A DNA stretch of 64,000 nucleotides from Pachysolen tannophilus NRRL Y-2460 (lineage: Eukaryota). The stretch's first letter is position 1; every line of letters starts with the position of its first letter. Below the pieces are notes generated by a model. It saw only the letters and a program-made list of their open reading frames with translations, was not told where the DNA came from and searched no databases. Positions 1 to 64,000 of this stretch are shown here, in pieces. The stretch is taken from contig KV454017.1 of assembly GCA_001661245.1 (NCBI GenBank), positions 1 through 64,000 of the forward strand, in the 5' to 3' direction. Position numbers and translations under genes: made by a program.

Positions 1-137
1 CTCACACCACTCACACCACTCACACCACTCACACCACTCACACCGCTCACACCACTCACACCGCTCACACCGCTCACACCACTCACACCGCTCACACCAC
101 TCACACCGCTCACACCACTCACACCGCTCACACCGCT
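1..137. repeat. Telomeric repeat array, 15 x 9-bp units CTCACACC[A/G] (G-strand 5'-[T/C]GGTGTGAG-3')
   Basis: Perfect tandem 9-mers from base 1, with the C/A-rich strand at the left end as expected for a telomere. Unit order is A,A,A,A,G,A,G,G,A,G,A,G,A,G,G. Confidence 0.93.
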
Positions 138-1414
138 TCTTCTATTATTCCAAACATAGTTTCAAATTAACGTTTTGTTAATTTCCCCCAATTTTTGCTT
201 GATAATTTCTAATATCAACTTTCGATTCTCTTCTAACCTAAAAAACTCTCTAAAGTCTTAATCAATGATTATTTTTCTTGCGTCAATAACGCCTCTGGAA
301 TTTCGATCATCCGAAATAGTCGCCTTATCTAAAGCACATTCCTCATTTTAAATGTTCAATTTTCCTTTTCCTTCTCTTAAGCTTAGAACCAATATTACTC
401 ATCTTTATTTATCAACTTAGTCTCAATATCTTATTTATTAATTAATTCTATAATCTTCATTTAACTAGTATTAATTGTCTTTATTTCTATGATGTACACT
501 ACATTGATCTACATGCAAGATAAAGCAGTAAGAACCGTTAATTACTTAACGAGATCTAAAAATCTAGAAAAGATACATTGATGATTTTGTTTCGAACTAT
601 ACCATGTGCACCAATATTGAAAATTTTGGTTAGATATACATGACAATTCTCCCATGCCATATTTATTTCCGCTCTTATGAGAAAGTCAAACTGCAATACT
701 CCAACCATCGCACCTTCTTCACACCTTACACCACCACTTACATCACACACACCACCGTGTTTTTTTATTCAAATCTAAAATTTTCCATTTACATGTTATC
801 AATTATATCGACCTTGAATTGTCAAAAAACAATAAAGGTCATTTCAAACAAGTGTAAAGATGCTTCTATAGAAATCTTTATAACGTCATATTTTATTTAA
901 ATCCAGACACAACTTCTATTTATACACCGACGTTACTGTTTTAAACTTTTTTATATCTTTTTGCCCTTCGCTATTCATATCAGGAAGGACCGTGTGAATT
1001 GCATCCTTTTCTCGTTTAAGAATAATTATTTTGACATCAGTAACATTGCATTAGTCGTTGCTTTAAGTTTATTTCTGATAAAGTTTGTATTTGAGTGTAG
1101 CCAGTGCAGTACTCTGGTTTTCAACACTAAATTAAGATCATTTGTTCTGCATATATCTCTCCTATAATTTTTTAGAAAAGCTTGCTTGCAAATTACTAAA
1201 ACCTGTTTTAATTTCGAGGTGTTACTTCTAAAAAAGTTCTACTCTTTTTAAATTAGTTAAATTGATCTTCTAAATCTCAAAATGTTACCACTATAAAAAC
1301 GTATCTGGTAGTTGCCAAATAATAATAAAAAAACAAAAAAAAAAAAAAGGAGAAAACATAAAAAGAAAAACTTAAATTAAGATATAGCTATAAGGTAAAT
1401 GAAACTTTAGAAAC

Positions 1415-3055
1415 TCAAACTTCCTGAGTCAGAGTTTCACGGGTTAAATGTTCCTCAGATATACTACTGTTACTTAAAGCATCTGTGCCTGCATTCTCAA
1501 CTTTAAGCTCCGACACCTTATCATCAAATGTTTCTCCAACGGGAGGTAATTCTGGAATGTAATTCTTTGTTTTCCAAGCAGGAACTTTATCTTGCCACAT
1601 TTTGTCAATCTCTTCCAATGTTTTACCTTGTGTTTCTGGGCAATAGAAGTAAACATTAAAAAACATCACGACACAGAAAACACCAAAAATAATGTACGTC
1701 TTCCAACTAATATTGTGGAAAGCTGTAGGGACAAACATACCCAAGGCAAAATTGAAAATCCAGTTAACAGAAGTACATAAACCATTGGCTTTAGCTCTTT
1801 GTCTTGTTGGGAATAATTCTGAACAATAAAGCCAAATTCCTGGACCCCATGTAGGTGCATAACTAGCAACAAATAAATAAGAACAAGCAATAAGTGCTTT
1901 AGAAGCTTTTTTATTTTTGGTTGGAATGGATATTGTGATATTTTCATTACCATCAAAATCAGAAACAGGTTCAGAATAAACAGCTAAGATACCAGCAACA
2001 GCAAATTGGAAAGCAGTCATAAGCACAGCACCAACTAACAACAAAGGTCTTCTACCAATTTTATCAATAAATAGTAATGCTGGGATAGTCATAACAACAT
2101 TGATAACATATTGAATTGAAGATGCAACAAGATTTGCGTTACCACTATATCCAGCCATTTCAAAAATATAAACAATGTAATACATCATAACATTCATACC
2201 ACACATCTGTTGCCAAAGTTGAGTACTCATACCAACAAGTGTACGTTTGAAATTATATTTGTTAAACAATTCCATGTATGTAACATTTTTAGAGTCTTGA
2301 TCAATGAGAACTTGTTCTTTTATTTCTTTTAATTCAATGACTAATTGAGGATCATCTACCTCTTTACCATTGACTTTGGAAATAACTTCTATAGCTTTTT
2401 CCCAATGACCATGATTAGCCAACCAACGAGGGGATTCTGGTAAAAATGGAACTCCGAAAAATAAAAGCATACCTGGAATAATTTGAATTCCCCAAGCCAA
2501 TCTAAAACTACCAACACCATTAATAAAAGAACAACCATAACCTATATAAAACATAATCATAATACCAATTGTAACTGCCCATTGAAAGCAACCTCCCATC
2601 ATACCTCTTATTTTCTTTGGAGAAATTTCAGATATGTAACTTGGTGCAGTGGAAGTAGCAATACCAATACCTATACCGGAAATGAATCTTCCACATATTA
2701 ATTGTGCTCTATTTTGAGATGAACTTTGAATCAGTGCACCAATCATCCAAAATAAAGAAGACGTTTGTAAACTAACACGACGACCAAGTGGATCTGCAAT
2801 ATATGGTGTAAATAATGAAGCAACAAAGGAACCACCTGCCATCGATGAAGATATACCACCTTGAGTTATCGTATTTGGACTATTAAAATAACTCAAATAA
2901 TATTCCTGTGAAAGAAATGAAGAAACAGAAGAAATATCAAAACCAAACATTAAACCTCCAATTGTAGCAACTGCAGCAATTGCATACATATTGTAGGTTG
3001 TTGGTAACCTGTTATCATAAAACTCAGTTAAAATATTTGTTTGTGATTGAAACAT
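1415..3055 (-). CDS. HGT1: MFS sugar porter, high-affinity glucose transporter (HGT1/HGT2-like)
   Basis: GGLMFGFDISS, GRR, PESPRWL, QQMCGMNVMMYYIVYIF and PETQGKTLEEID motifs, about 12 TM segments. First ATG is at 3055 (the ORF track starts at a TTG). Confidence 0.88.
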   Translation of the reverse strand: MFQSQTNILTEFYDNRLPTTYNMYAIAAVATIGGLMFGFDISSVSSFLSQEYYLSYFNSPNTITQGGISSSMAGGSFVASLFTPYIADPLGRRVSLQTSSLFWMIGALIQSSSQNRAQLICGRFISGIGIGIATSTAPSYISEISPKKIRGMMGGCFQWAVTIGIMIMFYIGYGCSFINGVGSFRLAWGIQIIPGMLLFFGVPFLPESPRWLANHGHWEKAIEVISKVNGKEVDDPQLVIELKEIKEQVLIDQDSKNVTYMELFNKYNFKRTLVGMSTQLWQQMCGMNVMMYYIVYIFEMAGYSGNANLVASSIQYVINVVMTIPALLFIDKIGRRPLLLVGAVLMTAFQFAVAGILAVYSEPVSDFDGNENITISIPTKNKKASKALIACSYLFVASYAPTWGPGIWLYCSELFPTRQRAKANGLCTSVNWIFNFALGMFVPTAFHNISWKTYIIFGVFCVVMFFNVYFYCPETQGKTLEEIDKMWQDKVPAWKTKNYIPELPPVGETFDDKVSELKVENAGTDALSNSSISEEHLTRETLTQEV

Positions 3056-3460
3056 TTTTAACAAACTTCAATAAGAAATGAAAAAAATCTGAAAACTTGA
3101 TTAATTCCAATAAATTGAATTCAAATAGAAAGATGAAATTTTACAGCCAGTTGAACCAATTATATATCATTTTTAAAATCCATATTTTTCACCTAAAAAT
3201 AATGAAAAGAAAAACACCTTCTCTTATTATTATGATTCTGCATGTCTTTGAGTTTTAAAAAATAGATGATCAATAAGAGAAACAACAATACAATACCAGA
3301 AATAAAAAAAAAATCAAGTTGGTATATTTAACAACAATTGAATAATTTAGCAACTTGGCTGCATAAAAATGGAAATGAACTTACAGGTATACATGTTATT
3401 TGTTAAACAAGTCATAAAAATGCACTTATCTGTCTGCATCTTCATTTAAACGCAGGAAAA

Positions 3461-3877
3461 ATGTGTGGGGAAATGCATTAATTTCCCCGAATCACCTGTG
3501 CGAATGAAAAGGTTTCCATAATATGTCCATGGAAAAATTGTCTGATCATTTCTGGAAAAAGGCAAATTCTAGTTTGCTATTCTCCGCGTTTTAGAATAAA
3601 GTTAATAAATAAATAATATGTCATGGTACTAAACAAGTATCTTCGTATTATGTGCCTTTTTTTACTCATTTGAAACAAGAGTGACAAGTTTAGCGTCTAT
3701 AGTGTATGTTTTATTTATTATGTACGGCAAAAGATATGTATGACCTTTAGTACAAAATAAAACGGACATATTGAGTTTAATTAGTTTACGCATCCAACCT
3801 TTTCAACACCAATTGAAGTTGTTGATTGGGCTGAGACTGACCTTTATTTTTTTTTTTGGGTTATTTGGATTGTGGGG
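3461..3877. promoter_or_regulatory. Putative Mig1/CreA-type glucose-repression sites (GTGGGG at 3465-3470 and 3872-3877) upstream of the sugar transporter
   Basis: SYGGGG cores with AT-rich 5' flanks, 400-800 bp upstream of the ATG. Confidence 0.4.
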
Positions 3878-4114
3878 TACAAGATTGAAGAGATTTCTGG
3901 ACTTGTCATTGGTAGTACAGTTAATGGATCTTAAATCTGGTGGTTGAAATCTTATTACATCACGTCAGTACTTGAGACACTTTTAGGTGGTATTTTTTAA
4001 TTGTTTTAATGTTACATTTAATACAAACAGGGGAGTGAGTGAGTATTTTCTTTTCTTTTGTTTTTATGAAAAATTATCACGATATTTAATTTGAAAACCG
4101 TGGAAATAATTTAT

Positions 4115-5617
4115 TTATTCGTAATATCTAAAGTCTGTTAATATCAAGTAATTACTAGGTAATGAACTACCAGGACTTGGTAGTAAAATCTTACATCTTT
4201 CTCTAACATCATCACAGTGTAAAACGCATACAAATCCCATACAACTTGTTTCATTAATAATATTTTGTATGATTGAGAATTTGTTAGCAGCTTTATTATT
4301 TAAATTTCTTAAATTTTTAGGATCAACAATACTTAATATGGAGTTATTTAAGTTAGAAGATGACAGTTTTAAAGGAAGTAATTTTTGGAAAATCGACGAA
4401 TCTTCAATTTCTTTATGATCTTGTAAAAATAAAGATAATTCAAATTGATCTTTTTTAACATTAAAAGGTTTGAATAATATTAAATCTCTATAGCTTACAG
4501 AAATTGTATATGGTGATAAAGATAATTTTTCTGTACCATAAAAATATTCTCTAATACAACGTTGTTGAATCATTCTTAAAAATTGATCTTCTTTCTCATA
4601 ACAACCACTTGATTTCTTAACATTAATAATTTGAAACTTATCAACATCATTAGTTTTTTCTTCATTTAATTTTTTTAACTCCTGCAGTGAGAAATCTTCA
4701 TTTATATTTATTATTAAATTTATTTTAAAAAATTGAATAATTTGTTTAATTATATCAATTTGATCATTTGAAAAAACTGGTGTATCTACAATTATCCCAC
4801 TATTACAAACATCAATATCTTGTTCAATTCTTTTCATTACACTTTCAGATAATTTTTTAACAGTTTCCAAATATAAATCCAAATTCTCTGAAAAAATTTC
4901 TAATCCAAAATTTTCAACTAATGGTTGTTTTGGATGATAAAAATTTGATCCAGTAGTTCCTGTATCACCATAATTAATATTCTCAACATCAAAAATATCA
5001 GATATCGGAGTTGCCGTTAAGGTTCCTGGAATAGAGAATTGTGATTCTCGAGGATTAAGATTCACCAATATTGGCTGTCTCCCCATCTTGTTCGCATATG
5101 AAGTTAATATCTTACTCAATGATGATTTACCACTATCTTTACCACCCAAAATTAATACCCTAGGACCAATCACTTTCTTAAAATTTGGAATAAATGAAGA
5201 AGACCAATTAACTTTTGATACACCAATACGCTGATTTTCTAAAGCTGAATGTAAATTTAAATATTGTGTCATACAAGTATCCTGACTCACGTATTGTGAT
5301 GTTAATGTACCTTTATATTGTAATTTACAACCTTGATAAGTGAAAATACAAGTCCTCATAGCACCTTTCAATTTGATATCCACATTATTTGGTAACTCAG
5401 TTCCAAATATTTCAGCCATTCCTTCTGTAACTCTAATAATTATAGATTCATTATTAGCAATTTCAATTCTCCATTCTGATCCTGATGACAACTCTAATAC
5501 ATTGATCGATGTTGAAGATATAATCGTCCTATTTAAGTCATGCTGCTGTATTTGTTCATCTGATTGAACGAACCCATTCAAACTACTTTCATTCAAGCCA
5601 GGCAATACAGAAGACAT
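4115..5617 (-). CDS. CLP1: mRNA cleavage/polyadenylation factor Clp1
   Basis: EWRIE...GMAEIFGTEL N-domain, P-loop GGKDSGKS, PGTLTATPI, IREYFYG...LSPY. Adjacent to TUM1, as in S. cerevisiae. Confidence 0.93.
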   Translation of the reverse strand: MSSVLPGLNESSLNGFVQSDEQIQQHDLNRTIISSTSINVLELSSGSEWRIEIANNESIIIRVTEGMAEIFGTELPNNVDIKLKGAMRTCIFTYQGCKLQYKGTLTSQYVSQDTCMTQYLNLHSALENQRIGVSKVNWSSSFIPNFKKVIGPRVLILGGKDSGKSSLSKILTSYANKMGRQPILVNLNPRESQFSIPGTLTATPISDIFDVENINYGDTGTTGSNFYHPKQPLVENFGLEIFSENLDLYLETVKKLSESVMKRIEQDIDVCNSGIIVDTPVFSNDQIDIIKQIIQFFKINLIININEDFSLQELKKLNEEKTNDVDKFQIINVKKSSGCYEKEDQFLRMIQQRCIREYFYGTEKLSLSPYTISVSYRDLILFKPFNVKKDQFELSLFLQDHKEIEDSSIFQKLLPLKLSSSNLNNSILSIVDPKNLRNLNNKAANKFSIIQNIINETSCMGFVCVLHCDDVRERCKILLPSPGSSLPSNYLILTDFRYYE

Positions 5618-5780
5618 CTCTCACACCTCTATTTTACTGCCGCCTAAATTTATTGTGGGATTGTCCGCCTAATTTTTTTTTTTTTCTTTTCTAATTTTTT
5701 GCCTAATTTTTTTATTTCTTTTTTTTTTTTTCACTTTTTTAAATATATGGTAAAAGATAGCTTTACAATCAGTCATTGGA

Positions 5781-6680
5781 TTAATTCGACCGCTGGGCCC
5801 ATTCCGTCCAGCTACCGTCGTAAACTATATGACCATTTTTATTCAATCCCGCAACATCTAGGCATACTTTTACGATACAAGCAGTGACACCGGTACCACA
5901 CATGACTATTATTGGCTTGTCATCATTGATACCTAGTTTCTTAAAATGAGAAACGAGTTCTTGTTTTGAAGGAATTGTGTTATCTTGACCAAAAAGTAAG
6001 GTTCCAAATGGAACGTTTATTGCTCCTGGAATATGACCACTAGGTAAACCTGGTCTTGGTTCTGGTTGTTCTCCAGAGAATCTTGGAGCTGATCTAGCAT
6101 CGATTAAATAGTAGTTTTTAATATCACCAGATTGTACTAATTGGAGTAATTCTTCAAATAAAATAACTTTTGATTTTTGTAACCCAGTAGATGTGTACTG
6201 TGATCTTTGTAAGGAAGTTGGTTTATTTAAAGATGATTCATCTAATTCACCACCTTGTTTTAAATATAAAGGATAATGGTTTAAAATGTATATTTTATCC
6301 AAATCATGCCCAAAAATTTCAAACATCCATGATGTCCTGCAACAAGAAAATATACCTTGCTTATCATATATTACTAAATTATCATCTTTAACAATACCCA
6401 ATTTACTAACTTCATTGTTAAAATCTACTTCACTTGGTAGCATATGTGGGAACTCATTCTTATGATCTTTTACTTGATCAATATCAAAGAAAACAGCATT
6501 TGGAATTCTTTTACCTTGAAACTCAATAAACCCATTTTTTTTAACATTAGGCATATACCATGTAGAATCAATTGGAACAATTCTTCCTAAATTTTTTTTC
6601 AATTGTAAAGCACTAAATTCATGAGGAGATATAACATGATAAGCTCTAGTGATTTGTTTTAAAGGAGGTGCAATTGTCAT
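5781..6680 (-). CDS. TUM1: Tandem-rhodanese sulfurtransferase (3-mercaptopyruvate sulfurtransferase)
   Basis: DSTWYMPN, RIPNAVFFDID, FPHMLP, DARS..RFSGEQPEPRPGLPSGHIPGA, active site CGTGVTAC, YDGSWTEW. Confidence 0.93.
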   Translation of the reverse strand: MTIAPPLKQITRAYHVISPHEFSALQLKKNLGRIVPIDSTWYMPNVKKNGFIEFQGKRIPNAVFFDIDQVKDHKNEFPHMLPSEVDFNNEVSKLGIVKDDNLVIYDKQGIFSCCRTSWMFEIFGHDLDKIYILNHYPLYLKQGGELDESSLNKPTSLQRSQYTSTGLQKSKVILFEELLQLVQSGDIKNYYLIDARSAPRFSGEQPEPRPGLPSGHIPGAINVPFGTLLFGQDNTIPSKQELVSHFKKLGINDDKPIIVMCGTGVTACIVKVCLDVAGLNKNGHIVYDGSWTEWAQRSN

Positions 6681-6898
6681 TTTCCAGATAATTGATAATT
6701 TTGAATAAATCTTGAAAAACTACGTTTATAAATGTGGTATTTATATATTTGTAAATATATACTTTCTCATCTTTAACTGGTAAATTTACATACATTTATC
6801 ATTTATTTTTTTTATTACCTTGGAAGTTATAGAAACAGGCAACAAAATCAAAAAAAGAAAAGAAAATTAGTGGGGAATTTGTCTTACAATTGATGAAT

Positions 6899-7822
6899 CT
6901 ATATTCTTTCTAATAAAGCCCTTTCTAAAGCAGATTTATCACTCAATTGACTTAAAGAACTGTTCAGAGTATTCAGAAAATATGTATTTTTTTCTTGTTT
7001 ATTTTTCTTATCTTCAGATACCGATCCAGGTACAGAATCAACATCAACAACATTTGCAAAATCTTCTTCTTCATCATTCTCGTGTTTCCTTGTCAAGTAT
7101 TCCAAATCAGGAATATCTTGTTCGAAATAATTTTCATCTTCTCCATCATTTTCAAAATTTATATCATTTTGTGAAGAATGTGTAATGTACTTTGATCTAT
7201 GCATTAAAAATTCTGAAGACCTCAACAATCCTTCTGAACCTGAAAAATTATTTTCATCTTCATCTTCATCATCTTCTTCTTCATTCCCATCCATATCAGG
7301 TTGTATTTCATAATTTATTTCATCATCTTTAAGAATCTTGCCATTAAAATGATTTCTATACGTTGAATAAGACATAGGTGCCACTTGCACTTCTCCCTTT
7401 TTACTGCTTTCACCTTCATTTTCTTCATCTCCAACACGTTGAACCACATCTCTATAAACTTCATCTCCATTAGAAATTTTCAAAGATTTCAAATTGGCAA
7501 TACTTTCCTCATCCCGATCTGGTGAATTACCAATCTTAAATCCAAAACTTTCTTTACCACTTTTCAGCTCCACTTGAAATTCATAATAAATCCTAATCAG
7601 CTCCTGCTTTAAAAAACCCATAGAAACACCATACTCCTTACACAACTTATCCAAATCAACATCAATCTCTCGATTATTCAATCTATTAGTACTCAAAAGA
7701 AACTGCTGAAATTTATACCTTTTCTCACTAGACCAAACCTCCTCACCAAAACTCTTCACTATTGTCTCGCCCTTAAACTGACTCCTACTAATAGGTAACC
7801 TTATATAGATCTTATTAGTCAT
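6899..7822 (-). CDS. ATG29: Autophagy protein Atg29-like
   Basis: N-terminal IYIRLP..R..F...W domain, acidic disordered middle, C-terminal SSLSQLSDKSALERALL. First ATG is at 7822. Confidence 0.75.
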   Translation of the reverse strand: MTNKIYIRLPISRSQFKGETIVKSFGEEVWSSEKRYKFQQFLLSTNRLNNREIDVDLDKLCKEYGVSMGFLKQELIRIYYEFQVELKSGKESFGFKIGNSPDRDEESIANLKSLKISNGDEVYRDVVQRVGDEENEGESSKKGEVQVAPMSYSTYRNHFNGKILKDDEINYEIQPDMDGNEEEDDEDEDENNFSGSEGLLRSSEFLMHRSKYITHSSQNDINFENDGEDENYFEQDIPDLEYLTRKHENDEEEDFANVVDVDSVPGSVSEDKKNKQEKNTYFLNTLNSSLSQLSDKSALERALLERI

Positions 7823-8249
7823 TAACAAAATAACCCTTATCCATCCCTTTACGATAAAATGAACTCTCACAATTTAAATAAAACCCTAAACTCATCTCTC
7901 ATCTCTTATCCTCCAATCTCTCTTCCTTCATCCTTTAACGGGCCTTTCCTTACGGGCCTTTCCCTTTCCCTTTCCTTACTGAGGCCCTAAAAGCAGAAAG
8001 AAAGACAAAAACATTGGTCGTTCACTGTAAGTTCAATTTTCTATTTCAGGAAATTCTTTTCCAAATTAGTTTTTAACTTCCACTTTAGGAAATTGTGATT
8101 GATTTTTCCTAGTTTTTACCATTTTTGGACATTTATACTATTTTGCTGCCATAACCACTTTAATTTTAAAGTTATAATATAAATAGGTAAAAGAAGAATA
8201 AGAAGAAGAATCATATAAATCTTGTAGTTGGAAATTTCAAGTAGAGAGT

Positions 8250-11200
8250 ATGGATAAAGATCATTCCAATGGTAGTGGTAAAGTGGAGGAAAGTCATGGA
8301 AATGATGGACATAATGGAATTGATGGGAATGATGGAAATCGGGTAGTACCTGGGTTGCTTCGACATGCGCCTTCACAAGAGACGCTTGTATCTCGTGAGA
8401 AAGAAGGTGTTTCACCATCGTTGTCAATTAGAGTAGATGTTAATCTGGATGTTTCTGCTGAAGGGATTGATTCCTTTGCGTTATCTCCTAATGCTTCTGT
8501 TTCGTCTTCTGTGCATTCACCTTCGCTTAATGATGATTTATATAAAGTTGATTCAAGGTCTTTTTCAAGAAATCCATCTAGTACTTTAGATAATGTGAAA
8601 AATTTAAATATTGATCATAGAAGAAATTTTTCAATTGGTTCATCATCAATTTTTACTAGAAATAGTTTTGAAGAAGTTGGATCGATTTCATTGGGGGAAA
8701 ATAATGTTTCTACACGTAGTCTTTCACCATTAGGTCAAAATTCTATATTTGAAATTGTAACTGGTGCAGATAATTTAAGAAGAAAACAGGGGAAATTATG
8801 GTTAAGTGTTAATAATGGTACTACTACAATTCATATAAAAGGACCCACTATAAGAGATATACCACCAGTTCAATTATCAAAAATTGATAAAATTAACAAT
8901 ATTGAATTGAAAAATTATATACAAGCAATTAATGAAGATTATAAAGATTTTAATTCAAATAGAAAATTAACTCAAGAAACTTTAGAAAATTTGATGGAAA
9001 ATGAAAATGGTACTTCTAATGATGATTTACAAAATATTCCAGAACAATTTTTTAGTGAAGATTTCCATTTAGATGATCCTCGTACTTTTAAAGCTGTTAC
9101 TGAAAATTCAGATATTTTATTAAATAAAAATTATAATGGTGCAGATAATAATAAAGCATTAACAAATAATACAATTTTACAAGAAAAACTTTCTTGGTAT
9201 TTAGATACTGTTGAAATACATTTAATTAATGAAATTTCTAAATCTTCTGATTCATTTTTCAGTGCTTTAGATGATTTAAAAGAAATTACTAAAAGATCTA
9301 CAAATACAACAGAAGATTTAGCAAAATTAGATACTAAATTTGAACAATTAGATGAAACTCATGCACAAGTTGCTATTGATATAATGAAAAAAATTAAAAA
9401 AAGACAAAATATAGAAAAATTGGAAAATGGTTTATTACAAATAAAATTAATTATGGAACTTAGTGATACAGCAGAAACAGCTTATTATAATTCTCAATAC
9501 ACAAAGAGTTTAGATTTAATTGACTTGATAGAATCATTAATTAGAGGTTCAAATTCAAATGAAAATATAAAGCTGATTTTGGGTCAAAATGATAGATTTG
9601 AATTATATAACCTTCAAAATTTAGCTGCATTAGATAATTTGAGAAAATTATTACATAATTTGAAAGTTGATATTGGTAAATCATATACAAAATTGTTTGT
9701 TGGAATTTTATTTGATGATTTGAGAAATCATTATGAAAGTATTAAGAAACAAGATTCATTGGATAGAATATCTTATACTATTTCAAGGGAATCAAGAAAA
9801 ACCATCAACAAAACCCCTTCCATGCTGCAACAAATCGATAATTCATATCAAAAAATTGACGATAATTTTAAACAGGACATAAAAGAATATTTAGATGGGT
9901 TAATTAGATGTCATAAATTAATAGAATCATTTACTATTTATCGTGATAATTTAGTACCAGAGGTTAAAAGTATAATCCGAGAAAATTTACCAAATGAACT
10001 TATGATCAATGAAAATGATTCAACAACTTCATCTTCTAGACCACCACAGTCGTCAAGTGCTAGGTCTGGACAAAAATCAAGTAGTTTAGGTAGTAACTTA
10101 AGGGCAATGACACCTAAGGAATTTGAAGACATGTTAGTTAACATATATACAAAACTTTCTGAATGTTTAAGAAGATTAACAACCCATCAAAAATTTTTAT
10201 TAAATTTATCCTTAGACTGTTTATCAAATACAGAATTTTCTCAAGATGATCAATCCGATTTAATTATGAAATTAGATATTACACAATCAATTAATTTGTG
10301 CATTGAAACAATACAGATTAGAATGTCCAAAATTTTGATGACAAGAAGAGATCAGACAATAAATTTAAATTTAGAATTTTTCCTAAAATTTTATTCAATT
10401 AATGGTTTGTTTTTATATGAATGTGAATCCATAAGTGGATTCACAATAACAACAGTATTACAAGATACAGTAACCGATCAGACCAAATTATTTATGAATC
10501 AATATGGTAAAAACAGTTTGCAATTTTTAAACAGTTTTTTAGAAAAGGAAACTTGGAAAAGTATCAACTTGTCTTCATCTTTGCAAACTTCAGTTAACGA
10601 AATTTTAGAATCAGCAGATGAAGATCCTTCATCATGGCTAGATATAATGAAGTGGACCTCGAAAAATGAAAATGAAAATGAAAATGAAAAGACTGAACTG
10701 TCAGATACATCTTCTGAAAATGAAAGGAAAACTTTAATTGTTGACGATAAGTCATTTATTTTGCCTTCTTCTGTTAGCAATACTGTACAATTAGTTACTC
10801 ATTATTTAATTTTGAAAACAATTTTCCCACAGTATTTACATCAAATTGAAACCACGTTGATAGAAATATTAAAAGTTTACAATGATAAAGTTAATCAACA
10901 AGTATCAGGAGCAAATGCTACACATACTACCAATTTAAAATATATCACTTCAAAACATTTGGCAATTGCTTCTAATTTATTAGGATTTATGATAAGTTTG
11001 ATACCATATATTAAACGATCATTTGATAGAATGAAAAAAGTTGAAGATATAAATGATGATTTTGATAATTTGGCCAATGATTTCAAAGAACATCAATCTC
11101 AAATCTATACCAAATTAATTTCAATTATGAATGATAGACTTCTGCAGCATTGTCTGGAAATTAGAACTATCAATTGGTCAGAGCCTATAACACCAAATCA

Positions 11201-11504
11201 ATGTCATCATTATATGGAAGTATTAGTTAAAGAAACTACTACAATTGCTAAAGTCTTGTTAAAATGTTTACCTGAAGTTCAATGTTCATTAATGTTATCT
11301 CAAATTTTTGATAATTATAAGACTCAGTTAATTAATGAATATTCGAAATTAGAAATTAAGGATAGTATTCAAAAGGCTATCATTTTAAAAGATATTGATT
11401 ATTTCAGAGTTAACTTAAGCGATTTAATTGGTTATGGACAAAGTGGTCAAATGATTTGGGAAAGTGTTAATAATCTTAAAGAAACAGATCAACAAATTCA
11501 ATAA
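8250..11504 (+). CDS. VPS54: GARP complex subunit Vps54
   Basis: PTIRDIPPVQL, IPEQFFSEDFHLDDPRTF, LQEKLSWYLDTVEIHLINEIS, and the C-terminal Vps54 domain (GANATHTTNLKYITSKHLA). Confidence 0.93.
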   Translation: MDKDHSNGSGKVEESHGNDGHNGIDGNDGNRVVPGLLRHAPSQETLVSREKEGVSPSLSIRVDVNLDVSAEGIDSFALSPNASVSSSVHSPSLNDDLYKVDSRSFSRNPSSTLDNVKNLNIDHRRNFSIGSSSIFTRNSFEEVGSISLGENNVSTRSLSPLGQNSIFEIVTGADNLRRKQGKLWLSVNNGTTTIHIKGPTIRDIPPVQLSKIDKINNIELKNYIQAINEDYKDFNSNRKLTQETLENLMENENGTSNDDLQNIPEQFFSEDFHLDDPRTFKAVTENSDILLNKNYNGADNNKALTNNTILQEKLSWYLDTVEIHLINEISKSSDSFFSALDDLKEITKRSTNTTEDLAKLDTKFEQLDETHAQVAIDIMKKIKKRQNIEKLENGLLQIKLIMELSDTAETAYYNSQYTKSLDLIDLIESLIRGSNSNENIKLILGQNDRFELYNLQNLAALDNLRKLLHNLKVDIGKSYTKLFVGILFDDLRNHYESIKKQDSLDRISYTISRESRKTINKTPSMLQQIDNSYQKIDDNFKQDIKEYLDGLIRCHKLIESFTIYRDNLVPEVKSIIRENLPNELMINENDSTTSSSRPPQSSSARSGQKSSSLGSNLRAMTPKEFEDMLVNIYTKLSECLRRLTTHQKFLLNLSLDCLSNTEFSQDDQSDLIMKLDITQSINLCIETIQIRMSKILMTRRDQTINLNLEFFLKFYSINGLFLYECESISGFTITTVLQDTVTDQTKLFMNQYGKNSLQFLNSFLEKETWKSINLSSSLQTSVNEILESADEDPSSWLDIMKWTSKNENENENEKTELSDTSSENERKTLIVDDKSFILPSSVSNTVQLVTHYLILKTIFPQYLHQIETTLIEILKVYNDKVNQQVSGANATHTTNLKYITSKHLAIASNLLGFMISLIPYIKRSFDRMKKVEDINDDFDNLANDFKEHQSQIYTKLISIMNDRLLQHCLEIRTINWSEPITPNQCHHYMEVLVKETTTIAKVLLKCLPEVQCSLMLSQIFDNYKTQLINEYSKLEIKDSIQKAIILKDIDYFRVNLSDLIGYGQSGQMIWESVNNLKETDQQIQ

Positions 11505-11689
11505 AGAAAAGAAAGCAACAAAACAAAGTGTTATTAATTAATTACTTTAAAATTGGAAATATTATAAAACCCATAAATAATAATAAGAAAAAAAAAGAAA
11601 TCAACCTTTGTTGAATAAGAAGATTCAAATTGGGATCAAAAACTATATATATATATTTTTCTATTAAAAAAAATTGTCTTTTAAATTTT

Positions 11690-12826
11690 TTAATTTTTAC
11701 CAGTATTGAAAAATTCATTGAATTTTGTCAATGTAAATCTGTATCTACAATCACCATCCCAACATCTACTCATTGCTGAATGACAACCAGCTTCACTAAG
11801 TGGAATTTCTTCAACCCAAGGTTTAATATTATGTTTAACAGCTAATTGCAATAATTCAAGTGCTTCTTCTCTTGAACCCAAACAAGCAGATGATAAATAA
11901 GAACCATTTTTGAAAAAACTTTTTGGTGAAACATCATATTTTTCATGTTCATCTGGTAAACCAACAGTTACAAATTTTTTTTCAACACCCAATGTAGATA
12001 AGAAAGCATTAATATCTAATGATTGTACACTTGATGCACAATTTATAATAACATCAAATTTATCAAATAAAGGAACATGCCAATTTTTTTCAGCAGTTGC
12101 AATGAAATGAGTAGCACCCATTTCTAAAGCATGTTGTTTTTTAGAAAAAGTTCTTGAAAAAGCATAAATTTCTCCATCAAATTTATTATTATCATCAGTC
12201 ATTAAAGCTTTTGCAATCATAATAGCCATATGACCAAGACCACCAATACCAATAATACCAACTTTTGCACCTGGTTTACAACCATTTCTTTTTAAAGGAG
12301 AAAAAACTGTTAAACCTCCACACATCAATGGAGCTGCTTCAGAAGATTTAATACCTTGAGGAATTGGGAAAATAAAATGTTCATTTGCTCTAACATGAGA
12401 TGCATAACCACCTTGAGAAAGATAACCATCTGGATAATAAGAATCATAAGTACCAACCATTCCTGGACAATATTGTTCATTATCCTTATTACAACGAGAA
12501 CATGATAAACATGATGAAGCTTGTGCTCCTTGACCAACACGTTCACCTAATTTAACACTAGTAACTTTTGAACCAATAGCTACAACTTTACCAACAATTT
12601 CATGTCCAACAACTTGAGGAGAACCTTTTTTATCCCAATTGGTAGCCCAACCTGCTCTTGCAGTGAAAAGATCACTTGCACAAACACCACAACATTCAAT
12701 TTCAATATCAACATCATGATCACCCATTGTTTTAGGAGCATATGAAGTTAATTTAGGTTTATTCCATTCTGAAGGTGTTTGAACAGCAAAACCTTTAAAT
12801 TCCTTTGGATAATCAACAGAAGCCAT
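11690..12826 (-). CDS. ADH6: NADPH-dependent cinnamyl-alcohol-dehydrogenase-family MDR (Adh6/Adh7-like)
   Basis: CGVCASD, GHEIVG, structural Zn site CxxCxxC...C, APLMCGGLTVFSPL, GIGGLGH. Confidence 0.88.
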   Translation of the reverse strand: MASVDYPKEFKGFAVQTPSEWNKPKLTSYAPKTMGDHDVDIEIECCGVCASDLFTARAGWATNWDKKGSPQVVGHEIVGKVVAIGSKVTSVKLGERVGQGAQASSCLSCSRCNKDNEQYCPGMVGTYDSYYPDGYLSQGGYASHVRANEHFIFPIPQGIKSSEAAPLMCGGLTVFSPLKRNGCKPGAKVGIIGIGGLGHMAIMIAKALMTDDNNKFDGEIYAFSRTFSKKQHALEMGATHFIATAEKNWHVPLFDKFDVIINCASSVQSLDINAFLSTLGVEKKFVTVGLPDEHEKYDVSPKSFFKNGSYLSSACLGSREEALELLQLAVKHNIKPWVEEIPLSEAGCHSAMSRCWDGDCRYRFTLTKFNEFFNTGKN

Positions 12827-12978
12827 TTTCCACTTTTCTATAAATTCACTCTGAAAAATTAATATCTTTAAACTTATTGAAAAAAATAAACTTGAAATAA
12901 TTGAAATAATTGAAATAATTTGTCTATTAAAGATTATACAATATTAAAAGATTTAGAATTACAATCAAGAATTTTTTC

Positions 12979-12980
<2 letters not shown>

Positions 12981-13036
<56 letters not shown>

Positions 13037-13307
13037 NNNNNNNNNNNNNNNNNNNNNNNNNNNNNNNNNNNNNNNNNNNNNNNNNNNNNNNNNNNNNNNN
13101 NNNNNNNNNNNNNNNNNNNNNNNNNNNNNNNNNNNNNNNNNNNNNNNNNNNNNNNNNNNNNNNNNNNNNNNNNNNNNNNNNNNNNNNNNNNNNNNNNNNN
13201 NNNNNNNNNNNNNNNNNNNNNNNNNNNNNNNNNNNNNNNNNNNNNNNNNNNNNNNNNNNNNNNNNNNNNNNNNNNNNNNNNNNNNNNNNNNNNNNNNNNN
13301 ATATTAT

Positions 13308-13357
<50 letters not shown>
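12981..13357. repeat. (TA)n microsatellite interrupted by an assembly gap (N run 13037-13300)
   Basis: TA repeats on both sides of the N run. Confidence 0.95.
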
Positions 13358-13359
<2 letters not shown>

Positions 13360-13696
13360 ACTAATGGTTTTTGACAGCATTACGAAAACAGTTTACGTTG
13401 AAACTTTTCAATTGATAACAGTTGTCAGAGATCTTGGTGTTAGGGGGTATAATTTTTTTGAAAAGGAAACTGCGGAAAGACTTTCCACTTCAATCTATAA
13501 AAAGGAAAACCAACCAGAACCAAAGATATAAGATACGCATTAAATTGACCAAATTAGTTAAAATTATACTTTTATGTCCAATAATATTAAATTATACCTA
13601 TATACTTGAGTTATATATATATATATATTATATACAGATGCAAAACATGCACACTAATTTCTTTTTCTTCTTTTTTTGTTGTTTTTTAAATTATTA

Positions 13697-14143
13697 TTAA
13701 TTTTGATCATCAGGTCTTCCAGCTGCTTGTGTTTCCTTCATTAACTCATATAACTATATATTAAAATAAGAAATGTTAGTTTTCAATTAGTTTTTTTATT
13801 ATATAGTTTTTTTTAAAAAAATACTTACTTGACCAATTTGATCAGGACTCATTTTATCTAAATCTTCTTTTTTCAATCTATGCTCCAACCAATTTCCTCC
13901 TTTTATAACACCAAGATACCCTTGCCATTCTGTTAAAAACCCAATTATATGTAATGGATTCTCTGTATCTTTATGAGCTTTAAATTCCAGACGAACATAT
14001 GCATCTCCTAATGCTCTTTGTGGACCAGGTAACACTCTATGAGCTCTTAAAATTTCTCGAAATAATTTTAATGGCGGGTATAATTGTGGAGTATCACGTA
14101 TAGGACGACGTGGTCTAACAAAACATACTAAACTCGATCTCAT
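13697..14143 (-). CDS. SDH7: Succinate dehydrogenase assembly factor 3 (LYR family), 2 exons: 14143-13829 and 13753-13697
   Basis: LYPPLKLFREILRAHR.LP..QRALGD.YV..EFKAHK...NPLHIIGFLTEWQ.Y. A 75-nt phase-0 intron has a GTAAGT donor (13828), an ACTAAC branch point (13780-13775) and a TAG acceptor (13754). Splicing restores the conserved QIGQ|LYELM. Confidence 0.92.
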
Positions 14144-15210
14144 CTTCTTTTTTTTTTTTTTGGCTCTTTTTCCCTCCAATAAAACTTGATTGATTCAATC
14201 TTAAAAAAAAAATTTCTTTTACCAAAATTATTTACAGATTTCTTACTAATATAATTCAATAGGATTGGTTAGTTATAGTTGGTTTTTGGGCCTTTTTTCG
14301 CCTTATTTTTTGAGTGATTTCTTAATTAAAATTTTTTATGTGAAAAAAAGAAAAATCACATACTAATTCCCAAAACGGAATGTTGGATTTACACTGCACT
14401 ACTGTTTCCTTCCGGCTATAGCGGCAGATAATTACGTAATGATTTTTTTTTTGTGTGTCTCGGAAATACTTTCCTAATTAGGAAAGGCTTTTTTGTTTTC
14501 TATTCAATTAGAAACCAACCAACCAACAATAATAACTCTACAAAAGAATTAATGATGATAATATAGATAAAGAAAAGAGTTAGTTTGGTTAAGTTTATTT
14601 TTCTTTGAATTAACAATTTATAAATTGAAATTTATTTTTTTTTTCTTTTTTTTTTTTGCGTTTTTTTTCATTTTTAAAACTAAAAACAAGATGTGGATTT
14701 ATTGGTTTAAACCCAAGGTAATTTTTTTTTTCTTTTGGCCTTTTTTTTTTCATATGAATAGCTTCCAATAAGCACGGAAAGACTTCTTCATGTCTTTGTT
14801 CCTGAGAAAATAATAATAAAAAAAATAAAATAAAAAATAAAAAAAATAAAAAAAAATAAAAAAAAAAATGCAAAAGATTTAAAAAATTTCTTTCTTTATA
14901 TCAAAAGGCTCTCTTTATACAAAATATACCCATGTAGCGTTATTTTCATTAGGTTCATTCTTACCAATATTATTTTGAATGCTTTTTTTTGTTTTTTTTT
15001 TTTTTGGTTTTTCCATATTTTTTTATGTGTTTTTAAGTGATTTATATTAATTAGTCTTTTTCAGGTCCTTTTTTTTTTGATTATTCATTTTTTCCTATTA
15101 TTTTTCAAAAACTGTACAACTTTTTATTATTTTATAATTGGTTTTCTTTTTTTTTGGACTTTTTGGCTTTTTGGCTTTTTGGCTTTTTGGCTATATATAT
15201 ATTTTTTTTT

Positions 15211-17139
15211 TTAGTTTTGGTCCTCTTTTATAGCAACTAGTTCTGGAATTGATTCATCTCTACCACTTTCATCTCTTTGATCTGATGGGAAAATCCAATT
15301 TTCTCTATTCTCTTTTGCTCTTAATTTAATTTCACCAGTATTTAAATTACCAGTATATTCCAAATTTTTACAACTAGATAATGCATTGATAATCAACTTC
15401 ATATCTCCTCCACTTAAATGTTGAACTCTATAGAAATTAGAAATAACACTTAATGGAACATAACCTTGAGAATTCATTTGTTTTCTTAAATAAATATCTT
15501 TAACTAAATTTTGGAAAGAAAAATAATAATCAATTTGCACAGATAAAGAAGTTGCAGGTTCTTGTGCGGCTGGAATAAAAGTAACTGCATTGTTAATTGG
15601 TTGGGTATTATTTTGATAATGAATCTTGTAATTGTTGTTCTGAGCATAGCTAACAGGATTATAAACAGTAGCACCACCACCATTACGAGCATAATGACTA
15701 TTATATCTTGTATAATTAGGATTGATATTATTGGTATGTCCATTACCAGCAAAATGATGTGGAATAAATGTAGGTTGGAAATTTCTTGGTTGGAAAGTTT
15801 GTGCATTAGGCAAGAAAGTTGGTGCAGGAATAAAATTCATATTTGCAGGACTATTACCGTGTCTGTTAAATGGAACAAAACCAATACTATTTCTAGTATG
15901 GTATTTTCTGTAATTATCACTTATATGATTACCATTAAGGTTTCTGCTGTTTTGCGGCTGTTGCTGCTGCTGCGGTTGCTGTTGTTGCTGATGTTGTTGT
16001 TGATGTTGATGTTGCTGTTGATGTTGTTGATGTTGTTGTTGCTGATTTATATCTTGTTCACCCAACGGTTGTACGTGTACCTGTCCATGTGCTTGTTTTA
16101 ATTCCTGATGCTTCAATTGCTGTTGATTCTTGTTTTGCTCTTGCATATCTGAAGCATTTTCTTGCTGCTTTGGGTAATGATGATGATGATGATGTTGATT
16201 GTGCTGAATTTGTTGATTATGCAGCTTTGGTTTTTGTTTCTGTTGCTCAGATTGCTGCTCATTTTGATGTTGTGATGGCTGTTGTTGCGAGTTTTGATTT
16301 TGGTTCTGTTTTTGTTCATATACTTGATTTTGACTCTGATCTTTTAAATCTTTATTCAGATCTGGTTTAGTATTAGACTCCTTTTCAGATTTTGAAGCAA
16401 CAGATTGTTTTGAACGACGACCTTGCAGTTGCTGACTCTTGTTCTGTTGTTGTAATGTCTGCTGCTGAGACTGTTGTTTAGAACCATTTCTCTTATTTTT
16501 ATTACTCTTTTTCTGATTACCATTATTACTTCCTCCATTACTACTTTTTGCACTTTTTGGAGCAGGTAACACAACAGCAGCTTTAAATGGAACCCATTTT
16601 TCCTTCCCATTCGAAATAGTTGGTTTCTTATTTTTTGGAATTGGAACCACAGAATCTGATTCGAAGGCAAGATCTGGAGTTGGCCAATGTTTTTCATTAA
16701 CTTTTAAATTAATAATACCTAAAGAATTTGAACTTGATTTTGAACCCCAAGGACTACTAGTAGGAATTGGTGCAGGAGCTAAATTCTGTTTTTGAACAGC
16801 TGCCTTGGCCGTTTTCTTAGATCCCAGCTTCTCATCACTAACATCTTCATCATCATTATCATTATTATTATCAACAACTTTAACTTTTGTAGTTGAATTT
16901 TCATTCAATTCATCTGTGGTGTGGGGTGTTTGCAGTGTGGTGCCAGTGGTGTGAGTGGTGCCGGTGGTGTGGGATGCTTCCCATTGAGATGAAGGAGATG
17001 AGGACGACAAAGACTCAATTTCTTCAGTAGAAGTTGATATTTGCTCCACTTTTAAACCATCCGCAATCGACTCTGACAAATCATTAACATTTGGACTGGC
17101 AACACCTGCTGCCGCATTAGCATATGAAACTGAAGACAT
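15211..17139 (-). CDS. SRO9: La-motif RNA-binding protein (Sro9/Slf1, LARP1 family) with Q/H/N-rich low-complexity region
   Basis: LAPAPIPTSSPW, WPTP, KEKWVP, La motif QIDYYFSFQNLVKDIYLRKQMNSQGYVPLSVISNFYRV. Confidence 0.85.
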   Translation of the reverse strand: MSSVSYANAAAGVASPNVNDLSESIADGLKVEQISTSTEEIESLSSSSPSSQWEASHTTGTTHTTGTTLQTPHTTDELNENSTTKVKVVDNNNDNDDEDVSDEKLGSKKTAKAAVQKQNLAPAPIPTSSPWGSKSSSNSLGIINLKVNEKHWPTPDLAFESDSVVPIPKNKKPTISNGKEKWVPFKAAVVLPAPKSAKSSNGGSNNGNQKKSNKNKRNGSKQQSQQQTLQQQNKSQQLQGRRSKQSVASKSEKESNTKPDLNKDLKDQSQNQVYEQKQNQNQNSQQQPSQHQNEQQSEQQKQKPKLHNQQIQHNQHHHHHHYPKQQENASDMQEQNKNQQQLKHQELKQAHGQVHVQPLGEQDINQQQQHQQHQQQHQHQQQHQQQQQPQQQQQPQNSRNLNGNHISDNYRKYHTRNSIGFVPFNRHGNSPANMNFIPAPTFLPNAQTFQPRNFQPTFIPHHFAGNGHTNNINPNYTRYNSHYARNGGGATVYNPVSYAQNNNYKIHYQNNTQPINNAVTFIPAAQEPATSLSVQIDYYFSFQNLVKDIYLRKQMNSQGYVPLSVISNFYRVQHLSGGDMKLIINALSSCKNLEYTGNLNTGEIKLRAKENRENWIFPSDQRDESGRDESIPELVAIKEDQN

Positions 17140-17650
17140 TTTTATTTTTTTTTTTTTTTTTTATTTCTCTCTCTCTATTTTTCTTACTCCTGCTTCCCAA
17201 AGAAAAGAAAAGAAAAAAAAAATTCACTGGTAGTACAATATGCAACTGAATATAATAATATTCTATTCAAATATACTTCAATAAGTATATTTTTTCAAAT
17301 GAAACTGAAAATAAAGTAAATCAAATGATAAATTTCGAAAACTGAAAACTTGAACTTTTTTTTTTTTTTTTTTTTTTTTTTTCAGTAACTTTTTAACAGA
17401 ACCGAAAATAAAACGATGAATGAGAGATCAAAAAAAAATTAAAAAGAATTTTCTTATAAAGAGTATCTTAACTATATCTTTATAACTCTAACTTTCTTTT
17501 CCTGTTTTTCCAAAACCGAAAATTCCTTTTCTAGAGTAATTTCTCTTGAATCAAACAATTTTACGAAAAAAAGACCCTATTTTAAAACAGAATGCAACTT
17601 TCCATAAATGAAAAAAAAAGACTATACTACTACTTCTTTCGTTTGGTTGG

Positions 17651-17747
17651 TGAAAAATTTTTCGAGGAGTTTCTGCGGGATCTCTCACAAAGAGAGTTAA
17701 AACAAAAAAAAAACGTCTGTCGTGTAAATAAATACTGAAAAATTTTT
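17651..17747. promoter_or_regulatory. Two RRPE-like elements (TGAAAAATTTT) upstream of the SRO9-like gene
   Basis: TGAAAAATTTTT at 17651 and 17736. The background is AT-rich, so chance matches are possible. Confidence 0.45.
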
Positions 17748-17990
17748 TTTCTTTCTTTCTTTTTTACTTTCTTTTTAGAAGCAAAAGGAGACCGCCTTTT
17801 TAAGGCAGGAGTCCCCGGAAGAAGTTTAAAAGGGAAAGGCCGGCTAAATTTTTAAAAGGATTTATCTAAAAGAAACGTTATTATGAAACCCTTGTAATAC
17901 AAATTAGTACCTTGGAACTTTGGTACTTCGGTGCACTACTACAGTATTCGGTAGAAAAGAAAAAGAAAGAGAAGAGAAAAGAAAAAAATT

Positions 17991-18015
17991 ATCACGTGAT
18001 TTGGACATCACGTGA
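17991..18015. promoter_or_regulatory. Tandem Cbf1/bHLH E-boxes (TCACGTGA x2)
   Basis: atcacgtgat-ttggac-atcacgtga. Confidence 0.55.
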
Positions 18016-18162
18016 ATGAAAGGTATTTGTATGCTGAATAGGGTTTTTATCATTACCATTTATAAATATATATACACCAATGCTTAATATACAGATGCAA
18101 GTTTGGCTGTGTTGTAGCCAGTTATTGCCTGTCGTCTGTTGTGAGATCTTAGATCTTAGATC

Positions 18163-20796
18163 TCATGAGTCTTTTGCTGAATTGTCAGTTTTCTGCTTTT
18201 TGCTTTTGTTTTCTGTTTTCATTGAAACATATCTTGCCAAATAATATTGCGTAGTCTTATCAAAGGCCAGGGACACAGATTGCTCATTTTGTGTTGAACC
18301 TTTGATTATTAAGTTTTTATTCATTTTATTCTTATTGTTTTGAGTTTTCAATTTATTAAGTCCAAACTTATTAACTAATTTTTCATCGTTTAAAATATCA
18401 AAACCTAATTTCTTACGTAATTGAGCCTTCTTTGTTAACGACCAATCAATTAATATCTCTTTGAAACTAAAACCAAGTCTTTCAAGTTCACTGATACACC
18501 AATATATGATGGAACTTTCATGTTGTGTAGTATTCTTTTGCAAAATGGCTTGATCAGCAATCATCTTAATAATAAATTTTTTCAAATTTGTAGGAATAAA
18601 TAATTGAACTTTATCATATCTTTGAGCAAAAGGATTACTTATATCTCTTAAATTCATTTCATTTTTGAAAAAAATTGATTTATCACTAATTGAATTCATA
18701 TAAACTTCTTTTGAATACTCCAAAGGATGGTTTTTCAAAAGAAATTTGAAATATGATGTTGTAAACCAATTCCAAACTTCATCTCTATAATCTATACTTT
18801 GAGTCATCTTACAAAACATCAAATTTATCTTATAAAAATCAACAACATTATGTTCAATCATATAATCTAATATAGTAATAAATAAAGATTTGGAAACATA
18901 TGGTGAAACAGTTTGAAACATTTTCCAAACTTTTTCAAATTCAATTTTTCTATTTCCTAATCCTGTATTATATAACATTGATCTGCAAATTAAATTTAAT
19001 TCAACATGACTTAACCCTTTTGGATATCTTTCATAAATTAATTTAACAATTTTTTCAACACCTTCAGAATCTTGAAATTTTAAATGTAATGCTAATAAGG
19101 CAGATAATTGACCTCTAGTAAGATGAGTAACATATGAATAATTTAAAGATTCTAATTCAGAATTTGAATCTTTATTTAATTCTGCAATTAAAACTTCAGA
19201 TAATTTAAAATCAGAAGTTCTAGAAGAATGAAATAATAAAGCATCCATTAAATCTGGATTAACTAAACAAGATCTAATAGGTAAATCTGCTATAAGTTCA
19301 CTAACCAAATACCTATATCTTTGATTTTTACTGAAAAATCTAATCATCTTAGCTAATATTGAATAATAATAATATTCATTATCAGCATTATTATTTACAC
19401 TATTCATTTGTGAATTATATTTAACAGTATGAAGTTTTTTAATTCTTGACCAAATCAAATAAACAACAGGTTCATTATTATAGGCAATATTATGCTCAAT
19501 TAATTTATATGTATATCTTAAATATAAATCTAGTTGATTATTATGAAGTACAGCATCTTGATCATCATTAGATTTAATAGTGAAATTATGGAAATAAATA
19601 TCTAAAATTTTTCTAAAAATTTCTGTTTTCAAATTGAGATAAACATCGTCATCCAATATTAATGTATTTTCTATTACAGTTGATAATTGGGAAGGTGATA
19701 ATTTAAATTTAAAATCATTTAAATTAAAAGACAGATCTTTTCCCTCTTTTTTCTTATTATTAATACTCAGTGAAACATTATCCAACATTTCATTTTGAAA
19801 TTCATGTAATTTAATAATTGTTATAATTTGTTTATCATCTTGTAAAGGAGATTTAATCAATAAAGATTGAATGATTAAATTTAATATTTCTTTATTCAAT
19901 AATATATAATTGACAAAATTTGGACTTGAACTTTCATAATGCTTAATAATATCAATATAAAGAGCCGATGCTAATAAAGCATTTTTAGAAATTAATGAAC
20001 AATAAATTAAAAATCTGAAAAACTCATATTGTATACCATATGGAATACTTGAAGAGTTAATTTCTTTTAAAGGTAATTCCAATTTTTGAGATCTAACAAT
20101 TTGTATCACATGTGAATCAATTTTTTTCAATATTTCATTATTAAAATTTAATAAATTATCAATAATATAATGCACCTCATTATAATTTAAAAATAAAGAG
20201 TTGTAACTACCAAACATTAAATCACTCAATATTTTTAATAATATTATCTTTATAGATGAATTAAATTTAAATAAAAAACACAACATTTTCATCAATTGAT
20301 AACTTTGATCACTATATCCCATTTTAATTAATCTAATAAATATGGATTCATTATTAACTTTGGTTAAAATTATTTTGGAATTTGAATTTATAAAATTAAT
20401 ACAATCTCTTCGTACTTGTAACTGCTGTAAATTTTTCATCATAGATTTTGAATTTTCAAATGATAATAAAAATGATACCACAATATCTATATGAGAATTC
20501 TCCTCATTTACTTGAATCTGATCAAACTCACTTGAACTATTCTTCTCTTTCACATTATTAGAATCCCAACTAAGTGGCTTGGGTATATTAACAACCGGTC
20601 CTTGCTTCTTTGAAGTACTAATACCATCATCACCAGAATTCGAATTTTCTAAATTATTCAAAACCAAAAATTTCTGATACATACAAGCAGAAATTGTCAA
20701 AGATCGTATTGCCTCAACAGGTATTGCACCAATCCGTACTGTACCAATCCGTATGATCCCAAGCCTACTTCGGCTTATATGCTTCAAAATTATCAT
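18163..20796 (-). CDS. Mitochondrial helical-repeat (PPR-like) protein, probable Cbp1 ortholog
   Basis: 877-aa ORF with an Arg-rich presequence-like N-terminus and helical composition. It is divergent from NUC1, the position CBP1 holds in S. cerevisiae (CBP1-NUC1-LAA1). The identity rests on synteny only. Confidence 0.5.
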   Translation of the reverse strand: MIILKHISRSRLGIIRIGTVRIGAIPVEAIRSLTISACMYQKFLVLNNLENSNSGDDGISTSKKQGPVVNIPKPLSWDSNNVKEKNSSSEFDQIQVNEENSHIDIVVSFLLSFENSKSMMKNLQQLQVRRDCINFINSNSKIILTKVNNESIFIRLIKMGYSDQSYQLMKMLCFLFKFNSSIKIILLKILSDLMFGSYNSLFLNYNEVHYIIDNLLNFNNEILKKIDSHVIQIVRSQKLELPLKEINSSSIPYGIQYEFFRFLIYCSLISKNALLASALYIDIIKHYESSSPNFVNYILLNKEILNLIIQSLLIKSPLQDDKQIITIIKLHEFQNEMLDNVSLSINNKKKEGKDLSFNLNDFKFKLSPSQLSTVIENTLILDDDVYLNLKTEIFRKILDIYFHNFTIKSNDDQDAVLHNNQLDLYLRYTYKLIEHNIAYNNEPVVYLIWSRIKKLHTVKYNSQMNSVNNNADNEYYYYSILAKMIRFFSKNQRYRYLVSELIADLPIRSCLVNPDLMDALLFHSSRTSDFKLSEVLIAELNKDSNSELESLNYSYVTHLTRGQLSALLALHLKFQDSEGVEKIVKLIYERYPKGLSHVELNLICRSMLYNTGLGNRKIEFEKVWKMFQTVSPYVSKSLFITILDYMIEHNVVDFYKINLMFCKMTQSIDYRDEVWNWFTTSYFKFLLKNHPLEYSKEVYMNSISDKSIFFKNEMNLRDISNPFAQRYDKVQLFIPTNLKKFIIKMIADQAILQKNTTQHESSIIYWCISELERLGFSFKEILIDWSLTKKAQLRKKLGFDILNDEKLVNKFGLNKLKTQNNKNKMNKNLIIKGSTQNEQSVSLAFDKTTQYYLARYVSMKTENKSKKQKTDNSAKDS

Positions 20797-21237
20797 ACTA
20801 CTTCTTTATTGAAATTCTTCATCAAGTATCTCTTTCTTTTCAACTAATATTCTCTTCTAACAAAATCGCCTAATCAAAACACAACCAGTTGTAAAATAAA
20901 TACAGGAAATAATAACAACAACCCTCAAACCAAGTAATCTCTAACCTCCCTAACGTCTTTTTTACTTCTTGATTCACTAAATATGGGTCTTCAATACTTT
21001 TATGAATTGATTTAATTGATATGAAAAGATCATTTAAAATTCAAAATTTTTGTAAATTTTTTTTTTTTATTTTTTTTTTTTTGGCTTCTTCTTTAATACC
21101 AAGTTCCGAGGGTACTTTTCATCAAGTTTTTAAAATGTTTTCAACATTGATATTGACAACGATAGAAATTGAATTTTTTCGAAATCGATAGAGTGTCTTG
21201 TGGTAGTTGATTTGGTTTTGTTGTTTATTGGAATATC

Positions 21238-22281
21238 ATGAATAAACAAGCGGTTGTTGGTTTTTTAGGTTTAGGAAGTATTGGGGTAGCCAATTTTTTT
21301 TGGGGGAAATCTTCAACACCTTCTGGACCTCTGGATTCAGGGTTTCCAAATGGATTATCTATTCCACCTCCAGATAAGAATAGGAATGGAGGAGTTCCAA
21401 CATCTCAGGTGAAAAATGGGAAAGGATTTGTTTCTGATCAGTCTGATCTTGTTAGGCCAGCAGATTTTTTCAAATATGGGTTTCCAGGACCTATTCATGA
21501 TTTACAAACTAGAGAAGAATTTGTAGCATGTTATAATAGAGTTACAAGAAATCCATATTATGTGGTTGAACATATAACTCCTGGGTCTTTAAGTAAGAAT
21601 GGTGCTAATGGAGATAGAAAGAATTCTGTATTTAAGGAAGATGAACAAATTCCTGCAAAATTTCGTGCTAGATTAAGAGATTATTTTAGATCTGGTTATG
21701 ATAGAGGTCATCAAGCACCAGCAGCAGATGCAAAATTTTCTCAAAAGGCAATGGATGAAACTTTTTATTTGACAAATATGTCTCCTCAAGTTGGTGAAGG
21801 GTTTAATAGAGATTATTGGGCTCATTTAGAGGATTTTGCAAGAAGATTAGCACAAAATTATCGTTCAGTAAGAATTGTTACAGGACCATTATTTTTACCT
21901 AAAAAGGATCCAATTGATGGTAAATTTAGAGTTACATATGAAGTTATTGGTAATCCTCCAAATGTTGCTGTTCCAACCCATTTTTTCAAATTAATTGTTG
22001 CTGAATCACCAGTTCAAAATCCCACTTCTGATGCATTAGCAGTTGCTGCATTTGTATTGCCAAATGATGTTATCTCTAATGATACAAAATTGACTCTGTT
22101 TGAAGTTCCATTAGAAGCATTGGAAATTTCTTCTGGTTTAGAATTTTTGTCAAAAGTCCCACTGAACAAAAAAAAATCCTTATGTAAAGAAGTTAAATGT
22201 GAAATCATTGTTAGAGATTTTAAACAAATTTCAAATGGTAAGAAAGAATTATTGGCATTACCACCACCTCCATCCAACTAA
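21238..22281 (+). CDS. NUC1: Mitochondrial nuclease Nuc1 (EndoG)
   Basis: FFKYGFPGPIHDL, active site YDRGHQAPAAD, FYLTNMSPQVGEGFNRDYW, VAVPTHFFK. Confidence 0.97.
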   Translation: MNKQAVVGFLGLGSIGVANFFWGKSSTPSGPLDSGFPNGLSIPPPDKNRNGGVPTSQVKNGKGFVSDQSDLVRPADFFKYGFPGPIHDLQTREEFVACYNRVTRNPYYVVEHITPGSLSKNGANGDRKNSVFKEDEQIPAKFRARLRDYFRSGYDRGHQAPAADAKFSQKAMDETFYLTNMSPQVGEGFNRDYWAHLEDFARRLAQNYRSVRIVTGPLFLPKKDPIDGKFRVTYEVIGNPPNVAVPTHFFKLIVAESPVQNPTSDALAVAAFVLPNDVISNDTKLTLFEVPLEALEISSGLEFLSKVPLNKKKSLCKEVKCEIIVRDFKQISNGKKELLALPPPPSN

Positions 22282-22294
22282 ATTATTCACTGAG

Positions 22295-22328
<34 letters not shown>

Positions 22329-22472
22329 TTATATTTATAGAGATATTTAAGAGCATGAATATAGAAGATATACAAATTTTAATAAATTCATTTTTAATTA
22401 AGTAAGAGACATAGTTAATCTAAAAATCAAAAAAAAAATACACACAAGATTAAAAATGAATGAATGAATTAA

Positions 22473-23171
22473 TTATTCAGAAGGAAAAATTTTTAACCCT
22501 CTTTGGAAACCATCTATCTTTTTAAGTTTATCATACCATTGCTTCACACTTGGATATTCATTGATATCAATTCCAAAAGAACCCAAATTGTTAGCAAACG
22601 TCCAAATTCCAATATCTGCAATAGTTATCCTATCACCAACTAATAATAAATTTGAATGATTTTTTTGTAAAAATGATTCCAAAATACTGTATAACCTCTT
22701 CAATTCTTCAACAAATTTTTTAGTTGCAAAAGGATCAGGTTCAGTATAAGTATTGAATTGAAACAAAATATTTTGAATCACACCAACTGCAGAAACTTGA
22801 AAAAATAAACATTCAACAGTTTTCCAATAATTCAATGTACCATAAGGATATGAAAACTTATGAGACTTGTCATATTTTTCAATCAAATATAACATAATTG
22901 CTCCAGACTCTGCAATTTCCAACTTATTACCCTTTTCATCAACATCGGACAACGTTGGAATCTTACCATTAGGATTCAATTCAAGATACCAAGGTTCTTT
23001 ATTTTCATTTGTAGCCAAATTTATTGGCCGAACATAATAATCCAATCCTAACAATTCCAACAAAATAGAAATCTTAAATCCATTTGAAGTTGGAGCAGTA
23101 TATAACTTGATATATGGAGCTTTTAAAGCAACTTCTTTTGGGTCTTTTTCATCAACTAAGTAACCAACCAT
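22473..23171 (-). CDS. Glutathione S-transferase, Ure2p-like/Nu class, no prion domain
   Basis: TSNGFKISILLELL, LNPNGKIPTL, ESGAIMLYL, LVGDRITIADI. Confidence 0.88.
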   Translation of the reverse strand: MVGYLVDEKDPKEVALKAPYIKLYTAPTSNGFKISILLELLGLDYYVRPINLATNENKEPWYLELNPNGKIPTLSDVDEKGNKLEIAESGAIMLYLIEKYDKSHKFSYPYGTLNYWKTVECLFFQVSAVGVIQNILFQFNTYTEPDPFATKKFVEELKRLYSILESFLQKNHSNLLLVGDRITIADIGIWTFANNLGSFGIDINEYPSVKQWYDKLKKIDGFQRGLKIFPSE

Positions 23172-23586
23172 TTTCTTTATTTCGTTTTTCTTTTTTAGTT
23201 TTTCTTTAGTTTTTTTTTTCTTCTTTTAATTAGGTCAAATACTTATATTTATACCCACACTCATATTCTTTCGGAAGCAAGAATACCTTTCTTTCGCTGG
23301 GCTTCGATGAGATGGATGTACGATAGCCATTGGTTGCTCACACAGATTAAACCTACAGACACACAACCCGTGCGGCTTATTATCTAAAGGTGATGAGATT
23401 AACCATGACATGCACTACTTTTATCATTAGCAGCAGCACCGACAGCACCGACGGCACCGACACCAACCACTGATTATCTATGACTGATCAGCGATGACTG
23501 ATCAGTGATCAGTCATAGATAATAAAAGTTAAGGCTTAGAACACCGTTTATATAGAGAATTCTTTTTTTATGTGAATCAATTATGG

Positions 23587-25320
23587 TCATTCTGCTCCAT
23601 TGTAGTAGTGGAAGCTATGAGATGATCCAACATTTTCGTCTTCAATGTCAATGATCACAGATTGACTGTCCTTTTCACCATTGAAACTTTTTTCTATATC
23701 TTCTTCATTTTCAAGTTTCCCAACGTTTAAGTTCTTCAATGTAAATTCTTCCACAGCAGGTCCATTTAAATATTGTAATTGATCTTGAGGAAAAATTAAT
23801 GGGAAGAAACAAGAGAAAAAAATGGAAAATAACAATATTCCTGGGAAACCTACAGCTGCTCTAGTTTCAGTGATGGCAACTTCTGCAGACAGCATTAGTA
23901 TTTCGAATGATAAGAATAAATAAAACCATTTTTTGTCAACTTTCATCAAATCTGAATAATCACCTACATTTGTATCTTTTAGTAATAATGTACGTTTATC
24001 TGTACAAATAAATTTTAAATTCCTAGTTATATCATTGCCGTATAATCCAATAACTCCCATAATCCAGAAAAGACCAGCTAGTACTGCTTGTGGTATTGTT
24101 CCCAACACAACCAATAAGGGTCTTGTCATCATTCCAATTGTTAGTAATCCTTGTAAAGTGTTGGTGACTCTTTGTTCCACAACATCAACTGCTTTATTCT
24201 GACCTGTCTTGTAATCATACTTATATACACATAACGAACTTGTATGTAATGGAGCTTGTGGAATTAATCCATTTGGAGCTGGAATCCCCAATATTCCAGA
24301 AATTCCTGTAGTCAATCCCAATAGACAAAAATCCCAATGGAAAGATGCTGGTTTTTTCAAAGGAAATTCAGATCCTTGACACATTAAAGATGAAATATTA
24401 TGATCAAAATAAAATAAACATGTGAGTAATAACGCAAATGGTAAAGCTAAAAAGACATCTCCAACTTTAATGTCTTCCCAAAACCTAATAAACCAGTCAT
24501 CAGGTCTCAAATCAGACGTTGGATGGAAAGATCTTGTTATCGGTAATTTCTCCAAATTAACATTATTCATATATCCACCAAAATGAACAAATCCAGTGAA
24601 GAATACAATAGATAATGGAGTTCCATAATCAACCAAGAATTTTCTAACCATTGGCTTGAAAAATTGAGAGTTAATTCCAAGAAAATGAACGCCAGAACCA
24701 AACATAAACATTAATAAAGATACCATTACCGACATAAACCCACTATCAGTTCCATAATTAAACTGATTACATAGAATTTGAATTCCTTTTTGAATATAGA
24801 TGATATTTATGAAAACCCCAAAAACGTTACAAGAATATTTAGTAACATATCTTAAATAGTTGACCAGGTTTGTAAAAGCCAATATGAAATGGAAAAGCAG
24901 AGACCATAAACATATCCAACACATGAACAGAAAATACGGTATCCCCTTTGGCTCTATTATATCATAGACTGTATAATTGAAAATTGAAATGGGACCCGTC
25001 ACACCAACAATACATAATGGTTGACCGCTAAATAATCCGAAAACTATACCTCCCATAGCACTTGACAACAAAACTTCATTGACACCATATGATTTATGAG
25101 TCTTATCATACATATCAAGTGCAAAGGCAATCGCTGGAAGTAAGTTGGTGAAAAATATATAAACCGTCGCAGGAATAACCCTATAGTTTTTAAAACCATC
25201 AACAAAATCTGATTTGTAAAATACCAACCTTTCTCTTATATCTCGATATATACCTTTACCAAAAAATTTTACATGGTTTCTATAGGCCCCCTTCAAAAAC
25301 TTAATAACCTTTCTATTCAT
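23587..25320 (-). CDS. BOR1: SLC4-family borate transporter
   Basis: FFTNLLPAIAF, FSGQPLCIVGVTGP, LFYFDHNISSL, FPLKKPASFHWDF, NGLIPQAPLHT, VVEQRVTN. First ATG is at 25320. Confidence 0.93.
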   Translation of the reverse strand: MNRKVIKFLKGAYRNHVKFFGKGIYRDIRERLVFYKSDFVDGFKNYRVIPATVYIFFTNLLPAIAFALDMYDKTHKSYGVNEVLLSSAMGGIVFGLFSGQPLCIVGVTGPISIFNYTVYDIIEPKGIPYFLFMCWICLWSLLFHFILAFTNLVNYLRYVTKYSCNVFGVFINIIYIQKGIQILCNQFNYGTDSGFMSVMVSLLMFMFGSGVHFLGINSQFFKPMVRKFLVDYGTPLSIVFFTGFVHFGGYMNNVNLEKLPITRSFHPTSDLRPDDWFIRFWEDIKVGDVFLALPFALLLTCLFYFDHNISSLMCQGSEFPLKKPASFHWDFCLLGLTTGISGILGIPAPNGLIPQAPLHTSSLCVYKYDYKTGQNKAVDVVEQRVTNTLQGLLTIGMMTRPLLVVLGTIPQAVLAGLFWIMGVIGLYGNDITRNLKFICTDKRTLLLKDTNVGDYSDLMKVDKKWFYLFLSFEILMLSAEVAITETRAAVGFPGILLFSIFFSCFFPLIFPQDQLQYLNGPAVEEFTLKNLNVGKLENEEDIEKSFNGEKDSQSVIIDIEDENVGSSHSFHYYNGAE

Positions 25321-25540
25321 TAGGGCAAACAAGATAGCTTCATCAGTACATAGATAATCACTTCAACTTTTCGAAAAATCATGGCAATTTAAATATTTCA
25401 ATTATATACCATCTCTGGTGAATTATCTTCATTTACTCTTATTTTCAATGCGGAGACTTTTTAGAGCCATTTGAACTACAATTCGAGTTTTAAAGGAAAC
25501 CGACGACATCAAGTCATTCAAAATTCTATTTGTTATTTAA

Positions 25541-28500
25541 CTAAGCTACAAAAGTCTTCAATTCTATATGAGCGTCTTCAGCTTCATTATTGTTATCTAG
25601 GCCGTTGGCTTCGTTGCCATTGAATTTGACCAACATTTCAGTTTGTAATTTTTGTTGGCTGTTTAAAACATCGCTAACAATTGTTTTAAAAATCTCTGTA
25701 TCGAGTCTTATCAAATCCAACAATTTCTTATGAACATAGGCTCTGTCAATGCTATCAAACCATAGTAATAGTGGTACCAACAAGGAGTAAGAAGATAGTT
25801 TGGCTTTCTCCTCTGTAAGCTGTTTTGTGAAAAGCATTAATAATTCCATTATTAATCTCGGCTCTGAAACTTCGTTATTGATTAATAACTTGATAAGCTT
25901 TGGGATTAAGTTTTTTAAGATTAAAGAGGAAGTGTTGTTATTTGAATTAGCTGATTGCAATATAAGCTTTTTAATTGACTGTGTGGCAATAGCAACTGAA
26001 GTATCAGAAGCGATTGCTCGAATTAATGAGTCAACTATGGTCTCTATTTCGTCTTCTGTTAATGCTAGATCTTGATCTGTTCCAATAAAGATCATATATG
26101 TCAATAGTGAAGTATTGCTTTTATTTCTAACTAGAACTGGTTTGAGTTCTTTGTAGAAATTTATCGATAAATCTTCTTGTCCATTTGCCTTCAAAATCCC
26201 CAAAGTCGTCTTCAACATAGGCAAAATATTTGTAATAATATCATTATTATCAAACTTGTAAATCAATGCAAAAATGTACAATAAACATGAACACAAATCA
26301 ATTTGAATTAACGTTGGTAATTTGGTAATCATTATAATCAAACTACTAAATGATTTTTTCAAAAGCATCAAGTCTGGCTTTTTAATACTCTTGGGTTTAT
26401 TATTATCCAAATCACCATAAACAATAAATGGAAGGATTTGAACAATACCGGATGTTACAATCCTGACCAATTCAAACAATTTATCAATATCATTATGTAA
26501 CTCTTCCTCTGATTTTGAGCTATTATTATCGCTGTCAAAATAACACAAATAAATATCTGTGGAGATATCTATAACAACTAGTTTGTCATCATAATCATCT
26601 ATTAATAATAGCTTATCAAGCAAATCTATCACTTCGGAAAAAATCAAATCGTGGAAAATTACTTTCGAACAGCTCTTAACAGTTAATAAATTCTTCAAAC
26701 ATTGCAAAGTTGAAGACTGTAAACTCAAATTTTGAGAATTTCCTGAGGACGATGAACTGGTTTTAAACAATATTTCAATACATTGACCAAAGATAATGAA
26801 GTAAAAACTATCTAAACTATCTTCTAGAAGTTTTGAAATTAAATGTTGATTCTCTTTGAAAATCAAGCAAATAACCTTCAAAAAAGTTAATCTGTAATCC
26901 TGGTAATAGTCTAAAGTTATAGAGTCACTTTGATTTGTAAAAAAATCACCTCCATATTTCAACATTGAAAATTCCTTTATAGAATATATCCACATTGGCA
27001 GCAAAATTTCCATATATTTATCAATTAAATCTTTCAATTCCCCATCAGTATCAGAACAATTGTTTTTCAAATTTGCCCAACAATTTAAAACTGAAAGTAA
27101 TATTTTGTTTTGATCATTTACCGTTATTACTTCAATATCTCCAATTTTTAAATCGTTATCGGGCTTTCTATTAGCTTTAACTATTGATAAATTTTCAATC
27201 GAAGAAGTTAGAATTTTAATAATTCTAGACAATCTGGCCAATGTTGTTATGTTGCTACTAATCAATTTACTGGCAATTGTAAAACCTTGACTAGCTAAAT
27301 CAATATTAGAGCCTTTTGTAAAAGCTGGAATAATTGCACTAATAATTTGAGCTTGTTGCTGGTCCAAAATTGATAAGGTTGGATATAATGGATCCTTCAA
27401 GTCAGCATATATATCCAAAATGTCTCCCAAGAGCTCAAGACCCAAAAACCTTAATTTCAAAAGCTGAGAAGTAGATGAAACAAACGCAATTCTCACTAGA
27501 TCCGAAATTCTAGTCGAAATATATAAATATAATTTCCGATCATTTTTGGTATAAGACAATAACTGTATTAATAATTTTAATAATCGTATCTTAAATCTCC
27601 AACTAATTGGCTCTTCTTCTGCAATTTGCTGAGCCGGGGTAGAATCCACCATTTTAAGATTTTTTTCCGCTTGCTGATCATCATTATCGGCACCTTCAAG
27701 ATTGTTCTCGTTATCTGTGTTAAGTCCTTCTGGGTTAATAGTAACTTCTTCATCACTTGAATCATTTTCGTCCCCTTCAGCTCTTCTTGTTGAAAAAGAT
27801 TTATTTTCTTCATTTACATTCTGTTGCTTTGTAGACGTCATTGCAACTTTTGATCTGCCGACAAATAAAGAGCCGCTGTTGTTAATTCTATTTTTGAAAC
27901 CTTCATTTAAAGGTTTATAAAGGTCCTGTTCTATAAAATTAAACTTTTCAGTTAAATCATTCAACCATTTGAGCTTGTTCTCTTTGGTGCTTGAAATACT
28001 AGTGACGTCTGTTTCTAACCAAATCTGAAATATTTTGAAAATTTTATCAGTTGATCTTGATGATTCTAAAATGATCCATAATAATGGCTGTAGATCTTTT
28101 GAGAGGATTTTGTATAAATCTTCGGGAGAGGAATTTATTTTGAGCAATTGATAATATGAATTCGTGACAAGTTCTATTAACTTATCGCTTGTTGTCATTG
28201 GATAAAGTTCAACATTACCTAATTTCTCTGCCTCATTGACAACATCTAAAAGAGGTAAATATGGGAGATTTTCATTGTAACATCCTGTTTTGAAGTTGTT
28301 TACCATCAAAAAGTTTAAAACACCATACACTATATCCAGTTTAAAAAAATTCTTATCAAATATCATCAACTCGTCAAATATCTTAATTAGTTCTCTCGAA
28401 ATCAAATCATAGTTAGAAGTTGTCAAAAGCATAATATCCAATACAAAATTTTTCAAAAACTTTTTGTCTTTTTTAGATAAAAGATTTATACTTGGACCCA

Positions 28501-31500
28501 ACAAATTAACTAAAACCCTTGTTAATTTTATCAATGCTAAATTTGAATCAGCACCCTTATACGTAAAATTTAAGTTTGAAGATATAATCAACTTAGAGTT
28601 GATACCATATTCATCAGAAGTATAGCATTGTTCGCAAATTTTTAAAACTTTAGACAATAGTTGATTTGATCCATCAAAATTAATATAGTTTTCCAAAATG
28701 ATAACCAATGCTTCTAAAGACCAATGATGAACAACTGGGTGAGGATCAATATTTAAAGCAAAAACAACATTCAATATCGAAGAAGGATTAACATTTTTGT
28801 TATTGTATTTGAAAATATACGCCAAAGTCAAAACATCAGATGACCTAGAATATGGCAAATTATTCTCAACAATATGATTAATGAAATAGTTAACTTGCTC
28901 ATTAAAAATACTTTTGTTATCCTCATTGAGTAAAGATAAGCACAAACCAACAGATTCTGCATTCAACTTATTTACAAACAAGTCTTCAGACGAGAGCCTT
29001 TTAATGGTATCTATTATTATAGTTGCAACAAGTTTATATAACTTCAGGTTTTGTGCATTCCCAGAAATCATTAACTTACTGTTTAAAGCATTCAACATAC
29101 CGTGAATTGCAACCGAGGAATTTATAATTATAGCTTTTTGTCTTCTATAATTAAAGGATTCATGTTGAATCACATTTTTGTCATTGACTACTCCTAATTT
29201 TTTCTCTCCTGAATAAAGCATTCCTAATCTTATAGTTTCTAAAACAGACTGTTGAACCTTAATTGATAAATGAGGAAATATCAATTCAAACAATTCAATT
29301 GATATATCAGTAATCATGGTATCGACACTAACAACATTTATCTTAGTATTCGAATAATGAGTTTTTGGAAATAAAAGTAATGATAAATAATCGTTTAATA
29401 AATTAGGCTGACAAGGCTGAAACAAACTTCTAGCTAAATCCTCAAATTTTGAGATTGAAGACAAATTTGAAATCAAAGATTTTGATTCAATAATAAATCC
29501 TGTTGAGTTTGCAACAGTATCAATATCATAGTCTTCGTCGCTTCCATAAAACTTTTTCGAATTTTTACGGCCACTTTTAATTAATAGCTCATCCACTTGA
29601 AACATATTAATCTTACTAGTAAGTCCAAAAGTTAGTCCATCATTAATACCATAAATATCCATTTCATCAATGATTTCTTTTTCTTCTGCCAACTCAACAA
29701 CCTCGTTTCTATCTTTTGTCTTTGAATATGTTGATTCACTCGCTAATACATAGTTGAACAATTTGTAGTCATTAAAATTCTTAATAACATGAACCAATAA
29801 GTCAGAATTAATCAAAAATTCATCCACTTCAATCATCTGTGGGGCAAGCTTAATATAACATGTTAAAACTCTTAGTTTTTGTAATTGAAGAGTCTGTTTC
29901 AATGGAGTAGGAACTGGTAAATCAGTTAATTGCAGTTCTATAGATAATATAAAATTATAAGCTTTGGTTAAAATTAAAGTTATTTGCCTTAATAAATCAG
30001 GAGTAAAAGTACCTTCCGAATAATTGATAAAACATACTAGACAAGATAATGCGTTATTTTTGATTTCTAAAAATTTCATCAATTCATTAAAACTGGAAAA
30101 TTTTTGTGTCGTTCTATCATATTTAATAAAATGAGACGGAATATTATGAGCCAATAAACTTTTCCAAATATTTAATAACTGTGAACTTTCAAAAAGAAAA
30201 ATATTTTTGGATTCTGTATAATAATTGAATAACCCCATCATTAAAATCCAACACATTACTTGTCTTTCATAATTTTCATTATTAATACTGGAAAAATCAT
30301 TTCCACTAACCAAATTATTAATTAATACACTTGAACTAAATTTTTTCAAAAAAGAAGTTGATAATGATAATAGAGATAAACTGAAATCAGTTGGAATTGA
30401 ATTGGATTGTGAAAGAACAGAAGCAATCAACAACGACTTTGAATGAGTCTTGATAAAAGTATCACTATTATCCTTATTCTTATTTTCTATTAAATCGTTT
30501 AATTCTTTAAAAGTTTTTGACAAGACTGAATTTGAATCAGTTACTAATAAGAGTTGAGTTAAAGTTTCAATAGCAACTACTCTAATATATGGATGTCTAT
30601 CTAATGATAATTCCAATAATTTGGATTGCATACGTTCAATGGATGAAGATTCTCTTGTTAATAAGTACTGATCTAAATCCTTTATTAACAGTTTAATTAA
30701 ATTTAGGCAAGATATTGTTTTATATGAATTCGAAGTATCCAAATTTTTATCATTTTCAAATAAATTTACCAATAATATTGCCTTATTTATATCAGATCTT
30801 ATTTCTTCCAATAAAAATTCATAAATATAAGTTAAATGGGATAAAACGTTTATAGCATCATTATAATTAGAATTTGTATTTATTGCCATTCTATTATTTT
30901 CTTTAGAAGGTTTTTCATTATTGAAAATTTTAGTTAATGTTAAATCGATAATTTGGAAAGATTTCAAACTAACAAAATTACTTGCTGATGTACCTAAGGA
31001 ACCACTTTGAAAATAAAGATTTAACTTGCTTAAAAATTGTGTCAAGACTTCTACCAAACCTATCTTTATCTTGTAGTTATTAGTCAAATTTAAATAATTT
31101 TCCCAGATATAATTAATTGTGAAATTAAAAACTGTATCCTCATTAGAAGTATTAAATCCATAATTAATATAACTGAAAACTAATAAATCACTAATATTTT
31201 TGGATACAGATAATCTCAAATTTTTAAAATTTGTATTTAAAGCCGAAACTAAAGATGACAAATGTAAAGCAATTGAATTTATATAATGATAAGGATGATT
31301 ATGTGATTTCTTTGTTGCAATTGAACTAACAAAAGTTTCTGTTTTCAATAAACTTGTTAAAATATTGTTTACATGAATAATTGATAAAATTGAAAAAGAA
31401 TAAACTTCTTTATCAACTGTATATTTTGTCTTTGTGGTTATTAATTTATGTAATTTAAACAACCTATTCATTGTCTTTACATCCAAGTTACTGACATTTG

Positions 31501-32023
31501 ATCTTAAAACAACATCAATGAGTACTAAGAATTGATCAAAATAATGTGAATTAAATTCATGATGGTTAAAATTATCAATTATTTTCTTCAAATGCTTATA
31601 AGAGATATTCAATATCTCTGACTTAAAAGAATTTAAGAAGCCTCCAAATTTGATATATAATAAACTTAAACAATGAACTGCTAATTGTTTTTCAATTGAA
31701 TAATAAGTCCTTATGGTTAATTTTGAAGAATTTAAAAAACTTAAAAATTTATTTGATAACTCAATTAACTTGATTTGAAATTTAAAATATCCATTAGATA
31801 ACAATTTTGATAAAGTCAACAAATATAGATTAGCAATCAACTTAATTGTAATATTATTCAAATCTTGTAAATCTTCTCTATTAATTATCAGATTTATCTG
31901 ATCGTACAAGAAATTCAAATCATCATTCGAAATTTCAGATGTATTAACTAATAAACCAAATACAGAATTCAAATAATCATAAAGATTGACACTAGCATCG
32001 TACTTATAGTCATCTATACCCAT
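25541..32023 (-). CDS. LAA1: AP-1 accessory HEAT-repeat protein (HEATR5/Laa1)
   Basis: About 2160-aa HEAT protein with DPHPVVHHWSLEAL, ISDLVRIAF, DPLYPTLSILDQQQAQIISA and a C-terminal IELKTF. Lies near NUC1. First ATG is at 32023. Confidence 0.88.
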   Translation of the reverse strand: MGIDDYKYDASVNLYDYLNSVFGLLVNTSEISNDDLNFLYDQINLIINREDLQDLNNITIKLIANLYLLTLSKLLSNGYFKFQIKLIELSNKFLSFLNSSKLTIRTYYSIEKQLAVHCLSLLYIKFGGFLNSFKSEILNISYKHLKKIIDNFNHHEFNSHYFDQFLVLIDVVLRSNVSNLDVKTMNRLFKLHKLITTKTKYTVDKEVYSFSILSIIHVNNILTSLLKTETFVSSIATKKSHNHPYHYINSIALHLSSLVSALNTNFKNLRLSVSKNISDLLVFSYINYGFNTSNEDTVFNFTINYIWENYLNLTNNYKIKIGLVEVLTQFLSKLNLYFQSGSLGTSASNFVSLKSFQIIDLTLTKIFNNEKPSKENNRMAINTNSNYNDAINVLSHLTYIYEFLLEEIRSDINKAILLVNLFENDKNLDTSNSYKTISCLNLIKLLIKDLDQYLLTRESSSIERMQSKLLELSLDRHPYIRVVAIETLTQLLLVTDSNSVLSKTFKELNDLIENKNKDNSDTFIKTHSKSLLIASVLSQSNSIPTDFSLSLLSLSTSFLKKFSSSVLINNLVSGNDFSSINNENYERQVMCWILMMGLFNYYTESKNIFLFESSQLLNIWKSLLAHNIPSHFIKYDRTTQKFSSFNELMKFLEIKNNALSCLVCFINYSEGTFTPDLLRQITLILTKAYNFILSIELQLTDLPVPTPLKQTLQLQKLRVLTCYIKLAPQMIEVDEFLINSDLLVHVIKNFNDYKLFNYVLASESTYSKTKDRNEVVELAEEKEIIDEMDIYGINDGLTFGLTSKINMFQVDELLIKSGRKNSKKFYGSDEDYDIDTVANSTGFIIESKSLISNLSSISKFEDLARSLFQPCQPNLLNDYLSLLLFPKTHYSNTKINVVSVDTMITDISIELFELIFPHLSIKVQQSVLETIRLGMLYSGEKKLGVVNDKNVIQHESFNYRRQKAIIINSSVAIHGMLNALNSKLMISGNAQNLKLYKLVATIIIDTIKRLSSEDLFVNKLNAESVGLCLSLLNEDNKSIFNEQVNYFINHIVENNLPYSRSSDVLTLAYIFKYNNKNVNPSSILNVVFALNIDPHPVVHHWSLEALVIILENYINFDGSNQLLSKVLKICEQCYTSDEYGINSKLIISSNLNFTYKGADSNLALIKLTRVLVNLLGPSINLLSKKDKKFLKNFVLDIMLLTTSNYDLISRELIKIFDELMIFDKNFFKLDIVYGVLNFLMVNNFKTGCYNENLPYLPLLDVVNEAEKLGNVELYPMTTSDKLIELVTNSYYQLLKINSSPEDLYKILSKDLQPLLWIILESSRSTDKIFKIFQIWLETDVTSISSTKENKLKWLNDLTEKFNFIEQDLYKPLNEGFKNRINNSGSLFVGRSKVAMTSTKQQNVNEENKSFSTRRAEGDENDSSDEEVTINPEGLNTDNENNLEGADNDDQQAEKNLKMVDSTPAQQIAEEEPISWRFKIRLLKLLIQLLSYTKNDRKLYLYISTRISDLVRIAFVSSTSQLLKLRFLGLELLGDILDIYADLKDPLYPTLSILDQQQAQIISAIIPAFTKGSNIDLASQGFTIASKLISSNITTLARLSRIIKILTSSIENLSIVKANRKPDNDLKIGDIEVITVNDQNKILLSVLNCWANLKNNCSDTDGELKDLIDKYMEILLPMWIYSIKEFSMLKYGGDFFTNQSDSITLDYYQDYRLTFLKVICLIFKENQHLISKLLEDSLDSFYFIIFGQCIEILFKTSSSSSGNSQNLSLQSSTLQCLKNLLTVKSCSKVIFHDLIFSEVIDLLDKLLLIDDYDDKLVVIDISTDIYLCYFDSDNNSSKSEEELHNDIDKLFELVRIVTSGIVQILPFIVYGDLDNNKPKSIKKPDLMLLKKSFSSLIIMITKLPTLIQIDLCSCLLYIFALIYKFDNNDIITNILPMLKTTLGILKANGQEDLSINFYKELKPVLVRNKSNTSLLTYMIFIGTDQDLALTEDEIETIVDSLIRAIASDTSVAIATQSIKKLILQSANSNNNTSSLILKNLIPKLIKLLINNEVSEPRLIMELLMLFTKQLTEEKAKLSSYSLLVPLLLWFDSIDRAYVHKKLLDLIRLDTEIFKTIVSDVLNSQQKLQTEMLVKFNGNEANGLDNNNEAEDAHIELKTFVA

Positions 32024-32564
32024 TGCTACCACTATTGATGATTGATACAACTTTAATAAAAATGAATATACAATACAAAAAATATTTAACACTTATACAA
32101 AAATTCAAACTATAACTCGAAAACAAGTGAACTACAAAAACCAAAACGGAGAAGTTTTTGGCTAATCTTTTTCTCCGTTTCAGAAATATAAATTTTTTCC
32201 GTTTTTATTTCTTCTCCTTTACGGAGAATATTGGAGGTTGAAGATTGATCATCACCATCATCATCACCATCACCATTCATTATCATTATGGCTATCATTG
32301 GCATTGTTACCATCGGTACAGTAAGTATTAAATAATAAATAAAACGAGTATGTAGTTATTGAATATGAGTTGAAAAAAAAAAAAAAACATAAAATGTGAA
32401 ATCTATAAAATTGCAAACAAAATAAATAAAAAGCAAATCAAATCATGAATCTCGTAAAAATAAAAAAATATAATAATAATAATAATAATAATAATAGAAT
32501 AACAATAAATAAATAATAATAAATATTATTAACGCATTCTGTGTGAATGAAAAGAAAAAAAATC

Positions 32565-32891
32565 TTACTCTTTGGAAGAGTTTTCAATTGCTTTTAATAA
32601 AGTATTTAAAGCTTCTAAATTATCTCTGTTGGAATTTGAAACACTAATAACGTTACTATTGACTAAACGATGAATAGTAGCATCTAAATTGAATTTTTTA
32701 GTAGCAGCAGAAGAATTAGAATCTTTAAAAGATGGAGAAGACAATGTAGTACCCACTGATGAAGCTGAAGAAGGTGATCTCGAGAATAATGAAGGAATTT
32801 TCAGAGTTTCTTCATTTGATGGTGAAGAAGAATCTTCAACATTTGAATCTTGTTGTAATTCATTCAACTCGTTAATTAACTTTAATTGGCC
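32565..32891 (-). CDS. +1-frame continuation of the Zn2Cys6 gene (108 aa), probably joined by ribosomal frameshifting
   Basis: Overlaps the upstream ORF end and has the same Ser-rich, protein-like composition. It is entered exactly by a +1 shift at GCG-AGG-C (32895-32889). Confidence 0.6.
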   Translation of the reverse strand, partial: GQLKLINELNELQQDSNVEDSSSPSNEETLKIPSLFSRSPSSASSVGTTLSSPSFKDSNSSAATKKFNLDATIHRLVNSNVISVSNSNRDNLEALNTLLKAIENSSKE

Positions 32892-34377
32892 TCGCATTTA
32901 GATCCATATTTACAGAATCCGAGATTTCATCAATACTTGGTAAAGTTGAAGGAGTTGTAGATATATTTTTATCACCGGCCATTGCCAACACAGAAGATGC
33001 ACTTGGAGAAGATGTGCTTGAATTATCCACAATACCATTATTATCAGTGTTGTCAATTAGAATCGGTGGAATATTTTCAATTGGGGTCATCATTGGAGAA
33101 TTATCATTATTGTTAATGAGAATCTCGGCAGCACCAATAATCGCACCACTAACGGTGGCTGCTGATGATGCTTCTGCTGCTGCTAATGCTGCTGCTGATG
33201 ATGATGCCGATGCAACTGCGGTAGCTGCAGTGGCTGTGGTGGCTGCAGAAACAGAATTGGTAGTTGTATAATTGGATGAACCGCCATGATCAAACGATAC
33301 TTTTGGTGATGGAATTGGTGTTGTCATGCCGTTTGTACTTAACAATGTTGGTGAAATTGTATCACAAATTACCTCATGGTCAAGCTCATGTCCTTGACCA
33401 TGGTCAAGACCATGATCAAGGCCATGATCGAGCCTATGATCAAGCCCAAGTTCGCGATCATGATCATGGTCGTGATCACGATCACGGTCACGATCACGAT
33501 CGTTACCATGATTATGACCACGATTATGATCTTCATCGTCATCATCTTCGTAATCATCTTCATAGTCATCTTCGTCTTCATCATCATATTCATCTTCACT
33601 TGAATTGTTAAAGCTCATGATACCATGTAATTGATCATAATCCAAATTTTCTACATCAACCAAACCATCAACTTTTAAACCTTTATTTATAGCTAATTCT
33701 CTTAACATTTTATCTTTAATAATTAAATTTCCTACAATTATTTTTAATTCCATAACTGAATCATTTAATTCTCTAATAACATTTGATCTTTTTGTTGGAA
33801 TAACAATTTCAAATTCACATTTTAAACCTTTTTTCAAACATGAATGACAACTTTCTGGTTGAGAATCAATATAATTACATTTCGTCTTATGTTTACGACA
33901 TCTAGTACAACTTTTCAAAATTCTTGGTTTTGGTTGATCTGATGATAATAAATGATCAGGAATTTTAAAATCTTGAGGATTTGAAGTAATTGTTAAAATA
34001 TTTTTTGAACCACCTATACTAGAATTATTATTATTAACTGTATTTGTATTTGTAGAATTTGAACTTGTGAAAACACTTGCAAATTTTTTTTTCGAAATCT
34101 TTTTATTATTATTATGGCACAGCAGCAATTTTCTCTTTTTTGGTATATGATTACCATCATTTAAAATTTCCTTTTTAATATTAATTTCAGGTGTAATAGA
34201 ATATGGGGGTAACTGACTTGAAATCATTGTTGTTGCTGATGTTAATGGTACTGCTTGAACCGCTGAAGTTATTGGTACCATTGGTACCATTGGTACCAGT
34301 TGATGATTAACCGCCAATGTCTTTTTATTGGTAGGTTTAGGTAATATATTTGGTAAAATCTTTCTATTTTGCGTCAT
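32872..34377 (-). CDS. Zn(II)2Cys6 transcription factor (Sef1-like cluster plus coiled coil, no MHR domain), 0-frame product 501 aa
   Basis: SCTRCRKHKTKC...PESCHSCLKKGLKC followed by a heptad segment, then acidic, D/H-repeat and Ala/Ser-rich tracts. Confidence 0.88.
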   Translation of the reverse strand: MTQNRKILPNILPKPTNKKTLAVNHQLVPMVPMVPITSAVQAVPLTSATTMISSQLPPYSITPEINIKKEILNDGNHIPKKRKLLLCHNNNKKISKKKFASVFTSSNSTNTNTVNNNNSSIGGSKNILTITSNPQDFKIPDHLLSSDQPKPRILKSCTRCRKHKTKCNYIDSQPESCHSCLKKGLKCEFEIVIPTKRSNVIRELNDSVMELKIIVGNLIIKDKMLRELAINKGLKVDGLVDVENLDYDQLHGIMSFNNSSEDEYDDEDEDDYEDDYEDDDDEDHNRGHNHGNDRDRDRDRDHDHDHDRELGLDHRLDHGLDHGLDHGQGHELDHEVICDTISPTLLSTNGMTTPIPSPKVSFDHGGSSNYTTTNSVSAATTATAATAVASASSSAAALAAAEASSAATVSGAIIGAAEILINNNDNSPMMTPIENIPPILIDNTDNNGIVDNSSTSSPSASSVLAMAGDKNISTTPSTLPSIDEISDSVNMDLNARPIKVN

Positions 34378-35878
34378 TATAATAAAACTTCAAAAGATGT
34401 TTCAGCAACAACAAATTGCAAAAAATAAATAATTATAAATACCTATATAAATAAATAAATAGAATAAATATATATATATAAATACGTACGTACGTAATTA
34501 AGATTTAATAATATAAATCTCCTTCATATATATATAAAATATATATATAAGATATATATAATATTATATATGATGAAAGCGGGTATTTATGTTGGTCTAA
34601 AAGTCAAATAAGACTAATAAGCACATCTACATAAACTAAATTAGAAAACTGTTGCAAAGTTAATTATTACTTTTTCATTTTTTTTTTTCCACGCGGTCAA
34701 TCCATCCCTTTTTGAAAAGATCAACAATTAAATCAAATCAAATTAACTTTTTATAACACTTGTGACACTTGTTAAACTAGGAATAAAGCAATTACAAGAA
34801 TTTACAAGCTATGTACGAATTACAAATAAAAGACCTTCTCAGTTAATGAATGAATGAATTGTTTAAACTGATATTACCTTGGTGGTTAGTTTTTTTTTTT
34901 TTTAAAAAGAAAAAAGAAAAAAGAAAAAGAAAAAGATTTTCTTTTTCATGTAGGTTAATAAGAATTAAAAGAACTGGGGAAGTATTACATTTATTATAAG
35001 TTGTAATTGAACTTATTCTATTGGATAATTTATAAAAGATGCTCTGTATCTGCGTCTTTTGCTCATCTTTACAATTGCCGAACTAACCCCTGTTTTATTG
35101 GAAAAATTATGCATATTTTTCCCAGTTTATAAGGTTAACAAAAAAAAAACCAAAAAACCAAAAAAAACCTATAACTCAACTATAACTCAACTATCATTAG
35201 ACAGATTTTTCCAATCACTAGTTCTGTTGTTGGTGCTCTACTCCATCTATAAAATTTAAACCAAAAAAAATGATATTCTTTTTATTCTTTTTGTTCTTTT
35301 GTTCTTTTCTTTGATTTTTAGTACTTAATTTAAGGTTCTGCGAGATTTTTTTTAGTATATTTTAAACCGACCACAAACACAAAGAAACAAAGAAACAAAG
35401 AAACAAAGAGAAAAAAAAAAAAAAAAAAAAGCCGCAAATGAAATAACATAAAAGGGAAACCCCGTTTTTCGGGTTTGGGGCCGTACTATGTGAGAATGGG
35501 AATTGTACTAGTGTGCTTATTTTTGTTTGCACGGGAAATAATTGAAATAAAAAAAAGTATTAAAAAAACTTGTTAATATTGGGAACCAAATTAAAAAAAT
35601 TTCAATTGCGAAATGACAGATGAAAAATTTTTGATTCGAACTAAGGATAAATTGAATTAGCGAGAAACGGAAAATAAGAAAGTAAGACAAATAAAAGAGG
35701 GCGCTGGCGAGTCTAACTATAAGCACCAGCGCCCTTGTTATATCTCGTTACTACATACACTTGACGCCCGACACCAAGAAAAATAAAAAATAAACATCGT
35801 ACACCATCTGCACCACTTGCACCACAAGTGGTGCAAGTGGTGTGAGGTGGACCTCTTCACACGTTTTTCCTTTTTTTT

Positions 35879-36325
35879 TTAATTCTTTTTTACAATCCAA
35901 TCATTCAATCCATACCTATTTCTACAAATCTCAATAGCATAAAACTGTAAACGCAAGACAAATATTGTTCCTTCTTGATCATATTCACCATCAGAACTTA
36001 TTCTCATCAATGTACCAAAATTATAATCTTCAATTTTTTTCTCAAATAATTTTAAATAATTTCTCCATTTATTTTTGGCAACATTATTCTTTAAATCATT
36101 TTCATTAATAACTTTAACATAATTTGGATCTTCAAATTCAGGAAAATGTTTAATTAATTCATCAAAAATTTCATCATCATAACTTGTTAATTTAAGCCTT
36201 GATCCAGGAATTTTACTAATTAATTTCCAATACGTTTCAGCTTGTTCCACAGCAACAACTGCAAATTGTTTTTCAATATCTTCAGAATTCTCAGCTGTCT
36301 CTGCGTTAAACGTACTCAATGACAT
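35879..36325 (-). CDS. PBDC1/YPL225W family protein (eEF1A chaperone Chp1)
   Basis: FNAETAENSEDIEKQFAVVAV, LKLT..DDEI, KWR...F...IEDYNFGTL, RLQFYAIEICRNR.GLND. Adjacent to the MMT gene as in S. cerevisiae. RRPE-like site near 36413-36423. Confidence 0.92.
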   Translation of the reverse strand: MSLSTFNAETAENSEDIEKQFAVVAVEQAETYWKLISKIPGSRLKLTSYDDEIFDELIKHFPEFEDPNYVKVINENDLKNNVAKNKWRNYLKLFEKKIEDYNFGTLMRISSDGEYDQEGTIFVLRLQFYAIEICRNRYGLNDWIVKKN

Positions 36326-36555
36326 TTTCAATTCTACGGGAAACTACTACTTAAATCACAATTTTGATGTTTGATTTTACAGGTTTTCTTTTAAAAACTA
36401 AGAATAAAAATAAAAATTTTTCAATTTAAAAAAAAATTAATCACTTTCTTTTTGGTTGAAATTTACACTAAAAACAAATTATTATAAGTCTATATAGATA
36501 GATAGATAGATAGATAGATAGATGATAAATTTCATTTTTGTTCATTGATTCATGA

Positions 36556-38241
36556 TTATTTTTGGTCTGATTCAACTAAGTTTTTGCCTCCTTCAAATTC
36601 AATATTAATTTTTTTCAAATTTGGGTATTCTTTAGTTAAACCTTGTTTAACTTTTGAAATAATATAACCTATTCTTTCTATAGTAATTTCTTTTTCATAT
36701 GAAGAATTATATTTATTAATATTCAAAGTTAAACATGCATTTAAATTTGCACCTGAAGGCATTAATGTTAAATCTTTTAATAAAAAATTTCTATCATTTT
36801 CCATAAGTAAGACATTAACCTTATTTTCAAAATCTGTATACCTTGGATCATCTTTTAAAATCAGTTTATCAATTAATTCTTTCCAAGCTTGAACAACACC
36901 ACTAACACCAACTTTAACAATCAAGACAGAAACCAATAATCCACCAACAGAATCTAACCAGTAGATGTTACAATAATAGCCAGCTGATATGGTAACTAGG
37001 GCAACAAATGATGTAAGAGAATCAACTCTATGATGCCAGGCATTTGCAATTAATACTTTTGAATTTTGAGTTTCACCAATTTTCTTTGTTACTCTAAATA
37101 ACCATTCTTTAACAAATATAGAACCTAAAGCAATCCAAGCAGCGTTAATATCAGCAACTTCATTTATTATACCAGTATTAGCTCCACCATTATCATGATC
37201 ATGATCATGGTCATGGCTCTGACCTTGAACTTGACCTGAAGAAATAACATCTGTAGCTGTTGATACTGTTGTTGGAGTTGTATGAACATGAGAATGAGAA
37301 TGAGCAGGAAGTAAACTTGTGAAAAAATCCATAACGTTATGAGGTAATAATGGAGTTAAAACATCTAATAATGAAGCCCAACCTATTTGTATACCAGCAT
37401 ATAATAATATTAAAGATACAAATAATGAACCAATAGTTTCAATTTTACCAAATCCAAAGGGATAAGCATCAATAGGTTTTTGTGCTGCACTATTTACTGT
37501 AGCTAAAGTTAAAATATCAGAAATTGTATCACTTACCGAATGAACTGCATCAGCCAATAAGGCTTGAGAATGGAAATAAACTCCACTAACACCTTTTGTA
37601 GCAGCCATCAGGATATTAACAGCCAACCCAATTAAAGTGATTTTAACACCTGGATTCGAACGGAATTCTGATGTGTCATATAATTTCAATTCTTGAACAG
37701 AATGGGCTCCATGAGTATGAGAATGACCATGATGATGATCATCATCATCATGGTCAGCATCAGAAGCATCTGCACCATTATTGGCATCACCATTTTTATC
37801 ATTTTTTTTACCTGATTTCAGTTTATATAAATGCTTTATTGGATCAATAAGAGGAACATGAGGATTGAAAAAATCTTTAGTCTTTGTCCAAAAATTCTCC
37901 TTCTTCTTGTTCAATTCAATTTCAAAATCTTCACCATCTAAATCCAAATTATCCAATTCTGGAATACCTGTATTTAACCGATTTTTTTTTAAACCACCAC
38001 CTTCTGACTTTGTATCAAGTGTACTACTACTATGAGAATGTGAATGAGAATGAGAATGTGAATTTAAATCTGTATCATGAGAATGTGAATGTCTCAACAC
38101 AAGATATTGTGAAAATTGTTTTTCAAATTGAAATTGAAATTGAAATTCAAATCGTCTCCCAATAAAATTTTTTTGAACATTATTATAATTGATCAAACTT
38201 AACCTCGATAAAGTTGAAAAATTGCTTCTAGCTATTATCAT
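36556..38241 (-). CDS. MMT2: Mitochondrial cation diffusion facilitator (Mmt1/Mmt2 iron exporter) with His-rich loops
   Basis: SQALLADAVHSVSD, YPFGFGKIE, KEWLFR, LIANAWHHRVDSLTS, plus a mitochondrial presequence. Confidence 0.88.
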   Translation of the reverse strand: MIIARSNFSTLSRLSLINYNNVQKNFIGRRFEFQFQFQFEKQFSQYLVLRHSHSHDTDLNSHSHSHSHSHSSSTLDTKSEGGGLKKNRLNTGIPELDNLDLDGEDFEIELNKKKENFWTKTKDFFNPHVPLIDPIKHLYKLKSGKKNDKNGDANNGADASDADHDDDDHHHGHSHTHGAHSVQELKLYDTSEFRSNPGVKITLIGLAVNILMAATKGVSGVYFHSQALLADAVHSVSDTISDILTLATVNSAAQKPIDAYPFGFGKIETIGSLFVSLILLYAGIQIGWASLLDVLTPLLPHNVMDFFTSLLPAHSHSHVHTTPTTVSTATDVISSGQVQGQSHDHDHDHDNGGANTGIINEVADINAAWIALGSIFVKEWLFRVTKKIGETQNSKVLIANAWHHRVDSLTSFVALVTISAGYYCNIYWLDSVGGLLVSVLIVKVGVSGVVQAWKELIDKLILKDDPRYTDFENKVNVLLMENDRNFLLKDLTLMPSGANLNACLTLNINKYNSSYEKEITIERIGYIISKVKQGLTKEYPNLKKINIEFEGGKNLVESDQK

Positions 38242-39263
38242 CTTTCCGTATATTAAGAAAAAAAAAAAAAAAACACCACCAATAGTAATTCTAATTTTTT
38301 TTTCTTTTTAATCTTCAATTCCCTTTTATCTACCACAAATTTATTCCAAATAACAAAAAGAAAATAACAATTTAATAAATATATTAATAATATGGTAAAT
38401 AGTAAGTATATTCAAAGAATCCTTTGGGGTTCCTTCTCCTGGACACTGTTGAGTTTTTTTAATTTTTTTTCACCCTAAATATTTCTCGGAGAAGGAGAAG
38501 TTTTTTTTTTCCAAATAAAATCCTGGAAACTTTTCGGAGAAGTTTCAAAAAATAATTAATCCGAAATTTTTTAGTCTAAATTTACTTAAACTTCTCCGAT
38601 AAACAAAAGTCGGAGAAGATTCTTTATCTTTAATATTTTTTTTCGCGGTATTAAAGATTTCAATATGTGGGGTCGAATGTCGAATGTCGCACGATAATTG
38701 TCGACAAGTTAAAGTATTGTTTGGTATTTGAACCAATTGCAGTTTGAAAATGCTGGAAAAAGCGGGATAAAGGGATGATGAATATTTAATGAATAAGAAG
38801 AAGCGGGGCCAAAATTAAAAATTTGTATTTTTTTTCAAGTTTTTATAGTATCTTTACATGACTACATCTTAGTGCTGCTAACTACACTACTAGTTTTAGT
38901 TTTAAAATATAAAAAGTCACTCACTTAATAACCAATAGAAAAGAAAAAAATCTTTGAAATTTTTTTTTACTTCTCCTACTTTCTCGCTTTTTTTTTTTCT
39001 CCTTTGATGTTTTCCTGAAATTCAACATTTGAAAGTTATGCGCTGTTCAGTTTGATCTAAACTCAAGTAAGCCGATTAAATTATCTTGATTTATGTATCA
39101 AATGGACTTATCGCCTTTCTTTTGGTCGAAGTATTAGGTTGGACTTGAGTATGACGACAAGCGGCGAACGGCGGACATTGGGGCGGCAGGCAGCAGTAGC
39201 TTTGGGCTTGGGCTTGTCTTTTGCTACATAAATGAAAAAGAACTTCTTCTAACATCATTAATT

Positions 39264-39347
39264 GGAGGGTTGGCCGAGTGGTCTAAGGCGGTAGACTTAA
39301 GATCTACTGGACAGACGTCCGCGCGAGTTCGAACCTCGCATCCTTCA
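39264..39347 (+). tRNA. tRNA-Leu, anticodon TAA, intronless, long variable arm
   Basis: Acceptor GGAGGGT/ATCCTTC+A, A box TGGCCGAGTGG, anticodon arm GTAGA-CTTAAGA-TCTAC, B box GTTCGAACC, downstream poly-T terminator. Confidence 0.97.
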
Positions 39348-39625
39348 TTAATTTTTTTTTTTTTTTTTTCTTACATCTACTTATTTTATATTTCACAAAG
39401 ATGAAAATAAAACTACAATTTTTTTTTCTTTACATGAATTATATTTCAGTTTATTCAGAATATAACGATCGTTAATTGTAGAGGGGGGGTCATAAAAAAA
39501 ACATATACAAAACTTTTTTTTTTTTTTTTGTTTTTTCATTCTTTTTTTTTTTATTTCAAGAGAAATTGTCATTTTTTAAATTGTGACTTCTTTATATAAC
39601 CAACATAAATATAATTACCATCCTT

Positions 39626-41656
39626 TTAAATCATCTGTAACAGCTGGAAAGTAGCTGGTTCAAAAGCTTGAAACTCTATATTATTACCTCCGCAGTTGTT
39701 GCCACCAATTGGTAAATCAAGAAAATTATCTGATGATGACGAAAAATTCAAATCTGCTCTAGTAGTATCGAGCGAGAAAGCATCATTGTCACCAAAAAAT
39801 TTTTGATCAAACTGTAGTCCGCTGCTATTATTAATGTTGTTATTACTATTATTATTGTTGCTGTTGCTGCTGTTATTAGTATTAGTATTATTATTATCAT
39901 TAGTATTGGTACTGGCAATGCTGAAATTTGGGTTAAAGATCGAAGCATCATCACTTATTGGTAAGTTCATTGTATTTTTACTATCCTTGATGTCATCACA
40001 AGTTTGTCCCATTGCATTATCATTTAAATTAAAATATGCAGATGGTTGGAAAAAATCCCAATTTTCAAGATCATTCAAGTCATATTTAAAATAATTGGCA
40101 TCTGCATCAGAAACTGCTCTTCTATGGTTTTTCTGAAATGTAAATGGGAACCCAGAATCTTCTCTAAGAGATGGCTGATTCTGCAGCAGAAGGGTATTTG
40201 CGTTCAACAAATCTGCTGGTAAAAAGCCACTTGAAGGAGTTGTGGATAAGCCATTAGTTGAATAATTACCATTTTGTGGACCAACTGTATTGGCATTACT
40301 ATTCAATAACGAATCAACAATAAATTGTTCACGAGCTGTAGCCTGTGGATTGTTACCAGCGTTGTTGAGCAACATTCCATTATTTGAAACATCATTAAAT
40401 TGAAAATTATTGCTGCTGTTACTGTTGCCATTTTTGTTATAGGTAAAATTGTCACCAAGAGCTTGTGGAGATTCCAAGAAATTAATAACATTCGTACCTG
40501 TAGTATAGTTACTAACTGGAACCATTGGTGAATTCAAATAACCATCATTCAACGATAATACAGAAGCACTTGAAGGTGGTGTGCTCAAATTGTTGCCATT
40601 ATCTTCACCACTTGAAGAAACTTGGGAGCTTGTACTAGAGTGATGGTGTTGAGGTACCAGGGTACTTAAATGTTTACTATTATCCTCTGGTTCAGTTTTT
40701 GGTTGAACTTGACGATTGCCAATATAGAAAACATCTTCTTTAAATGTAGTTGGTTCTGGAGGAGAGCTTGTTGGATTTGCAATGGAAATAGACAAGCAAA
40801 TAGCCTTCTTCGTTGAGAAATTACCATTTTGATCATAATATTTTTTAATATATTCCCAGCACTTATCACCATAAGATTTAGGAGTCAATCCTGTGACACT
40901 TTTGAAAACACGGTGAAAATGCCATGGTGATAATTTTGATTTTGAAGCCAACTCTTTAAAACCCAATACCCCGCCTCTTCTTCTCCTCTTCTTATTCGAG
41001 CCATTACCAGCACCATCAGCCTTTTCCTGTTGCTCCAACTGTTGTTTAGACTTGACCTTCTCCTCATTCAACTTTAGCGCTGTGGAAGCAGCAGCCAAAG
41101 CAATGTGGCGACAAGCCAAATCAACCAACCGAACATGATCAGACTCGTTTTTAGAAATACCGCTCTTTTCCAGGTCAGCCGCACCAGCACCAACAGCACC
41201 CAACCCTCCTGGTCCGCCACCAAGGCCGCCGCCGCCGCCGCCGTGGACGGCCGGGGCAGAGTTACGCCTAAGTTTTGATTTCTTCAATACATTTTCTCTA
41301 ATAGCATTACTCTCCATATCATCATCCGACAATGGTGGGATGAACCCAATTTTGGAATTAATAGCACATACAGTTTCAACCAATACATCGATATCAACAG
41401 TTATAACCTTATCATTGTTTTCTCCATTAACCTCAGAGATCAAACAGTGATCACACTTCTTGAACCCCATTTTTAAAGCATCCTCAACATCATCCACAAA
41501 TAAAACTTCAGACTTCAAGTTTGTCTGCAAGCCCATGTCACAATTGGGGCGGCAGCAAACTTTTGTGGACTTATTGCACACAATAAACTTATCAGCGGCA
41601 AATGGATCATTAAATTGGTATGCATTCCATTTCAGTATATCCGATATATAACTCAT
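39626..41656 (-). CDS. Ada-type Zn-binding (methylphosphotriester methyltransferase-like) domain + AraC-type HTH + Asn/Ser-rich tail; putative transcription regulator
   Basis: KWNAYQFNDPFAADKFIVCNKSTKVCCRPNC...GFKKCDHC matches the Ada N-domain (CRPxC...CxxC). ELASKSKLSPWHFHRVFKSVTGLTPKSY matches the AraC HTH. NLS-like KKRRRR. First ATG is at 41656. Confidence 0.85.
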   Translation of the reverse strand: MSYISDILKWNAYQFNDPFAADKFIVCNKSTKVCCRPNCDMGLQTNLKSEVLFVDDVEDALKMGFKKCDHCLISEVNGENNDKVITVDIDVLVETVCAINSKIGFIPPLSDDDMESNAIRENVLKKSKLRRNSAPAVHGGGGGGLGGGPGGLGAVGAGAADLEKSGISKNESDHVRLVDLACRHIALAAASTALKLNEEKVKSKQQLEQQEKADGAGNGSNKKRRRRGGVLGFKELASKSKLSPWHFHRVFKSVTGLTPKSYGDKCWEYIKKYYDQNGNFSTKKAICLSISIANPTSSPPEPTTFKEDVFYIGNRQVQPKTEPEDNSKHLSTLVPQHHHSSTSSQVSSSGEDNGNNLSTPPSSASVLSLNDGYLNSPMVPVSNYTTGTNVINFLESPQALGDNFTYNKNGNSNSSNNFQFNDVSNNGMLLNNAGNNPQATAREQFIVDSLLNSNANTVGPQNGNYSTNGLSTTPSSGFLPADLLNANTLLLQNQPSLREDSGFPFTFQKNHRRAVSDADANYFKYDLNDLENWDFFQPSAYFNLNDNAMGQTCDDIKDSKNTMNLPISDDASIFNPNFSIASTNTNDNNNTNTNNSSNSNNNNSNNNINNSSGLQFDQKFFGDNDAFSLDTTRADLNFSSSSDNFLDLPIGGNNCGGNNIEFQAFEPATFQLLQMI

Positions 41657-41905
41657 AATCAATATATATATTTTTTGATTTTATTAAACAATTAAAGTTA
41701 ACTCAAGTTGAGTAAAGTCTCTAACAAAAATAAATAATAATAATAATAATAATAATAAATTAATATAAATAATATAAAATCGGATAAAGTGGGCTAATCT
41801 AACTAAATTGTCTAAGATATAAAAAAACCAACTTTAAAAATAATTAATATACTTTTTATTGAAATGAATCAGAAAAAAAAAAAAAAAAAATTTTATAAAT
41901 TAAAA

Positions 41906-42289
41906 NNNNNNNNNNNNNNNNNNNNNNNNNNNNNNNNNNNNNNNNNNNNNNNNNNNNNNNNNNNNNNNNNNNNNNNNNNNNNNNNNNNNNNNNNNNNNNN
42001 NNNNNNNNNNNNNNNNNNNNNNNNNNNNNNNNNNNNNNNNNNNNNNNNNNNNNNNNNNNNNNNNNNNNNNNNNNNNNNNNNNNNNNNNNNNNNNNNNNNN
42101 NNNNNNNNNNNNNNNNNNNNNNNNNNNNNNNNNNNNNNNNNNNNNNNNNNNNNNNNNNNNNNNNNNNNNNNNNNNNNNNNNNNNNNNNNNNNNNNNNNNN
42201 NNNNNNNNNNNNNNNNNNNNNNNNNNNNNNNNNNNNNNNNNNNNNNNNNNNNNNNNNNNNNNNNNNNNNNNNNNNNNNNNNNNNNNNNN
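41906..42289. other. Assembly gap flanked by a near-identical ~55-bp sequence
   Basis: tactttttattgaaatgaatcag(A)n occurs at 41850 and again at 42290. Confidence 0.9.
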
Positions 42290-45200
42290 TACTTTTTATT
42301 GAAATGAATCAGAAAAAAAAAAAAAAAAAATTTTAATAAATTAAAAAATAAATTATTTAAATATATATATATATATAAATAATACTCATAATGAGGAGTG
42401 CATGGATCTTTTTTTATTCAATTTTCTCTAATTAACAATTAAAAAAAAGAGATGATGAGTTTTAAGAAAAGTGTGTTGTGTTGTCTTGTATTGTTTTCTA
42501 TTAGAAAAAAGTACAAGAAAAGACAAAGTTCGATGATGTAAAAATGCAAGTCGATAAATAAATACGTAACATTGCATAAACTCTGATTATCATGTATGCT
42601 ATGCATGTCATGCATACTCTATAAAACCCTAAAGTTTAAGTGAGAAGTGACAACTTTTAACGAGACAGAGAGAAAGGAAGAAGAAGAAGAAAAAGAATAT
42701 GTCTATTAGTTTGAATAGAAGAATGTTTGGAAGCTTTTGATGGCTATGATTAAAATTTTGACTTTAGATTGTTTTTTTTATAATAGAAGCAATTTTAAAA
42801 AAAAAAAAATAAAAGAACACAAAGACAACAAAAACAATTAAAGAAGGAGGTAAATAAAGGGATTGAATAATTAATAATACTAATATTTTTTTGTAGAAAT
42901 ACAGTAGAAAAAGAAAGCAAAAAAAAAAGTTTTTGATGAGTGTTTACGTTTACGGAAGAGTGACCCATTACTTTACCCACTTTAAGACCCACTATTTTTT
43001 TTTTTTGATTAATTGAGTATTTCATTAATGTTTTAACGAGAAATTAGACATAACCTTGTTTTAATTTTTTTAATTTTTTCGAGTAAAACCTGGAATTTAT
43101 TAGGCAATAATGCATTTTTATTTTTATTTTTCATTTCCCGTACGAGACAGGACAGGATTATAACTTTCGTCAACAGACATACTTATTTTTTTTTTCTTTC
43201 TCTTTCTTTCTATTTAAGCAAAAACGGATTTAACAAGTTAAGTAAATTTTGTCTTTTTTTTTTTTTTTAATTTATTATGAAAAACCCAGAAACCTAGAAA
43301 TTAAAAAAAGAGATATTAATTTCTATTTGTTTCCACGTATTATTACGTTAACTTTAGACTGCATAGAACTCTTTATCTATTGCATGAAAAAATAAGAATT
43401 TTAAAAATTAATTTGATTAATAATTAAAGGGTATCAGCGGTATAGCCTCAGTGCATATCATATAATTGTAATTCTGCATATTTACTTCAAACAAAGAGGT
43501 TTAATACCTAGTTGAAAGATTTCTAGAAAAAAAAAAAATAAAATAAAATAAAAAAATCTTTTGTCTATTTCTAGACTCCCCTCTTCCCCACCTCAACTTT
43601 TCATCTTCATTTCAATGTTCAATGTTCAAAAAAATTCAAATTTTAAACCTTAACTCTATAAACAATAAAAAGGATTTAATAAATCAAGAAAAAAGAATTA
43701 TATTCAAATTTATTTTCCGCATCACTTAAGGTATCAAACTATTAAATACTTAATAGAAATATGTATTATAACTTAAAGAATTTTTTTTTTTTTTTTTTGG
43801 GGTTTTACAACTTCTGTGAGCGAACTCGCTAAATAAAAGAATAAGTTTAATTTTTTAATGCCTTTTAACTTATCATAAAGCTTATCATTACGCCAAGATA
43901 GTTTTGTAAATTTTTTTGATCATTTTATTAAACATAAAAAAAAAAAAAAACAAACCTAAGAGCATAGCTATTATAGATAGTTTTTATTTTTCTTTTCATG
44001 AATAGTAGTAAAGTAATACGTGTTTGAAATTTACTTACTTACCCACTGCACAGTTTCTTAGCTCAATTATGTTTATGTTTAGCAAATTCGCAGCCAGATG
44101 GGGGGAGGAGGTACCTTATAATATACATAGCTCATATGGCTTATATAGCTTATATAACTTTTATAAGTCATATAACATACTAACTTACTGTCATCATATA
44201 CACATTTTAGCTTAACAAGTATTCACACAAACTGTTTTTCTTTGTTTGTCAGTCTTATTTCTCTTTATGTGTAACAAAGTGTAACAAAAGATTTAACAAA
44301 AAGCAGGTCTTATTACCTAATTGGGGACGAACAAGGTAAACTTAATTCCGTTTGGTCCGCCCAATTTAGGAAATGATGAATCATCCGCCAAGTACGTTCG
44401 GCAATTTAAACTTGAAATTAAGTTTACCTTTTCATCTATTATTAGAAAGATGTCTTTCCTTGAACTTTTTTTTAGTTAAAAAGTTTGATAAGACAATTAT
44501 GTAATAGCACACATACCGAATCGCATCAGAAACCTGCATAATCAATCAGTCATCTCTATTGAATATATTGTTCTGGAAAGAGAGGACAAAATATTTACCA
44601 AATTTTTTTTTTTTTTTACAACAAGTCTAAATCGGCTAATCAATTATCCAAAGAAGGTACCTTGAAGTGATTTCATTCTTACCGCATCAAAAGCAAAATT
44701 GCATATATGTTTAGTCATATTTTCGATTTTCTTTTTCAGTTCTTTTTTTTTTTTGTTTTATTATGAAATTAATCCAGTTCACCTAACCCCTCAAATTGAT
44801 TAAATTGGTTACCGCCCACCGGTATTTTCTGTCATCAATTAAACTACTTTTCCATCTTTTCCATCTTTTCCATCTTTTCCATTATTTTTCACTTTTCTGT
44901 TTCTTTTGTTATATTTGGCTTACACTACTACGTTCCTTTGTTTTGTTCCACCTTTGTTGTTTCAACAATAAGCTCTTTTTGTTCTGGAAAAACCTTATAT
45001 CAAATTTTCTATTATGCGAGATGAATATAAACTATTATATAAGACTAGCAAACAACCCCCCACTACACAAACACCGGACGGCCACTAATGTCGGTTCGGT
45101 TAGTATGAATACATAAAAATACTACATGAATACATGAATAGTTCGGCCTAACACGGTGCGTAGTGTTACACATCACTCTTACATGGAATAGATGGAATTG

Positions 45201-45718
45201 GATGGTGCCTTTTTTTTTGCTTTTGCTTTTCTTTCTTTATTATTATTTTTTTTTTTTTGGGAGCCTAATGTATGGTTTGTGTATGTTTAAATCATCAACA
45301 CATCATAGTCCCATGACTTTTTCAGTTATTTTCCAATTTTCTAATTTCTGATTAGCAAATCATTCTAGAAGATTACTAAATATACATAATTTGTGTCTCA
45401 CTAATTCAAAGACAATTAAATTGCTTATTATTAAAAAAAAATACAAAACACAAATTATAGCTGCAGGTGCATATAGCCCCCCTTTCTTTTTTTTATTTTT
45501 TATTTTTTTTGGATTTATACTGTGAAACAGATCTACATGGCATCAACTATTAGACGAGAAACTAGTTGTTGTTTGAAATCAACACAAGCCGCTTCATAAT
45601 ACATCTTTACAATATATATATATATAAAGCAACTATATTAGTCAAATAAAAAGATTTTAGGGAAATAATATTAAAATTTTATTGCTAGAGATTCATAGTA
45701 ACATGGTGAGGCTAAACG

Positions 45719-48700
45719 TCATTGGTCTTGATTAGTTTGAGTAATAATCTTTCCTTGTTCGTTCAGTTTATTTATTGCTTCTGGCTGTGTATTCTTTAAA
45801 GGTGAAAGTATAACCGGATTCTCATGATTTTCCGAAATTTCCTCCTCTCTTGATATTGGTAAATTAATTGAAGTGTCTTTAATTTCAAATGGGTTTTTTG
45901 GTGGTAGTGTAATTTGAGAATTTGGAATAAAAGATTTATTATTATTAAATTGATTATTTTGAACCTCGGGTATATTAGATATAGTAGTAGTCTCGATTCT
46001 ATTATCAATATTTAATTGAGGAGTTTGTGTTGTTTGAATTTTTACTAATTCATCCTGTTCTTGTTTTATTCTTAATTGCTCTTGCAGTTTTTTCTCATCT
46101 AATAATAATAGAATTTCTCTTAATTGATTATATTCTTTCTCAAATAATATAGAACATCCAGTTAATTTTCTTAAATAAAATCTAACTTTATAAATATTAT
46201 CCTCAATTATCATTTCAAAATTTTCATCCCATTTTAAATCTTTATTTAAAAAATCTTGTTTAAATTTTAAACAATTATTAACTGCTTCTTTAACTAAATT
46301 ATATTCTTCCATTGGTGGATATAATTTTAATTTTTTAAAATCATTTAAAAGTAAAATTAAATTTGATAAATTTGGTTTACTTAAATTATTAAATTTTTTA
46401 TTAAAATTTAAAAATAAATCATCAAAATTATGATTATGATCACAAATTGGACAAATAAAATTTTTATCTTTCATTTTTGATTTATTTGTATTAAAACAAC
46501 TTAAATGATACCATTCTGAACAATTTTCACATTCAACCATTGAACCACTTTCCATTAATCGACAAAGACAAAAAAATTTTTCATTTGATGATACATTTGG
46601 TGAATTGTTAAAATCAACAATATCTTCAGGATTACTTATATTAAGACAATTATTCACATTGTTTAACAAATTAACAAGATATGTTTTCAATACCATCAAT
46701 GAAGAATTTTGCTTATTACAAAATTTCCGAAGATTTTTTAACCATTCTTCTGTAGGTTTAAAATATTCAACTTCTAATTTTTTAACTTGTGGTGAATTAA
46801 ATTTTAAATGTTTAGTTTTTTCTAATAAAGATTTAACCTGACTATATTTAGGTAATGTGTCCTCATTTATTTCTCCATCAATATTTACCAATTTTTCAAG
46901 GAATTTTTCACTCTTAACCATTATATCTTCATACTCAGATTTAATTTTGATCAATTGATTTCTCAATTCAGCATCTATAGGATAATCATAAGATTCTTCT
47001 AATAATTTGCTAACTTCTGATATATTTGATTTATGAGTCTTATTTATAATTTGAGCAACGGAATCTGCTAAAATTTCAGTCTCTTTCAACTTACCTTCAA
47101 GTCTAGATATTTTATCATTATGGCCCTGTGACATTAAAGTTTTCCCTTCATCAATAAATTTCTTAAATGAAAATATGTCCTTGAATTTAGAAAGTAAACC
47201 TTCAGAAAAAATTTCTTCATACTTTAATAACCATGTTTCAATTTTATAGATCTTTGCCAATTTAGAAGCAGATGGAATATAAAAACCAAAAGACCTCCCA
47301 AGACTAACAATATTTGATAGTTCTTCAATATTTTCTTTGAAAAAATTTGGATAGTTGGTAGATGATGAAAGAAATTTCCTAGCATTTAATTCATACTTCT
47401 CAATCTCATTTGTCAAGTTCAACAATTGATCAATTTCTTCAGAATAAAAAAATAAGCCCGAAATATCTTCAACTAACTTACACAAACCATCAATATTCAA
47501 TTCAGCTTCCTCATCTACCGTTACATCATCATTTTGATCAGTACCATCAACGTTCGTACTATTGTATTCATCAATATCAAAATTTAAATTATTGTTAAAT
47601 CTCTTTCTATTAAGATTATTGCGAGTTCTTGATTGATGTTTTGAAGACAAATATTTTTGAGCAGAATCAACCCATGATTGATATCTTTCAATTAATTGAC
47701 CTAATCTTATAAAAGTAGAGTATATTTTGTATTCCTTTTCCTTATTATAAAAAAACTTCAAATAATCATCGTTGAAAATCTTTTCACCTTCAAAATATAA
47801 ATTTTTCAAAGATTTTAAAGAAGGCATTGAACTGGATTTTAAAAAATTTTGAAATTTTTCAAACCATTTACTAGAACTAGGTATATCTCTATTGAAAACT
47901 TTACCGAAACTTTTCAATTTTTCATCATCATAAAAAATATGTAATTCCACTGATTTTAATTTTTTCAAAAAAGAATCTTTTTTAGAATATTTCAAAAAAT
48001 TCTTTATTGAAATTGAAAATACTCTATCATCATTATTGCATAATATTACTTTTGATGGGAAACAAATTGCCAAATCATCATCGGATATATAATTATCATT
48101 AGTATTTGTAACTTCTTTCAACCCTTGAACTTTGTTTCTCAACTCATTTCTTAGAGTCAATTCCTCTTTTAATAAATTTTCATAAAGCTGTTTTGATTCT
48201 TGTAATATCAGAATATTTTTAACATTATTTTTAGCTATATTGATCAAGATTTCAAAAATTGAAAAATTTGGCATGATTCCTTGTTTCACCAACCAATTTT
48301 CAGATTCTTCACCAAATCCTAACCATGAAGGAGGAGCAAAGTTGATTGATTCACTCTTGGTAAAACCTAAACAAATATTTGATGAATAACATTTTGGATA
48401 TTTTATTATAAATTCTCCCAGTTTCTGATAAGTTTTGTAAACTCTAATACCCTTTGATTTCAAAAATTCCGGGGTTAAAAAGAAGTCATCGTTAAATTTT
48501 ATCTTCTGATTAGTATTTATTAATCCATTGTAAAACTTGTCTCTGTGTTCAAATCTTTTGTTCAAAGGATTTGCAACAGACGATGATAAAACTCTATTTT
48601 CTAAGCAGCAACTAATAAAATCCGGATCATTGAAATTTTCTTTAAATTTTGTTGGATTGAGAAAATATTCATTACTCTTATATTCATCTTTTCTTTTGAG

Positions 48701-50782
48701 AATGCAATCTTTTAATAATTTTTCAAAATTTTCATAATCATTTGGATCAATAAAATACCAAATTTTGCCATTTCCATAATGATTATAATCAATTAAGTGT
48801 AGCCAATGATCTTCCATTGTCCAATTTTCTGTGCTGAATAACATCCCAATATTGAGTGTCGGTTTTGTTAATGATTGAATATCATTTGATAAAAACCTAA
48901 AAATTGACTGATCGTTGATTGCTAAATTATTCAAGTTCCAACTACCCAAACCTTCATCGACTAAATTTTCCAAATTTTGTTCTAAATTTCCAGAATTAGA
49001 ACCAATTTGATAAAACCCCGAATCATGAATAGCAGTGGGCACTCTAATTGCTGCTTCTACTTCGTATAAGTTAGATGGATCTTGTTCTTCTACAAATCTC
49101 CAATAAGCATCTTCTAACTTTTGAGGTGTTAAGTTTGATGATGACGATGATGATGATGAATCATCAAACTTATATTTTGAAAATATTTTCTTTTGAAATT
49201 TCAAATTTTTTTCATAAAAATCTCTAATATTATAAAAAGGTGGTTTATTATTTAGATATGAAGATGGGTCAATAATGTCAAATTTAAAACCAGCTTGATC
49301 ATTCTTTAACCAGTCATGAAAATTATACGTTTCAAGAGAAGTTTTGTCACTTTTTGAAATTCCTTGTTTTTCTATTGTCAATGCATCAAAATTTGTTGGA
49401 AAACCTTTGGATATCAATAAATTTCTAGATCTCTTGTATTCGTAAGCAGATCCATATAAAACTGGTATTTTTATTAATTCATCATCTTCTAATTTCAATT
49501 TTTTTGTTCTTTGAGCCTCACTTTCATCTTGTTCTAATTTTACTCTCTTATTATTTTCATTAATTGAATCACATTTTTCAAGTTCAAGTTCGGATAAATC
49601 AAAATTTTTTAATATTTTTTCATAAATTTCTTTCAATTTTTCAGGAGCCAAAGGTTTCAGAAAATATCCAAGTTCATTCAGAATTTCTTTCCATAATTTT
49701 TGTTCACAAATCTTAGAAGATTGAATTTTTTCTTTAGCATATATCAGTAACCTATATAAATCCACTGGTTCATTTTCAATGTTTGGTAAATTTTTCAAAT
49801 GATTATTAGGGTCTGCATTCTGTCTTAAAGATTTAAATAATCGATTGTAAAAAAAAATTCTAAGATCCATTTCATCTTTTTTAGAATTTAATAATTGTCT
49901 TCTAGTTTGAAACCATAAATGTCTATCATTGATACTAGATTTATAAACTTTAGCATTCCATTTTTTACTTGGAATAATTTTAATAGCACCATATTTAGAA
50001 CCAATTTCTTTAAATTTTTCAGCAATTAAAATAGGATCATTTAAATTTGAATCCAATTTATCTAATTCTATAGTGGGTATACTTCCAGAAGTTTCTCCAT
50101 AATGATCATCTTCTTGAATTTCGTAAAAATTATAATTCCCAACAGTGGGAAGAGTTTCTTGAGGATAAAGAAATGGCACTCTTACTTTTGGTGCCAATAT
50201 TTTTGGTACTGATACTGGCCTTGGAGTTAATACTTGCCCTGGAGTATTTTCAGCCATTTGTTGCAATCTAAAATCAGCATTGATTACATTTGAGCCCAGC
50301 TTTGAGTTCTCAAAAAATCGATCTGTAGTTGCAGTGGTGGCAGTGGATTCACCGGAGGCACTACTAACAGCTGGCTCTGATTCGGAAAATCGATTTTTTC
50401 CTCCATCTTCTTGATTTTGAGGTATCTGTTGCTGATGCTGTTGCTGCTGATGCTGATGCTGATGCTGATGCTGTTGTCCAAAGTATGGATTAAGTGGTGG
50501 TTGTGGTGGTGGTGGCGGTAAGAAATAAACCTGCTGCTTAGCAACACTATCACTATCCGCTGATTGAGATTGTAAATCTGATTGTGAAGTACTCCTTACT
50601 TGAGGCACCTCTTTACGCTGAGCAGAATCAACCGCCTGGAAAACTGACATCACTGGTGCCAGCTGGAAACTTGGACTTCCTTCTGTTGTTGTTGCCGCTA
50701 CCGCCGTTGAGATTTCTTTTTGATCTTGAACTTCACCCTCAGCTTCCATTTTCCTATCCATCATCAAATCTTCTCCCGACAT
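45719..50782 (-). CDS. ECM5: JARID1/KDM5-family chromatin protein (JmjN, ARID, JmjC, PLU-1, PHD), Ecm5/Lid2-like
   Basis: JmjN (IPT...DP...GSKYGAIKIIP), ARID (LPNIENEPVDLYRL), JmjC (WNLNNL...GMLFST.NW..EDH...ESINFAP), PHD (FCLCR...MVECENCSEWYHLSC...FICPIC). Confidence 0.8.
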   Translation of the reverse strand: MSGEDLMMDRKMEAEGEVQDQKEISTAVAATTTEGSPSFQLAPVMSVFQAVDSAQRKEVPQVRSTSQSDLQSQSADSDSVAKQQVYFLPPPPPQPPLNPYFGQQHQHQHQHQQQQHQQQIPQNQEDGGKNRFSESEPAVSSASGESTATTATTDRFFENSKLGSNVINADFRLQQMAENTPGQVLTPRPVSVPKILAPKVRVPFLYPQETLPTVGNYNFYEIQEDDHYGETSGSIPTIELDKLDSNLNDPILIAEKFKEIGSKYGAIKIIPSKKWNAKVYKSSINDRHLWFQTRRQLLNSKKDEMDLRIFFYNRLFKSLRQNADPNNHLKNLPNIENEPVDLYRLLIYAKEKIQSSKICEQKLWKEILNELGYFLKPLAPEKLKEIYEKILKNFDLSELELEKCDSINENNKRVKLEQDESEAQRTKKLKLEDDELIKIPVLYGSAYEYKRSRNLLISKGFPTNFDALTIEKQGISKSDKTSLETYNFHDWLKNDQAGFKFDIIDPSSYLNNKPPFYNIRDFYEKNLKFQKKIFSKYKFDDSSSSSSSSNLTPQKLEDAYWRFVEEQDPSNLYEVEAAIRVPTAIHDSGFYQIGSNSGNLEQNLENLVDEGLGSWNLNNLAINDQSIFRFLSNDIQSLTKPTLNIGMLFSTENWTMEDHWLHLIDYNHYGNGKIWYFIDPNDYENFEKLLKDCILKRKDEYKSNEYFLNPTKFKENFNDPDFISCCLENRVLSSSVANPLNKRFEHRDKFYNGLINTNQKIKFNDDFFLTPEFLKSKGIRVYKTYQKLGEFIIKYPKCYSSNICLGFTKSESINFAPPSWLGFGEESENWLVKQGIMPNFSIFEILINIAKNNVKNILILQESKQLYENLLKEELTLRNELRNKVQGLKEVTNTNDNYISDDDLAICFPSKVILCNNDDRVFSISIKNFLKYSKKDSFLKKLKSVELHIFYDDEKLKSFGKVFNRDIPSSSKWFEKFQNFLKSSSMPSLKSLKNLYFEGEKIFNDDYLKFFYNKEKEYKIYSTFIRLGQLIERYQSWVDSAQKYLSSKHQSRTRNNLNRKRFNNNLNFDIDEYNSTNVDGTDQNDDVTVDEEAELNIDGLCKLVEDISGLFFYSEEIDQLLNLTNEIEKYELNARKFLSSSTNYPNFFKENIEELSNIVSLGRSFGFYIPSASKLAKIYKIETWLLKYEEIFSEGLLSKFKDIFSFKKFIDEGKTLMSQGHNDKISRLEGKLKETEILADSVAQIINKTHKSNISEVSKLLEESYDYPIDAELRNQLIKIKSEYEDIMVKSEKFLEKLVNIDGEINEDTLPKYSQVKSLLEKTKHLKFNSPQVKKLEVEYFKPTEEWLKNLRKFCNKQNSSLMVLKTYLVNLLNNVNNCLNISNPEDIVDFNNSPNVSSNEKFFCLCRLMESGSMVECENCSEWYHLSCFNTNKSKMKDKNFICPICDHNHNFDDLFLNFNKKFNNLSKPNLSNLILLLNDFKKLKLYPPMEEYNLVKEAVNNCLKFKQDFLNKDLKWDENFEMIIEDNIYKVRFYLRKLTGCSILFEKEYNQLREILLLLDEKKLQEQLRIKQEQDELVKIQTTQTPQLNIDNRIETTTISNIPEVQNNQFNNNKSFIPNSQITLPPKNPFEIKDTSINLPISREEEISENHENPVILSPLKNTQPEAINKLNEQGKIITQTNQDQ

Positions 50783-51175
50783 CTTTATTCCTTCACTGAC
50801 ACACCCAATTCTTATCTCCTTAACCCTATCAATGCTCCTGTCGGTTTAAAGATGATAATTTAAAGAATTCATCTTTTGTTAAAGACAACAAAAAAATTCT
50901 TCACCAGTACAAAAAAAAAGAAAAAAAAAAATTAAAGCGCGCTTTGAAAAAAAATCACCTTTATTTATTTTATTATTTGATATAATTAAATTGATTTAAA
51001 AATTATCATTTAAAAAAAAAAAAAAACTGGAAATATAGCTATTGTTGAGGTCTTTAAGGTGCTTATCGTTCGTTTCCATCTTATTCCTCTTAGTCACTCT
51101 TTTTTTTGCTTGTTGTCGTATTTCTTTTTTTTTTATTTTATTTGGTTGTGGGTTTTTTTTAAAAACAAAAATTTA

Positions 51176-52651
51176 ATGTTTCATTCGTTTATAATTTTTT
51201 ATTTATTCTGTACTTTTGTTTCAGGGTTATTACCACTTGAAATCAAGGGTAATAGGTTTATTAAGCCTTCTACTACTGAAGGTGAAGAAGGTGAGGTTTT
51301 CTTTATTAAAGGTGTTGATTATCAGCCTGGAGGTTCATCTGCGTATGAAGATGATGGAGATTCAGATGTATTAACTAATGCATCTATTTGTTTTAGAGAT
51401 GCTTATGTTTTCCAACAATTAGGAATCAATACTATAAGAGTTTATACTATTAATCCTTCTTTAAATCATGATGAATGTTTAACGATTTTAAATAATGCAG
51501 GAATTTATTTATTGTTGGATTTATCATCATCTTCAGAAAGTATTTATAGATCAGATATTGAAGCTTCTTATAATTATGATTTATTATATAGATTTTTCAG
51601 TGTTGTTGATGCATTTAAAGATTATCCAAATGTATTGGGTTTTTTCGTTGGTAATGAAGTTATTAATGATGATACTTCAGCATCAGAAGATCCACCTTAT
51701 ATACGTGCAGTTCAAAGAGATGTTAAAAATTATATTCAAAATAATGCAAATAGAACAATACCTGTTGGTTATTCTGCTGCAGATGTAACATCATTACGTG
51801 AAGCAACTTTTGAATATTTAGAATGTAATATTGATGGAGATGAAAATGATCTTTCACGTTCAGATTTTTTTGGTTTAAATTCTTATGAATGGTGTTCTGG
51901 TATTTCTGATTGGTCAACATCTGGTTATAGTGATATTAATTCAACTTTTGCAAATTCTAGTATTCCAATTTTTTTCAGTGAATATGGTTGTAATACTGAT
52001 TCTCCAAGAACTTTTACTGAAGTTAGTGAAGGTTTATATGGTGGATTAATTGATACTTTAAGTGGAGGTTTAGTTTATGAATATTCACAAGAAACTTCAA
52101 ATTATGGATTAGTTACAATTGGTAGTAGTAATGGTTCAATTACTGAATTAACAGATTTTAATAATTTACAAGAACAATTTTTAAAATCTGATATACCAGA
52201 TATTCTTGAAAGTGAAGTTCAAGAATCAACAATTATTGAATGTGATTCTTCGTTAATTGAAAAATCATATTCTGGATTTGATTCAAATTTTACATTACCA
52301 CTGGTTCCATCAGGTGTTGAAAATATGATTTTATATGGTCTGAATAATACTAATATTGGACATCTTATAGATATTGATGCTCAAACTTCAAATTATACAA
52401 TTTATTATTCCAATGGTACCGAGATTTCAGACCCAACCGTTGTTTTCAGTGCAGATGATGAAATTGATTCATTATCATCATCAATTTCTTCCCTGGGAAG
52501 TGATTCTTCAACATCATCTCTGTCTTCAAGTGGATCTTCTTCTACAACTTCTTCATCTTCTAGCTCCACTAAAAATGCAGCTAGTAGCAACAATTCTCCT
52601 CAAATAGGTCTATTTGGTCTCTTGGCAATTGTTATCACCTATTTGATGTAA
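51176..52651 (+). CDS. GAS3: GPI-anchored GH72 beta-1,3-glucanosyltransferase without X8 domain (Gas3-like)
   Basis: Signal peptide, RFIKPS, KGVDYQPGGSS, GNEV, FFSEYGCN, Ser-rich stalk and hydrophobic GPI tail. Likely ATG is at 51176. Confidence 0.9.
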   Translation: MFHSFIIFYLFCTFVSGLLPLEIKGNRFIKPSTTEGEEGEVFFIKGVDYQPGGSSAYEDDGDSDVLTNASICFRDAYVFQQLGINTIRVYTINPSLNHDECLTILNNAGIYLLLDLSSSSESIYRSDIEASYNYDLLYRFFSVVDAFKDYPNVLGFFVGNEVINDDTSASEDPPYIRAVQRDVKNYIQNNANRTIPVGYSAADVTSLREATFEYLECNIDGDENDLSRSDFFGLNSYEWCSGISDWSTSGYSDINSTFANSSIPIFFSEYGCNTDSPRTFTEVSEGLYGGLIDTLSGGLVYEYSQETSNYGLVTIGSSNGSITELTDFNNLQEQFLKSDIPDILESEVQESTIIECDSSLIEKSYSGFDSNFTLPLVPSGVENMILYGLNNTNIGHLIDIDAQTSNYTIYYSNGTEISDPTVVFSADDEIDSLSSSISSLGSDSSTSSLSSSGSSSTTSSSSSSTKNAASSNNSPQIGLFGLLAIVITYLM

Positions 52652-53097
52652 TACTATACAACTATAATAATTTTTTTTTTTAATTTTTTAATTTTTTTAA
52701 ATTTTTTTCTATATGATATTGTTTTACTATACACTTTTTTTGTATACCTATTTCTTTTTTTTTTTTTTTTTTTTTTTGAAAAAAACTTGTCTTATTATTT
52801 TTTACTTGATACCGAATACTTATTAATTTATTTATAATATATGTTATACTTTTGATGTGGACCAAAATTTCTTCTTTTTTAATAGAGCAACATCTTTTCT
52901 AATATATAATTATCATACCCAATTATTTATTATTTATTATTTATATATGTTATTTATATGTATGAAAGCCGCATCAATAAAGGCGTATTCCTTTTTAGGA
53001 ACTTTTGTTTTAACACTGCACTACTATTTTTGTCCTTGGTATTAAAAAAAAAAAGTTTTTTTTCTGTTCATATACGACCGGAATCTTTAAATGGCTT

Positions 53098-53196
53098 GTC
53101 CCTCGGGACATTTAGTCAATTTGAAACAATACAGAGAAGATTAGCATGGCCCCTGCATAAGGATGACACGCTTTACAAAGAGATTAAACCATTTTT
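53098..53196 (+). ncRNA. SNR6: U6 spliceosomal snRNA
   Basis: 5' hairpin GTCC-CTCG-GGAC, ACAATACAGAGAAGATTAGCATGGCCCCTGCATAAGGATGAC core (ACAGAGA box, AGC triad, ISL), oligo-T terminator. Confidence 0.97.
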
Positions 53197-53886
53197 TTTT
53201 ACTTCTTGAAAAATTCTTTTCTAAAAGAAAATGATCATGATGGTGGTAATGGTAACATTCAATAAGTGATCAACTTGTGACTTACAAGTGTAGTAAATTC
53301 AATTAAAACTTTACCAAATTTGAATGTTTTTATATTTGAAATTGTAATTTTTGGTAAATTTTGGTAAATTTTGTTTCCGGTTTCGATTCCCGAGTTGGGC
53401 CCAAAAAAACAATTTTTTTTTTTTTTTTGTTTTTGTTCACTTAAAAAAGAAAAAGCAAAGAAAAATAACTTAATAATGAACAATTTTATAGATATAATTA
53501 TGGTATTAAATATATAATATGCCTTCAAAAACGGAAATATTATTAACAATATTTACATCAATTTCAGTATACACTTTCTTATATGTTGAAGTTATACCAT
53601 TACCTTTAAATTTAGTTAATTATTTACCAAAAGTATGTATTTTTTTTTTTTTTTTTTTTTCAAAAAAAAAGATTTGACAGGGTTAGGGTACTAAAAAAAA
53701 AATGATTTTAATTTAAGGTTGGTTTTACCTACATTATAATTTATATTATTTATTTAATTTATTGTATGGTAATAAGACAAAATGAAAATTTCAATATAAA
53801 AGAAAAATTCAATAAAAGGGATTGAATATGATAAAAGAATGAAAATGAAAATGAAAATGAAAAATAAGTGAGTGAGTTTTTTCTTC

Positions 53887-54600
53887 TTAGAGATGATTTG
53901 ATAATGATTGTGTAGAACCATTTTTAGTATTTTGATTCAATTTTGAAATAAATTCTTCATTTTTACGATTTTTAATTCTTTTCTCTAAATCTGTGAAAAC
54001 TGAAATTGCAACAGGTATATCTCTAATTTCAGCTGCATTTGTTTCTGTATCTTCAATTTTTAAATGATTATTATCATTAGTTTTATATTCATTTGGAATA
54101 AATTTTAAATCTAAATATTTTGGTGGAGGATCAAAATTTAATGGCCATTTTTCAAAAGGTTCTTTTTTTTGTTTCATTAAATTTTCACATGCTTTTCTTG
54201 TTAATTGTTTCCATTCTTGAAAATCATCATTATATAATAACCATACACAATTAACACATCCACTTCCACAACAATTATCTGGTTCAATTGGTTTCTTTGG
54301 AACACTCACTCCTCCTATAACTTTAGTAATATCCCTATTACTAGTATCCATACGTGATGTTTTCTTAGGTTTCCTCTCTGGATCTCCACCAAATATATCA
54401 TCAAAATTTACTTTAAAATCAGTCTTTGTTGCTGTATCAAATGTTAAACTTTTTGGAAATTTTTTAATTAAACTCAAACTAAAATATCTTAAACTAATCC
54501 CACCAACCTCACCAACACCATTAAAACATTTAAAATTTTCATTTCTTTTAAATTTTTTTAATCCTTTAACAACTCTTATTCCTCTAATAACTCCATTCAT
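53887..54600 (-). CDS. Mitochondrial oxidoreductase-like domain protein (OXLD1/DPC25/YPL107W family)
   Basis: IGGVSVPKKPIEPDNCCGSGCVNCVW..Y..D..EW motif. Lies near SSE1 as in S. cerevisiae. Confidence 0.88.
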   Translation of the reverse strand: MNGVIRGIRVVKGLKKFKRNENFKCFNGVGEVGGISLRYFSLSLIKKFPKSLTFDTATKTDFKVNFDDIFGGDPERKPKKTSRMDTSNRDITKVIGGVSVPKKPIEPDNCCGSGCVNCVWLLYNDDFQEWKQLTRKACENLMKQKKEPFEKWPLNFDPPPKYLDLKFIPNEYKTNDNNHLKIEDTETNAAEIRDIPVAISVFTDLEKRIKNRKNEEFISKLNQNTKNGSTQSLSNHL

Positions 54601-54994
54601 CTCATTTATATATCTTTAATCTCATATATATAAATATTTAATTTTATATAAATATTATATAAAATTAATTATAATCTTTCTTTCCCTATAATAATAAAAA
54701 TACACCGTTAAATGACCAGGCCGAACTTCCGGTCAAAAAAATGTTCGGAATTTTTTTTTTTTGCTCTTTTTTTTTTTGCTCTTTTTTGGCAGAGTTTCTC
54801 TCAAAAATTCCGCCCAAGTTCCGCCCAAGTTCCGCCTAAATTTTTAACCAAACTTCCGCCTAAAAGACAAAGAAAGAATTTTGTATAATAATAAAGAACG
54901 AGTTGGTATAACGGCGGTTAAGTTTATGGCGGTTATAATAAATTAATTAATTAACAACAAGAAGAAGAAGAACAAGAAAGAAAAGTAAGTGATT

Positions 54995-56749
54995 ATGATT
55001 ATTAGGTTTCGTAGTAAAGATGGTATGTTTAGGGTTTCTGATATTGATGCTTTTTCAGAAGATTTAAAATCAATTGTGGAAACAAAACTTTTAAATAAAT
55101 TGCCACTAGGTGTATCTGTTAATTCTATATTTTTATCGGATAAGGCAAATGAAAAAGGTAAACCTTTAGATGAGTTTGTTGGTAAGGATTGTAACTCTTT
55201 AGGTTTGAAGAATGGGGATATGTTGTTTTTGAGTTATGAGGAGGAGAAGGAATCAGTGGATTCAACAGCTTCGGTTTCAGCTTCGGTGTCAGCACCAGAG
55301 CTGCTGGTGCTGGCTCTGCTGCTGCTGCTGGTATTACCGCCGTTAGAAAAAAAGCAATTACCTATTGATGACGAGTTGGATAAAGAAGAAGGATTAATCA
55401 AAAGACCAAGATCGAATTTTTGTAAGCATACAGATAAAGGTATGTGTGAATTATGTGTTCCATTACCACCTTGGGATAAAAATTATCAACAAGAACATAA
55501 TATTAAACATATTTCATATCATGCTTATTTAAATGAATTAAATGATAATAGTAATAAAAAAAATTCTTCATCATCATATATTTCACCATTAGAAGAACCA
55601 AATTTTAAAATTGATAAGAATTGTAAAGGAGGTCATCTGCCATGGCCAAATGGTATATGTTCAAAATGTCAACCTTCTGCAATAACTTTACTGCAACAAC
55701 CTTTTAGAATGGTTGATCATGTTGAATTTGGAAATAGTGAAATTATTAATAATTTTATTAATAGTTGGAGAAAATCAGGTAAACAAAGAATTGGACTTTT
55801 ATTAGGAAAATATGATAAATATGATAAAGTTCCATTAGGAATTAAAGCTCATGTTGAAACAATTTATGAATTCCCACAATTAGATGAAACTGATGGTATA
55901 ATTATACAAGATTTTAAATTAAATTTAGAAATTAATAAAATTATTAATTTTTTAAAATTAAAACCAATTGGTTTAATTTTTACAGATTTAACTGATTCAG
56001 GATTAAATAATGGATCAGTTTTATGTAAAAGACATAAAGATTCTTTCTTTTTATCATCATTAGAAGTTATATTTGCTGCAAAACAACAATTATCTCATCC
56101 AAATTATAGTAAATGGTCAGATTCAGGAATTTTTTCTTCAAAATTTATAACTTGTTGTATTACAGGAAATTTAAAAGGTGAAATTGATATTTTTTCTTAT
56201 CAAGTAAGTAATTCTGCTGAAAAATTGGTTGATGCTGATATAATTAGTGGTTCAACACATCCAAATGAAGTATTTATTAGTGAAACAAATAAAGATAGAT
56301 ATGTTCCAGAAATTTTTTATATGATGGTTAATGAATATGGTATTACTGTTAAAAAAAATGCAAAACCAAGTTTCCCAGTTGAATATTTAATTGTAACATT
56401 AACTCATGGTTTCCCACAATTAAAAGATGATGAAAAAAATTTATTTTTAAAAAATTCATTTCCAATTGAAAATAGAAATTATATTGGAGAATCACAAGAT
56501 TTATTGGCAATTAGTAAATCATTAGGTATTGAAAAAAATAATTATAATTTAGATTTACAAAAATTAAAATTTGGAATTTTTGATTTCCATCTTATTTGTT
56601 ATTTAATATCAGAATTAGATTTATTAAATGAAAATGAAAAAAATTTAATTTTAAAAACTGTTCGTGATAATTCAGATACTGATTTTTATCAATTATTAGA
56701 ATCACCAGGTTTCCAAACTTTGATTACAATCATAAGAGAAAGTATATAA
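54995..56749 (+). CDS. NPL4: Cdc48 cofactor Npl4
   Basis: MIIRFRSKDG, zinc fingers CKH...GMC..C and GH.PWP.GICSKCQPSAITL, FRMVDHVEF, FPVEYLIVTLTHGFP. Confidence 0.96.
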   Translation: MIIRFRSKDGMFRVSDIDAFSEDLKSIVETKLLNKLPLGVSVNSIFLSDKANEKGKPLDEFVGKDCNSLGLKNGDMLFLSYEEEKESVDSTASVSASVSAPELLVLALLLLLVLPPLEKKQLPIDDELDKEEGLIKRPRSNFCKHTDKGMCELCVPLPPWDKNYQQEHNIKHISYHAYLNELNDNSNKKNSSSSYISPLEEPNFKIDKNCKGGHLPWPNGICSKCQPSAITLLQQPFRMVDHVEFGNSEIINNFINSWRKSGKQRIGLLLGKYDKYDKVPLGIKAHVETIYEFPQLDETDGIIIQDFKLNLEINKIINFLKLKPIGLIFTDLTDSGLNNGSVLCKRHKDSFFLSSLEVIFAAKQQLSHPNYSKWSDSGIFSSKFITCCITGNLKGEIDIFSYQVSNSAEKLVDADIISGSTHPNEVFISETNKDRYVPEIFYMMVNEYGITVKKNAKPSFPVEYLIVTLTHGFPQLKDDEKNLFLKNSFPIENRNYIGESQDLLAISKSLGIEKNNYNLDLQKLKFGIFDFHLICYLISELDLLNENEKNLILKTVRDNSDTDFYQLLESPGFQTLITIIRESI

Positions 56750-56943
56750 TTTTTAACTATATCTATAACTATATATAGAGATAGCAATCATTAATTATCT
56801 GCTCTTATATTTAATAAAAGAAAAAGAAAATGAAAAGAAAAATGAAAAATTTAACAACTAATATCCCCTCTTCCTTGACGTTATCAATTTCATCATCCAT
56901 TTTCAAAATTGTTGTTGCTGGTTGAAATGTTCATCCAAAATCT

Positions 56944-56985
56944 TTCTGGAAGTTTCTGTTGCCGGTTTTTGGTCGCATCACGTGA
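56944..56985. promoter_or_regulatory. Heat-shock element (TTCnnGAAnnTTC, 56944-56956) and Cbf1 E-box (TCACGTGA, 56978-56985) upstream of SSE1
   Basis: Perfect three-unit HSE about 330 bp upstream of an Hsp110 gene. Confidence 0.75.
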
Positions 56986-57282
56986 TTTCCGAGGTAGTTT
57001 TCAAAATAGAAAAAAAAAGAAAACGAAAAATTTTCCGAAACAAAAATAAAAATTATTATTGAAATCATATTAAATATTGAATTTATTAAAATAATTCAAA
57101 GTTTACTTGATTGAATAATCATTGAATCAAATAGATAAAAGGAAGAAGAAAAGATTTTATCATTAGTTTTTTTTTCGTTTTTTTTTTAATCTTTTTTTTT
57201 TTTTTTTATTTTTTGGTAAAGTTTATTTGATATCTTAATTGATTGAAAAAAAAAAAAAGTAATTATATTAAAATAAAAGAAT

Positions 57283-59385
57283 ATGAGTGTTCCATTTGGT
57301 GTTGATTTAGGTAATAGCAATACTGTTATTGCAGTAGCCCGTAATAGAGGTATTGATGTTATTGTGAATGAAGTTTCTAATCGTTCGACTCCATCTGTTG
57401 TTGGGTTTGGTCCTAAGAATAGGTTTATTGGTGAGAGTGGTAAAAATCAGCAAACTTCTAATTTAAAAAATACTGTTGATAATTTGAAAAGAATTTTAGG
57501 TTTAAATTTCACTGATCCTGATCTTAAGATTGAAGAGAGATATCTTACTGTTCCAGTTGTTGATAAAGATGGTCAAGTTGCTGTTAAAGTTAGATTAGCA
57601 GGTAAAGAAGAAATTTTCACTTCAACACAATTAGTTGGAATGTATTTAAATAAAATTAAAGATATTGCTGTTAAGGAAACAAAGGGTAAATTTACAGATA
57701 TTTGTTTAACTGTTCCAGTTTGGTATACTGAACAACAAAGACGTGCTGCTCATGATGCTTGTAGAATTGCAGGTTTAAATCCAGTTAGAATTGTTAATGA
57801 AATGACTGCTGCTGCTGTTAGTTATGGTGTTTTTAAAACAGATTTACCTGAAGATGAACCTAAAAAAGTTGTCTTTATTGATATTGGTCATTCAACTTAT
57901 TCTGTTTCAGTTGTTGCTGTTAAGAAAGGTGAATTGAAAGTCTTGGGTTCAAGTTCTGATAAACATTTTGGTGGTAGAGATTTTGATCATGCTATTGCAG
58001 AACATTTTGCTGATGAATTCATTACTAAATATAAAATTAATATTAGAGAAAATCCAAAAGCATATTCAAGAGTATTAACTGCTGCTGAAAAATTGAAAAA
58101 AGTTTTATCTGCTAATTCTCAAGCTCCATTTAATGTTGAATCTATTATGAATGATGTTGATGTTTCTTCTCAATTAACAAGAGATGAATTGGAAGAATTT
58201 GTTAAACCATTATTGGAAAGAGTTCATATTCCAATTGATCAAGCTTTAAGTCTGGCTGGTTTACAAAAAGAAGATATTGATGCAATTGAAGTTATTGGTG
58301 GTTGTACAAGAGTTCCTTCTTTAAAAGCAAGATTATCTGAAATTTTTGGTAAACCATTATCTTTTACTTTAAATCAAGATGAAGCAATTGCTAGAGGTGC
58401 AGCTTTTATTTGTGCTATGCATTCTCCAACTTTAAGAGTTAGACCTTTTAAATTTGAAGATTTTAATCCTTATTCAGTTTCATATTTTTGGGATAAAGAA
58501 GATGAAGATACTGATAATTTGGAAGTTTTCCCTAAAGGTGGTTCATTCCCATCAACTAAAATTATTACTTTATATAGATCAAAAGATTTTGAAGTTGAAG
58601 CAAAATATACAAGACCAGAAGAATTACCAAAAGGTAGTATTTCAACACCGTTTATTGCAAAATGGTTTTTAAAAGGTGTTGTTTTAAATGAAGGTGAATC
58701 ATCAATTGCTTGTAAATTAAAATTAAGAAATGATCCATCAGGTTTTTATACTATTGAATCTGCTTACACTGTTGAAGAAAAAGAAGTTCAAGAATTAGTT
58801 GAAAATCCAGATGCAAAAGAAGATGATGAACCTGAATATAAAACTGTTAAAAAATTAGTTAAAAAAAATGATTTACAAATTGAACTTCAAACATTATCAT
58901 TACCAAAGAAAATTTTATCAGAATATATTGAAAAGGAAAATTCATTATCTCAAGAAGATAAACTTGTTGCTGATACTGAAGATCGTAAAAATGCTCTTGA
59001 AGAATATATTTATGAATTAAGAGGTAAATTAGATGATCATTATAAAGAATTTGCTTCTGAAGATGAAAAACTGAAATTACAAGAAATGTTATTAAAAGCA
59101 GAAGATTGGTTATATGATGAAGGTTATGATTCTTCAAAGGGTAAATATATTGCTAAACATGAAGAATTAGCTTCAATTGGTAACGTTATTAGAGGTAGAT
59201 ATTTGGCTAAAGAAGAAGAAAAAAAACAAGCCTTAAGATCACAACAAGAAGCTAAACAAGCTGCTGCAATGGCTGAGAAATTAGCTGCTGAAAAAGCTGC
59301 AAGAGATGCTGCTGGAACCACCAATAGTGAAGCTGAAAAGAAAGAACAACAATCTGATGAAAAAATGGATGAAGAACTCGATTAA
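57283..59385 (+). CDS. SSE1: Hsp110 chaperone / nucleotide exchange factor
   Basis: [70 protein letters not shown]. Confidence 0.97.
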
Positions 59386-60063
59386 ATAAAATTAAATTAA
59401 ATTAAAATAATCCAAGTTTTTTTTTTCTTTTTTTTTTTTTTTTTTTTTTAATTTCTTTGTTTCTACCATATATATATATATATATCCTATATATATATAT
59501 GTTTTATACAGTATTTTTCTTCTATCTATCTATCTATCTATATATCTATCTATATATATCTATTATCCTAGTTGTTGTTTTAAAATTGTTTGAATTAATA
59601 CAAATCTTTTAACCATTTTATGGGTAGGCGCACTTTTGTAGAGGTTTTGTTGAAAAATTACTAAAAAATACCAAAATATCAAATTTAGATAGAGAATTTA
59701 AGTTAAATCAATAATACTAAATCATTTTAACATTTAATATTGTGATTGGATTGATTTTTTGATTTAATCTTGATTCATTCAGTTTTCTTTCATTTAAAGA
59801 AAAAAAGAAAAAAGATAAAACCTAGTGGTTATCATCGAGGTTAGTGGTAAAATTTGAATTAATTTAAAAATTTAATATTGAAAATTTTATGATCAACTTT
59901 GAACAATTTTAATATAAATTTTAGTATAATCATTTTAAGATCCAGCAACTATTTGATAAGATAAGCCATTTACCGCTTTATTATTTTTTTTTTTTTATAT
60001 TTAAAATTATTATTCTTTTGTTTTGCTTTTAAATTTGGCTTTTATTTTTTGTATTGGAGTTGA

Positions 60064-62262
<2,199 letters not shown>

Positions 62263-62464
62263 GTGTAATCAATATTATAGATCTTTTCTTTTATTCAAAT
62301 ATATATATATATATATATATATATCTTTCTCTCTCTTTCTTTTTTACTATTCTTTTTCTTTTTTTTTATTTTTATTTATTTTATATTTGTTCTTTACATT
62401 AGTTATTTTTATATTTTTATTCATAATTACGCTCTAATTAGTTTAATGGAAAGTTTGTTTTATG

Positions 62465-64000
62465 CTATACATTATATTCTACAATTTCGTTGCAAGTCTC
62501 TTTTAAATCACTAGTATAATCCTGATCTAATTCATCTTTTAAATTGTTCAAGATCTTAGCACAATCATACTTGAGATTATTCAACAATGCATTATACCCT
62601 GTTCTCTTGTTATTGTCATTGTCATTATCAGAGTTGGAATTTTTAAGAATAAGCCAAATGTTTTGTAAGAATTGGTTCAACTGGTTGATATTAAGGTTGA
62701 AAAATTTTGTTATAATTTCTTTATTTGATAATAAAATACCTAAAGTTTTAACCTTTGCAAATAAATATTCAAATGGCACAGAAGAAGATAATTTTTTTTG
62801 GGATTCATCAATGAAAACATATTTCAATAGGCAATTGATGTGTATATCATTTTCAATTTTAAAATCAGTCCTTATGTATATGGCATCTAAAGTCTTGTAT
62901 ATCAACATCAAATTTTGATAAAAAAGTGATTCATGAGATTTAATATTCAGAGTATTTTCGTATTCATCAATAAATTTACAAATAATTTTGCTAAATAGTT
63001 GATAATAAAAATCATCATTGAGTAATTTGGACAAAAGAATATCATCAATATTATTTATAAATTTGTGTAAAAATTTAGACATCATGAGTGAAATTTCACC
63101 ATAATAAGTAAGTAATTCTTTATTTCCATAATAAAATTTAACTGATTCTAATAAATAATTATAATATTGATGATTTTCATCATGGAAAAAATGGTTTAAA
63201 CTAGGATCCCAAATTTGAATTAATAGATGAATACTTTGTAAATTTATAAAATCAATCTTATCACCTCTTTGCAGTTTCTGGATATAATTATACAAAAATT
63301 CAAAATCTTTCATAACTATGGTTTCATTTTTTGCAAGTAATTCCAATTTTTCCTTATCGTTATTAATGGAATTCCCAATAATGATAAAATTTGAAGCTAT
63401 AACGTATGGGTTTTCATAATTTTTAAGAATTTCAAAATTATCATTAATTTCTAACTTATTACTATTTTGTTCAAGAGCTGAAATTGATCCCATTATACTA
63501 AATATGATTTTGGAAAATTCAATTATCATTGGATTTTTCAAAAATAAAATTTCACTTAATTTTGAAAGATATAATTGTAGATGGAATTCAAATTCTTCTT
63601 TATCAGAAAATTCAAGTTTAAATTTGGATAAATTATTCAAAAGTAGAAAATAAGGTTCCAATTCTTGTTCAATTATCTGATTTTTAGAATTTATAATATT
63701 TAATAAATAACTTATATATTCCTGAAATTGAGAAATGGGAATTTTATAATCTTGAAAGTCTTCTTTTGTAAAATCTGTTAATAATTCAATAAGTTCCAAA
63801 TCTGTATTATCTTTTTCTCTTAATATACATTTAAGCAATACTTCAATTGCAATTTTAAATTGTGGTAATTTTTTTAATGATTTAAGAATTTGTTCATTAT
63901 CCATTATTAAATTTTGTAAAAAAATAATTGTTCTTTGCTGATAAACGTTATTAGGTAATATATCTGATAAAATCTTCCCCACCAACAACTTTTGTTCAAT
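62465..64000 (-). CDS. 3' part of a helical/ARM-repeat-like protein (possibly Bem4/SmgGDS-like); the start lies beyond the window
   Basis: The reading frame stays open to the window edge for over 500 aa, with amphipathic helical composition. The family guess comes from weak resemblance (IMGSIS...IIIGNSI). Confidence 0.45.
   Translation of the reverse strand: MEQKLLVGKILSDILPNNVYQQRTIIFLQNLIMDNEQILKSLKKLPQFKIAIEVLLKCILREKDNTDLELIELLTDFTKEDFQDYKIPISQFQEYISYLLNIINSKNQIIEQELEPYFLLLNNLSKFKLEFSDKEEFEFHLQLYLSKLSEILFLKNPMIIEFSKIIFSIMGSISALEQNSNKLEINDNFEILKNYENPYVIASNFIIIGNSINNDKEKLELLAKNETIVMKDFEFLYNYIQKLQRGDKIDFINLQSIHLLIQIWDPSLNHFFHDENHQYYNYLLESVKFYYGNKELLTYYGEISLMMSKFLHKFINNIDDILLSKLLNDDFYYQLFSKIICKFIDEYENTLNIKSHESLFYQNLMLIYKTLDAIYIRTDFKIENDIHINCLLKYVFIDESQKKLSSSVPFEYLFAKVKTLGILLSNKEIITKFFNLNINQLNQFLQNIWLILKNSNSDNDNDNNKRTGYNALLNNLKYDCAKILNNLKDELDQDYTSDLKETCNEIVEYNV

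Follow-up and report, generated by a model that had tools for sequence, protein, structure and literature searches.

Chromosomal genes decoded by +1 ribosomal frameshifting are very rare in yeasts. The available portions of the literature name five in S. cerevisiae (ABP140, EST3, OAZ1, YFS1 and LLP1) and an additional one in K. marxianus (PMC12661321; PMC12719033; 10.1101/2022.03.25.485750). Four of the S. cerevisiae shift sites, those of Ty1, ABP140, YFS1 and LLP1, are CUU_AGG_C; this seven-nucleotide site may suffice without RNA structure and, as far as the accessible text of these sources goes, genes that use it are confined to the Saccharomycetaceae (PMC12661321; PMC12719033). In the S. 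cerevisiae systems Ty3 (GCG_AGU_U) and OAZ1 (GCG_UGA_C), the shift is ascribed to a near-cognate Ala-tRNA in the P-site together with direct +1 decoding in the A-site, according to the parts of the papers available (PMC12661321; PMC5009743).

The closest described case is the K. marxianus gene KLMX_30357. The available part of that source gives GCG_AGG_C as the likely shift site, where the density of +1-frame ribosomes rises, and it cites Sundararajan 1999 for activity of the same heptamer in S. cerevisiae (10.1101/2022.03.25.485750). The natural use of GCG-AGG-C is thus already known from K. marxianus. In the window, that is, the whole 64-kb stretch of DNA that was analyzed, a gene for a Zn2Cys6 transcription factor has the identical heptamer and, like KLMX_30357 as presented in the accessible text, is a chromosomal gene that had earlier been read as two ORFs. 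We think, with a probability of about 0.6, that both frames belong to a single gene read by programmed +1 ribosomal frameshifting, with a trans-frame product that is predicted from the sequence.

Two frames and the heptamer between them

The 0-frame ORF lies on the minus strand at 32872..34377 and encodes a Zn2Cys6 transcription factor of 501 aa followed by TAA, as indicated by its coordinates, its translation and its Pfam match. It overlaps the +1 frame on the same strand by 26 nt (32872..32897), the limits being the +1-frame TAA at 32900-32898 and the 0-frame TAA at 32874-32872. The first of these stops directly abuts an ATG at 32897, and it limits the P-sites of a productive +1 shift to nine codons (493-501). 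The candidate shift heptamer, GCG-AGG-C (32889..32895, minus strand), is the first plausible position among the nine. Its putative P-site codon, GCG, is codon 495 (32895-32893), its putative A-site codon, AGG, is codon 496 (32892-32890), and with the C that follows the +1 codon is GGC. From this GGC (32891), the +1 frame has 108 open codons before a TAA at 32567-32565, and a shifted product would have 495 + 108 = 603 aa.

The preliminary description of this locus had proposed just this anatomy (a 501-aa ORF, GCG as codon 495, a 108-codon +1 frame and a product of ~603 aa), and every coordinate was verified. It had also seen in the heptamer a combination of two known yeast sites, and the accessible text gives GCG-AGG-C itself as a likely +1 site in KLMX_30357 (10.1101/2022.03.25.485750). 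As is typical of yeast +1 sites, the 0 and +1 ORFs overlap briefly and both resemble coding sequence, and the overlap contains a heptamer made of a shift-prone P-site codon and a slow A-site codon, the slowness of AGG in this yeast being assumed.

The sequence GCGAGGC occurs once in the 64 kb, counting both strands, and that copy is at codon 495. One copy somewhere is not rare (27 of 100 shuffled windows contain at least one); it is the position of the heptamer, and not its mere presence in the window, that is unlikely by chance. The 21 other ORFs (14116 codons) use GCG 1.56 times and AGG 3.9 times per 1000 codons. The resulting expectation for an in-frame GCG-AGG-C is 7.6e-7 per codon, or ~7e-6 over the nine allowed positions, and for any one of CTT-AGG-C, CTT-AGT-T, GCG-AGT-T or GCG-AGG-C it is 7.25e-5 per codon, or ~6.5e-4 over nine positions; these figures are partly post hoc, because the site was chosen for its heptamer.

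One observation counts against frameshifting. Another gene of the window, an ordinary one of 676 aa, has CTT-AGG-C in frame at its codon 129, and so AGG-C sites are either tolerated here or not very shift-prone. The main Gly codon is GGT (375 of 674), with GGC contributing 40 of the 674, and the dominance of GGT would fit a plentiful tRNA-Gly(GCC), which would decode GGC as well. The only tRNA gene in the window is Leu(UAA). Folding of the region around the shift site revealed no stimulatory RNA structure that stands out (z = -0.29). The four-letter steps GCGA and AGGC are both found in frame elsewhere in the 501-aa ORF.

The +1-frame extension (32565..32891, minus strand) consists of 108 codons and TAA, its disordered, S/T-rich linker leading into a conserved C-terminal module, and it is real coding sequence. 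When scored with a codon model derived from the 21 other ORFs, it has a log-likelihood of -384.7 in its own frame versus -463.8 and -452.6 off frame, a margin equal to that of the 108 codons upstream (-415.1 versus -483.3 and -482.5). The +1 frame has no stops across the tail, whereas the other two frames have 9 and 12. The GC content is 31-34% in the tail and 16-18% beyond the tail's own stop. Furthermore, the tail remains open for 102 codons past the 0-frame stop, whereas the 42 off-frame readings taken past the stops of the 21 other ORFs never exceed 58. The S/T/A-rich end of the upstream ORF and the linker of the tail look alike.

The regulator, its tail and their relatives

The 501-aa ORF has an N-terminal region, the zinc cluster, a coiled-coil-like stretch and a long low-complexity region that is rich in D/E/H and A/S. 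The Zn2Cys6 binuclear cluster (residues 156-190; 33808..33912, minus strand) can be read from the translation as C-x2-C-x6-C-x9-C-x2-C-x6-C, which contains the six cysteines of the family, and it matches Pfam PF00172 (Zn_clus) with an E value of 7.7e-07 and 29.6 bits against a cut-off of 21. The DNA-binding domain of LEU3 is matched in the PDB (E 8.5e-4). The nearest named relatives are Pichiaceae-type Zn2Cys6 proteins of 505-872 aa from Ambrosiozyma, Candida arabinofermentans, Brettanomyces and Pichia (P0004-P0011). They are 50-64% identical to our ORF over the zinc cluster and the following helix and have an N-terminal KRKLLPLLP-like motif in common with it.

The sole part of the ORF that is homologous to the 700-870-aa Pichiaceae-type orthologs is residues 143-249 (33631..33951, minus strand), that is, the DNA-binding domain and the next helix. 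Here hhalign against the ortholog profile gives a probability of 99.93 and an E value of 3.2e-36 over 107 columns; the same profile finds one significant domain, at 33520-34140, in the six-frame translation. The ~450-aa C-terminal domain of the nearest named relatives has no relic in any of the six frames, and in this respect the gene departs from its family. In place of this domain it has the low-complexity region and the tail in the +1 frame, which has no counterpart in P0004-P0011 (hhalign probability 0.14 against the ortholog profile). The missing domain could be read as decay.

The zinc-cluster gene adjoins LAA1 and a NUC1-like nuclease, a neighborhood that we take to be that of S. cerevisiae YJL206C. 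The literature on YJL206C describes a 5' NCE101-YJL206C hybrid transcript, which has no bearing on the 3' end.

The conserved C-terminal module of the tail (KKFNLDATIHRLVNSNVISVSNSNRDNLEALNTLLKAIENSSKE; 32568..32699, minus strand) was delimited by alignment, phmmer and AlphaFold2. It contains two predicted helices, which AlphaFold2 places at residues 63-80 and 90-108 of the 110-aa ORF (mean pLDDT 59). A phmmer search of 1.84 billion representative proteins with the tail returned four proteins at E <= 0.001, two of which are true relatives, and no fused long form was among the matches. Both relatives are short stand-alone ORFs from Logan assemblies: P0012 has 79 aa (E 1.7e-09) and is encoded on 2.7 kb of contig sequence, and P0014 has 58 aa (E 3.3e-05) and was seen on 13 contigs, which reach up to 70.7 kb. 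The downstream frame, on whose conservation the preliminary description had let its reading depend, is conserved in its C-terminal part, with the last ~45 residues common to P0012 and P0014 and a tail identity of 59-61% and 53%, respectively.

P0012 begins with MRGQLKL, which is identical to the +1 reading of the overlap; the linker that follows is mostly unalignable and is 31 residues shorter than that in the window. P0014 does not start with MRGQLKL, and the position of its start codon is not the same as that of the ORF in the window. Judged by these protein starts, the comparison suggests that another species has kept both the two-frame layout and the region of the shift site; this would speak against a recent indel or a mistake in the assembly. 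An ORF that stays open across such divergence in 28%-GC DNA also implies translation.

Further searches gave negative results within their scope. None of 3784 candidates among longer proteins matched the tail, and the upstream ORFs of the two relatives, which may have fewer than 275 aa, were absent from the matches among 275-877-aa proteins. BLAST of the tail against P0001 gave chance matches only, and the Pfam hits of the tail were all below threshold (AFF4_CHD, 18.2 bits with a cut-off of 24; DUF7438, 16.5 with a cut-off of 25). A search of metagenome contigs with the tail alignment of P0012 and P0014 matched 430 patterns, none of which was confirmed, and the exact 21-nt shift-site sequence was absent from such contigs. 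The protein collection searched has no exact entry for either the 501-aa or the 110-aa ORF.

Alternatives to recoding

The alternative that survives best is an unprogrammed indel, either a genuine mutation or a mistake of the assembly, in which the gain or loss of one base within 32872-32897 has split a single ORF. The truncated 501-aa protein would then be made, and the tail would be a relic or would be rescued merely by incidental low-level shifting. We consider this rather unlikely, although several points are in its favor. The gene is already without the large C-terminal domain of its family, and two N runs in the window mean that the assembly is a draft. Five of seven sequencing runs, from two studies, contain 0.99 of the window's sampled words, a share that could hide ~3 missing words; this DNA may stem from one of the five. 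Four of these five runs were mapped (X4 was left out) and had no substitutions and no indel at the site, the only indels being at 34458 and 34462 in X5; yet mapping depth was recorded in just 7-8 of 30 bins, with 32818-32891 covered in all four runs and 32892-32965 in none of them, so that coverage of the site is uncertain.

Other evidence speaks against an indel. P0012, in spite of its divergence (59-61% tail identity), starts at the same overlap-encoded residues, and 13 contigs carry P0014 as a short ORF. The tail retains the full coding signature described above, including its stop-free frame (0 versus 9 and 12). No base is repeated more than three times in a row in the overlap (AAA), which is too short for a length error to be likely there, and the 21 further ORFs in the window that reach 150 aa are uninterrupted. 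An indel would also make the heptamer a coincidence of ~1e-3 or less.

The next alternative, which strikes us as about equally unlikely, is that there are two separate genes. The +1 ORF, with its 110 aa in the window and 79 and 58 aa in the relatives, would then have a transcript to itself and be translated from the ATG at 32897 into a small protein of independent standing. Indeed, all three called ORFs start with Met, the ATG at 32897 comes directly after a stop, the first seven residues are conserved in P0012, and the presence of a zinc-cluster gene beside the ORFs of the relatives is a supposition. However, the start position is not common to P0014, and a promoter would have to sit inside the upstream coding region. 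The second and third residues, R and G, are encoded by CGA (17 of 412 for Arg) and GGC (40 of 674 for Gly), both of them rare, as expected if 0-frame GCG-AGG-C constrains the overlap. The GC content and the codon signature are unbroken across the junction, with a 3'-UTR-like AT-rich stretch appearing only after 32565, and the likeness of the linker to the end of the upstream ORF also fits poorly with a separate gene. Once more, the heptamer would be a coincidence.

Splicing was recognized early as an explanation that would make recoding superfluous, and by sequence signals no credible intron joins the frames. The window has one clear intron (GTAAGT...AACTAAC...TAG, 75 nt, with ~20 nt from the branch motif to TAG), and the junction has no canonical splice sites and branch point of this kind. 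A relaxed splice-signal scan of the minus strand from 32565 to 33400 gave no candidate, and the five GT-AG pairs that join the frames with a donor at most one mismatch from the consensus all have poor signals. A 46-nt non-canonical intron from GTAAAT (32913) to AATTAAC-G-AG (32868), which would fuse ...EISDS to LNELQQ..., has a length of 1 modulo 3, a branch-point-like AATTAAC and a precedent in another gene of the window with a 3'-proximal intron, but it is very improbable: its donor is without G at position 5, its branch point is only 4 nt from its 3' end, it is much shorter than the verified 75-nt intron, the relaxed scan does not find it, and MRGQLKL, conserved in P0012, would be intronic.

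The proposed programmed frameshifting and the known systems

Programmed +1 frameshifting, our preferred explanation, would operate as follows. Ribosomes would translate the Zn2Cys6 ORF up to codon 495, with GCG (Ala) in the P-site, and would pause while AGG in the A-site is decoded slowly. In a fraction of them, Gly-tRNA would enter on GGC, which overlaps AGG, so that the A at 32892 is passed over, and these ribosomes would read 108 more codons to give a 603-aa protein with the junction ...MDLNA-GQLKL..., which carries the disordered linker and the conserved two-helix C-terminal module. Unshifted ribosomes would end six codons on and release a 501-aa protein with the DNA-binding and dimerization parts and without the C-terminal module. 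Presumably the mechanism is of the GCG type, without P-site re-pairing, as in S. cerevisiae, with AGG slow and GGC fast in this yeast. The module may be an activation or partner-binding domain; if so, the shift would set the ratio of activator to competitor.

A known shift site at the split, together with a layout that is apparently kept in a relative, would mean that the regulator probably exists in the cell in two forms, one short and one long. More tentatively, it is possible that an AT-rich budding yeast clade outside the Saccharomycetaceae uses a conserved GCG-AGG-C shift in a Zn2Cys6 factor and that this shift decides whether the two-helix module is present. On that reading, translation would set how much active regulator there is relative to a DNA-binding competitor, via tRNA-Arg(CCU) supply, the choice of Ala-tRNA or polyamines, and no earlier transcription factor under frameshift control would stand in the small set of chromosomal +1 recoding genes known from yeasts.

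As a further case of +1 recoding, the locus would bring in another gene family and a yeast with Pichiaceae-type nearest named relatives. The literature search agrees with the earlier statement that no frameshift has been described in a zinc-cluster gene. The GCG-type mechanism, which does without P-site re-pairing, would be known from a wider range, and there would be a natural test of whether tRNA supply can tune the domain composition of a transcription factor. Such a gene is also of concern to annotators, since automatic pipelines would report a truncated gene and an orphan ORF, or a pseudogene.

The following comparisons are with the known systems as the available portions of the sources describe them. 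An imbalance of tRNA-Arg(CCU) to tRNA-Gly(GCC) was proposed for KLMX_30357, as it is for AGG/GGC here. However, KLMX_30357 joins a YLR257W-like ORF to a midasin/AAA-like region and belongs to the Saccharomycetaceae, whereas our gene is a transcription factor with Pichiaceae-type nearest named relatives. KLMX_30357 is also backed by ribosome profiling, whereas the site in the window is known from its sequence. With Ty3 and OAZ1 the gene has in common a P-site GCG that is unable to re-pair in the +1 frame (PMC12661321; PMC5009743), but its A-site is AGG-C instead of AGU-U (Ty3) or a stop (OAZ1). For Ty3 a 3' stimulator is required; in the window, the ~14 nt that come after the heptamer seem to be conserved, as judged only at the protein level in P0012.

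The A-site AGG and the +1 codon GGC are those of Ty1, ABP140, YFS1 and LLP1, although the P-site CUU of these four re-pairs to UUA, unlike the GCG in the window (PMC12661321; PMC12719033). For ABP140 and YFS1, the shifted product alone is thought to be functional, whereas here the 0-frame product would keep its DNA-binding domain (PMC12661321; PMC12719033). Finally, conservation across species as an argument for the shift site is common to the CUU_AGG_C genes and to the case described here (PMC12661321; PMC12719033).

The two frames and the candidate shift site

The window has a GC content of 28% and is gene dense, with genes of the yeast type. On its minus strand, a 501-codon ORF (ATG at 34377, TAA at 32874-32872) encodes a protein with a Zn2Cys6 cluster at residues 156-190 (Pfam E 7.7e-07, 29.6 bits versus a cut-off of 21). 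The ORF ends AAT GCG AGG CCA ATT AAA GTT AAT TAA, where GCG (32895-32893) is codon 495. The +1 frame is shut by a TAA at 32900-32898 and is open from 32897 to the TAA at 32567-32565; counted from GGC (32891), it has 108 codons, which would make a shifted product 603 residues long. The +1-frame stop confines the P-site of any productive shift into this frame to nine codons, 493-501, and GCG-AGG-C makes up the third and fourth of them. The preliminary description had given this layout (GCG as codon 495, a +1 frame of 108 codons and a product of about 603 aa), and the coordinates, re-read from the sequence, confirm it.

GCGAGGC occurs once in the 64-kb window, both strands counted, and at least once in 27 of 100 shuffles. 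That it turns up once in a stretch of this length is nothing unusual; it is the location that carries the weight. GCG and AGG, which looked uncommon in the preliminary description, occur at 1.56 and 3.9 per 1000, respectively, in 14116 codons of 21 other ORFs. From this codon use, in-frame GCG-AGG-C is expected at 7.6e-7 per codon, and CTT-AGG-C, CTT-AGT-T, GCG-AGT-T and GCG-AGG-C jointly at 7.25e-5 per codon, which amounts to about 6.5e-4 when the nine positions are taken together. According to passages in citing papers, 11 P-site codons support +1 shifting. With all of them counted, we estimate the chance of a shifty heptamer at 1e-3 to 1e-2, although this figure, like the preceding ones, is partly post hoc, since the site was picked for its heptamer.

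Coding character and relatives of the tail

A codon model trained on other ORFs scores the +1-frame tail (32891..32565) at -384.7 in its own frame and at -463.8 and -452.6 off frame. The 108 codons 5' of the junction score -415.1 versus -483.3 and -482.5, the same margin as that of the tail. The other two frames of the tail contain 9 and 12 stops, and GC is 31-34% along the tail, dropping to 16-18% only past 32565. Therefore, the coding region extends to 32565, with the frame shifted by one. The tail stays open for 102 codons past the 0-frame stop; the maximum over 42 off-frame measurements, taken at the stops of 21 other ORFs, is 58.

When the 108-aa tail was compared, without an index, with 1.84 billion representatives, four proteins came back at E <= 0.001. 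P0013, a repetitive 826-aa protein, was rejected as an obvious low-complexity match, and P0015 has 3258 aa (E 2.9e-4). The other two come from Logan assemblies, each as a cluster of one member: P0012 has 79 aa (E 1.7e-09), and P0014, which occurs on 13 contigs, the longest of 70.7 kb, has 58 aa (E 3.3e-05). When these two are aligned with the tail, the last ~45 residues are kept in all three (LDAT.H.LV..N.IS..NS..DNLEALN..L.A), with 61% and 53% identity to the window. P0012 starts with MRGQLKL, the exact +1 reading of the 26-nt overlap (32872..32897); past this point its linker is 31 residues shorter and for the most part cannot be aligned. P0014 starts elsewhere, and its Met in column 1 is an artefact of the alignment.

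Because the tail is open and conserved over substantial divergence in very AT-rich DNA, we infer that it is translated. A fused gene would have yielded a single long protein, and none carrying the tail was found among the 1.84 billion representatives; this suggests that the tail is a separate frame with the same start point in at least one other species, provided that long ORFs were left undivided by the ORF caller used for the collection. About 20 nt from the ATG onward appear to be constrained, unlike a linker, and, judging from the start of the protein, the shift-site region may be kept in the species of P0012. Searches of metagenome contigs for the relatives' loci and the shift site gave no match.

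Probable programmed frameshifting and its alternatives

Programmed +1 frameshifting is the best explanation for these observations, with a probability of roughly 0.6. An unprogrammed indel or an assembly error that separates the frames is unlikely. The conservation of the open tail, its apparently separate frame with a shared start in at least one other species and the constraint on the first 20 nt but not on the linker all speak against a mistake in the assembly or an indel of recent origin. Five of the seven listed sequencing runs, from two studies, contain 0.99 of 229 sampled words (one may be the source DNA), of which an indel at the shift site would cost only about 3. Comparison of four of these five with the window (X4 excluded) gave no rows for substitutions, and the only rows for indels, at 34458 and 34462, came from run X5; depth was reported in only 7-8 of 30 bins. 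The tail might instead be a separate overlapping small ORF, read independently of the zinc-cluster frame, which we consider improbable.

That a non-canonical intron joins the frames is highly improbable; the rest of the probability is assigned to no explanation. A relaxed signal scan of the minus strand at 32565-33400 found no candidate. The only convincing intron in the window (75 nt, minus strand, 13828 GTAAGT...AACTAAC...TAG 13754) belongs to an SDHAF3/ACN9-like gene (about 13700..14194), close to the 3' end, and splicing it out restores ...QIGQ-LYELMKE... (...QIGQ-LYELMKETQAAGRPDDQN). Only five GT-AG pairs of 35-600 nt, with the donor from codon 251 onward, join the 0 to the +1 frame with at most one donor mismatch from consensus. 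The best, a 46-nt GTAAAT...AATTAAC-G-AG, lacks G5, has its branch point 4 nt from its 3' end and would make the P0012-conserved MRGQLKL intronic; the four longer ones (274-505 nt) would remove at least 90 codons, at least 90 of them in the coding-scored stretch.

The zinc-cluster protein and known shift systems

The collection of 5.8 billion proteins searched with the 501-aa protein holds few relatives: three matches among 8000 scored candidates with the whole protein and nine among 85 with residues 125-250 only. The named ones, from Ambrosiozyma, Candida arabinofermentans, Brettanomyces and Pichia, have 505-872 aa and are 50-64% identical over the DNA-binding region. A ~450-aa C-terminal domain present in all the nearest named relatives (P0001, P0004-P0011) is absent from the 32872-34377 gene and was not found in any of the six frames of the window. 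An alignment of the long orthologs took in eight of the 11 distinct matches (P0002, P0003 and P0004 were excluded as fragmentary or short models); its profile matches residues 143-249 only of the window's protein (probability 99.93) and does not match the tail (probability 0.14). The six-frame profile comparison gave one significant domain, at 33520-34140, the remaining matches having i-E of at least 0.3. The gene could be either a short paralog specific to its lineage or an ortholog that has been remodelled, and the genome may carry a full-length copy elsewhere.

AlphaFold2, run on the three-sequence alignment with low overall confidence (mean pLDDT 59), predicts a disordered linker and, in the conserved part, helices at 63-80 and 90-108 of the 110-aa ORF; block-mean pLDDT there is mostly ~70-80. 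The 501-aa product has the zinc cluster and following helix without this two-helix module, which the predicted 603-aa product carries. Speculatively, this module could serve in activation or partner binding, and the ratio of activator to competitor could be set by shifting.

Residues about 260-330 (about 33380-33600, minus strand) form a long acidic stretch, DRDRDRDRDHDHDHD, then Asp/His/Arg dipeptide repeats, LDHGLDHGLDHG, which produce spurious long ORFs on both strands; this low-complexity region may bind metal. Two genes upstream, at 36556..38241, there is a gene for a cation-efflux (CDF) transporter. A minus-strand ORF of ~150 aa at 35879-36343 (MSLSTFNAETAENSEDIEKQF...), which an ATG threshold of 150 aa did not pick up, resembles a small, conserved protein. 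Runs of N at about 13040-13300, flanked by (TA)n repeats, and about 41905-42295 are either gaps in the assembly or stretches that were withheld, so the scaffold is of draft quality there.

Two other known heptamers occur in frame on the minus strand. CTT-AGG-C (the Ty1/ABP140 heptamer; ~0.07 sites expected in 14116 codons) is at 41266-41272, codon 129 of ORF 39626..41656, an ordinary gene of 676 aa whose N-terminus is of the zinc-binding Ada type; past it, the +1 frame has no stop for 64 codons in a Gly-rich stretch. That leaves two readings: this yeast tolerates the site, or its ribosomes do not readily shift on CUU. At the least, there is no strong selection against CUU, or AGG-C, here. CTT-AGT-T (EST3 type) at 20568-20574, codon 75 of ORF 18163..20796, is probably incidental because its +1 frame shuts after 6 codons.

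No RNA structure around GCG-AGG-C stands out (z = -0.29). The heptamer and the mechanism are already known; what would be new for +1 recoding is the gene family and, apparently, the clade. The earlier statement that no frameshift is known to have been described in such a zinc-cluster gene holds by title and abstract among the literature matches listed. AGG-C owes its effect in Ty1 to a scarce tRNA-Arg(CCU) and an abundant tRNA-Gly(GCC). Two yeast +1 mechanisms have been described, and passages of PMC12661321 and PMC5009743 indicate that the GCG type (Ty3, OAZ1) shifts without re-pairing, by a near-cognate Ala-tRNA in the P-site and direct +1 decoding. [quoted passage not shown] 1999 is cited there for the heptamer's activity in S. 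cerevisiae. Based on these reports, the window's gene would pair the GCG-type mechanism with a strong AGG-C A-site in this yeast.

Follow-up and report, generated by a model that had tools for sequence, protein, structure and literature searches.

Genes and features of the region

The window, by which we mean the whole 64,000-nucleotide stretch of DNA analysed here, is gene-dense budding-yeast DNA with a G+C content of 28%, in which 24 ORFs were examined. The features discussed below, among them the Npl4 gene with a CTG-rich run in its linker, are collected in Table 1. No tRNA with a CAG anticodon was found in the window; the sole credible tRNA is a tRNA-Leu(UAA), and the candidates listed by ARAGORN, run on the window with introns allowed and a relaxed threshold, were low in G+C, poorly paired and in no case CAG. 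Three ORFs on the minus strand, 6899-7822 (307 aa), 18163-20796 (877 aa) and 62465-63904 (479 aa), had no Pfam match at E 0.001, and a 147-aa ORF at 41864-42307 was rejected as an artefact of the second N gap.

The Npl4 gene adjoins an SSE-type Hsp110 gene (54995-59385); in Saccharomyces cerevisiae, NPL4 (YBR170C) and SSE2 are adjacent as well. The divergent promoter between Npl4 and an Oxidored-like gene contains four copies of TTCCGCCYAA (54808, 54819, 54830 and 54854, the first three being 11 bases apart), and this cluster, spanning 54808-54863, is possibly a group of putative transcription-factor sites.

Table 1. Positions of the genes, RNA features, gaps and CTG sites in the window
Feature	Position	Strand	Remarks
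Vps54 gene	8250..11504	+	6 CTG; deposited sequence has Ala at 6/6
N gaps (two, 648 bases)	13037-13300 and 41906-42289		
Sdh7-like LYR protein, CTG residue 52	13988..13990	-	Pfam: Leu 66.4, Ser 69.7, Ala 69.4 bits
Bor1 gene	23587..25320	-	4 CTG (24930, 24900, 24867, 23892); column counts and tree
Mmt-like cation-efflux protein, CTG residue 460	36862..36864	-	Position confirmed
tRNA-Leu(UAA)	39263-39348	+	Only credible tRNA in the window
676-aa protein, Ada metal-binding domain and weak AraC-type HTH	39626-41656	-	6 CTG, two of them in a doublet; the C-terminal tail is long and of low complexity
ARID/JmjC/PLU-1 protein, CTG residue 788	48419..48421	-	Column P10 C2 A1 of 13
ARID domain, three CTG (residues 346, 368, 375)	49658..49747	-	Pfam ARID: Ala 50.3, Ser 46.7, Leu 46.2 bits
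Gas CTG sites	52301/52340/52493/52520		Position confirmed
U6 snRNA	53098-53197	+	99.7 bits
Npl4 gene	54995..56749	+	584 aa, 10 CTG codons; table-26 translation identical to public record
CTG-rich run	55301..55330	+	Npl4 variable linker, between N-terminal domain and zinc-finger region; poly-Ala under table 26
Npl4 CTG residue 215	55637..55639	+	Column E68 A26 K7 L6 D4 S4 Q3 of 120
Npl4 CTG residue 233	55691..55693	+	Column Q101 K8 S7 L2 of 120
Sky1 CTG residue 557	61735..61737	+	S. cerevisiae Sky1 has Ala here, human SRPK1 has Ser

CTG codons and the CTG-rich run of Npl4

CTG accounts for 77 of the 14,882 codons in the window, and 19 of the 24 ORFs contain at least one. Its share of the CTN box is 24%, with a G/A ratio of 1.28 as against 0.06-0.56 in the seven other four-codon boxes; CTG thus departs from the bias seen in the rest of its own box, which counts against a Leu reading. 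The shares of the four CTN codons (0.48/0.09/0.19/0.24) are close to those obtained for the Pachysolen genome from the codon counts of PMC5951914 Supplementary Data 2 (0.47/0.10/0.21/0.22), a source from which, besides Pachysolen, only Alloascoidea was compared in full.

In Npl4, codons 103-112 read (CTG)2-GTG-CTG-GCT-(CTG)5, confirming from the ORF itself the eight CTG in ten codons reported earlier for this site. With the 66 CTG among 14,182 codons in the other ORFs as background, the binomial probability of such a run is 1e-17 per codon window and about 1e-13 over all such windows. The reading frame is anchored downstream, where, starting with the motif KQLPIDDELD, the product could be aligned to the Npl4 chain in structures from S. 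cerevisiae. All of 218 31-mers sampled from 54800-57000 (share 1.00) were present in contigs assembled from five sequencing runs, arguing against an assembly error in the CTG run; one of the five runs is a possible source of the sequence and the remaining four come from one study, so that they do not represent independent biology. No RNA run was among those listed as matching words from the same interval. Two further CTG-CTG doublets, both on the minus strand, were noted at 34122-34127 (residues 85-86 of a Zn-cluster protein) and 40184-40191 (residues 490-491 of the Ada-like protein), compared with about 0.3 expected by chance according to our own estimate.

The homologous Npl4 linkers (n = 120) average 34 aa and consist of 16% Ser, 10% Thr, 10% Ala and 3% Leu, with Pro also enriched. 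When CTG is read as Ser, the run becomes SSVSASSSSS and extends the SASVSA repeats that lie upstream. The Ala and Ser readings fit the linker equally well, and the run is uninformative between them.

Comparison of CTG positions with homologous proteins

Column scores were calculated for four proteins, with 120 homologues each for Bor1 and Npl4 and, besides the window proteins themselves, 13 for the ARID/JmjC protein and 149 for Vps54. Thirteen CTG columns were gap-poor and outside the linker; a second score, over 24 columns, keeps the eight unalignable linker columns and three gappy columns that the first leaves out. The summed log-odds over the 13 columns were -5.7 bits for Ala, -7.3 bits for Ser and -28.3 bits for Leu, placing Leu about 22 bits under both, and over the 24 columns they were -0.1 bits for Ser, -5.9 bits for Ala and -50 bits for Leu. 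As for control codons, CTA, CTC, CTT and TTG scored Leu first, GCN scored Ala, TCA, TCG and AGC scored Ser, and TCC narrowly scored Ala. In addition, among 13 Pfam domains holding CTG codons, Ala scored above Leu in 11 (+19.6 bits in sum) and Ser above Leu in 10 (+14.4 bits; both sums are our own), with Ser exceeding Ala in seven and Ala exceeding Ser in six. CTG in the window is not translated as Leu: the column scores, the Pfam domains and the bias of the CTN box are all against it, and the preliminary description was right on this point.

The same tabulation did not resolve Ala over Ser. Ala is the majority residue at none of the CTG columns and Ser at none of the 13 gap-poor ones, and by themselves the columns leave the two residues unseparated. 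The earlier remark that several sites would also fit Ser was thus well founded, since neither the columns nor the linker distinguish the two. A classifier based on flanking residues, which worked for most control codons (GCG, GCC and GCA were called Ala, and TCG and TCC were called Ser), placed Gln first at 69 CTG sites, followed by Leu at -7, Ser at -15 and Ala at -30 bits. Four of the 13 columns are led by residues with codons that a single base change would turn into CTG, namely Pro (94/120), Met (117/120, at Bor1 residue 141), Gln (101/120) and Pro (10/13). From such columns we infer that most CTG codons in the window are probably point mutants at tolerant sites and not recoded Ala positions.

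The sites leaning most towards Ala were Npl4 residue 215, Sky1 residue 557, Vps54 residue 965 (A20, S9 and L8 of 125) and the ARID domain, where Ala outscores Ser by 3.6 bits. For Sky1, both the position and the Ala of the S. cerevisiae protein agreed with the preliminary description, but the Ser of human SRPK1 means that the site is not specific for Ala. Similarly, the JmjC motif QK[CTG]GEFI, which had been compared with the AGEF of KDM5, lies at 48421-48419 as described, but the comparison carries less weight than claimed, with Pro in 10 and Ala in only one of the 13 homologues. The CTG codons of Mmt (36864-36862), Sdh7 and Gas are where the preliminary description put them, and the Gas sites fall outside the PDB alignment. 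Elsewhere, the CTG at residue 108 of the sugar transporter corresponds to Leu in the three distant structures listed, that at residue 287 of Nuc1 has Ser and Lys among three structures listed in the PDB search, and those of Sse1 correspond to Gln and Thr in yeast Sse1; the structures for Nuc1, Gas and Sse1 thus gave no separation of Ala from Ser. A metagenome scan with Sse1 returned three loci, in which the two CTG columns were occupied by Asp (2/2) and Glu (1/1) and so carried no information on the residue.

Phylogenetic position

Trees were built by a quick method under LG+G4 from 33 of 120 Npl4 and 25 of 120 Bor1 homologues, in each case a hand-picked named set plus four others, with X at CTG positions and no named Alaninales sequence among the rows. 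In the Bor1 tree, the window sequence and one relative (support 99) were sister to Pichiales (90; Pichiales 97), and grouping with the core Ser-clade rows was marginally rejected by the AU test (p-AU 0.047). In the Npl4 tree, the window sequence fell in a group with 10 Pichiales (99), apart from Ser1 (100) and Ascoidea, and in AU tests neither a placement with Ser1 (p 0.195) nor one with Ascoidea (p 0.158) was rejected. Both best trees thus place the window outside Serinales and Ascoideales, statistical rejection being marginal only. These two genes support a position beside or among Pichiales, where the CUG-Ala order Alaninales sits; Pachysolen has been described as sister to Pichiaceae/Ogataea (PMC4986446), and the Ala clade as sister of the Leu2/Pichiales group (PMC5951914).

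The sister sequences themselves provided a further clue. Specifically, P0127 has Leu at two of 14 conserved-Ala columns, alone among the 120 in having two, and at none of 30 Ser columns, and P0005 has Leu at one of 23 conserved-Ala columns (a column with 96% Ala) and at one of 19 Ser columns, suggesting that these may be sequences of CUG-Ala relatives translated by the standard code.

In the Bor1 tree, P0123, the Bor1 of Saccharomycopsis crataegensis (Ser2 clade), nests among Serinales rows (100), pointing to transfer, paralogy or a mislabelled sequence.

Probable assignment of CUG to alanine

Exact look-ups in NCBI/UniRef retrieved the table-26 translation, letter for letter, for seven of eight proteins (Npl4, Sse1, the sugar transporter, Sky1, Nuc1, Gas and Mmt), but none of the eight Ser versions and none of the three Leu versions that were looked up. 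The deposited ARID/JmjC protein has Ala at nine of nine CTG sites. Overall, public records were found for nine of the 10 proteins tested, with Ala at 41 of 41 CTG sites, although such translations show which table the annotators chose and so are annotation, not independent proof of Ala. None of the full-ORF translations of Bor1 under three tables was present in the public collection by exact look-up, probably because the start codon differs there.

We conclude, with a probability of roughly 94%, that the window is nuclear DNA of an Alaninales yeast using NCBI table 26, which is named after Pachysolen and in which CUG is Ala. The species is most likely Pachysolen tannophilus. The preference for Ala over Ser comes from the public table-26 records, the position in the trees, and the mass spectrometry and tRNA-Ala(CAG) published for Pachysolen (PMC4937558), and these also bear out the earlier suggestion that Ala is favoured and that the yeast is Pachysolen-like. 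The code itself is already described: it was published in 2016, is listed as NCBI table 26 and defines an order. For Pachysolen, PMC4937558 reports that LC-MS/MS found Ala at 97.2% of 907 fragment-supported CUG positions, that the tRNA(CAG) has G3:U70 and A73, that CUG is as unambiguous as AUG, and that 80% of the genes are affected. The same code has been reported in Nakazawaea and Peterozyma (PMC5951914), and PMC11182611 treats CUG as Ala as diagnostic for Alaninales, for which it also gives an order-specific protein family, OG0016373. In the NCBI taxonomy, the order comprises three genera, Pachysolen, Nakazawaea and Peterozyma.

With Pachysolen tannophilus (table 26; Muhlhausen et al. 2016, PMC4937558), the window shares CTG positions lying off Leu columns and public Ala at 41/41 sites; the CTN shares, the weak Ala signal of the columns and the position beside Pichiales all match as well, and no difference was found. 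In PMC5951914 Supplementary Data 2, which like the rest of that supplement gives codon-by-residue matrices and no peptide lists, Pachysolen CTG is at Ala in 30% of 554 sites, with Leu at 87, Pro at 53, Gln at 40 and Ser at 24. The corresponding values are 67% and 60% for two Nakazawaea and 49% for Peterozyma (among the CTG rows listed, 18 of 54). Within Alaninales/Pachysolenaceae, the weak Ala signal of the window is thus nearest that of Pachysolen, as far as these listed rows allow the comparison.

If CUG were instead Ser, as in the Ser1 or Ser2 clades (table 12), the public record would have been translated with the wrong table. Several of the results described above would accommodate this, namely the continuation of the SASVSA repeats, the tie in the column scores, the seven of 13 Pfam domains won by Ser and the Npl4 AU tests. 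There is also a precedent, as Ser was assigned to Pachysolen in 2014 from alignments alone (PMC4986446), a call that those alignments gave because CTG lies mostly at variable sites, as it does in the window. That call, however, was later overturned by proteomics (PMC4937558), and for the window itself the best trees of both genes, the marginal Bor1 rejection, the absence of all eight Ser translations from public collections and the Leu residues at Ala columns of the sister sequences make Ser highly improbable. The CUG-Ser codes of Serinales (Ser1) and Ascoideales (Ser2) resemble the present case in that the codon was lost from Leu through an anticodon-mutated tRNA and in that CTG likewise occupies small-residue, poorly conserved sites, but they differ in the amino acid and in the donor tRNA, and the window genes group elsewhere.

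Mixed decoding of the kind known from Ascoidea asiatica (Ser/Leu), here with CUG partly Ala and partly some other amino acid, might be suspected from the way CTG shuns conserved sites and from the lack of a strong residue signal in the window, but the same weak column signal is seen genome-wide in Pachysolen (PMC5951914), where CUG is nonetheless unambiguous (PMC4937558), and we give this explanation hardly any credence. Equally, the standard code, with the run as a hydrophobic or mis-assembled stretch, has almost no probability: it suits residue 108 of the sugar transporter and residue 141 of Bor1, where the column is Met, and comes second in the flank-residue classifier, but it is opposed by the 22-bit deficit at columns where true Leu codons do score Leu first, by the scarcity of Leu in homologous linkers, by the departure of CTG from its box bias and by the absence of deposited Leu translations, and mis-assembly by the matching of the sampled words to contigs from five runs.

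Under the Ala assignment, and following what has been published for Pachysolen, the ancestral tRNA-Leu(CAG) would have been lost and CUG codons would have dwindled in the lineage of the window, after which a tRNA-Ala whose anticodon had mutated to CAG may have captured CUG. Such a tRNA would keep G3:U70 and A73, which are read by the alanyl-tRNA synthetase. The present-day CTG codons may have arisen mostly by point mutation of the neighbouring codons CCG (Pro), CAG (Gln) and ATG (Met) at tolerant sites, because no single silent change leads from GCN to CTG; an origin of this kind would leave CTG in variable columns with a weak Ala signal.

Possible origin of the CTG-rich run

When the run is read one base earlier, it becomes an Ala/Gly/Ser tract based on GCT and GGT and made up of common codons, whereas the annotated frame contains the rare codons CTG, GTG and, twice, CCG. 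Among 5,510 windows having a stop-free alternative frame, the 16 codons at 55301-55348 were the top off-frame outlier, at +21 bits compared with +16 for the next. Seven of the 16 residues are common to both frames under table 26 and none under the standard code. It is conceivable, though we consider it unlikely, that the run is an ancestral GCT/GGT (Ala/Gly) tract that a pair of compensating indels has shifted by one base. Such a frameshift would be tolerable because GCT and CTG both specify Ala, so that (GCT)n reads as Ala in two of its three frames. Simple slippage within a CTG repeat accounts for the +21 bits nearly as well, since most of them stem from CTG being rarer than GCT, and the homologous Npl4 linkers are too divergent to choose between frameshift and slippage. 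Among the matches listed from the literature on frameshifts, polyalanine and CUG, none named Pachysolen.

Significance

Reassignment of a sense codon in nuclear genes is rare, and here it was recoverable from raw sequence without tools. In practical terms, the standard code would mistranslate the 19 ORFs with CTG, and to our knowledge few other annotated genomes are on table 26. If the compensated frameshift were true and general, CUG-Ala yeasts would have poly-Ala tracts that tolerate frameshifts and, with them, an almost silent way of turning GCT codons into CUG that is closed to point mutation.
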